A stretch of 63,549 bases of DNA, the filler included, from Reclinomonas americana ATCC 50394 (lineage: Eukaryota), in NCBI GenBank assembly GCA_048213135.1. It is 21 parts of 21 records of this genome, joined end to end, with 100 filler letters (N's around TTAATTAATTAA, not from the genome) between each part and the next. Parts side by side here need not be neighbours in the genome. Positions count along the whole stretch, not along the records: positions 28,185 to 32,521 come from AFZH01022740.1; 20 more parts are not named here. One strand, written 5' to 3'. This document shows, piece by piece, positions 1 to 63,549 of this stretch; within the stretch, counting starts at the first letter, position 1, and every line of letters starts with the position of its first letter. The notes beneath the pieces were generated by a model, which saw only the letters and a list, made by a program, of their open reading frames with translations, was not told the DNA's origin and made no database searches. A program made the translations under genes and the position numbers.

Positions 1-27769: not shown

Positions 27770-28009
27770 ATGAGTGACGGCAGCGATGGCACCGACGACG
27801 GCCACACAGGCGGTGCGTCTGGCAAGAAGGGCGGTGGCGCAAATGGCGCAGCGGGTGAGAAGCGACGACAAGTGCGCGTGGCGTGCACCTCGTGTCGCTC
27901 AGCACACGGTTTGTTTGCGTGTTTGTATGCGTCCATGGTGTGTGTATCGCTTGAAGCTCACGTCCACCACCCCGCATGCAGCCTGCTGTGACGATTCTCG
28001 GCCGTGCAA
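27770..28009 (+). CDS. Zn(II)2Cys6 binuclear-cluster transcription factor, N-terminal exons (27770-27908, 27982-28009); truncated
   Basis: Spliced KRRQVRVACTSCRSAHACCDDSRPC(K/N) matches the basic region plus CxxCx6Cx5C of GAL4-type domains; the last CxxCx6C part lies beyond the next intron or gap. Confidence 0.8.
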
Positions 28010-29032
28010 GTTGCGTGTGTGTGTGCTGCGCGCGCGGGGAGAGAGTGACGCACACAATGGAGTCTCGCAAACTCCGAATGTCGTNNNNNNNNNNNNNNNN
28101 NNNNNNNNNNNNNNNNNNNNNNNNNNNNTTAATTAATTAANNNNNNNNNNNNNNNNNNNNNNNNNNNNNNNNNNNNNNNNNNNNGCCACGACCATGTTAC
28201 AACACCCACTCGCCAGCATCCTTTGCCACCACAGAAGCTCGATCTCACACTCTTTCCTGGTCGCTTGTTCATATCTCACTGGCGATCATTTACTGTCACC
28301 CGTAGTCTCCCTCGATCGCTCGCGTGCACCACAATGTCTTGCGTGTGCGCTCTGCATGCAAGTCTCTTTCGATCGCTGAGTTGAGAGAGTGAAAACTGTG
28401 GTGTAGAGCAGAGGGAGTCTTCATCGATTGACCATAATGTCTCGTGCACGTCTTTTCTCTAGTGTGCATTCAGCCTCGGTCGTTCGCACCTCACGATCGT
28501 GTTTCTCTCGCACGCACGGCAACCTTCACTCGCCAAATCGCAGCCTCTCACTCAGTTCCTCTCGAGAGTCTCTGCACCTGTGCACTCCCAATTTACCTTC
28601 CCTCGATCGCTTTTTCGCACTGTGCTTGAGTGTCAGAGAAAGAGTGACAGAAGGAGAATGAGGCGCGATGAAGAGAGAGAGAGAGAGAGAGATACTGATC
28701 ATGTCGCTGCAGCCCCACAGCTTCTTGCTTGATCGTTTCACTCTCTCCCTTCTTTTTCCCTCTCTCTCCTCTCGCTCCCCTCTTCTTGTGTGTGCACATA
28801 ATCACAGTCTCCATCAGCCGATCTGACTGCCAGTGCTACACTACGCCTGCAACAACTACCAGGCCGTGGCCGCTGGCACTCATCTCGGCAACGGCAACTC
28901 CTGCGGCAGCTACAGTGGTGCCACCTGCAGCCAGTCTCCGTTTGACAGCTGCACGCAGTAGACAAGAGATAGAGAGAGATTCTTGCCAAGTTGAAATCTG
29001 TAATTACATGTTTGCACTTGCAACCACAGTCA

Positions 29033-32000
29033 TCACGGGCTCACAGCTGCCGCAGCTGACGGTGGCGCCAGCACAATTGTGTGATAACCGTACTCGTCTC
29101 CCGAGTCGAAACGGGCGACCGTAGTGCGACAGAGAGGACATTTGCCACGCCGCTCGACCACTTGCTGCGCGCAGTTGCGGCACATCACCTCGTGTCCGCA
29201 TGGACGCAATCGAGTGTCGCGCACATCGTAACAGAGAACGCAGGCGCGACGGCACGACAACGCAGTGAGATCGCGCATCTCCGTCACCAGTTCGTCGGCA
29301 CTCGGGCGGCGATTGGGTCGATAGTCGACACAGCTGTTTGTCGAATCATGAGGGACGATCTACGCAGTGCAAATATGCACGGGGCTGATGCTTACTACTC
29401 ACCGCATGGCCAGCCGCACAAGACGGCGACAGACGGATGTGGGCCATTCCCGACCGACGGCGGTGTCGGCCAGCAGCACAGCGGACTCATCGAGTTTCGC
29501 CGCGTCGTCGTCCTCCACCATCGCCTCGATCCACTTGTGTACCTCGGCAATCGGCTGACCGGAGAACAGTTGCAGCAGAATGAGTCCGAGGCAGTACACG
29601 TCGGCAGTCGGGCGCAGAATGCCACGCAGTGCCTGTGGATCGGCATAGTTGTGGTCGCCAGCGAACTGCACCGACAGGTGTGTCTGCTTGTCGCCACACA
29701 CTAATGAGTACATTATCGGTGGGAAGGCGAGGGACGGGAGAGTGCACACTCACCCCGGCGGTGCGGAACCAGTGCGCGATTCCCAGGTCCGAGATGCATG
29801 CCTGGCCACGCTCGTCAAACAGGATGTTGGCGGGCTTCAGGTCGCGGTGAATGACTGCGAATCATGGTTAACAAGCGAGGTCAAATCACTCACAACCGAG
29901 TTCACGGAGACTCACCATTCTGGGTGAAGTCGAGAACAGAAAGCAGTGACAGTGAGAGGGAAGGGGAGTGAGAAACGACGTCAACAAGTTGCACGACAGC
30001 GACACAAACCATCCTGTACAACAAGAAACGATGTGAAACGACCACAAGCACCCGATTTCCCACTGCAGCTGCTGTTTCACCTGTGCAACGCAGCCACGAT
30101 CTCTGAGCATCGAAGCAGGCATGTCATCCGTTCCTCGATGGCCATGACGGACAATCCGAGTGCTTGATACTCCAACAACCGGTGCTCGAGATTGTGCTCG
30201 CTTGAGAATGATCAAAAGAAAACTGCACATCAGCAACAACGAAGCAGAAGAACTGCATGCAACCAGGAATACGCGATCTCCACCAACCTCATGGCCTCTA
30301 GCACAATGCACTTCTCTCCGCGATCAGATTCGGCGAAACCAATCATGCGTACCACACCAGGCACCGTCACATTCTTCAGTTTCTCCAACTGCATCCCAGC
30401 AAATTACGATAAACACAAGATGCGATGATCATCTGGTCTCCCCACACGCAGCGCTCACCTCATTGGAGAACGACTCGATGCACCACGGCGCATCGCTGTC
30501 GAACACCTTCACAGCCACCTGCAGCTCCATCCACGTGCCAGAAAACACGCTTCCCTGTCCACCCACGCCAAGACGACGAGCAAAGCCATTTGTCATGGCG
30601 CCGACTTGCTCCCAGGTAAAGGCCGTGAGCGGAACTGCAAGAATGCTGGTCATTAGCGGCTCACAAGCAATTATCGCAACACACTCACTCATACTCACCA
30701 CGATGGTTGAGCTCGTGCTGCGCGGTGGCCAAATCTGCGGCCAGTCGTTGTGCGCGGTCGTATTCTTGCTGGCGCTGCTCGTCCATGCGCTCCAGTGAGA
30801 CTCGAAGAGCCGCACACTCCTCACGCAGGCGCTGGATAGCGGCCTCTTCCTGCGGTTGTCCACGTGCCCTCTGCTCCTCCAGCTCCTGCTGCAGGCGTGC
30901 AACATTCGCCGCACTGCTGCGACTGGCCACTTGTGTTGCATCCAATTGAGCGGTCAACTGCCCGACTCGCTGTCGCTGCTCCTCCGCCTCGTGCCGCACT
31001 TGCGCGATGGTGGCCTCGTGTTGCTGCACCAGCAGCTGCGCTGCATTCATCTGCGTGGTCTGCTCGCGAACTGCGGCTTGCTGCGCCTCCAGCTCGTGCT
31101 GCAGTTGTGCGATGGTGGCTTCGTGTTGCTGCGCCTGGGCACTCAGCTCGCGGATAGCGGCTTGCTGATCGTTCTTGTCGCGTTGCAGTTGCGCAATGGT
31201 GGCATCGCGTCGCTGCACTTGCTGTTGTGCTGCACCCACTTGGGCAGTCCGCTCGCGAACCGCTGCCTGTTGCTCTTCCACCTCGCGCCGCAGTTGCCCG
31301 ATGGTTCCTTCGTGCTGCTGCGTCATCGCCCGCTGTTGCGCCAGGTCACGCTGCAGCTGGGCGATGGTGGCCTGCGATTGTGACTGCTTGGTGCAAAGTG
31401 TGGTCAACTCCTGCGTCTGCTGCTGCACGAGGCGCTGCTGCTCGGCCAGATCACGTTGCAGTTGTGCGTTTGCAGCCTCCAGCTGCTGTTCGCGTGCTGA
31501 GTTCCCTGTCTGCCAGGTTGGTGCACAGAGAGGTCAGTGTTGGGCAAGCTTCGGTACTTGTCAGGTTTCTCTCACCGGAGAACGCACTGGTGGCGGAGCC
31601 GATGCAGAAGCAGAGGAAGCTGCAGTCGCGGATGAACAACGAGTGTGGAGGACGAAATGAAAGAGTGTCGCTGACGTACCAGATGGGGAAGTCGTTGAAG
31701 AAGCCTTGCGGAGTGTCGCTATGGCTGCTCGGGTGCGGGTAATGCGGTCAATCGTGAGCTTGGAGCTTTTGTGGTCCGGTCCCAGCACGCGACGACGCAG
31801 CGGCAACACCTCCTCGAAGATCTCCAACGCCTCCTCCAGATTGACCAAACCGCCTGCGTTGTACAGCGCGAGTGCCAAGTTATGCATGCTCGTCAGCGTT
31901 GAAGTGTGATCCTCGCCCAACACTTCACGTCTCCGGCGCACAAGGTCGCGTGAAATCCGAATCGACTCCTCGTACTCCTTGTTGTCTTTAAGTGCCAGTG

Positions 32001-32469
32001 CCAAGCGATGCAACGAATACAACACATCCTTGACATCCTCCTTGGCCCCGAGGCGCTCTTGCTTCTCCGCCGTGTCGCGCAGCAACGTAATGGCCTCGCG
32101 ATGACGCCCTTGCTTCAACAGCGCATTGCCCATGCAGGAAGCCGTAATCAACGTCTCCTTGTGAGTCGCACCCAACACGTGCTTCCTCCTCTCCAACACA
32201 TCCTCGAACACCGGCAATGCGCTCTGTGCATCTCCCGAATCCAAGAGTGCATTCGCGTAGTTGTGTGCACACACAAGAGTCCATTCATCGTCGGGGCCGC
32301 GCAAGTCCTGTAAGTCGCTCATGCAGGTTCCGTAAAGGCGCGCGGCAGTGGCATAATCTCCGCCGTTATAATGCTGCATGGCCTCATCGTACTGCCGCTT
32401 GACTTCATCGAAAGTCCGCGCACCACCTCCGCTCCGACGCATGACGACTCGCCTGTCGGACAACAACAT
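29033..32469 (-). CDS. TPR / coiled-coil / RLK-Pelle(IRAK)-like Ser/Thr kinase / C3HC4 RING protein, 910 aa, 11 exons: 32469-31680, 31619-31576, 31509-30699, 30634-30459, 30388-30288, 30200-30081, 30013-30010, 29919-29916, 29854-29754, 29683-29403, 29333-29033
   Basis: All 10 introns are GT-AG and 60-90 nt; the spliced 2733 nt are in frame. TPRs of the LGxDHxxTLxxxxNLA type; Q-rich heptads; [75 protein letters not shown]-x9-PCGH-x3-CRNC-x9-CPLC. The first intron is in frame and stop-free, so it could be retained. Confidence 0.88.
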
Positions 32470-34196
32470 GAAGGACGATGCATTCTAGCGGACGGCGGCA
32501 GCTTCCTGTCGCTGGTGCCCCNNNNNNNNNNNNNNNNNNNNNNNNNNNNNNNNNNNNNNNNNNNNTTAATTAATTAANNNNNNNNNNNNNNNNNNNNNNN
32601 NNNNNNNNNNNNNNNNNNNNNGCTGCCGGGTTTGGAACCCGGCCGCCGGGTTTCAGCAGGTCAAGGTTGTCCAGGACCCGGTGCGCCCTTGTTACACACT
32701 GCATGCACTGCAATATCCACACTGTTTGCGCATATCACGCGAGGGATGTGGAAAAAGTGCTTGTGCAGTCCAATGCAAGATGATCGACGTCGAGGGCGAG
32801 TCTGCTCATGTACATGTTATGTCGTTGAGACAGCTCTCGGCGAGAGAATCCACCAAGTACGCAATGCATGGATATTATCGAAACAGTTGCCGTCGGTCTT
32901 TCCTGCCTCGCTGCGATGTGCCATCGCAACTAATGTACGGCTCTGCAGCCTCGCACGACGATGAAATCGGCATGCGAGAGACCATTCACCTCTTGCCCCT
33001 GCCCGGTGGTCACGAACACGTACAACACCAACTCGCCATCATCCTTTACCGCCACAGAAACTCCCCTTCGCTTTCCCAAAATACTCACACGAAAGGAAAA
33101 CCACTCACGAGCGCAGCGGCGATCCACTGCGCCGTCCACTCATGTGCACCGTCTCCCGCCGCAGTACCTCCAACAGCGTGTTCGCTGACTCGACAATCTG
33201 CGGCAAACGAAGCGGGTTGGACGCGTCGAAAGCGAACAGCTCGATTCACAGAGTCTTACTCTCACGATCGATCGCTCAGCAACAGCATCTCGCTCATACA
33301 AGACCGCACCTCTCTCTCTCTCTCTCTCTTTCTCTCTCCTTCCTCACTCCCTCCCTCCCTCTTGCATGATCGCTTGCATCTCTCAGGTGATCGATACTCG
33401 CGTAAACTCTCCCTCAATTGCTCACTCGTTGCCTTCCGCAATAAACCCGTGTCTTGGCGTCTGTGCTCTCTGCATATCTCCCTCGATCGCCAAGTCGAGA
33501 AAGAGAAAATTGAGCGAGGAGCGAGAAGGGAGAGTAAGAGGAGCAATCAACCGAGTCAGCGCGACAGAGAGAAAGGCGAAAGAGTGGAGCGATAGAGCTT
33601 GGAGAGACATCGCTCAACGCAGTCTCTTGCGCTCCCTCATTTTCTCTCTTCTTCTCCATACATTCTATACCCTGACTGCCTGTCTCGATAGTAGCTCGAA
33701 AGGTTGCTCTCGTGCGCACTGCAGTCTAGATCGCTTTCACACAGCCGCTCAATCGCAGCCTATCTCAAGCAAATTGTCTAGGCGTGGGCGCTCTTTGTAT
33801 GTCTCCCCAATCGAATGTTTGAGTGTTAGGGAGAATGACACAAGGGGAAAGAGCGATCAACCAAGCGAGACTGAACATCTCCACGGCGCTTCTCGCTTGA
33901 TCGCTCCTCTCTCTTTTTTCTCTTTCTCTCGTCTCATGTATGAACGCTGTCACATCTCTGTCTCTCAGCCCCAGCCTCTGCCTGATCGCTCCTCCTCTGC
34001 TTTTTATAACTCACTTCCTCCTCTGTCAAAGCCGCAATCGCCTGATCGTTCATCCTTCCCACTTCCTCTCTANNNNNNNNNNNNNNNNNNNNNNNNNNNN
34101 NNNNNNNNNNNNNNNNTTAATTAATTAANNNNNNNNNNNNNNNNNNNNNNNNNNNNNNNNNNNNNNNNNNNNTCTCTCTCTCTCTCTCTCCTCCTC

Positions 34197-34250
<54 letters not shown>

Positions 34251-34254
34251 TCAC

Positions 34255-34646
34255 CTTTCGATACGCCGCCTCCGTATCAACAATCGTCTGATCATACGCC
34301 CTCACACTCTCATCCTTGCGCTCAAGAGACTCCTGAATGCGTTGCCACTGTTGACACAAAGAGACAGAGAATGAGTCACAGTGAGCGCAACTCACTGAAC
34401 AAGACACACACACACTCACTCGCTCATTCAAGATCGCCAAGTCGTGCTCCACTGCAAGCCGCTCCTCTTGCTCACGAAGGATCTGCGTGTCACTCAGTGA
34501 GTGAGAGTGAGAGTGACACACAGAGAGAAAGAGTGTGTGTGCAAGACCTCATGTGCAAGTTCCTCTCTTCGTTGACGCAGTGACTCTATCGACTCGACAA
34601 GCTCATTGTTGATTGCTTGCAAGTTGGCGCCAGACGCGCTGGCCAT
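34255..34646 (-). CDS. SSNA1: SSNA1/NA14/DIP13 microtubule- and basal-body-associated coiled-coil protein; last exon missing
   Basis: Spliced MASASGANLQAINNELVESIESLRQRREELAHE|ILREQEERLAVEHDLAILNER|WQRIQESLERKDESVRAYDQTIVDTEAAYRK matches family motifs LQxxNNELV and DxTIxETEAAYxK. Confidence 0.88.
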
Positions 34647-34684
34647 TGCTCTCTCCCCTTTGCACAATCAAAGTTTATGTCGTG

Positions 34685-37133
34685 TCAGTCCTCCTCGTCC
34701 TCCACCAAGAACTCTGCAATGCTGGCGCGAAGTTCCTCGCGGTTGACGCGACGTATGGCTGCTGGCCTTGTCTCGTCGTCTGTCCTCCCGTTGCGCAGTT
34801 CGGAGAGTGTTACGCGGCAGGCGTAGCAGAAGAGTGGCAGCTGCTGGGGAACGTCGTGAAGATCCGAGGTGGTGAGGGGGCCCTGGCAGAGCGGGCAGAC
34901 GAGGTCGGCGGGTGATGGTGGGGTGTGGAGGAGGTCGCAGGCGCGGAGGATTTTGTGGACGGTGGAGGGGAAGCGGGATTGCAGGTCGCAGACGAAGCCT
35001 GCAAGAGGGGGAAGGAGGGGTGGGAAGGGAGAATGAGGGGCGAGAAGGGGGAAGGGGGGAAGGAGGTCACAACCGCCACACGTACTCTCTTTTTCTTTCT
35101 CTCCTCATTCTCCTTCTCCCCCTCTCTCCCTCTGCTGTTGCAGCTGGGCAGACAAATACGACTTTAAGCCACTGTCTCGCCCAACAAGGGATAGTGTTGG
35201 AAGACACAAAGAGAAACGCGCATGCGTGACTGAAAATCGGTGAACAACCGTGGAAGTGACGAGACACAACCCGCACCCGTCTGGTGGCTGCAGTGACAAA
35301 CAGAGAACTGCAAGAGACAAAGAATAGAAGCAGAAAGTGCCTCGTGACTGCACGGCAGAGACAGAGAACAACCAGATGCGCGCAAGAGATGAATGCTGCA
35401 GCTAACCCCAGAAGCAGAGGAGGCACAACGCACAGCCGTTTGTAACATGCAGTGACGAGGCAGACGGATGAAGCCTAGAAGCGCGCAAGAAGTTGGAAAC
35501 TGCAAGATAACCCTGGAAGAACAGAGCGCAACTATCTGGTGACAGAGAGACCCACAACTGTGGCTCTGAGTGAGAGAGACGAGAGATGATGACCCGAAAA
35601 CAATTCAGAGCTGCAACGCCCACTCAGCGACAGGGATAGAACAAATCCGAACGGCTCACAGAGGCAGACAAGAGAGCCCAGATGAAAACACGCAAACACA
35701 ACGCATGTAGCAGCGGAGACAACCAAGCAGAAGGACTGCAGTGAAAAAGACAACAGACGAAGCCCAGCGGCGAGGAAGAAGTCGAATTCCCAGAACACTG
35801 CACACACAGGCGTCTAGTTATCGAGGAGGCAGCGACAGAGACCAACAAGTCAAACAGGAAGCGCGCAAGTGTTCAAGTGGCCAAGTGCTCCCTTCCTTCT
35901 CTCCCTCCCTCCCTCCCTCCCTCCCTCCCTCCCTTCCCCTGCTCTCCCCCATCCCTTCCCCTCTTCCCACCTTCCGTTAATCTATCAATACTGGACGTCA
36001 AATCCGTGCCCGTGGTCACCGCCCGCAGCACCGGAAACTGCAGACGCCCCGCGAATCGCATATACAACGCAGTCTCCGCCGCCGTCACCTCGCGCATCGG
36101 CCGCACATACGACAGCCCCAGTGCCGGCGTCCCGCCATTGCTGCGCAGCGCCACATCCACCGGCAGCGACGCACCGCGACCCTTGCCAACCGAGGCCAGC
36201 ACGCGAATGGCCAGCGACGTGGCATTGCCGCACAGGAACACCACCTCGTGTCCGTGCTCCCGCGCAAAATCCACAATCAACTGCTGCCGCAGCGCCGCGA
36301 TGAGGTCCTCGCGCGCCGTCAACGTGGACGCCGACGCCAGCCACTGTCGCAAGCGTTCCTCGCAGTCGGCGTCAGTATCGGTGACGGACACGGCGGAGGG
36401 ATCGCGCATGGCGGCCGCCAGTGGCACAATGCTCACTGCGCCGCGAGTGTAGTCGGCCAGCATGGTACGCACGGCGTCTTGAAAAGCCGCGCGCTGCACA
36501 CAATAATGAGGGAGAGGAGGAGTTGAAGGACAATAAGATGGAGGAGAACCTCCTCTTCTGGAGCCGGTGATATGGCGCACTCATCAATGTGCAGAACGGC
36601 CATTTCTATGCGGCGTGGATTGCGTGGTTGAATGCGGCCAATAAAGTCGCTCATGATGTGGAAGAGGGCACTGCGGGGGAAGGGAGGAAAATCAGGAGAA
36701 GGAGGGAGAAGAGAAGGAGAAGGAGGGAGAAGGGAACAGGGAAAAGAAGGGGGAAAAGAAGGGGGGTGAGAAGGGAAGCGAAGTGGAAGAAAGGGGAACA
36801 CAAGTGGAACACGAGAGGGGAACACAAGAGAGAACACAATGGGAACACGAGGGGAACACAAGGGGAACACAAGGGGAACACAAGGGGAACACAAGGGGAA
36901 CACAAGGGGAATGCAAGGGGAACGCAAGGGGAACACAAGGGGAACACAAGGGGAACACAAGGGGAACACAAGGGGAACACAAGGGGAACACAAGGGGAAC
37001 ACAAGGGGNNNNNNNNNNNNNNNNNNNNNNNNNNNNNNNNNNNNNNNNNNNNTTAATTAATTAANNNNNNNNNNNNNNNNNNNNNNNNNNNNNNNNNNNN
37101 NNNNNNNNCGTCTCTCTCACACACTCTCGCCAC

Positions 37134-37183
<50 letters not shown>

Positions 37184-37617
37184 TCACTCTCACTCACTCA
37201 CTCTCTGTGATTTTCTGCCCTTTTCTCACTCTCACACTCCATTTCTCCCCCTTTTCTCTCTCCCAGTCTCTCACTGACACCCTCTCACACCCTTCACACT
37301 CACTCGCACACACTTTCTCACTCTCTCCCTCACACACACAAACACACACTCTTTCATTGAAATTTCTCACTCTCACACTCACTCACCTGCACACAGCCTT
37401 CTCCCGCCACATCGCCGCCGGCTTCACCGCTGCACACTGCGAGCATCCACCTGCACCACGCGACACACCTCGACGCTGTCACACAAAACAATGTGAGATA
37501 CAAAAGATATGCCGACGTTCACTGATTTTCCGCTCTCCATCGACTCACCAGTGGCGGATCAGGCGCGTCATGGCAATCACCCTCGCCTGCACCACCTCCG
37601 CACGACGAGGATGCCAT
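34685..37617 (-). CDS. CTU2: Cytoplasmic tRNA 2-thiolation protein 2 (Ncs2), spanning the gap at 37009-37108
   Basis: N-terminal CSQC...VC; TAREDLIAALRQQLI, NATSLAIRVLASVGKGRG, VRPMREV, SIDRLTE|GFVCDLQSRFPSTV, CPLC, CYAC, acidic C-terminus. Confidence 0.85.
36848..37008. repeat. 11-bp tandem repeat (GGGGAACACAA)n in a CTU2 intron
   Basis: Direct reading, about 14 units. Confidence 0.95.
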
Positions 37618-37957
37618 AAAGGGGAAATGGAGAGTGTCCTTTGCGTCCTCGTGTCCCGAGCAACAACGTTCACGGCGTTCCACTCTGTGGGCGTATGAAT
37701 GACGGATCAGGTGCGTCATGGCAATCGCCTTCACCTGCACCACCTCCGCACGATGAGGCTGGCATTGGAAGGGGGAATAGAGGGTGTCCTCTGTGTCCTT
37801 GTGTCCCGAGCAACAACGTTCACGGCTTGCTCTTCCGCCGACTTTTAAAGACGGATCGTGCGTATCATGGCAATCGCCCTTGCCTACATTGCCTCCGCAC
37901 GATGAAGAAGCCGAGGAGTGAGGAAATCTAGAGTGTCCTTTGTGTCCTTGTGTCCCA
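37553..37957. repeat. Three ~149-bp tandem units covering the CTU2 first exon and its upstream sequence
   Basis: cggatc...catggcaatc...cctccgcacga...gtgtcct...gtgtccc at ~37555, ~37703 and ~37852. Confidence 0.85.
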
Positions 37958-38018
37958 TGCGACCTTTTTCACTTTTTCCAAGTTCTTTGTGAGAGAGTGA
38001 GTGAGAGTGTGTGATAAG

Positions 38019-38713
38019 ATGGATGTGCCTCCTGCTGCGTTGAAGCCGCTGCTTCCGTTTCTCAAGTGCAGTGAGGAGTTGGCGGAGAAGCACCCGCTCA
38101 TTGCTTATTATTGTTGAGTGTTTTGTGGAGGAGGAAGAGGAAGCAGAGAGAGAGAGAGAGAGAGAGAGCGAAGAGAGGAGAACTCTGTCTGTGTGTTACT
38201 GTGTGAGAGAGAGTGAGTGAGGATTCGATGTGTGCATTGTGATTACTGTGTTCTCCTGTGCATTGTTGTCTCGTTCTTCGCTCTCTCTCACTGCGAGATT
38301 GAGGACTCACAGTGAGCGAGACTCTGTTCTTCTTGTCCTTTCTCTCTCTCCCTGTCTCTTTCTCTTGTTCCTCCTCTGTCTTTTTCTCTCACTTTCTTTT
38401 CCCCTCCTCTCTCTCTCGCCACCCTTTCTCTGCTTCCCTCTCGTGGTTGACTGCTGTCCGCACACACGGAGCAAGCTCTGTTCTTCTCTTCTCTTTCTCT
38501 CTTTGTCTTCTCCCACTCTCTCTCCCTTTCCTCCGCTCTTTTCCTGCTTCTTGTGAGGGGCTTCTTCCTGAGCACACTGAGCAAGACTCTGTTCTTCTTG
38601 TCCTTCTCTCTCTCTTCCCGTCTCTCTCTCTCCGCTGTCCCTCTGTCAATCTCTGTTTCTCCCTGCATCCCTCCCGGTCTCTCTTTCTCTCCCTGTCTTT
38701 CTTGTTTCTTTAC

Positions 38714-38779
<66 letters not shown>

Positions 38780-40846
38780 GTCCGCCTCCTTTCCACCCTG
38801 TCTCTCGCGGTTGACTGCTGCCCGTACAAACTCTGTTCTCTCGTCGCTCTCCTCTTTTCTTCTTCCTCTGTGCTTCGTCGAGAGTGCAAGTGACTTCCAC
38901 TCTGCTCAGTGGCAAGATATCTTTCCTTCTCGTTCACTCTCACTTTCTGTGATGGGGAGAGTAAGGATTCGAAGGACTTCTCTCCCTCCCTCCCTCCCTG
39001 TTTCTTTCTTCCTCTCTTTGTCTCTTGTCTCCCTGTACTCCATCCATTCCCTGATCGTGCCGTGTGCACTTCTCCTGCTTCATCGCTTCTCTCTCTCATT
39101 CTCTCTCTCTCTCTCGCTTCTCCTATCGATTCTCCTCATCTCCTTCCTCCCCCCATTCGCTCTCCCTTCTCATCTCCCTTCTCATCTCCCTTCCCATCTC
39201 CCTTCTCATCTCCCTTCCCCACCCCTTTCCCCCTCCACAGGCGCCCAATACGCCGCCGAGCGCGGCCTCGTCATTCGCAACTCCAACCCCGGCGACGCCA
39301 CCATCCTTCCGTACCTGCTCGGCCTGCTTGATCGCCTGGAGGAGGCCAAGCGCGAGCTGAAGCCGAACCCGCAGCAGGGACGCGAGGAAATGGAGGTGTT
39401 TGCGCTCAAGCTGTTTGACGCCGCCGATCGAGTGTGGGAGACACCGCAGGCGTCCAAGGTGACGGTGAAGCAGTTTTACACGTCGGCCACGATTCTCGAG
39501 GCCACCGGGCAGTTTGGCGCGTTGAGCGAGGACATTGCGACGCGCATGAATGTTGAGCATCGTGGGATTGGGGAAGGGCTCAGTAAGGAGTGGGCGCTTC
39601 TCTTGTTTCTCCCTCCTCAGTTATAGTCCTTGACCTGTTGCACGGGTCTCTCTCTTTCTTCTCTCTCTTCACTTTTTCTCTCCTCTCACTCTTTCACTCA
39701 TTCGTTCTTTCTTGCTCTCTTTGTTCTTCTCTCTCTCGCTTTGTTTCATTTATTACTTTCTTTCTTTGCTTCTTTCTCTCTGCCTCTCGGCCTCTCTCTC
39801 TCTCTCGGTCTCTCTCTTTCTCTCTCTTTTCGTTACTTACTCCTCTCTTTCTGTATCTTTCTCGCTCGCATCGTTTCTTTCTTTCTTTCTTTCTGCTTGC
39901 GCACTGTACGAAGACGGAATTTTTCCTTTCTCCGTCACTGTCATTCTTCTTGTTGTTCCTGTCTACTCTCTTGGTTTGTAGTCGTCATCGTGGGTTGCCT
40001 CGCTCGCCTCGTCGGTCTTGTTGATCTTGTTATCCTATCGCTGGCCTTACTTGTTACTCGTCAGTGTTCTCTTCGGCTGTTCCCGCGCCTTGGTGCGCAC
40101 ACGCTGAGCTGACGTCTCCCCTCATTTGGTTCCATTCTTCCCCATCCCGTTGCCCCCCTCTTCCCCTTCTCGTTCCCCTTCTCGTTCCCCTTCTCCCTTC
40201 CCCCATCTCTTCCCCCATCTCTTCCCCCTCTTCCCCCACTCTTCCCCCTCTCTTCTCCCCACTCTTCCCCCTTCCTCTTCCCCCTTCCTCTTCCCCTTCC
40301 TCTCCCTTTCCTCACTCTTCTTCTTCCCTTCTCTTCCNNNNNNNNNNNNNNNNNNNNNNNNNNNNNNNNNNNNNNNNNNNNTTAATTAATTAANNNNNNN
40401 NNNNNNNNNNNNNNNNNNNNNNNNNNNNNNNNNNNNNGGGCTTTGTCCCGCGGCCGTCGGTGCCGCAGCAGCCACCCCCGTCGTTCCCGGCGTACGGACC
40501 ACCACCCGTGTATCCCCCACCTGCGCCCGCCGCGAGTGCGCCCACGTACTCGACGTATGCGGCCCCTGCACCGGCCGCCGCCACACAACCAGCTGCCGCC
40601 TCGAATGGCCCGCCCGTCGGCGGCGCCCCGAGTGGATTCCAGCCCTTCTCGGGACCACCGCCGGCGCACTTGTCGGCCAGCGGACGGTCGTCGCACGGCG
40701 CAGTGGCCGCATCCACAGCATCACTCGACACGGTGTGCGAGGCGCAGAAATTCGCCAAGTTCGCCGTCTCCGCGTTGCAGTTCAACGACATTAATACGGC
40801 CGTGATTAACCTGCAAAAAGCACTGGATCTGCTGACCAGACAGTGA
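38019..40846 (+). CDS. VTA1: Vta1/LIP5 (Vps4 cofactor, ESCRT pathway), spanning the gap at 40338-40437
   Basis: MDVPPAALKPLLPFLKCSEELAEKHPLIAYY|CAQYAAERGL...LLDRLE...FALKLFDAADR...FYTSATILE (MIT domains); Pro-rich linker; C-terminal EAQKFAKFAVSALQFNDINTAVINLQKALDLL (VSL). Confidence 0.93.
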
Positions 40847-40947
40847 GTGCGGTTGGTGTGCGTGTGTGTGCATGACTGGAGTGTACAGATTTCAGATGTG
40901 TCAAATAGAAGAGTGCATTTAATTGTGTGGTGGTGAAGTGGCGGTGT

Positions 40948-41190
40948 CACTGCGTCGACAGCTTCCGTCGCACGGTCTCGGATTGAGAGTGTTCAACAAG
41001 ACATTACGAGTACATTGTGTGGCTGTGGAGTGTCGTGGACTCTCACTGCGTTGGCAGCACGTTCTCGGATTGACAGTGTTCAAAAGAAACTACGAGTACA
41101 TTGTGCGGTTGTGGAGTGGCGTGCACTCTCACTGCGACACTGGATTGGACGACAGCTTCCGCCGCACAGTCTTCGATTGAGAGTGCTGAG
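40948..41190. repeat. ~90-bp degenerate tandem repeat between convergent gene ends
   Basis: ctcggattga.agtgttcaa...tacgagtacattgtg.gg.tgtggagtg.cgtg.actctcactgcg twice, plus a partial third copy. Confidence 0.75.
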
Positions 41191-41280
41191 GTGCGGCAGG
41201 AGGAGAAACAAATCCCTGCACGATGCGCTAAAGTGAGATGAAAGGCAAAAGAGGGAGAGGAGACAGATGAAAGAACGCAC

Positions 41281-43797
41281 ATGGTCGAGGCGCGGAATCA
41301 GCGTGCCGTCGAACTCGAGGTACTTGTCGCGCGGGCTTCGCGGACTGCGCGGATGGAAGGAGAGCGAGAGGCGCTTCTCCTTGTGGACGGGGAGACCGAG
41401 TTTGATGGCCCGCTGGTCGAGCAACACGCCGTACGACGATGGCGGTGGTGGCGGCTGCACGAGCAAAACACAGCTGAGTTCAAGTTTTGTGCACCGGCTT
41501 CTCCCCACACCCGCGCACCTCAAACGCCAGCTGCGGATGCGGATCACCACCTGCCATCGTGCGATAGCGCGGCGACGAGCGCGTCGGTGACAGATTGAAG
41601 GGCTCTCGCGGTGGCGACGCATCGGTGGCGGTCATGGTGGCCGTGGTGTGGCGCAACTCCATGGCCGACTCGGAACGCGCGGCCGGGCGAGTGAGCTCGA
41701 ACGGCTCCAACACGCCGCTGCGGTACATGAAGCTCGACTGCCGTGCCTGGTCCTCCTTCCACGGACGCTCGTCGGAGAGGTGAGTGCGCGCCTGGTCCAC
41801 CTTCAGGTCGATGCCCTTGGTCAGCGCGCGACCGGTGATCTGGCGTGCAAAATCGGCCTTTCTGGCCTCCAACAGATCAATGTAGTCCTGCATGGAGAAT
41901 GAGAATATGAACGGAAGGGGAGGGAGGAAATAAGAGTGGGCACAGCACCGTGCGCGGCTGGTGCGGTTTCCACTCGGTCCACATGTCCTTCTTCAGTGTC
42001 TCCTCCTTGGCCTGCTTGACCTTGCTCTGCGTGCGGTCGGGAAGGTGGAAGCGAGTGACGAAATCTTGTGACGCATTCGTGTCGGCGGGTGGTGGTGCCG
42101 CCGGTGACACGGAGCGGCTGCGGCCGGTGGCCGAGGACATTGTCGGCAGCACTCGCTTGTCACGGAGGGTGGCTCGCGTGGTTGGCGCCGGTCGTGTGAT
42201 GCCGTGGCGCGGGCTGGAGAGTGGTGCGGCGCGTGGGGGGAGGGCGGGGAGGAGGTCGCGTTCTTGAGCGGTGGCGTTGACCTGCGTGGGGGGAGAAGGG
42301 GGTGGTGAGGGGAAGGGCGAGTAGAAGGGAAAGGGAGTGGTGAGGGGAAGGGGGAGAGAAGGGAAAGGGGGTGGTAAGGGGAAGAAGAGCGGAAGAGGGA
42401 AGACGGAAAGAGGGCGAGACAGAGGGAAGAGAGAAGATATAGTTGGGACGATGGAGATGGGAGAGGGAACAGAGGAGGGAAGACACAGGAAAGACGATAT
42501 AGATGGAGAGGAAGAGGGGAGAGATAAGAGGGATGATGCACAGGAAGAAGAGTGGCAGAGCGCAAGAGTGGAAGGCGGAAGACGGAAAGAGGGCGAAACA
42601 GGGGAAGTGGGAAGAGAGAAGGAATAGCAGGGACGATGGAGATGGACGAGGGAAGAGATTAGAGGGAAGAGCGGAAGAGTGGAAGTGGGGAAGGGAGAAA
42701 AGAAGAGGGGAAGAGGACGAGAAAAAGAGAGAGGAGGAGAAAGAGGGAAAGAAGACGAATGAGGGGACGAGTGGAAACGGGTAGCAAGAGGGATAGAAGA
42801 GGGAAGAAAAATGAGAAGTGTGCAGAGGTGAAGGCGAAAGGAGAGCCGCGAAGGATTGTTGGTGGAACCGTGTGATCTCTCTTTCTCTCTCTTTCTCTTT
42901 CCCAGAGAACTTGTGTGTGCATTGATTGCATGCAATAGGTCGAGTGTGAACGGAAGAGATGAAGGTGTGCAGTCGGACTCAAGATAACCCAACTACTTTC
43001 CTCTCACTTCTTCTCCTGTTCACACCTGCTGTCGTGTGCTCTTCCTCTGTTCCCGTGGTCAAATGTCCAAGGCCATCAGGAACCTAACACGATTGCTCTG
43101 TGCAGCACATACACTCTGCATTCGTCTTATCTTGGTTGCAGTCGCCAAGAGATTTCACGCTGTATGTGCCTATGTCGTGAATATCTGCTTCCATCTTGTT
43201 GGCCTCTCGCGTCTCTGCAACACTTCTCCTTTCCCCTTTACGCAACGTAGTACGCATCCTCCCGAATATCAATCGTGTTGGTCAGCGAGGTGCCGACGGT
43301 GCGCGATGCCTCGATTTGTGACGAGACAAACTGTGTGCACACATAACCGGTCAGCGACAGACCACTTGCAACGCATGCATGCGAAAATGCATACCTCGGC
43401 AAACTGTTTCTTCGCCTTGAACGAAAAATGCGCCGCTGCCGAGCCCGCTCCGGATGGTGAATCCACGGTACCGGTGGCCCAGTTGCCGACGGTGGATCTC
43501 AGCGTCCCCGTCGGTCGCAGTGGCGCGGGTTTGTCGTGTGGCTCGTGAGTGGATCGAAGCTGCGGCACCACATTAGATCGCGCCGACAAAGTGAGGGACA
43601 TGCATGACTCTTGTGTGCGGCAAACCGTGGTGTTCAGCAGGTCAAGCGGGCTCCTGGGTGGCGTGCGTCGGCCTTCCATGGGCGCAGTTTTCTTTTGTGG
43701 AGGCGGAACCTCTGCAATCAGTGAGCGAGACTCGGCGATACTGTCGAGAGCGGTGGAGGTGGCGTGGTAGCCGTCGGTGCTCATCATGGATGACATG
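41281..43797 (-). CDS. Multi-exon hypothetical protein (Pro/Ser/Arg-rich, likely disordered); boundaries approximate
   Basis: GC-rich coding-like blocks bounded by GT/AG, e.g. ...KKDMWTEWKPHQPRT|DYIDLLEARKADFARQ... joins in frame. No family recognised. Confidence 0.5.
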
Positions 43798-44503
43798 GGA
43801 GACTCGAGGCGGTGCTCCCTGTTTCGCAAGAGATGGAGATGGATTAGTGCTGACAAGGAAAATGGAGAAGCAGGAGGAGACTCACCGTGGACTCCTCCTT
43901 GGCGACTTGCCAGTGAGAGTGTCGTACATTTGCGAGGAAACAAGCGTTGGCTTGTGCGAGATAGTGGAGGCACTGCGTGGAGGACAAGGTCAGGCTTCTC
44001 TTGCTGATGGCACTCTCCCTCTCTCTCTTGTTGACGGTCTCTTCCTGTCCGTAATCTTTCTGTCAATCTGCTCTTATCCTCTCAGTCTGTCTATCTGTTT
44101 GTCTTGTTTCTCTGTTGTCACTGTCTACCTCTCTCTTTCACTTGCTGCTGGTCTCTTCCTCTCCGTAATCGTACTGTCGGTCCGCTACCTCATCCTCTCA
44201 GTCTGCCTGTCTATTTGTCTATTTCTCTTGCTGTTGTCACTCTCTACCTCTGTCTTGTTGATGGTCTCATCCTGTCCGTAATCCTTCTGCCAATCTGCTC
44301 TCATCCTCTCAGTCTGCCTGTAAATTTGTCTGTCTGTCTCTCTCTCTCCTCTCTTGTCAATGGTCTCTTCCTCTCCGTCATAATCAGTTATCTCATCCTC
44401 CCAGTCTGTCTTGTTTCTCTTGCTGTTGCCACTCTGTACACCTCGTTCTCTTGGTCTCTTCCTGTCCGTAATCTTTCAGTCTTGTGTGTTTCTCTTTCTG
44501 TTG

Positions 44504-44551
<48 letters not shown>

Positions 44552-44719
44552 NNNNNNNNNNNNNNNNNNNNNNNNNNNNNNNNNNNNNNNNNNNNTTAAT
44601 TAATTAANNNNNNNNNNNNNNNNNNNNNNNNNNNNNNNNNNNNNNNNNNNNCTGTCTCTTCCTATCGTAAGCTTTCCATGCTATCTCATCTCAGTCCGTC
44701 TATTTTGTCGCACACAAAC

Positions 44720-45324
44720 CTCTCCTGCTCAAAGGCCGCGAGGACAGGCTCGGTGCGCAGCTGCGTGCGCGGGCTCTGGACGAGCAGGGCAGTGCCGTCG
44801 GGCAGTGCGGCCGACACAATGTTGACCCAGTCGCGGACGAAGGTCGGGTCGGGGCGGCGGAGGCGGGTGGAGCAGGCGTTTTGCAGTTCCATGCGGGTGA
44901 TGCCGCGGCGGGATACTTGTGCGCGGGAGAAGAGCTGCCGAGAAAAGGGAAGGGATGAGGACAAGGAAAAGGGGATAAGGGGGGAAGGTGGGAGGAGGAA
45001 TAGAAATATATTGATAAGGGAGGTGGCATCCAATGGCGATGAGAATGCGAACGCATGATTGAGGGAAAGGAGGATGGAGTGGGGGCAGAAGGAGACTCAA
45101 TGCTCATGCTCACGATCGGCAGCAATCCATGCTCTGCCACTCTGCCTCTTCCTGTCACTGCCACGCACCTCTCGCACTCGGTCCGATTTCAACTTCAATC
45201 GGTATTGATTCCTCTCGCAGAACACCGCCAGCTCTTCCAGGGTGATCACATCGTCGCCACCGGTATCGATGACGTTGAATGCGCGGTCGATCACGTCGCG
45301 TGGTACCTCTTCGTATTTGTTGAA
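44720..45324 (-). CDS. EF-hand-containing protein, internal exons (45324-45169, 44934-44720)
   Basis: VIDRAFNVIDTGGDDVITLEELAVF is helix-12-residue loop-helix; in-frame GT-AG junction to LFSRAQVSRRGITRMELQNAC. Confidence 0.65.
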
Positions 45325-45724
45325 CTGCGCGGAGGTTGGTGAGCATTCAGGACAAGGGTGGGCGAAAAAGCACACACAGGAGACGACACGAATGAGAGAA
45401 GACAAGGAATAATCTGCAGAGGCAAGAGCCACAAGGATACTGGAGCACAGGAGGGTGGGAGAGGAAGAGAAGAGACGGAGGCAAGAGCAGAACCATCTTC
45501 GTCGAAGGGAATGCAAGTTGCTTCGATACGCAGACGGAGGAGTGCAACAGCCGGGAATGCAAGGTTGTTGCAACGAGTCGGGCAAGCAACAACCAACGAT
45601 CGAGAAGGAGGCGAGTAGAGGCTGCAGCGGTAAGGACCAGAGATTCTTCGAGACAGAGAAGACCACAAACCATGAGGAGAAAGAGAAGAGGAAAGACAGG
45701 ATCGTCTCAGGAGACAAACAAAGA

Positions 45725-46660
45725 GAATCGCGGAGCAAAGCAAGAAGCAGACAAACAGATTGGCAGACTGCGAGAGAGAGAGAGAAGGAGAAGAGAAGAG
45801 ATGAGGCTGCAGTGGGAAAGCAGGATCACCGCAGTCGACGAGACAGTCAAACGGAACGCAAAGTTCCTTCGATATATCAGGAGCAAGCAAGAAGCAGACA
45901 ATCTCAGACAGACTGCGAGAGAGAGAAGGAGAAGAGAAGAGATGAGGCTGCAGTGGACAGGAGGACTCCGTTGTCTATGAGACAGTCAAACAGAACGCAA
46001 AGTTCCATCGATATAATAAGTGATAAGCAAAGCATGATGCAAGAAACAGACAGACGACTGCGAGAGAGGCTGCAGTGGACTCCTCTGTCGAGAAGACGAA
46101 CAAGGAGATTGCAAACGATATGTGTGGAAAAGGCGAGAAGCAGACAAGCAGTCAGACAGAGTCTGTGTGTGAGAGACAGTGGGGAGAAAGAGAAAAAGAC
46201 GAGGCTGCAGTGGAAGCAGGATCACCGCTGTCGAGGAGGCAAACAAGGAGGATGCAAACTTGCATCGACATACGCGGAGCAAAGCAAGAAGCAGACAAAC
46301 AGTCTGGCAGACTGCGAGAGAGAGAGAGAGAGAAGGAGAACAGAAGAGAAGCGGCTACAGTGGAAAGCAGGACTCTGTTGTCGATGAGACAGTCGAACGG
46401 AACGCAAAGTTCCGTCGATATAATATGTGACAAGCAAAGCATGATGCAAGAAACAGACAGACGACTGCGAGAGAGAGAAAGTGAGTGGCTGCAGTGGAAC
46501 AAGGAGATTGTAATCGATATGTGTATAAAAGGCGAGAAGCAGACAAACAGTCAGACTGAGTCTGCGTGTGAGAGACAGTGGGGAGAACGAGAAAGAGAAG
46601 AGGCTGCAGAGGGAAAGCAGGATCACCGCCGTCGTGATGCAGACAAACAGTGACAGAATG
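45725..46660. repeat. Complex nested tandem repeat, probably intronic
   Basis: Recurrent gcaagaagcagacaa, cagactgcgagagag, aggctgcagtgg and gagacagtc.aac.gaacgcaaagttcc.tcgatat blocks. Confidence 0.85.
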
Positions 46661-46822
46661 CGAGAGAGAGAGAGAGAGAGAGAGGAGGAGAGAAGAAGAC
46701 GAAGGCTGACACGAAGGAACAGNNNNNNNNNNNNNNNNNNNNNNNNNNNNNNNNNNNNNNNNNNNNTTAATTAATTAANNNNNNNNNNNNNNNNNNNNNN
46801 NNNNNNNNNNNNNNNNNNNNNN

Positions 46823-47552
46823 GCGGCAGGCTGATGCGGCGCACGCCGAGTTCTTTCAGGCGCGGCAGCGGGATCAGCGGCGTGGTCGGGCGCGGGCGGA
46901 TGCCGAAGCCCATATTGATCGAAACCGGCTTGCCGCCGGCCGCCTCGACGACGCGGGCGATCTGGTCCTCGGTCTTGACGGCGTCGGGGAAGATCGCGTC
47001 GGCGCCGGCGGCGACATAGGCGCGGATGCGCTCCAGCGTCGCGTCGATCCCCTCGACGGCAAGGGCGTCGGTGCGGGCGATGATGACGAAATCGTCGTCG
47101 CGGCGGGCGAGGCAGGCGGCCTCGATCTTCTTGACCATCTCCTCCCTTGAGACGACTTCCTTGCCGGGCATGTGGCCGCAGCGCTTCGGGCTGACCTGGT
47201 CCTCCAGGTTGACGCCGGCGACGCCGGCCTCCTCGAACATCTGCACGGTGTAATGCACGTTCATCGGGTTGCCGTAGCCGTTGTCGGCGTCGCAGGTCAG
47301 CGGGATCGCGATCGAGCGGGCGAGCTGGCGGCAGTGATTAACGTTTTCGTTCAGCCCCATCATACCGAGATCCTCGACGCCGAGGATCGCATTGGCGATG
47401 GCGGCGCCGCTGGTGCAGGCGCTCTTGAAGCCGGCGGCTTCGACCAGGCGGGCGCTGTAGCCGTCATAGACGCCGGGCGAGACCAGGAACTCGCCGGAGT
47501 TGAGCAGGGCCCGGAAGGCGGCCGGAGCCGAAATCTCGCGTCTGGCGATCAT
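46823..47552 (-). CDS. Isocitrate lyase/PEP mutase family enzyme (methylisocitrate- or dimethylmalate-lyase-like); 3' truncated
   Basis: PGVYDGYSARL, TSGA, DADNGYG, EDQVSPKRCGH, IIARTDA. Confidence 0.92.
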
Positions 47553-47945
47553 GATGCTCGTTTCTCCGCATCGGTGGCGGCAGGGGATGGGGGTTCGGGA
47601 ACTTGGGCCAGCACATGGCGGCCTGCGCGCTCGACATGCGAGCGCATCAGGGATTCGGCGAGGGCGCCGTCGCGCATCTTGATGGCGCGCAGGATCTGCC
47701 AGTGCTCGGTGAAGGCGAGCTCCTTGCGCTCCGGCACGGCGCCGGAGATGCGCCGGTAGATCCGCAGCAGGTGGTAGAGATCGCCGCAGAGGCTGTCGAT
47801 GATGCGGTTGTTGCCGCTGGCGCGCACGACCCGCTCATGGAAGTCGAAGCGTGTCGTCTCGGGCGGCTGCTGGCCAGAATGCGCGGCTTCGAGATCGGCG
47901 ATCAGCGCGTCGATCTCGGCCTCGCCCATCCGCTGGGCGGCGAGG
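47549..47945 (-). CDS. GntR-family regulator, C-terminal FCD domain; 5' truncated
   Basis: FDFHERVVRASGN, EHWQILRAIKMRD...AESLMRSHV; its stop overlaps the lyase start (ATGA). Confidence 0.85.
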
Positions 47946-48045
47946 NNNNNNNNNNNNNNNNNNNNNNNNNNNNNNNNNNNNNNNNNNNNTTAATTAATTA
48001 ANNNNNNNNNNNNNNNNNNNNNNNNNNNNNNNNNNNNNNNNNNNN

Positions 48046-48428
48046 AGGCAAATGCGCTTCGCGCCGATCGCCTTCAGCGCATGGCGGATCGCGCCGCTCG
48101 CGGTCTCGACGGGAAAGCCCGCCGCCTCAGAGAGGCATGCGGCCAGAGCATCGTCGGCGCCAGCGCCGAGCCGGTAGCTCGGTCCGGTCAGCGCGACCGT
48201 CGCGGCATCGAGCTTCAGGCTGCCGAAGGTTTTCAGGGCCGGCTGGTAAGAGGCGATGTAAGCGCGATTGCGCTGCTCCAGCGTCGTATCCGGCATCACC
48301 GGCAGGCGCGTGGCGTAGAGCCGGGCGCCGGCGGAGATCAGCCGGTTCATCTCCGGCTCGACAGTCGGGTTGGCCGGCGGGACGAGCACGCCCAGAGCGG
48401 GCTGCGTAGCGAGTTCGGCGAGATCCAT
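48046..48428 (-). CDS. Asp/Glu racemase superfamily protein (maleate isomerase / arylmalonate decarboxylase-like); 3' truncated
   Basis: LGVLVPPANPTVEPEM...ATRLP...PVETASGAIRHALKAIGAKRI. Confidence 0.82.
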
Positions 48429-48436
48429 GATGTCCC

Positions 48437-49517
48437 TCAGGCGGCACGGGCAGGGCGCTCGAGCATGTCGAGCATTGCGGCGGCGGCGAGATAGTCGATG
48501 GCGCTGCTGCGCGAGGCGGCGAGATCGCGCACCTTCTGCAGCCAGTCCTCGCCGCCGGCGACGTTGCGGTCGGTGCGCGGGATCAGCATCTCTTCGGCGA
48601 CGCGCTTGCGCTCGGCTGCAGCTGCGACGACGAGCTCCGGCCGGTGCTCACGCAAGGCGCGGATCATCGCCTCGGCGAGCGCCTTCGCATCGTGGATGCC
48701 GCAATTCATGTTCATGCCGCCGCGGGTGTTGGTGACATGGGCGCCGTCGCCAGCGAGGAAGGCGCGGCCGACATGGTAGTGCGAGGCGACACGGCGGCTG
48801 GCGCCGTAGACGTCGCGCCCCAGCACCGTCGGCGGCGTGGTCCAGCTCGGCATGACCTCGCGGATGCGGTCGGCGAACCAGCCGTCCTGGAGCGCTGTCT
48901 CGTCCGGCACGTCGCCCGGCACGCGGATGATGATGCGCCAGCAATCCGGCATCTTGAGGAAGCTCAGGGATTTGCCGCCGTTGTGCAGATAAGTGATCGG
49001 CGCGATCCCCGGCAGCACCAGATCGAGATCGTCCGAGGTCATCACGCGCAGGACCTTGTGCGGATAGACCATGCCGTCGAAGGCGATGCCGAGCGCCTCG
49101 CGCACGGCGCTGCGGGCGCCGTCGGTGCCGAGCAAATAGTCGGCCGCGATAGTCAGCTTCTGCCCGTCGCGGTCTGCGGTGACGGTGACGCCATTCTCGT
49201 CCTGCGCAACCGCCTCGAAGCCGGTGCCGAACAGCATGCGGGCATTGGGAAGCGCCTCGATCTGCGCCAGCAGCAGCGGCGTCAGGCGCGCCTGCTCCAG
49301 ATGCAGCCGGAAGGGCCAGGGGGTGCGCTCGGCGGGGTCGGCGAGGATGAACTCGGCGAAGGGGCCGTCCGGCGTGCGGTACTGGATGCGCTTGACGATC
49401 TCGCCCTCGGCCAGCATCGGCTGGAGTACGTCGAGCTCGTCGAGGATCTCCAGCGTCGCCGGATGGAAGGTCGAGGCCTTGGAGGCGGCGGTGAGCGCGG
49501 CGCGCTTTTCGAGCACG
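48437..49517 (-). CDS. FAD-dependent monooxygenase (group A aromatic hydroxylase family); 5' truncated
   Basis: SKASTFHPATLEILD, DG motif GTDGARSAVR, GD motif GRAFLAGDGAH...GGMNMNCGIHDA. Confidence 0.92.
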
Positions 49518-49617
49518 NNNNNNNNNNNNNNNNNNNNNNNNNNNNNNNNNNNNNNNNNNNNTTAATTAATTAANNNNNNNNNNNNNNNNNNNNNNNNNNN
49601 NNNNNNNNNNNNNNNNN

Positions 49618-49861
49618 CGCCGATGCCGCGCCGATGGGCCGGGACGTTGTTCAGCGGCCTTCCGTCGAAGGTGATGGTGCCGCCGGACGGATCCTCGAAG
49701 CCGGCCAGCATCATCAGCGTCGTGGTCTTGCCCGAGCCGGATGGGCCGAGCAGCGTGACGAACTCGCCGCGCTCGACGGCGAAGTCGAGCGACTTCACGA
49801 CCTGCGTCGCGCCGTCATAGCTCTTGGTGACCTTGTCGAAGACGATGATGGGATCGCTCAT
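49618..49861 (-). CDS. ABC transporter ATPase (PotA-like); 3' truncated
   Basis: Walker A GPSGSGKTT, LAGFEDP, VPAHRRGIG. Confidence 0.92.
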
Positions 49862-49868
49862 GATGCAC

Positions 49869-50714
49869 TCATGCAGTCGGGCCGGATGGGGAGGCCCCGC
49901 GGGCCTGCGCGCGCTTCCGGATGAATTCGTTGAGGGCCAGCAGCAGCACCGAGAAGAGGATCAGCAGCACGGCGGCGGCGGCGATGGTCGGGCTCAGGAA
50001 TTCGCGCAGGCCGGCATACATCTGGCGCGGCAGCGTGAACTGGCCGGGACTGGCGATGAACAGCGCTACGATCAATTCGTCGAAGGAGGTGGCGAAGGCG
50101 AAGAGCGCCCCCGTCGCCACGCCCGGTGCGATCAGCGGCAGCACGACGCGGCGGAAGGCGATGGCCGGGTTGGCGCCCAGGCTCGCGGCGGCGCGCAGCA
50201 GGTTCTGGTCGAAGGTCTGCAGCGAGGCCAGCACCGTCAGCAGCACGAAGGGCACCGAGAGCACTGTGTGGGCGAGGATCAGGCCGGTCAGCGTCGAGCC
50301 GAGGCCGACGAGCGACAGCGAGAAATACATGGCGATCGCGGTGACGATGACCGGCGTCACCATCGGCAGCGACAGGATGGCGAGGAGCAGCGCCTTGCCG
50401 GGGAAACGGCCGAGGAAGATGCCGAAGGCGGCGAGCGTGCCGAGCAGCGTCGCCAGGATCATGGTGGCGATGCCGACGACGAAGCTGTTCCAGGTGGCGC
50501 TGAGCCAGCGGCTGGAGGTGAAGAAGTCCTCGTACCAGCGCAGCGAATAGCCCGGCGTCGGCAGCACCAGCAATTCGCCCGAGGAGAGCGAGAGCGGGAA
50601 GACGACGACGATCGGCGCCACCAGGAAGAGCAGGATCAGGGCCGTGACCAAAGCGAGCGCGAGGCGTCCGGCCGAGAGCTTGCGCGCCGGGGAGGATGGA
50701 GCGGTGCCTGCCAT
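49869..50714 (-). CDS. ABC permease (PotC-like)
   Basis: Hydrophobic segments, SLRWY, EAA-like RAAASLGA loop, SFDE. Confidence 0.93.
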   Translation of the reverse strand: MAGTAPSSPARKLSAGRLALALVTALILLFLVAPIVVVFPLSLSSGELLVLPTPGYSLRWYEDFFTSSRWLSATWNSFVVGIATMILATLLGTLAAFGIFLGRFPGKALLLAILSLPMVTPVIVTAIAMYFSLSLVGLGSTLTGLILAHTVLSVPFVLLTVLASLQTFDQNLLRAAASLGANPAIAFRRVVLPLIAPGVATGALFAFATSFDELIVALFIASPGQFTLPRQMYAGLREFLSPTIAAAAVLLILFSVLLLALNEFIRKRAQARGASPSGPTA

Positions 50715-50717
50715 CGC

Positions 50718-51896
50718 TCAGACCTTCACGTTGCCGGAGCGGAAGCCGGGCACGATCAGCCGCGCGACGATGACGAGCAGCGCGGTCATCGCCATCAGCA
50801 GGGTCGCCAGCGCGGCGGCCATGCCCCAGTTCACCGAGGTGTTGGTGAAGAAGGCGATGAAGTAGCTGACCATCTGGTCGCCGGAGCCGCCGACGAGGGC
50901 GGGCGTGATGTAGAAGCCGACCGAGAGCATGAACACCATCAGCGATCCCGCGGCGACGCCTGGCATGGTCAGCGGCAGGTAGATGCGCAGGAAGCGGCGC
51001 CAGCCCGGCGCGCCGAGCGAGGCGGCGGCACGCATATAGTCCGGCTTGATCCCCTTCATCACGCCATAGAGCGGCAGGATGGCGAAGGGCAGTAGCACGT
51101 GGACCATGGCGAGATAGACGGCAAAGCGGGTGAAGATCATCGTCAGCGGCTGGTTGACGATGTCGAAGGCGAGCAGTAGCGCGTTGATCGGCCCCTCGCG
51201 CTGCAGGATGATGAACCAGGCGGTCGTCCGCACCAGGATCGAGGTCCAGAACGGGATCAGCACCAGCATCATCCCGGCATTGGCCCAGCCCTGCGGCAGG
51301 ATCGAGAGCGTGTAGGCGACGGGATAGGCCAGCAGCGCGCAGATTACCGTGACGATCAGGCTGATCTCGAAGGTGCGCCAGAACAGCGGCAGGAAGACCG
51401 CATCCTCGGCGCCGGCATGGACGATGCCCTTGTCGGTCGGGCGCATATCGAGCGAGCGCAGAAGGTAGAGCGAGGTCCAGGGACCGGTCGCGCGCTTGAA
51501 CATGCGCCAGAGCTCAGGCTCGCCCCAGCGCGGATTGAGCGCGATCAGGCCATCTTTCACTGGCGGAGCCAGCCGAGCAGAAGCCCGGGCGGCCTGCAGC
51601 AACAGGCTGCGCAGGCCGGTCTCCTCGAAGTTGAGGCGGCTGAGGACAGCCCCGGCCTCCTGGTTCTGCTGCGCGTTGCGCAATTCCTCGACGATGGCGG
51701 CAAAGGCCTCGTCGGGCGGCAGGTCCTTGCCGTCCCAGGCGCGCAGCAAGGCAGTGGTGCGGGGCAGGGTGGTCGAGAACTCGGAATCGTCGACCGCCCG
51801 ATAGAGCGTCGCCCCGAGCGGGACGAGGAAGCTCAGCGTGACCAGGAGCAGGAGGGGCGCGATCAGCGCCGCCGCCAGCAGGTTCCGTCGTGACAT
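50718..51896 (-). CDS. ABC permease (PotB-like)
   Basis: LIPFWTSILVRT, RAAASLGA, FYITPALVGG. Confidence 0.93.
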   Translation of the reverse strand: MSRRNLLAAALIAPLLLLVTLSFLVPLGATLYRAVDDSEFSTTLPRTTALLRAWDGKDLPPDEAFAAIVEELRNAQQNQEAGAVLSRLNFEETGLRSLLLQAARASARLAPPVKDGLIALNPRWGEPELWRMFKRATGPWTSLYLLRSLDMRPTDKGIVHAGAEDAVFLPLFWRTFEISLIVTVICALLAYPVAYTLSILPQGWANAGMMLVLIPFWTSILVRTTAWFIILQREGPINALLLAFDIVNQPLTMIFTRFAVYLAMVHVLLPFAILPLYGVMKGIKPDYMRAAASLGAPGWRRFLRIYLPLTMPGVAAGSLMVFMLSVGFYITPALVGGSGDQMVSYFIAFFTNTSVNWGMAAALATLLMAMTALLVIVARLIVPGFRSGNVKV

Positions 51897-51923
51897 GCCG
51901 AGCCCTCGTGCCGGATCGAGGTT

Positions 51924-52961
51924 TTACTTTGCCAGCCAGGCGTTGAAGCGGGCCTCGAGATCCTCACCGTGCTCGACCCAGAACTCGGTGTTGATGAAGA
52001 GCCCTTCCTTGGCGTGGTTGGCGACCATGCCCGGGTTCTTCTTGATGATCTCGGGATTGTTGGCGACGGCGGCGTTGGCCGGCGACACCGCCCAGTCCTG
52101 CGCGAGATTGGTCAGCGGCTTCTCGTCGGTCATGTAGCTGATCAGCTTCATGCCCTCGGCCTTGTTCGGCGCGTTGCGCACCACCGTCCAGTAATCGAAC
52201 GAGAACAGCAGCGTGTTCCACTGCACCGGGTACTTGGCGCCGCCTTCATTGGCGCGGATCGTGCGTCCGACATAGCCGACCGCATAGGCGGCCTCGCCCG
52301 AGCCGACGAGCTGCAGCGGCTGCGTTCCCGACTTCCACCAGACGACATGCGGCTTGATCTGGTCGAGCTTGGCGAAGGCGCGCTTCTGCCCGTCCGGTGT
52401 CGCCAGCACCTTGTAGACCTCGGCGGCCGGCACGCCGTCGGCGAGCAGGGCGATCTCGAGCGTCATCTTGGCGCCGGACCGCAGCGAGCGCTTCCCGGGG
52501 AACTTCTGGAAGTCCCAGAGTTCGGCATAGTTCGCCGGGCCGGTTGCGGTGCGGGCCTGGTCGTAGAACAGGCTGACGCCCCAGCCGACGGCGCCGGCGC
52601 CGCAGGCGGTGGTGCCGCCCGGAATGAACTTCTTCTGGTCGATGACGCTCCAGTCGAGCTTCTCGAAGACGCCGTCCTCGCAGCCGCGGGCGAGCTCGGG
52701 CGCCTCGACCATGATCACGTCGTAGGTGACGTCGTTCGACTTCACCATCGAATAGATCTTGGCCATCTCGCCATTGTAGACGTCGTCGGCGACCTTCACG
52801 CCCTTTTCGGTGGCATAGCCCTGGAACAGGTGCTTGCGGGCATTGTCCTGGAAGCCGCCGCCGAAGCCGACGACCATCAGGTCGCGCGCCGAAGCGGGAG
52901 CCGCGGCCGCGGCCAGTCCAAGCGCGAACAGCCCCGCGCAGGCAAGTCTCGTCGTCTTCAT
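51924..52961 (-). CDS. ABC substrate-binding protein (polyamine/PotD-like)
   Basis: Signal peptide MKTTRLACAGLFALGLAAAAAPASA; WDFQKFPGKRSLR, LEIALLADGV; GAGGGG ribosome-binding site 6 nt upstream of the ATG at 52961. Confidence 0.9.
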   Translation of the reverse strand: MKTTRLACAGLFALGLAAAAAPASARDLMVVGFGGGFQDNARKHLFQGYATEKGVKVADDVYNGEMAKIYSMVKSNDVTYDVIMVEAPELARGCEDGVFEKLDWSVIDQKKFIPGGTTACGAGAVGWGVSLFYDQARTATGPANYAELWDFQKFPGKRSLRSGAKMTLEIALLADGVPAAEVYKVLATPDGQKRAFAKLDQIKPHVVWWKSGTQPLQLVGSGEAAYAVGYVGRTIRANEGGAKYPVQWNTLLFSFDYWTVVRNAPNKAEGMKLISYMTDEKPLTNLAQDWAVSPANAAVANNPEIIKKNPGMVANHAKEGLFINTEFWVEHGEDLEARFNAWLAK

Positions 52962-53137
52962 GCTCATCCCCTCGTTCTTATGGATATCAAGCCCGGGTTT
53001 CGACGGCCATCGACGGCAGCCCGGCTGCCACGTCAAGCCGCCTGCCACCCGCGTGACAAGCGTATTGGTATTTTTGATATGATGATGATACATATCTGTC
53101 AACGGCTACCCGACGCCGTGCTCTCCAGGGACCTCCG

Positions 53138-53316
53138 ATGACCGCAGCCACGCTTTCGCTCGATCCGATCTCGCCCGCGATCCGCCCGACCCAGCAGGAT
53201 CCGGACCAGCGCTATCGCTATCAGCACTATATCGACGGCGCCTTCGTCGATCCGGCGAGCAATGCCTGGCTGGAGACGTCCGGATCCGGTGACGGGCGAG
53301 GGACTGGGGCCTGGGT
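53138..53316 (+). CDS. Aldehyde dehydrogenase N-terminus, truncated, with indels near the contig end
   Basis: YQHYIDGAFVDPASNAWLET followed, in a shifted frame, by DPVTGE; typical ALDH start. Confidence 0.65.
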
Positions 53317-53416
53317 NNNNNNNNNNNNNNNNNNNNNNNNNNNNNNNNNNNNNNNNNNNNTTAATTAATTAANNNNNNNNNNNNNNNNNNNNNNNNNNNN
53401 NNNNNNNNNNNNNNNN

Positions 53417-54061
53417 CTCGATCGAGCGCAAGATCTCGACCAGCTCGGTATCCTCGCTGCGCGCCTCGATACCCAGCGCGCCCTGCCCGACGGCATAGGG
53501 GAACGCGACGGGGTCGAGGAATTCGGACGACTTGCGCCCGAGGCCGAGCCGCTCCAGCCCGGCATGGGCGAGGATGACGGCGTCGAGCGCATCGTCACCT
53601 TCGATCTTGGCGAGCCGCGGGCCGATATTGCCGCGGATGGGAACAACGGTGACGTCGGGGCGCAGGCTCAGGATCTGTGCGCGCCGGCGCAGCGAGCCGG
53701 TTCCCACCCTCGCGCCTTCCGGCAAATCTTCGAGCGCCGAGCCGCACAGCACATCGCGTGGATCCTCGCGCTTGGGCACGGAGGCCAGGACGAGGCCGTC
53801 GCGAAGAATGGTCGGCAGGTCCTTGAGCGAATGGACGACGAAATCGACGTCCTTGCGGAGCAGCTGCTCCTCATGCTCGGTCGTGAAGACGCCGATCATG
53901 CCGAACTGATGGAACTCGGAGACCCTGTCGCGATCGGCGACGGTCGAAATCGGGCAAATCTCGAATTCGATATGCGGATGCAATGCCTGAATTGAACCAA
54001 TTACAAAGTTGGTTTGCGTCATGGCAAGGGGGCTGCGGCGGGTGCCAACGCGAAGAAGCAT
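53417..54061 (-). CDS. hemC: Hydroxymethylbilane synthase (porphobilinogen deaminase), divergent; 3' truncated
   Basis: RVGTRRSPLAMTQ, VHSLKDLP, REDPRD, VGTGSLRR, IRGNI, AVGQGALGIE. Confidence 0.9.
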
Positions 54062-54314
54062 AATTCGTGAACCTGTTTGCGCCGTGCACGCGCGATCGCG
54101 CACCGTCTAGCAGTTGCGATCCCGGAGTGAAAGTGCGGCAGATTCGCCGGCTCGGCAGTGCCCGCGCGCGGCTTTTGCGCTGCCAGACGTGGCCAAATGC
54201 GGCGAGGACGCGTCCCGCCCATCGTGACGGCCATCGCCTCTCGACGCGAACGGGCGGAGCGTGCAAATTGACCGCCAGGAGCGGCTGGGCTCCTTCCTTC
54301 GTCTGGTTCGCCGC

Positions 54315-55310
54315 ATGCATCGCCGCTCCCTTCTGGTTGCCCTGGCAGTGTGCGGCCTCGCGATGTCGGGCCGGGCGGCGCGCTCGGCGGAACCGGCCAA
54401 GCGGATTTCGATGCTGATCGGGTTGCCGCTCGACCATCCCATCGTGAGCGCGCGCGTGGCCGAACTCTATCGGCTGCTAGCCGAGCGGGGCTGGGTCGAG
54501 GGCAAGAATTTGCGGGTCAGCTGGAGAGTCTGGGGAGCGAGCGAGGTGGACCTTGCCCGCGGCGCCGCCGAGGTCGTCGCCGAGAACCCGGACATCATCG
54601 TCGTCGGTTCCAGTGCCGAGACTGCGGCCGTGCTGGCGAAGACCCGGCGGATACCGGTGCTGTTCGGGACGGCCTCGGATCCGGTCGGGAGCGGCTTCGT
54701 GCGCTCGCTCGAACGTCCGGATGGAAACGCCACGGGCTTCAGCAACAACGACCCCGCAATGTCGGAGAAATGGGTCGAGCTGCTGGCCGAGATCGCGCCG
54801 GCGACGCGGCGCATCGGGGTGGTCTTCAATCCCCATACGACGCCTGCGGCCGGAGCGACCTATCTTGCGCGCCTGCGGGCGGCGGCGACTGGCGACGAGC
54901 CGGCCTTCGAGACGATCCAGGTGACCGAACCTGCCGCGATCGACCGGGAGATCGCCGGATTCGCCGGCAAGGGAGCGGGCGGCGGCCTGGTCTTCCTGCC
55001 GGACAGCTTCACCTACCGCAATGCCGCGCTCTGCACCGCCGCTGCCGCGCGTCTGGCCTTGCCCGCTGTCTACCCGTTCGACACCTTCACCTTGCAGGGC
55101 GGCTTGATGTCCTATGCCGGGGCGCGCGAGGAGACGGCCGAGATGCTCGCCTCCTATATCGACCTCATCCTGCGCGGGGCCGATGTCGCCGAATTGCCGG
55201 TGCAGTTCTCGCGCAGCTTCGAGCTGGTCATCAACGAAAAGGCCGCCGCGGCCCTGGGGCTGAGCCTGCCGGCCTCGCTGCGGATCCGTGCGCAACGGAT
55301 CCTGTCGTGA
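54315..55310 (+). CDS. Stand-alone ABC-type substrate-binding protein (ABC_sub_bind family) with twin-Arg-like signal
   Basis: MHRRSLL..., GWVEGKNL, DPVGSGFVRSLERPDGNATG, GGLMSY, LPVQFSRSFELVINEKAA. Confidence 0.9.
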   Translation: MHRRSLLVALAVCGLAMSGRAARSAEPAKRISMLIGLPLDHPIVSARVAELYRLLAERGWVEGKNLRVSWRVWGASEVDLARGAAEVVAENPDIIVVGSSAETAAVLAKTRRIPVLFGTASDPVGSGFVRSLERPDGNATGFSNNDPAMSEKWVELLAEIAPATRRIGVVFNPHTTPAAGATYLARLRAAATGDEPAFETIQVTEPAAIDREIAGFAGKGAGGGLVFLPDSFTYRNAALCTAAAARLALPAVYPFDTFTLQGGLMSYAGAREETAEMLASYIDLILRGADVAELPVQFSRSFELVINEKAAAALGLSLPASLRIRAQRILS

Positions 55311-57228
55311 CGCAAGACGCCCTGGCGGGACAAGACGGCTCCCGGCGCCGGCGCGGCGAGCTCACCCGCAAATATGCGCTCTTCGTCGGCCTTGCAATCT
55401 GCCTCGCGCTCGGGCTCAACGCGGCGATCGCGACCTTCTTCGCCTTCTCGGACCAGAGGGCGCTCCTGGTTCGGGTCCAGCAGGAACAGGCNNNNNNNNN
55501 NNNNNNNNNNNNNNNNNNNNNNNNNNNNNNNNNNNTTAATTAATTAANNNNNNNNNNNNNNNNNNNNNNNNNNNNNNNNNNNNNNNNNNNNGGCCTCGCA
55601 AAGCGGCGCCAGCAGCAGTTCGCCGGAGGAGCGCCGGCTCGACGGTCTGCGGCTGATGCGGCAGGTCCCCGCCGTGCTCGAATTGCGCCAGATCGATCCC
55701 GGCGGGCGCGAGCAGCTCCTGTTGTCGCGCTATGCGCGGGACCGGGCGGATGGCGGCACCGACTGGTCGACCGATCCCGGCTTCCAGGCCGCCCTGGCGC
55801 AGGGCAGCTTCCACAGCGAGGTCGAGTTCCGGCGCGGATCGGAGCCGCATATGGTGCTGCTTCGGCGGGCGGCGTCGCCTCCTCACTGGGTCGCGCGAGC
55901 CACCGTCAATCTCGTCTTCATCCGCGAGCTGGTCTCGCGCCTCAAGGTTGGCGAGGCCGGCCGCGCCTATATCGTCACGCGCTCCGGGCGCCTGATCGCC
56001 CATCCAGACCTGCGCTTCGTGCTGCGCAACACCAACCTCGCCGCGCTCGTGAACGCGCATGAGGCTGCAGGAGCGGCCAAGGCCGGGCTTTCGATGACCG
56101 ATATCGAGGGCCGGCGCGTCCTTTCGGTGATGACTGCGGTCCCGGATCTCGACTGGAACGTGGTGATCGACCTGCCCGAGAGCGAGGCCTTCGCGCCGAT
56201 CCATGCCTCGATTCTGCGTTCGCTGACGGTGCTGCTCCTGGCCCTGCTGGTGGCTGTGCTGGCCGGCATCATGCTGAGCCGCAAGCTGGTCGCGCCGATC
56301 AAGGCTCTCGGCGAGGGGGCGGCGCGGATCGGCCGCGGCGAGCTCGACGCGCGGATCGCGATCCACACCGGCGACGAGCTCCAGGAACTGGGCGAGCAGT
56401 TCAATGTGATGGCCGAACGCCTGGCGGAAGGCCGGGCGGTCCTGGAGGACAAGGTCGCCGAGCGCACCGCGGCGCTGGAGCAGGCGCTGACGCTCGCCTC
56501 TGCTGGGCAGAAGGCGGCGGAGGAGGCGACGCGGGCCAAGTCCCGGTTCCTGGCGGTGGTGGGGCACGATATCCGCACACCGCTCGCCGGCGTGCTCGGC
56601 GTGCTCGAACTGATCGATCGCCGCCGCATGAGCCAGCGCGACCGTCGCCTCGTTGCCATGGCCGTGACCTCGGGCGAAGCGCTGGTCGACCTCGCCAATG
56701 CGACGCTCGACCTGTCGCGGCTGGAGGCCGGGACCGAAAGCCTCGACCGGCGCGATTTCGACCTCTGTGCCCTCCTCGGTGCGGCGGTGGCGCTGATGCG
56801 GCCGCTGGCGGAACAGAAGGGGCTTGCCCTGACGCTGCGCCCTCCGCCAGAGGAGCTGCGCCTGCACGGCGATGCCGGCAAGATCCACCGCATCCTGGTC
56901 AACCTGCTGCGCAATGCGATCAGCTTCACTGAGGCGGGTGAGGTGGTGCTGGCGGCAGAGCTGCAGCGCGCCTCGGCGGGGAAGGGCCTGGATCTGACAT
57001 TGACCGTTAGCGACACCGGCATCGGCATCGATCCGGCCATGCAACGGCAGATCTTCCGGGATTTCGTGCAGGTCGATCCTGAAACGGGGCGGCGCAATGG
57101 CGGCGTCGGGCTTGGCCTTGCGATCTGCACCAAGCTGGCGGAGCTGATGGGCGGTTCGATCTCCGTCGCCAGCGCCAAGGGGCAGGGCAGCACCTTCTCG
57201 GTCAGGCTGCCGGTGACGGCGGCCAGGG
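55307..57228 (+). CDS. Membrane sensor histidine kinase (TM-Cache-TM-HAMP-HisKA-HATPase), interrupted by the gap at 55492-55591; 3' truncated
   Basis: GTG start overlaps the SBP stop; AYIVTRSGRLIAHPD (Cache), TGDELQELGEQFNVMA (HAMP), GHDIRTPL (H-box), NLLRNAISF, DTGIG, GVGLGL. Confidence 0.9.
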
Positions 57229-57328
57229 NNNNNNNNNNNNNNNNNNNNNNNNNNNNNNNNNNNNNNNNNNNNTTAATTAATTAANNNNNNNNNNNNNNNN
57301 NNNNNNNNNNNNNNNNNNNNNNNNNNNN

Positions 57329-57542
57329 AGAGCAGGATCTTGAGCGGCCCGCCGCCGCCGGCCTTGGTCGGCTTGTACTGCAGCGAGGCCTGCGCCATCG
57401 CGACGTCGTTCCAGGCCAGGATCTGCGAGGCGATCGGCGCCGTGATGCCGACGGCAGCCAGTCTACGAATGAAGGAGCGGCGGGAGATCGCGCCATCCTT
57501 CACGTTCTCGATCAAGCCGCTCAGCGTACGCTCGTCCATCAT
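57329..57542 (-). CDS. Peptide ABC transporter substrate-binding protein, N-terminal fragment
   Basis: Tat-like ISRRSFI signal followed by YKPTKAGGGGPLKILL. Confidence 0.7.
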
Positions 57543-57670
57543 ATTCCCCTGTTTTAGCTGGCCTATTATGAGGTGGCCCGGGGGGAGCCTAATGCATGCT
57601 CGGCCCGGCGGCTATGCCCTGTTTCGGCCGTAATTCCGGCATTTCGCTCGATAAGGGGCATGGCCTTGCG

Positions 57671-58555
57671 TCAACCCGTTGCGATTTCGCGTGCCAGATT
57701 GGCGAGATAGCCGCACTCGTCGGCAGATTCGTTGTTCCACCACATTGCGCACAGATTGTGCGAGGGGATCGGCGGCTCGGCTTCGAGCACGCGCAGCGCC
57801 AGCTTCTCGCCGGAGAGATGGATCATCTCGCGCGGGATCATCGCAGCACCGGTGCCGGCGCTCGCGAGCCGAGCGATCACGGTCAGCGGGTTGCAGGTGT
57901 TGAGGCGGCGCGGTTTCAGCCCGTGCGCGCCGAACCACATCTGGATGGTGGTGAACAGGCCGGACGGCGAGCCGTTGGTGAAGATCGGCAGGTCGACCAG
58001 GTTCTCCGGCGTCGCGACGTTGCCGACGAAGGACAGGCCCTCCCCGATCACCCAGACGAGATCGATCAGCCAGAGCGGGACGATGGTGATCCCGTCATGG
58101 GCGCGCGGCTGCGAAAGGAAGGCGATGTCGATCGAGCGGTCGAGCAGCAACTGCTCCAGCTTCGTGCTGAAATCGACGGTGACGTCGACCTGCAATTCGG
58201 CATGGCGGCGCGCCAGCTGGGCAAGCAGGGCGGGCAGGATGGCGGCGGCGAAGGAATCGGCGGCGCCGATGCGCAGCAGGCTCCTGCCGCGCAGGCCGTC
58301 CTTGCTGTGGCGCTGCACCTGCTCGGCATGGGCCAGCATGCGCTCGACATCGGCATAGATCGCATTGCCGAGCGTCGTCGGCACCGGGCGGTAGAGCGAG
58401 CGGTCGAAGAGCTCGCCGCCGAGGATGCGCTCAAGCTCCTTGATGCGCAGGCTGACGGTCGGCTGTGAGAGATTGAGATGCTGGGCAGCGGCGCGGAACC
58501 CGCCGAGCCGGGCGACCCAGTAGAACGCTTCCGCCTGACCGAAGGTATACCGCAT
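57671..58555 (-). CDS. LysR-family transcriptional regulator
   Basis: HTH GGFRAAAQHLNLSQPTVSLRIKELE...LFDRS; divergent from the ABC operon. Confidence 0.95.
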   Translation of the reverse strand: MRYTFGQAEAFYWVARLGGFRAAAQHLNLSQPTVSLRIKELERILGGELFDRSLYRPVPTTLGNAIYADVERMLAHAEQVQRHSKDGLRGRSLLRIGAADSFAAAILPALLAQLARRHAELQVDVTVDFSTKLEQLLLDRSIDIAFLSQPRAHDGITIVPLWLIDLVWVIGEGLSFVGNVATPENLVDLPIFTNGSPSGLFTTIQMWFGAHGLKPRRLNTCNPLTVIARLASAGTGAAMIPREMIHLSGEKLALRVLEAEPPIPSHNLCAMWWNNESADECGYLANLAREIATG

Positions 58556-58699
58556 CGCCAAGATGATAGCCGCAGACAATCGAGCGGCAAGCACTTCTTA
58601 TTTTTATTCGTCGTCTCGGCGCTCTAGCTTTCCCCCCGTTCGGCGCGGCGCCGGTCTCCGGCGCCGCCAAGGCATTGCCAATAAAACAGGGGGACTCCG

Positions 58700-60259
58700 A
58701 TGCTGACCGTGCCGACAAATCGCCGTGCGTTTCTCGCAGCCGCAGCAGGCGGCGCCCTGGGCGGCCTCTTGCCCGCGAGCCTGCTTCATGCCCAACCGAA
58801 CAATGGCAAGACGCTGACCATCGTCCTGCCGAGCAATCCGATCACGATCGATCCGATAAACCAGCTCAATCACGACGCCATGGTGCTCGGCCAGACCGTG
58901 TTCGAGAACCTGGTCGAATACGATGTCGACGGCGTGCTGAAGCCGCAGCTGGCCAAGGCCCTGCCGGTAATCTCGGCCGACAAGAAGACCTACACCTTCG
59001 AATTGCGCGACGACGTCACCTTCCACAACGGCAAGAAGATGACCGCGGAGGACGTGAAATACTCCTTCGACTATCTGCTCGACCCCGCCAACAAGGCGGC
59101 GCGCCGCTCGCTCTTCACCCGCATCACCAAGGTCACGGTTCTCGACCCGCTGAAGGTGCAGTTCGAGCTGTCGGAGCCCTACGGCCCCTGGCTGTATTTC
59201 TTGACCAAGTACATGGGCATCTACCCTGCGGGCTCGCGCAAGGAGCATGGCGACGACTATTTCAAGTCGAAGCCCGCCGGTGTCGGCACCGGCTTCGGCG
59301 TCTTCGAGGAGTGGAAGCCGAACGACTATATCAGCTTCAAGAAGAACCCGACCTACTGGCGCAAGGGTCTGCCGCATTGGGACCGGCTCGTCGTCAAGAT
59401 GATCCCGGAGGATGCGACCCGCGTCGCCTATCTGCTCACCGGCCAGGTCGACCTGATCAGCGCCCCGCCGCCGCGGGAGTTCAGCCGGCTGAAGACGATG
59501 CCGGGCATCGCCGGCGCCTCGCGTCCGACCCTGGGCGGCGCGCTGCTGATGTACACCAACAACCTGAAAGCCCCGTTCGACGACGTGAACTTCCGCAAGG
59601 CCGTCTCCGCAGCGATCGACCGCAAGACGATCGGCGAGAAGGTCTATTACGGGCTGCTCGACCCCTCGTCCGTGCCGGCGCCGGCGCGCGGCTGGTGGTT
59701 CAATGCCGAGGCCGACAAGGAGCTCGGCTTTGACCTCGACAAGGCGAAAGCCCTGCTCGCCAAGTCGAAATATGCCACGGGAGCCGAATTCGACCTCAGC
59801 ATCCAGGCGGAGCCCTATCTGCTCGACACCAAGGATGCGGCGATCTTCGTGCAGGCGCAGCTCGCCAAGATCGGCATCAAGGTCAATCTCAAGGTCTACG
59901 AGTTCTCGGTGCTGATCCAGCAGGCGATCCGCGGCGAACACCAGGCGGCGCTGCAGGTCTTCATGTCGCCGGGGGAGCCGAGCTATATCATGCAGGTCTG
60001 CCTGACGCCGGAGCAGGTGCTGTCGAAGAGCACGGGCTACAACAATCCCGAGTTCAACCAGACGCTGGCAGCAGCTTTCGCCGAGACGGAGGAAGCCAAG
60101 CTCAAGGAGCTCTATGGCAAGCTGCAGATGCTCGCTGCCCGCGATGCGCCGATCGGCGTGCTCGGCTATGTCCACGCCTCCAATCTCTGGCGGCAAGCGC
60201 TGCAGGATGTGAAGGTCAACCAGGGCCTGACCATCGCCCCCGGCGAAATCAAGGTCTGA
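58700..60259 (+). CDS. ABC substrate-binding protein, family 5 (Dpp/Opp-like)
   Basis: Twin-Arg signal NRRAFL; YTFELRDDVTFHNGKKMTAEDVKYSF; PFDDVNFRKAVSAAIDR. Confidence 0.95.
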   Translation: MLTVPTNRRAFLAAAAGGALGGLLPASLLHAQPNNGKTLTIVLPSNPITIDPINQLNHDAMVLGQTVFENLVEYDVDGVLKPQLAKALPVISADKKTYTFELRDDVTFHNGKKMTAEDVKYSFDYLLDPANKAARRSLFTRITKVTVLDPLKVQFELSEPYGPWLYFLTKYMGIYPAGSRKEHGDDYFKSKPAGVGTGFGVFEEWKPNDYISFKKNPTYWRKGLPHWDRLVVKMIPEDATRVAYLLTGQVDLISAPPPREFSRLKTMPGIAGASRPTLGGALLMYTNNLKAPFDDVNFRKAVSAAIDRKTIGEKVYYGLLDPSSVPAPARGWWFNAEADKELGFDLDKAKALLAKSKYATGAEFDLSIQAEPYLLDTKDAAIFVQAQLAKIGIKVNLKVYEFSVLIQQAIRGEHQAALQVFMSPGEPSYIMQVCLTPEQVLSKSTGYNNPEFNQTLAAAFAETEEAKLKELYGKLQMLAARDAPIGVLGYVHASNLWRQALQDVKVNQGLTIAPGEIKV

Positions 60260-60270
60260 GCGAGCCCGCC

Positions 60271-61215
60271 ATGCTCCGCCTCGTCGCAGGCCGCATCGTC
60301 TCCTCGATCGGCACGCTGCTCTTCGTCGGCCTCGCGCTGTTCGCGCTGACGCGGTCCGGTCCGGGCTCCCCGGCCCGGATCGTGCTCGGGGCCGATGCGA
60401 CGGTCGAACAGATCGCGCAGTTCGAGCAGGCGCATGGCCTCGACCGGCCCTTTCTCTCGCAATACGTCGCCTGGCTTGGCGACATCTTGCGCGGGGATTT
60501 CGGCAAGTCCTTCGTCACCGGCCGCGACGTCGCGGCCGAGATCGTCAATGCGCTGCCGGTGACGCTGGCGATCGTGCTTTTCGCCTTTCTGATCGCGCTG
60601 GTCTTCGGCATCGGCATCGGGGTGCTGGCGGCGCTCAAGCCGGGCGGCGCCTTCGACCGGGTCAGCCGCTTCGCCTCGGTGCTCGGCCTGTCGATCCCGG
60701 CCTTCTGGCTTGGCATCGTGCTGATCCGTTTCCTTGCTGTCGACCTGCGCCTGTTGCCGCCCGGCGGCTATGTCCCGCTCGCGGCCGGCCTTGCGTTGCA
60801 TGTGCAGAGCATCCTGATGCCCTCGCTCTCGCTGGCGGTCTATTACATCGCCGTGCTGGCGCGGATGACGCAGGCGAGCCTGCAGGAGAGCTTGCGCGGC
60901 GATTATGTCCGCACCGCCCGCGCCATGGGCCTCTCCTCCCGCCAGGTCGTGTTCTACGCGCTGGTCAACGCGCTGCCGCCGGTGGTCAACCTCGCCGCGC
61001 TCTCCTTCGGCTACATGTTCGGCTGGGCGCTGATTATCGAGCAGGTCTTCAACATCCCCGGCCTGTCGCGCGCGCTGCTGAACGCGATCTCGCAGCGCGA
61101 CTTCCTGCTGCTGCAGGGGATCGTCTTCCTGTTCACCGCGATCTTCGTTTTCGCCAATCTCGGCGCCGACCTGATCAACCGCGTGCTCGATCCGCGCCAG
61201 AGGGCGGCGGCATGA
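60271..61215 (+). CDS. ABC permease (DppB-like)
   Basis: GLDRPFLSQY, GDFGKS, DYVRTARAMGL, IEQVFNIPGL. Confidence 0.95.
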   Translation: MLRLVAGRIVSSIGTLLFVGLALFALTRSGPGSPARIVLGADATVEQIAQFEQAHGLDRPFLSQYVAWLGDILRGDFGKSFVTGRDVAAEIVNALPVTLAIVLFAFLIALVFGIGIGVLAALKPGGAFDRVSRFASVLGLSIPAFWLGIVLIRFLAVDLRLLPPGGYVPLAAGLALHVQSILMPSLSLAVYYIAVLARMTQASLQESLRGDYVRTARAMGLSSRQVVFYALVNALPPVVNLAALSFGYMFGWALIIEQVFNIPGLSRALLNAISQRDFLLLQGIVFLFTAIFVFANLGADLINRVLDPRQRAAA

Positions 61216-62096
61216 GCAATCTGCGCAAAGCCCTTCATGGCCTCGACTGGAGTGGCTGGCTCGGAGCCGGCATCGTCGGGTTGATCGTGCTCGCCGCGAT
61301 CTTCGCGCCTCTGATCGCGCCTTACGACCCGCTCGCGCTCAATATCGAGGACAGGCTCGCCGCGCCCGATGCAAGTCATTGGCTCGGCACGGACCAGGGT
61401 GGCCGCGACGTGCTCAGCCGCATCCTGTTCGGCGCGCGCGCTTCGCTCTCGGTCGGGATCGGCGCGGTGCTGATTGGCGCCTTGATCGGCGTCTCCGCCG
61501 GCATCTTCGCTGCCTACAAGGGCGGGCTGGGAGAGCAGTTGGTGATGCGCATCGTCGACGGCGTCGCCTCGATCCCGCTGCTGGTCTGGGCGATCGCGAT
61601 CGTCGGCATCCTCGGCGTCGGGCCGCTGCCGGTGGGGCCGCTGCTCCTGCCGAACGAAGTCAAGATCGTCGTCCTCGTCGGCTGCCTGTTCTCGCCGGTC
61701 TTCGCCCGCGTCACCTATGCCGTCGCCAGGCGCATCGCCGGGGCCGACTATGTCCGCGCCCGCTTCCTGCAGGGCGCCTCGCATTGGGACATCGTGACCA
61801 GCGACGTGCTGCCCAACTGCCTGTCGCCGATCATCGTGCAGGGCACGCTGCTGGTTGCGATCGGCATCGTCATCGAGGCCTCGATCAGTTTCGTCGGCCT
61901 CGGCGTGCAGCCGCCGCAGCCGAGCTGGGGCACCATGCTCTCGGACGCCCGCAGCGCGATCTATTCCGGCGAATGGTGGCTGCCGGTCTTCCCCGGCCTC
62001 GCCATCTCGCTCACCGTGATCGGCTTCAACCTGCTCGGCGACGCGGTGCGCGAGCTGTTCGATCCGCGCAGCGAAGCCAGGACGCTCGTCGCATGA
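61212..62096 (+). CDS. ABC permease (DppC-like)
   Basis: HWLGTDQGGRDVLSR, SFVGLGVQPPQPSWG, FNLLGDAVR. Confidence 0.95.
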   Translation: MSNLRKALHGLDWSGWLGAGIVGLIVLAAIFAPLIAPYDPLALNIEDRLAAPDASHWLGTDQGGRDVLSRILFGARASLSVGIGAVLIGALIGVSAGIFAAYKGGLGEQLVMRIVDGVASIPLLVWAIAIVGILGVGPLPVGPLLLPNEVKIVVLVGCLFSPVFARVTYAVARRIAGADYVRARFLQGASHWDIVTSDVLPNCLSPIIVQGTLLVAIGIVIEASISFVGLGVQPPQPSWGTMLSDARSAIYSGEWWLPVFPGLAISLTVIGFNLLGDAVRELFDPRSEARTLVA

Positions 62097-62388
62097 GCCC
62101 GACCCTTCTCAGCGTCGAGGGCCTGCGCGTCGGCTTCCGTTCGGCCGATGGCGGCATGATCGAGGCAGTGCGCGGTGTCGACTTCTCGGTCGCACCGGGC
62201 GAGGCCGTCGGCATCGTCGGCGAGTCCGGCTCCGGCAAGAGCCTCAGCATGCTGGCGGTGATGCGCCTGCTCGGGGCGCCGGCGCGCGCCACTGGCGGAC
62301 AGGTGATCTTCGACGGCGAGGACCTGCTCGCCGCCGACGAGAAGCGCATGCGGGCGCTGCGCGGGCGTGACATCGCCATGGTCTTCCA
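62093..62388 (+). CDS. ABC ATPase (DppD-like); 3' truncated
   Basis: MSPTLLSVEGL...GIVGESGSGKS...RGRDIAMVF; ATGA overlap with the preceding permease. Confidence 0.92.
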
Positions 62389-62488
62389 NNNNNNNNNNNN
62401 NNNNNNNNNNNNNNNNNNNNNNNNNNNNNNNNTTAATTAATTAANNNNNNNNNNNNNNNNNNNNNNNNNNNNNNNNNNNNNNNNNNNN

Positions 62489-62916
62489 CCGAGTTGTTGA
62501 CCGAGATCCAGGCGGGCTCCTATGTCTTCATGGACGAGGCCTATGGCAGCGTCGACATGCATGGCCGCGGCGGGCCGGAGTTCAAGCCGGCACTGCGAAT
62601 CGCCGTCAGCGTGATCGGCCACAGCTCGCTTGGCTTCGCCATCACCGATGGCGGCAGCAAGAGTTTTGCGCTCGACGGGCCACCTCCGCGCGTGTTCCTG
62701 AACGGCGAACTGGTCGGCCGGATCGAATGGTGCGGCGACGAGTTCGGCCGCATCCTGCCATCGGAAGGGCAGGGCACCTTGCCGATCGGCACGGTGGTCG
62801 AATGCACGGTCCCGCATTGCGACCCGACGATCAACCTGCACGATATCCTGCATGTGGTGCGCGGGGCCGATCTGGTGGCGCAATGGCCGGTCGAGGCCCG
62901 CGGCCGCGCCGATTGA
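62489..62916 (+). CDS. DSD1 / D-threonine aldolase family PLP enzyme, C-terminal part
   Basis: TEIQAGSYVFMD, DGGSKS, VPHCDPTINLHD, WPVEARG. Confidence 0.88.
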
Positions 62917-63176
62917 TCCAGAGCCGCCGGATGCGAGGCCGTCGCAGCTATACCAAGGTATCGGCCGCGATCCCATCGTCCGATTGATCGCCATCGCCTT
63001 GAGGCGCAGAGAGGCCTTGTCTTCGCGGCAATGACCGCGAAGCGCTCTCGCAACTACCGGCTTTCCGTCGCAGCGACGTGGCCATGCCGACCGATCGCGC
63101 GCAGCAATCGCTGCCGCGCGTGTCGTCATGCGCGCTCGCTCCTCGGACGGCCCCACCGGGATCGAAGAGGTGGGCC

Positions 63177-63416
63177 ATGAACAACGTCGTCGCATTTCGG
63201 CATTCTGCAATCTCACGGATACAGGCGCCGGCCGGGCTGAGCCTGCACCGGAGCAGCGGCGCGCTGATGTTTATGGCCGTGCCGAAGCGGACTCTGGTCG
63301 CGAAATGGCACATCAGCGCGACGGATGGCCGCCTGGAATGTCGCTGGCGCAGCGAAGGCGGCGAGCGCCGCGACGAGGATGGCAGTCGTGGCTCGTGGCG
63401 CAGGCGCGCCGCCTGA
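63177..63416 (+). CDS. Small hypothetical protein (79 aa)
   Basis: GAGG ribosome-binding site before the ATG; LVAKWHISATDGRLECRW core looks like a genuine small beta-rich protein. Confidence 0.55.
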   Translation: MNNVVAFRHSAISRIQAPAGLSLHRSSGALMFMAVPKRTLVAKWHISATDGRLECRWRSEGGERRDEDGSRGSWRRRAA

Positions 63417-63482
63417 CCAGATCGCCCAATCCGCAAGTTCCGGCCGCCGCTGGCGGCCACCTTCATTCCGCCGAGGTCCATC

Positions 63483-63549
63483 ATGGCGTTCCTGACAAAC
63501 CGCGAGACCGGGCGCAGCGCGCTCGCCGCCCTGACGCGCGGCCGCGTCC
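63483..63549 (+). CDS. Start of an unidentified CDS, running off the window
   Basis: GAGG at ~63473, ATG, frame open to the window end. Confidence 0.4.
   Translation, partial: MAFLTNRETGRSALAALTRGRV

Follow-up and report, generated by a model that had tools for sequence, protein, structure and literature searches.

The minus strand of a 4.3-kb contig of Reclinomonas americana ATCC 50394 (AFZH01022740.1; positions 28185–32521 of the 63,549-nucleotide stretch analysed here, the window) carries a TPR domain, a coiled coil, a protein kinase and a RING finger, all four at the coordinates of the initial annotation. The whole coding span (29033..32469, minus strand) opens with an ATG at 32469 and closes with a TGA at 29035–29033. 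Rebuilding the spliced frame from the exon coordinates (exons 1–6, 32469–31680, 31619–31576, 31509–30699, 30634–30459, 30388–30288 and 30200–30081; exons 7–11, 30013–30010, 29919–29916, 29854–29754, 29683–29403 and 29333–29033; all minus strand) gave a CDS of 2733 nt, which translates into 910 aa with a single terminal stop. The 10 introns of this model are 60–90 nt each and every one is bounded by GT..AG. The frame has a GC3 of 0.69 against a GC2 of 0.44, and the introns have a GC of 0.45–0.56. Together, the spliced frame and the domain matches support the earlier claim that a single gene encodes all four modules. At the 5′ end, the contig edge lies 52 nt upstream of the ATG; an in-frame TAG upstream of the ATG could itself serve as an acceptor, and an out-of-frame ATG precedes that of the gene by 14 nt. 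Five plus-strand ORFs across the gene gave no Pfam match, and tblastn of the gene model against the whole window found no paralogue in the other 20 contigs.

One part of the gene admits several splice solutions, the region before the HRD motif of the kinase (29855..30080, minus strand). We enumerated its splice paths and scored them with a kinase profile built from 27 other kinases, the query kinase being left out. Between 30081 and 29854 there are 4851 GT-AG paths that are in frame and stop-free, at least six of which are near-equal at 176–185 bits. The path of the initial annotation, with two 4-nt exons (30013–30010 and 29919–29916), scores 178.0 bits and an alternative with one 23-nt exon (29919–29897) scores 185.3 bits; further options use a single exon of 8 nt, or one of 98 nt that adds 30 aa. 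The latter (model B, with 30 extra residues before HRD) was rejected as the main form because it splits the kinase match into pieces of 65.8 and 100.7 bits, against 178 bits unbroken. The 910-aa frame was rebuilt exactly as first annotated, but its 10 GT-AG introns are one of several equally good solutions, with other good models encoding 910–916 aa. No report of consecutive microexons in protists emerged from a literature search.

Exon 1 encodes the N-terminal module, a TPR solenoid of about 5.5 repeats of the kinesin-light-chain (KLC) type (TPR_10/TPR_12). Pfam matches on this exon are to TPR_10 (1.5e-33; 114 bits, cutoff 27.5) and TPR_12 (2.7e-30; 105 bits, cutoff 30.1). A single-sequence AF2 model has 11 helices within residues 20–259 of the exon (31693..32412, minus strand), with a pLDDT of 91 and a pTM of 0.80. 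The best Foldseek match of this fold is 4y6c, a 'putative KLC' repeat protein of Podospora (8.8e-9), followed by KLC1/KLC2. The module is like the TPR arms of KLC and fungal NLR-like proteins (4y6c, 7ai4, 5oj8 and 6f9i) in fold and repeat type (Foldseek E-values from 8.8e-9 to 1e-6, target TM reaching 0.83), whereas sequence identity to them is only 20–23%. The best matches in sequence searches include fungal NB-ARC+TPR proteins which, with the 4y6c and KLC folds, support the earlier assignment of these repeats to the type associated with fungal NLRs. Both the kinesin-binding heptad region of KLC and the NB-ARC/NACHT domain of the fungal NLR-like proteins are absent from the gene; no exon has a Pfam match to NB-ARC or NACHT, and with the contig ending so close upstream of the ATG a further exon is possible. 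In the KLC-type TPR fold, short peptides are bound in the groove. A word-indexed search of longer proteins with the TPR exon returned only generic TPR proteins at ~30% identity, the gene's own product being absent, and a scan of metagenome contigs returned only two matches, at 22–25% identity.

Introns 1 and 2 flank a 44-nt linker exon rich in Ser, Ala and Pro (31576..31619, minus strand). As intron 1 (31679–31620, minus strand; 60 nt) is in frame and without a stop, its splicing may be optional. The coiled-coil exon that follows (30699..31509, minus strand; 270 aa) is 22% Gln and 17% Ala, has internal repeats of 21, 28 and 35 residues, and contains an 84-nt DNA tandem repeat in 1.8 copies (31062–31216, minus strand). 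The 3.5-residue periodicity of its Leu, Ile, Val, Met and Phe residues was matched by none of 2000 shuffles. AF2 models one helix over residues 3–194, then helices at 200–217 and 220–269 (pLDDT 86.6). This exon is predicted to form a heptad coiled coil, a stalk of ~190 residues, and two more helices after it.

The kinase domain and its N-terminal regulatory helix (29265..30634, minus strand), identified by profile match and motifs, are encoded by exons 30634–30459, 30388–30288 and 30200–30081, a small piece within 30080–29855, exons 29854–29754 and 29683–29403, and the start of 29333–29033. Searched as single exons, only that with the HRD motif matches Pfam Pkinase (8.6e-8), the other four of the five kinase exons being too short to match alone. 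Spliced together, they give one unbroken profile match over positions 8–310 of 315 (178 bits, E 2.4e-56). The kinase motifs, in stretches of 24 and 13 residues, were all found in the rebuilt frame and the profile alignment. The glycine loop, VAVK Lys, αC Glu, HRD Asp, catalytic Asn and DLG Asp are kept. Two motifs are unusual, DFG being replaced by DLG and the APE of the activation segment by ADPQ.

The C-terminal RING finger (29111..29248, minus strand; C3HC4, zf-C3HC4_3 type by Pfam and BLASTP) begins ~10 residues beyond the kinase domain. The zf-C3HC4_3 match covers residues 29–74 of the last exon (2.1e-10; 40.7 bits, cutoff 27); zf-RING_2 and other RING models also match, and the match to RING_XB3-XBAT31 is weak (5.3e-4, below cutoff). 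All eight zinc ligands are present (C-x2-C...C-x-H-x2-C-x2-C...C-x2-C), and they align with those of the environmental kinase-RING protein P0131 and with invariant columns of alignment A1. Indeed, the last exon aligns with P0131 across the kinase-RING junction, at 40% identity over 82 aa with every Cys and His matched (BLASTP). The best database match of this exon reaches 72 bits.

P0131 is one of a set of 158 relatives, comprising the 150 best matches of the RING exon and 8 cluster members. In 26 of these 158 proteins a RING comes directly after a kinase, and their N-terminal modules include ankyrin, WD40 and Arm. The arrangements include Ank-kinase-RING (P0217, P0175 and P0240), WD40-kinase-RING (P0226) and kinase-RING-Arm (P0159), with P0131/P0273, P0143, P0202 and P0211 as other kinase-RING proteins. 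They resemble the gene in having an RLK/Pelle-like kinase with a zf-C3HC4_3 RING within ~10 residues; the kinase match to P0273 has an E of 3e-28, and some of them have a short heptad stretch ahead of the kinase. A profile of 12 kinase-RING proteins matches BRI1, FERONIA, Pto, IRAK4, BIK1 and BAK1 at ~1e-80. The environmental kinases are typically RLK-like (HRDIKSSN-type consensus in A1), whereas the kinase here is much more divergent, and a TPR like the gene's own occurs in none of the 158 kinase/RING relatives. These sequences show that kinase-RING cores combined with exchangeable repeat modules are common in environmental eukaryotes; on its own, the gene is a domain-shuffling variant. The environmental proteins derive from metagenome or metatranscriptome contigs.

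Protein, ESM Atlas and metagenome contig searches found no close ortholog. The word-indexed search of longer proteins gave no match for the C-lobe exon; with profile A1, against proteins of at least 1590 aa, its output was largely plant multi-kinase gene models, with a single kinase+RING protein (P0381). In the ESM Atlas the last exon had no usable match and P0217 matched only generic Ank-kinase clusters; the metagenome contig scan with the RING exon found no relative, and the literature searched held no relevant account of protist kinase-RING fusions. The four-part architecture had been described as unfamiliar, and its exact order is absent among the 150 best database matches and in the literature searched. 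Its kinase-RING core, however, is recurrent and its logic is that of the plant PUB-VI/RLCK-IXb proteins.

We compared the kinase with the RLK/Pelle class to which the initial annotation had likened it. The available text of PMC10916322 describes the RLK/Pelle signature as an amphipathic helix and an ST motif (TxxF) directly N-terminal to the kinase core, gives a 14-aa consensus, FSYEELEKAT[D/N]NF[S/D], and treats the helix cap F..E......T..F as a marker of the superfamily that is absent elsewhere. The 14-residue pre-kinase helix of the gene matches this consensus in its F, E, T and second F; it falls on the 'sleelekaTnnFd' columns of the RLK-type profile used above, and aligns with SYMRK residues 4–61. 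Its pattern equals the signature in the accessible part of that source (PMC10916322), in agreement with the RLK/Pelle/IRAK-type motif first noted. Matches of the single exons in the PDB are less uniform. For the C-lobe exon IRAK4 is best (1.4e-6), then PBL2, RIPK, BIK1, Pto and LysM-RLKs, and every one of its 38 best matches is to IRAK4 or a plant RLK/RLCK. The N-lobe exon matches SYMRK best, though weakly (0.014), and B-Raf, the TGF-beta receptor and PTK6 follow closely; two of the five kinase exons have no match at E≤10. The catalytic loop of RLK/Pelle kinases is typically, though not by definition, HRD[IL]K[SAT]xN. The HRDLKPAN loop here is not of that kind but of the generic Ser/Thr type, and its exon matches MKK7 and GRK2 first, then SOBIR1, Chk1 and ALK2; the earlier use of HRDLKPAN as an RLK/Pelle mark does not hold.

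The kinase tree (IQ-TREE) has 45 rows, 44 of them comparison rows hand-picked from 144 proteins with near-complete domains, and is without animal IRAK/Pelle, Raf, RTK, RSK, MLK, LRRK and other TKL rows. Within that sampling, 18 plant RLKs, 13 environmental kinase-RING rows and the kinase here form a clade with support of 93/96, which leaves out oomycete, giant-virus and bacterial kinases. Support for the position of the kinase inside the clade is 41/0, its branch is 2.42 changes per site long, and it is at most 29% identical to any row of the tree. On the proposed class the tree gives a divided answer: the kinase goes with plant RLKs and environmental kinase-RING proteins, but on a very long branch and within the limited sampling just described. 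Its sequence suggests that the kinase is divergent yet RLK/Pelle-like.

Three other readings of the gene bear on its class, its integrity and its extent. A kinase outside RLK/Pelle/IRAK altogether, either divergent TKL-like or a lineage-specific Ser/Thr kinase whose likeness is ancestral or convergent, is a tentative possibility. Such a kinase could have the general Ser/Thr loop, whose exon has MKK7, GRK2 and Chk1 among its best PDB matches, and the very long branch with its low identity; the tree lacks IRAK, Raf, RTK, RSK and other TKL references, and SYMRK is barely ahead of B-Raf, the TGF-beta receptor and PTK6 on the N-lobe exon. Speaking for the RLK/Pelle-like class instead are the helix cap (absent elsewhere in the available text of PMC10916322), the 38 IRAK4 or plant RLK/RLCK matches of the C-lobe, and the 93/96 clade with its exclusion of oomycete, giant-virus and bacterial kinases. 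The long branch, together with the unusual DLG and ADPQ, the ambiguous splice region before HRD and the location on a short unplaced contig, might also be expected of a decaying or non-catalytic copy of an expanded family, a pseudokinase scaffold or a pseudogene. This seems quite improbable given a ~2.7 kb frame open across all exons, the retention of the kinase catalytic residues and all eight RING ligands, and a difference between GC3 and GC2 such as coding sequence would show. The extent of the gene hinges on intron 2 (31575–31510, minus strand; 66 nt, GTGAGA..CAG), the single intron on which the TPR-coil fusion depends. If introns had been read into an intergenic gap, the four-part fusion would be an artefact of two genes, a small TPR protein ending at the TGA at 31561–31563 and a separate coiled-coil-kinase-RING protein downstream, and some environmental kinase-RING proteins indeed have no repeat module (P0131, P0143 and P0202). 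We consider this rather unlikely. The 171 nt that separate exon 1 from the coil exon (31680–31510) contain no minus-strand ATG. Although the coil exon has no in-frame Met before codon 62, its reading frame is open from the acceptor onwards, and the 61 codons ahead of that Met already show the 10-residue repeat unit of the coil. Moreover, the kinase N-lobe exon is without a usable start of its own, and intron 2 is of the same 60–90 nt length class as the gene's other introns. Hence, the absence of an ATG, the open frame before codon 62 and the lack of a kinase start argue for a single gene.

The closest described kind is that of the plant PUB-VI/RLCK-IXb proteins (Arabidopsis PUB32-35, 50-53 and 61). 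PUB33, as set out in the available part of 10.64898/2026.02.10.704836, consists of UspA, a long helix, an RLCK kinase and a U-box, is active both as a kinase and as an E3, and assembles into homomers; this bears out the helix-kinase-E3 order earlier ascribed to plant U-box kinases. On the same partial account, these proteins share with the gene the order of N-terminal module, long helix or coiled coil, RLK/Pelle-type cytoplasmic kinase and C-terminal E3. Their helical, coiled-coil-forming domain directly before the kinase has its equivalent here in the AF2 model and heptad periodicity. They are also soluble, as is predicted for the gene product, in which no transmembrane segment was found (the highest 19-residue Kyte-Doolittle mean, 1.45, lies inside the kinase). 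Whereas their E3 is a U-box, that of the gene is a zinc-binding C3HC4 RING with no U-box Pfam match at E≤0.01; their N-terminal module is UspA, here it is a KLC-type TPR with no Pfam match to Usp on exon 1; and the coil here, at ~270 aa, is a further difference. Since the RING is not a U-box and the TPR is not UspA, the likeness beyond the kinase is one of architecture and may not be homology, and membership of the kinase in the RLCK-IXb clade would be conjecture. A RING E3, a kinase and a repeat module also share one chain in Arabidopsis KEEP ON GOING (KEG), where the RING precedes the kinase, with ankyrin and HERC2-like repeats following (quoted in the available part of 10.64898/2026.02.10.704836), and in a plant RING-kinase-WD40 protein, with the RING N-terminal to the kinase and WD40 after it (available part of PMC10286513). 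The RING of the KEG type is N-terminal in these partial accounts, whereas here it is C-terminal, and Pfam finds no Ank or HERC2-like repeats.

In a protist, the gene is the counterpart of plant proteins that combine a kinase with a U-box; it is not a wholly new kind of protein. Probably, this single gene of an intron-rich eukaryote encodes a soluble signalling enzyme of ~910–916 aa, both protein kinase and ubiquitin ligase, and belongs to a wider family of repeat module-RLK/Pelle-like kinase-C-terminal RING proteins in environmental data. By analogy with Arabidopsis PUB33, the helix would pair two chains and the TPR would recruit a partner or substrate; trans- or autophosphorylation in the dimer may then shift the balance of kinase and E3 activity, upon which the RING would ubiquitinate the bound partner or the protein itself. 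Kinase and ubiquitin ligase in one chain are rare, and their characterisation is only beginning (PUB33 preprint 2026). The gene places a PUB33-like design outside the described plant group, with a RING replacing the U-box and a TPR replacing UspA. If confirmed, it would offer a simple one-protein system to study the coupling of phosphorylation and ubiquitination, and a data point on the reach of RLK/Pelle/IRAK kinases among protists.

A role in non-self sensing, as first inferred, rests on analogy and is speculation. A cytosolic sensor of this kind would detect a microbial or viral ligand with its TPR, in the manner of fungal and bacterial NLR/STAND proteins; its coil would oligomerise, and the alarm output would come from the kinase and RING. 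The TPR type is that attached to fungal NB-ARC proteins, the kinase type is that of plant and animal innate immunity, and PUB-VI/RLCK-IXb proteins are targets of several pathogen effectors (available part of 10.64898/2026.02.10.704836). Pfam, however, finds no NTPase (NB-ARC/NACHT) or death-fold domain in any exon, there are only ~5.5 TPRs, and KLC-type TPRs are mostly ordinary adaptors for cargo or partners, all of which makes the sensor doubtful. It is likewise unlikely, though conceivable, that the gene represents an undescribed and widespread family of modular cytosolic receptors in microbial eukaryotes, in which a variable repeat sensor (TPR, ankyrin or WD40) precedes a coiled coil, an IRAK/RLK-like kinase and a RING E3 in a ligand-driven arrangement. 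Ligand capture by the repeat domain would then set off phosphorylation and ubiquitination, both dimer-based and both within one chain. Were this true, the family would be a one-protein equivalent of the animal IRAK-TRAF6/Pellino and plant RLK/RLCK-PUB modules, and the coupling of innate-immune kinases to E3s would predate or parallel the plant and animal systems. Animal IRAK kinases act with the RING E3s TRAF6 and Pellino; in rice, the Ank-RING E3 XB3 acts with XA21. In these systems kinases of this group are functionally coupled to a RING ligase and a coiled coil, as separate proteins. IRAKs carry a death domain, which is absent from the gene; the kinase, RING ligase and coiled coil would here be joined in one chain, a 'Rosetta-stone' arrangement.

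The gene joining TPR repeats, a coiled coil, a kinase and a RING domain (minus strand, 29033–32469) was rebuilt from its coordinates. The initial annotation had proposed a 910-aa frame with 10 GT-AG introns, and this frame was recovered with one terminal stop. Its 11 exons and 10 introns of 60–90 nt give a CDS of 2733 nt (910 codons), and 8 of the 10 introns would, if retained, shift the frame or introduce a stop. GC3 is 0.69 compared with a GC2 of 0.44 in the CDS, while intron GC ranges from 0.45 to 0.56. None of the five plus-strand ORFs over the gene has a Pfam match. When exons were searched singly, Pfam identified TPR_10 (1.5e-33) and TPR_12 (2.7e-30) in exon 1, Pkinase (8.6e-8) in the HRD exon and zf-C3HC4_3 (2.1e-10) in the last exon; the other four kinase exons are too short to give a hit by themselves. 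We scored the spliced kinase against a profile of 27 kinases (12 environmental kinase-RING proteins and 15 plant RLKs, the studied kinase excluded) and obtained a single match covering positions 8–310 of 315 (178 bits, E 2.4e-56). A colinear kinase assembled from seven exons is far beyond chance expectation.

The splice path is not unique throughout. The proposed path from exon 30200–30081 to exon 29854–29754 passes through two 4-nt exons (GATG and AATG) separated by introns of 67, 90 and 61 nt. Enumeration of all GT-AG paths before the HRD motif, with one to three introns of 40–250 nt, gave 4851 in-frame, stop-free paths between those exons (30080–29855), at least six of which score 176–185 bits against the profile. 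The 10-intron count, exactly rebuilt, is hence one of several near-equal solutions. At 185.3 bits, one such path has a single 23-nt exon between introns of 161 and 42 nt and restores the ten-residue LH–HRD spacing usual in RLKs; another option has an 8-nt exon. The path of the initial annotation scores 178.0 bits and better fits the gene's intron-length class and the strong GTGAGT donor. The 42-nt intron option begins GTTGTG, and GTGAGT sits 3 nt further on inside it. Keeping the 90 nt as an exon is the least likely form, since it adds 30 residues and splits the kinase match. Under any of the good splice paths the kinase is predicted to be intact, in a protein of 910–916 aa. Intron 1 (60 nt) is in frame and stop-free within a Ser/Ala-rich linker, and its splicing may be optional.

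The 5′ end of the gene is uncertain, because an upstream ATG opens an overlapping frame and an in-frame TAG could be a splice acceptor. Between the ATG at 32469 and the upstream contig edge lie 52 nt. The TAG (32485–32487) falls just after a pyrimidine-rich run, and the out-of-frame ATG (32483–32485, minus strand), 14 nt upstream of the proposed start, opens a frame of 54 codons. In the AF2 model residues 1–19 are disordered and the first TPR helix begins at residue 20, an arrangement that fits a true N terminus without proving one.

The TPR–coil junction depends on a single 66-nt intron (31575–31510, GTGAGA..CAG), and this dependence is what favours two separate genes in place of one fusion. 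That reading is nevertheless unlikely. The minus strand has no ATG between 31680 and 31510, and the coil exon is open from the acceptor with its first in-frame Met only at codon 62, upstream of which a coil repeat unit is already encoded; both features support the fusion. The kinase N-lobe exon also has no start of its own. We consider it highly probable that TPR, coil, kinase and RING are encoded by one gene.

The TPR region, modelled by AF2 from the single sequence, has a pLDDT of 91, a pTM of 0.80 and 11 helices (~5.5 repeats). Foldseek places it closest to 4y6c, a repeat protein of Podospora annotated as 'putative kinesin light chain' (E 8.8e-9), and to the TPR domains with which KLC1 and KLC2 bind cargo; by sequence its nearest relatives, at ~30% identity, combine TPRs with NB-ARC in fungi or with a Ser/Thr kinase in bacteria. 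The coil comprises 270 aa, 22% of them Gln, in repeat units of 21, 28 and 35 residues. Two heptad positions are hydrophobic all along it, its 3.5-residue periodicity was matched by none of 2000 shuffles, and AF2 models one helix over residues 3–194 and two further helices. An 84-nt tandem repeat (×1.8, 76% match) lies in the coil exon at 31062–31216 (minus strand); this unit corresponds to the 28-residue repeat of the protein, which suggests that internal duplication has lengthened the coil. The RING keeps all eight ligands; over 82 residues it shares 40% identity with the junction segment of P0131, an environmental eukaryotic protein. No membrane segment was found in the protein, the highest 19-residue hydropathy mean (1.45) lying inside the kinase.

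The kinase retains the Gly loop, VAVK, the αC Glu, HRDLKPAN, DLG, the subdomain IX Asp and the subdomain XI Arg, and so an active RD kinase is expected; ADPQ stands in place of APE. The 14-residue stretch leading up to the Gly loop preserves F..E......T..F. PMC10916322, which surveyed 510,233 plant sequences, describes this helix and TxxF cap as shared by RLKs, RLCKs and human IRAK1/3/4 and proposes it as a superfamily marker. Among solved structures, the C-lobe exon matches IRAK4 best (1.4e-6), then PBL2, RIPK, BIK1, Pto and LysM kinases, and the N-lobe exon matches SYMRK best (0.014). For the catalytic-loop exon the matches include MKK7, GRK2, Chk1 and ALK2 alongside SOBIR1, HRDLKPxN being the form found in Ser/Thr kinases generally; two kinase exons gave no structure match. 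In a tree of 45 rows, 44 of them hand-picked from 144 candidates and none an animal IRAK, Raf, RTK, RSK, MLK or LRRK, the kinase groups in one clade (support 93/96) whose other members are 18 plant RLKs and 13 environmental kinase-RING proteins; 8 bacterial kinases and 5 oomycete, giant-virus or unnamed ones fall outside it. Its branch is long (2.42 changes per site, identity ≤29%) and its position within the clade has low support (41/0).

On this evidence the kinase is RLK/Pelle-like and very divergent, and it probably belongs to the RLK/Pelle superfamily. The type proposed initially is supported by the TxxF cap, the C-lobe match to IRAK4 and the 93/96 clade, with the generic HRDLKPAN and the long branch counting against it. 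The tree, whose rows are plant RLKs, environmental kinase-RING proteins and oomycete, giant-virus, unnamed and bacterial kinases, suggests a grouping at the level of the RLK and kinase-RING clade.

Searched exhaustively with HMMER, the last exon (kinase end and RING) has 882 protein matches at E≤1e-3, the top one at only 72 bits. Among the best 150 of these and 8 cluster members, 26 of 158 have a kinase followed directly by a RING, and none of the 158 carries a TPR like that of the studied gene. Pfam was run on 20 kinase-RING relatives: P0217 (908 aa), P0175 and P0240 are ankyrin-kinase-RING, P0226 is WD40-kinase-RING, P0159 is kinase-RING-Arm, and others are plain kinase-RING proteins lacking a repeat module. 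Their sources are metagenome or metatranscriptome contigs and, for one, MMETSP. Their consensus has textbook RLK motifs, and a profile of 12 of them finds BRI1, FERONIA, Pto, IRAK4, BIK1 and BAK1 at ~1e-80. From the 26 fusions, their varied repeat modules and the RLK-type profile, we infer that proteins pairing a kinase-RING core with interchangeable repeat modules form a genuine, recurring family, apparently without a name, of which the studied gene is predicted to be a divergent, TPR-bearing member. No literature on an environmental ankyrin, WD40 or Arm kinase-RING family was found among the open-access papers searched. In P0131 the N-terminal segment is hydrophobic (hydropathy mean 1.73) and may anchor the protein in a membrane.

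Judged from domain order, the closest described system is the plant PUB-VI/RLCK-IXb group. In the PUB33 preprint (10.64898/2026.02.10.704836), PUB33 has the order UspA, long α-helical domain, RLCK kinase and U-box; it possesses both kinase and E3 activity, controlled inversely by Thr333 autophosphorylation, and assembles into homomers, and with PUB32 into heteromers, apparently via the helix. The same text describes PUB-VI proteins as targets of several pathogen effectors and sets KEG (RING-kinase-ankyrin-HERC2-like) apart from them; a plant RING-kinase-WD40 protein is described in PMC10286513. The studied gene shares the PUB-VI/RLCK-IXb succession of N-terminal module, helix, kinase and C-terminal E3, but lacks two defining features of that group, having a RING in place of the U-box and TPRs in place of UspA, and for these reasons we do not file it as a PUB-VI member. 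The initial annotation had not matched the four-part architecture to a described family. Neither this order nor any kinase-RING fusion in protists was found in the open-access literature searched; the design principle, however, is already known from plants.

The most likely mode of action, drawn from this design, would have two chains pair along the coil, with a partner or substrate bound through one of its peptides in the TPR groove. Phosphorylation by the kinases thus brought together, whether of one another, of the linker or of the partner, would tune E2-dependent ubiquitination by the RING, with the partner or the protein itself as target. That the protein is an immune sensor for non-self, as suggested initially, is possible by analogy but unlikely. 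Pfam on the exons found no NTPase or death-fold domain.

The window consists of 21 separate short contigs (1.1–5.5 kb) and 20 identical spacers of the form N44-TTAATTAATTAA-N44 (for example 3395–3494 and 7010–7109, through to 62389–62488), and the order and neighbourhood of contigs in it have no genomic meaning. Because the studied gene lies wholly inside one contig (28185–32521; 4337 bp, 57% GC), neighbouring genes in the window are uninformative about it. Other low-GC contigs hold ordinary eukaryotic genes, none like the studied gene: an uninterrupted WD40 propeller ORF of 458 aa (5555–6931, minus), an AMP-binding C-terminal domain (18058–19116, minus), a kinesin motor exon (24780–25754, minus) and a Vta1-like ORF (38451–39626, plus). 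GC is 53–57% in the first fourteen contigs versus 66–70% in the last seven (46823–63549). The latter carry long, uninterrupted ORFs of bacterial type, and probably represent bacterial DNA that entered the assembly; the high-GC contigs encode a PEP mutase (46767–47834, minus), a Cache-HAMP-HisKA-HATPase sensor kinase (55548–57284, plus) and an OppC-like permease (60231–62096, plus).

Follow-up and report, generated by a model that had tools for sequence, protein, structure and literature searches.

A putative pair of consecutive 4-nt microexons at the catalytic-loop junction of a kinase-RING gene in Reclinomonas americana

A protein kinase gene on the minus strand of a 4.3-kb Reclinomonas americana contig (AFZH01022740.1) carries the sequence for helix E and that for the catalytic loop on exons separated by 226 nt, and the question raised by this locus is how the two are joined into an open reading frame. 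A first-pass annotation had proposed that two consecutive exons of only four nucleotides each, GATG and AATG, bridge the interval. The proposal was evaluated within a window of 63,549 nt (filler included), the whole stretch of DNA analysed, which joins 21 parts of 21 records of this genome. The evidence described below supports two 4-nt exons as the best splice model for the junction, needed for an in-frame kinase. The inclusion of both exons in mRNA is what we infer from the genomic sequence, and the productive transcript is probably one from which three short introns have been removed and in which GATG and AATG have been kept.

Host gene and reading frame across the junction

Pfam searches and exon translations describe a host gene with a TPR, coiled-coil, kinase and RING architecture (Table 1), the 5' part of which is incomplete, as it runs past the contig end at position 32521. 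The source assembly is fragmented, with contigs of 1-5 kb and bacterial contigs mixed in. The glycine loop, the VAVK lysine and the HRD and DLG motifs of a protein kinase domain are all present in the exon translations. The catalytic-loop exon matches Pfam Pkinase (PF00069) on its own, over profile positions 120-148, with 32.2 bits (cut-off, 31.7), and the last exon matches zf-C3HC4_3 (PF13920) with 40.1 bits (cut-off, 27), identifying a RING finger. In the spliced model, the helix D/E exon falls within one continuous match of 177 bits to a kinase profile derived from relatives. An exhaustive profile search with the C-lobe exon returned 67 matches at E ≤ 0.001, the best relatives being 33-42% identical. 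The search of the 44-aa helix-E exon against longer proteins yielded no candidate, and no library protein contains it. A metagenome locus considered as a relative was rejected as a chance match, since it presented only the seeded peptide pattern, had a GC content of 65% and matched no other exon. No paralogue of the kinase gene was found within the window. The gene is intron-dense, with one intron per ~100-280 nt of coding sequence; its six other introns all have in-frame junctions, and both sets of motifs, kinase and RING, are intact.

Table 1. Features of the host gene, in order of transcription (slash, exon-intron boundary).
Feature	Position	Strand	Description
TPR exon	32484-31576	-	Pfam TPR_10 and TPR_12
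Intron between TPR and coiled-coil-like exons	31575-31510	-	solved junction
Coiled-coil-like exon	31509-30699	-	same gene, upstream part
Kinase N-lobe exons (two)	30634-30459 and 30388-30288	-	glycine loop and Val-Ala-Val-Lys motif in translation
N-lobe intron, 70 nt	30458-30389	-	between the two kinase N-lobe exons
Kinase helix D/E exon	30081..30200	-	ends in Ala-Leu-His plus AG, the first two bases of an Arg codon
Putative intron 1, 67 nt	30014..30080	-	cag/GTGAAA ... GTACAG/g; donor weak, acceptor very strong
Putative microexon 1, GATG	30010..30013	-	third base of the Arg codon plus a Met codon
Putative intron 2, 90 nt	29920..30009	-	atg/GTTTGT ... ACCCAG/a; A-poor (10% A), pyrimidine-rich
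Putative microexon 2, AATG	29916..29919	-	Asn codon plus first base of a Val codon
Putative intron 3, 61 nt	29855..29915	-	atg/GTGAGT ... TCGCAG/t; donor strong, acceptor weak
Catalytic-loop exon	29754..29854	-	starts TC ATT CAC CGC GAC; (Val)-Ile-His-Arg-Asp-Leu-Lys to Asp-Leu-Gly motif
Kinase C-lobe exon	29403..29683	-	weak Pkinase match
Last exon	29036..29333	-	kinase domain end and C-terminal RING finger

All coordinates and sequence strings of the proposed anatomy were confirmed, with the upstream exon ending in CAC AG at position 30081. Counting the codons split at either end, GATG and AATG encode Arg-Met-Asn-Val, and joining both pieces yields the peptide that had been predicted, in an open frame. 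Neither length is a multiple of three, and skipping one or both of the microexons shifts the frame, as had been claimed, with a stop codon reached after 16-22 codons. Across the computed splice products, microexon inclusion is needed both for the frame and for the conserved kinase feature. The companion claim that retention meets an immediate TGA holds in part: the retained frame stops at the second codon in interval 1 and at the sixth codon in interval 3, but interval 2 (30009-29920) is stop-free, its 90 nt providing 30 in-frame codons, and may be retained in frame. A single 98-nt exon spanning 30013-29916 would therefore keep the frame as well. An exon of this kind requires no microexon and is the choice expected of a standard gene finder. 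Its openness, however, is uninformative, because 5,906 of 10,000 composition-preserving shuffles of the middle interval (59%) are equally open.

Splice sites, kinase-profile fit and chance controls

Splice-site matrices were built from the 14 introns of the window verified by homology or by frame, which were obtained by homology-guided junction solving and exclude the candidate introns. Unsupervised intron discovery by ORF bridging had proved too noisy, returning 45,012 candidates. The scores given here should be read against these sample sizes, the matrices being derived from 14 introns only and the coding model from ~5.5 kb. With microexons taken as exons of at most 15 nt, both 4-nt pieces are flanked by functional-looking inner sites: the acceptor of intron 1 scores 10.2 (top 0.6% of all AG sites), the donor and acceptor of intron 2 score 8.7 (top 1.4% of GT sites) and 4.6 (top 6.3% of AG sites), and the donor of intron 3 scores 8.5 (top 1.7% of GT sites). 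These four inner sites still rank within the top 0.9-8.2% when the host gene's own six introns are dropped from training. The outer sites are weak, with scores of 0.9 for the donor of intron 1 and 0.8 for the acceptor of intron 3, verified introns reaching down to 1.4 and -3.0, respectively. The GTTTGT donor of intron 2 is also used by a homology-verified kinesin intron (24905-24835), and the lengths of 67, 90 and 61 nt match the short-intron class of 59-87 nt to which 11 of the 14 verified introns belong. The best matches of the kinesin exon itself are ~40% identical and scattered over oomycetes, ciliates and insects, too widely to indicate a lineage.

Coding potential bears directly on the reading of positions 30013-29916 as one ordinary exon. 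This 98-nt piece has a coding-versus-intron log-odds of -18.9 bits, a value as low being found in only 3 of 171 true-exon chunks, and hence looks like intron rather than coding sequence. It also holds the top-1.4% donor and the top-6.3% acceptor of intron 2, positioned so as to leave exactly 8 nt.

Fit to the protein family was assessed by scoring 948 in-frame, stop-free splice models on the kinase profile built from relatives. The model with two microexons ranks fifth, at 177.6 bits versus 178.9 for the best, and its product aligns to the profile as one domain (177.4 bits). Thirteen models come within 6 bits of the top score, and of these the two-microexon model has the highest sum of splice scores, 33.7 versus 22.9 for the next. 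The 98-nt exon still obtains a profile score of 164.4 bits, but it breaks the kinase match into segments of 47.2 and 115.2 bits and ranks 83rd. In the product with both microexons, five residues lie between the helix-E His and the His of HRD. The spacing at this junction ranges from 5 to 10 residues in relatives, and none of the 25 kinase segments compared exceeds 10, which argues against the 30-residue insert. A spacing of five occurs in 7 of the 25 segments, all seven from four looked-up Closterium and Tetrabaena proteins. The LHxxxVIHRDLK spacing, which had been termed canonical, hence matches the closest algal relatives, but it is not strict across the kinase group. Since relatives vary between 5 and 10 residues, homology alone does not pick out 8 nt over 14-17 nt.

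The probability of encountering such an arrangement by chance was estimated by searching 226-nt windows for a two-microexon-like chain at the observed splice-site scores. Of 20,000 random windows, two contained the chain, each with a sum of 8 nt and consistent with this locus itself; none of 5,000 dinucleotide shuffles or of 220 windows inside verified long introns did. The two-microexon arrangement exceeds chance. A scan for similar microexons, which the first-pass annotation had suggested, was run exhaustively on the 14 eukaryote-like contigs and identified only two other pairs, three with this locus. Both sit in the repetitive contig at 1-3394, whose low-coordinate end codes for WD40 repeats, and by reading alone their flanks look like WD40 repeat; the non-repeat sequence of the 14 contigs contains no further such chain. 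The description of these exons as rare is tempered by the intron density of the gene: with an intron every ~100-280 nt of coding sequence, very short exons are likely to be less surprising here than in most genomes.

A 16-nt motif family is common to all three introns. An origin of the introns by duplication was considered and rejected, as their pairwise local alignments score 14-18 versus up to 22 for unrelated intron pairs, and the observed scores were reached by shuffles in 23, 106 and 365 of 1,000 trials.

Predicted splicing and alternative readings

With both microexons kept, the three introns of 67, 90 and 61 nt would be removed separately. In this short-intron genome each of them is probably recognised as a unit, by intron definition, and each has its own GT donor, branch-like YTNAY motif, pyrimidine run and CAG acceptor. 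As no more than 4 nt lie between the inner donor and the acceptor before it, removal of the introns is probably successive and not simultaneous. Loss of either microexon, like retention of intron 1 or of intron 3, would end the protein upstream of its catalytic loop and RING finger, and retention of intron 2 would give a 30-residue in-frame insert. The first-pass annotation had also suggested that the pair could act as a splicing on/off switch for the kinase and RING output; this idea is speculative, and the analysis covered the predicted consequence of each such event.

Among the alternatives, the one that survives best, although we consider it unlikely, is that the locus encodes no working kinase. 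It would then be either a gene copy in decay or the product of an assembly error, and the 226 nt would form one intron, excised as a whole with a shift of the frame. TPR-kinase genes often occur in expanded families, which would accommodate a decaying copy, and an assembly in 1-5 kb contigs mixed with bacterial ones would accommodate an error. Decay is difficult to reconcile with the in-frame junctions of the six other introns and with the intact kinase and RING motifs; a single 226-nt intron would leave too few residues before HRD even if an indel were granted, and a dead intron is not expected to hold four strong inner sites that restore the frame, given their absence from the shuffles and long-intron windows.

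It is more doubtful still that both 4-nt exons are constitutive and the 90-nt intron is subject to regulated retention, which would switch between an active kinase-RING protein and one with a broken kinase core and an intact RING finger. A different splice pattern with similar spacing appears very improbable. In one version, the only exon in the interval would be of 8 nt, GATGGTTT (30013-30006), with a 151-nt intron after it; in the other, use of a GT or GC donor further downstream would add 6-9 nt to microexon 1. These models are in frame and equal on the profile (176.1 to 178.9 bits), and longer introns, of 183-807 nt, occur in the same genome. The additional sites on which they depend are nonetheless poor, the worst scoring -0.1 to -6.1, their splice sums reach 11.8 to 22.9 against 33.7, and they leave the good acceptor and GTGAGT donor flanking AATG unexplained. 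Least probable of all, on the coding-potential, profile and spacing evidence given above, is the ordinary 98-nt exon as the main form or a frequent isoform, with introns 1 and 3 only and the insert placed between helix E and the catalytic loop.

Significance and comparison with known microexons

If real, the two 4-nt exons would be a clean example of the reach of intron-definition splicing: two exons of sub-codon scale, 90 nt apart, both obligatory for a kinase and a RING ligase domain. Tiny exons are already known elsewhere, and the main import of the locus is as a trap for annotation: standard gene prediction would lead either to 30 spurious residues in the catalytic core or to a broken gene. 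The earlier contention that gene finders miss such exons agrees with a plant study, which describes exons this small as escaping annotation (PMC8831610). For short-intron-rich protist genomes, the locus offers a case on which gene modelling that allows for microexons may be tried out. It opens no new question, since plants and animals already provide documented cases both of 1-5-nt exons and of microexons in adjacent pairs. In the collection of literature searched, no description of two consecutive 4-nt exons was found; if constitutive, the pair, with 8 nt in two exons, would be the smallest adjacent exon pair described within that literature.

Among the known systems, the smallest exons are the 1-nt microexons of plant APC11 and VPS55 (PMC8831610), the latter also having an alternative form with intron retention beside the microexon (PMC8831610). 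In both genes the spliceosome copes with exons far below codon size, as would be required of it here; those microexons are reported to be shared throughout the land plants and to have RNA evidence behind them, whereas the present pair is a single locus read from DNA. Human MPC1 contains a constitutive 4-bp microexon (PMC9929638), resembling those of Reclinomonas in having four bases, a length not divisible by three, and in being obligatory for the frame. The MPC1 exon stands alone, in a vertebrate gene with long introns and mapped exon-definition elements, in contrast to two in a row between introns of ~65 nt. Human RPS24 contains three consecutive microexons of 3, 18 and 22 bp (PMC12207440, PMC11162997) and thus shares with this locus the presence of several microexons in succession within one gene. 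The RPS24 microexons are described as subject to alternative use and lie at the 3' end of the coding sequence, whereas both of those proposed here would be obligatory for the kinase-RING product.

The closest parallel is provided by the adjacent 5-nt and 12-nt microexons in a Peptidase M1 family gene of rice, Arabidopsis and Zygnema, as reported in two studies (PMC8831610, PMC11096116). In both cases two neighbouring ultra-short coding exons are flanked by ordinary introns and needed for a conserved protein motif. The Peptidase M1 pair had likewise been overlooked by annotation and was verified by RT-PCR or RNA-seq, whereas the Reclinomonas pair is predicted from genomic DNA. The two also differ in gene and lineage, and in the lengths of the exons, which here are 4 and 4 nt, neither a multiple of three. 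As its host is a TPR/kinase/RING gene, the locus falls outside the corresponding plant microexon-tag clusters (MEPmodeler clusters 7 and 28, with a 108-nt tag), and its resemblance to the plant Peptidase M1 clusters is one of kind only.

Two probable 4-nt exons at the kinase catalytic loop

The microexon locus lies on a 4,337-nt contig (28185-32521), within a minus-strand gene that shows TPR repeats (Pfam TPR_10 and TPR_12), continues through a long Gln/Ala-rich, coiled-coil-like exon and a protein kinase domain split over small exons (catalytic exon, 32.2 bits against Pkinase, cut-off 31.7), ends in a C-terminal RING finger (PF13920, 40.1 bits) and runs off the contig at its upstream end. Kinase exon lengths of 176, 101, 120, 101 and 281 nt mark the gene as intron-dense. 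As a single gene spanning 29036-32484 (minus), it carries TPR, coiled coil, Ser/Thr kinase and zf-C3HC4_3 RING in that order.

The region 29600-30400 was read directly on the minus strand and then cut by script, and all numbers given for the two-microexon junction in the first-pass annotation proved correct. The frame is kept when both 4-nt pieces are included, and the translation is the peptide quoted there; the eight microexon bases and the split codons encode Arg-Met-Asn-Val. Skipping does shift the frame, as had been proposed, leading to a stop after 16 codons without microexon 1, 16 without microexon 2 and 22 without both. The accompanying claim that retention meets a stop holds for intervals 1 and 3 but fails for interval 2, which comprises exactly 30 codons and has no in-frame stop (translation P0316), a property that had been overlooked. 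Because interval 2 is stop-free over 30 codons, a single 98-nt exon (30013-29916) becomes a frame-keeping rival. With this one correction, the observation itself is real.

Features of the microexon junction, scores of its splice sites, and microexon-like sites elsewhere
Feature	Position	Strand	Description
Exon upstream of microexons	last base 30081	minus	ends ..GCG TTG CAC AG
Interval 1 (I1)	30080-30014	minus	67 nt, GTGAAA..GTACAG
Microexon 1	30013-30010	minus	4 nt, GATG
Interval 2 (I2)	30009-29920	minus	90 nt, GTTTGT..ACCCAG
Microexon 2	29919-29916	minus	4 nt, AATG
Interval 3 (I3)	29915-29855	minus	61 nt, GTGAGT..TCGCAG
Exon downstream of microexons	from 29854	minus	opens TC ATT CAC CGC GAC
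I1 donor (outer)			score 0.9, weak
I1 acceptor (inner)			score 10.2, top 0.6% of all sites
I2 donor (inner)			score 8.7, top 1.4% of all sites
I2 acceptor (inner)			score 4.6, top 6.3% of all sites
I3 donor (inner)			score 8.5, top 1.7% of all sites
I3 acceptor (outer)			score 0.8, weak
GTGAGTGG-type sites	448-453, 3075-3080, 3324-3329, 5774-5779, 6407-6412	minus	clear splice-site thresholds

Splice-site scores and alternative splice models

Reference introns were obtained by alignment to bacterial-type acetyl-CoA synthetases and kinesins, each junction being placed at the GT/GC..AG pair under which the alignment was best recovered; the kinase gene's own unambiguous junctions brought the set to 14 introns. 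Eleven of these measure 59-87 nt and three 183-807 nt, their donors are loose (GTGAGT, GTTGCG, GTTAGT, GTTGGT, GTTTGT) and 12 of the 14 have a CAG acceptor. In length (67, 90 and 61 nt) the candidate intervals agree with the short class, and the GTTTGT donor at microexon 1 is the same as in kinesin intron 24905-24835. An AAG acceptor, in place of CAG, appears to be used by kinase intron K3 (30201-30287, minus) and, more tentatively, by an acetyl-CoA synthetase intron at ~21500-21560 (minus).

With position matrices derived from the 14 introns (candidates excluded), scores were computed for all GT and AG sites on both strands of the 14 eukaryotic contigs. The two outer sites, which are required under every splice model, fall inside (I3 acceptor; verified acceptors, -3.0 to 11.3) or slightly under (I1 donor; verified donors, 1.4 to 12.0) the leave-one-out ranges. 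Retraining without the six introns of the kinase gene left the inner sites in the top 0.9-8.2%.

For comparison by homology, a kinase profile was built from 25 kinase segments of 20 fetched relatives. The helix-E exon (30200-30081) shared words with no protein in a 5.8-billion library, and an exhaustive search with the C-lobe exon returned closest relatives at 33-42% identity. The four top matches looked up belong to Closterium and Tetrabaena; others, by our own reading of their sequences, look like plant receptor-like kinases. No paralogue of the kinase gene was found within the window, and the single match from a metagenome scan was judged to be due to chance. The distance from the helix-E His to the HRD His in relatives, counted by eye, is 5 to 10 residues, with five in 7 of the 25 segments, all from Closterium and Tetrabaena.

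Enumeration of models with at most three GT/GC..AG introns in the region gave 948 that are in frame and free of stops. The two-microexon model ranked fifth on the profile (177.6 bits; best model, 178.9). As the profile accepts 5-10 residues at the junction, that difference has no meaning, and hence homology alone does not choose 8 nt. Of the 13 models that come within 6 bits of the top score, the two-microexon model had the highest summed splice score (33.7; runner-up, 22.9). The neatest rival has one 8-nt exon, GATGGTTT, and an intron of 151 nt. It reaches 176.1 bits on the profile and a splice sum of 11.8, with a donor score of about -0.1, and the good sites flanking AATG are left unexplained. 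The open frame lends no support to the 98-nt exon, in which interval 2 is retained as coding sequence, since 5,906 of 10,000 shuffles that preserve the composition of interval 2 (10% A) also stay open. When a three-periodic second-order Markov coding model (~5.5 kb of verified coding sequence) was compared with a homogeneous model trained on verified introns, the 98-nt piece scored -18.9 bits in the frame that this exon requires, as low as only 3 of 171 true-exon chunks (median +25.9). It also ranks 83rd of 948 on the profile (164.4 bits) and breaks the kinase match in two (47.2 and 115.2 bits), whereas the two-microexon model gives one domain match of 177.4 bits; a spacing of more than 10 residues occurs in none of the 25 relatives' segments. 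The two-microexon reading is the best-supported splice model, and both 4-nt exons are predicted, more likely than not, to be included in the mRNA.

Chance expectation and make-up of the window

To count as a chance occurrence, a sequence had to contain two microexon-like sites, each 1-12 nt long, score no lower than the locus at its splice sites and leave none of the three intervals shorter than 55 nt. This chain was found in 2 of 20,000 random 226-nt windows (both summing to 8 nt, matching the microexon locus), in none of 5,000 dinucleotide shuffles and in none of 220 windows within verified long introns. An exhaustive scan yielded three pairs in all, microexon locus included; the other two both lie in contig 1-3394, which is repetitive with WD40 coding repeats at its low end, and on our own reading their flanks look like WD40 repeat. 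Single look-alike sites are not rare (14 in the 14 contigs); it is the chain of two sites that stands out. A form ..GGxCAG/CAxxTT/GTGAGTGG that clears the microexon splice-site thresholds is repeated in contigs 1-3394 and 3495-7009; three instances (448-453, 5774-5779 and 6407-6412) fall within ORFs matching WD40 Pfam. Sites of this form could easily be miscalled as microexons.

The window joins 21 contigs, each to the next through the same linker, in which TTAATTAATTAA is flanked by 44 N on either side (e.g. 28085-28184 and 32522-32621), TTAATTAATTAA having stops in all six frames, and distances and neighbourhoods across linkers are not to be trusted. The first 14 contigs are eukaryotic (GC 53-57.5%) and carry WD40 genes, a many-intron acetyl-CoA synthetase, kinesin, Vta1 and CTU2. 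The last seven (46823-63549) have 66-70% GC, and four of them (49618-53316, 53417-55491, 57329-62388, and their genes) harbor bacterial Pfam families, namely a LysR regulator, ABC-transporter permeases and solute-binding SBP_bac_5, SBP_bac_8 and ABC_sub_bind; the assembly is a mixture of eukaryote and bacteria. The acetyl-CoA synthetase gene (18076-23055, minus), with at least nine spliceosomal introns and an exon (18786-18529) 83% identical to bacterial enzymes, is collinear from contig 20721-24180 into 15165-20620, so at least linker 20621-20720 marks an ordered scaffold gap. At 24281-24600 (minus), ~130 nt of GA-rich and then ~190 nt of CT-rich sequence directly follow the GTGAGT donor of the kinesin exon, an imperfect long inverted arrangement within an intron running off the contig.

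Proposed splicing mechanism and known microexons

Introns here are ~65 nt, a length at which the spliceosome most likely recognizes the two ends of each intron as a pair, and exon size would then be of little consequence. The I2 donor lies 4 nt past the I1 acceptor, with equal spacing at microexon 2, and the expected overlap of factors bound there speaks for intron removal in steps. This fits the tendency of introns flanking plant microexons toward detention and late splicing, as reported in PMC8831610. Strong inner sites combined with weak outer ones may offset the missing exon definition, and, given the short exons here, our estimate, which is not a measurement, is that the prior odds against a 4-nt exon are not extreme. 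Every mis-splicing event except I2 retention ends the protein short of the catalytic loop, so correct splicing would be obligatory; a regulated on/off switch, as suggested in the first-pass annotation, is speculation. A loose 16-nt motif (TTGACGTCGTTTCTCA and variants, minus strand) occurs in all three candidate introns (29869-29884, 29969-29984 and 30022-30047); it is probably compositional, since the candidate introns align with scores no better than unrelated introns.

The literature searched contained no description of two 4-nt exons in a row. Documented cases include 1-nt exons in plant APC11 and VPS55 and adjacent 5- and 12-nt exons of a plant Peptidase M1 gene, verified by RT-PCR (both described in PMC8831610), the same 5 + 12 nt pair verified by RNA-seq in Zygnema (PMC11096116), a constitutive 4-bp exon in human MPC1 (PMC9929638) and a run of three microexons (3, 18 and 22 bp) in RPS24 (PMC12207440). 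The two candidate 4-nt exons would extend this known class of ultra-short exons and do not constitute a new one.
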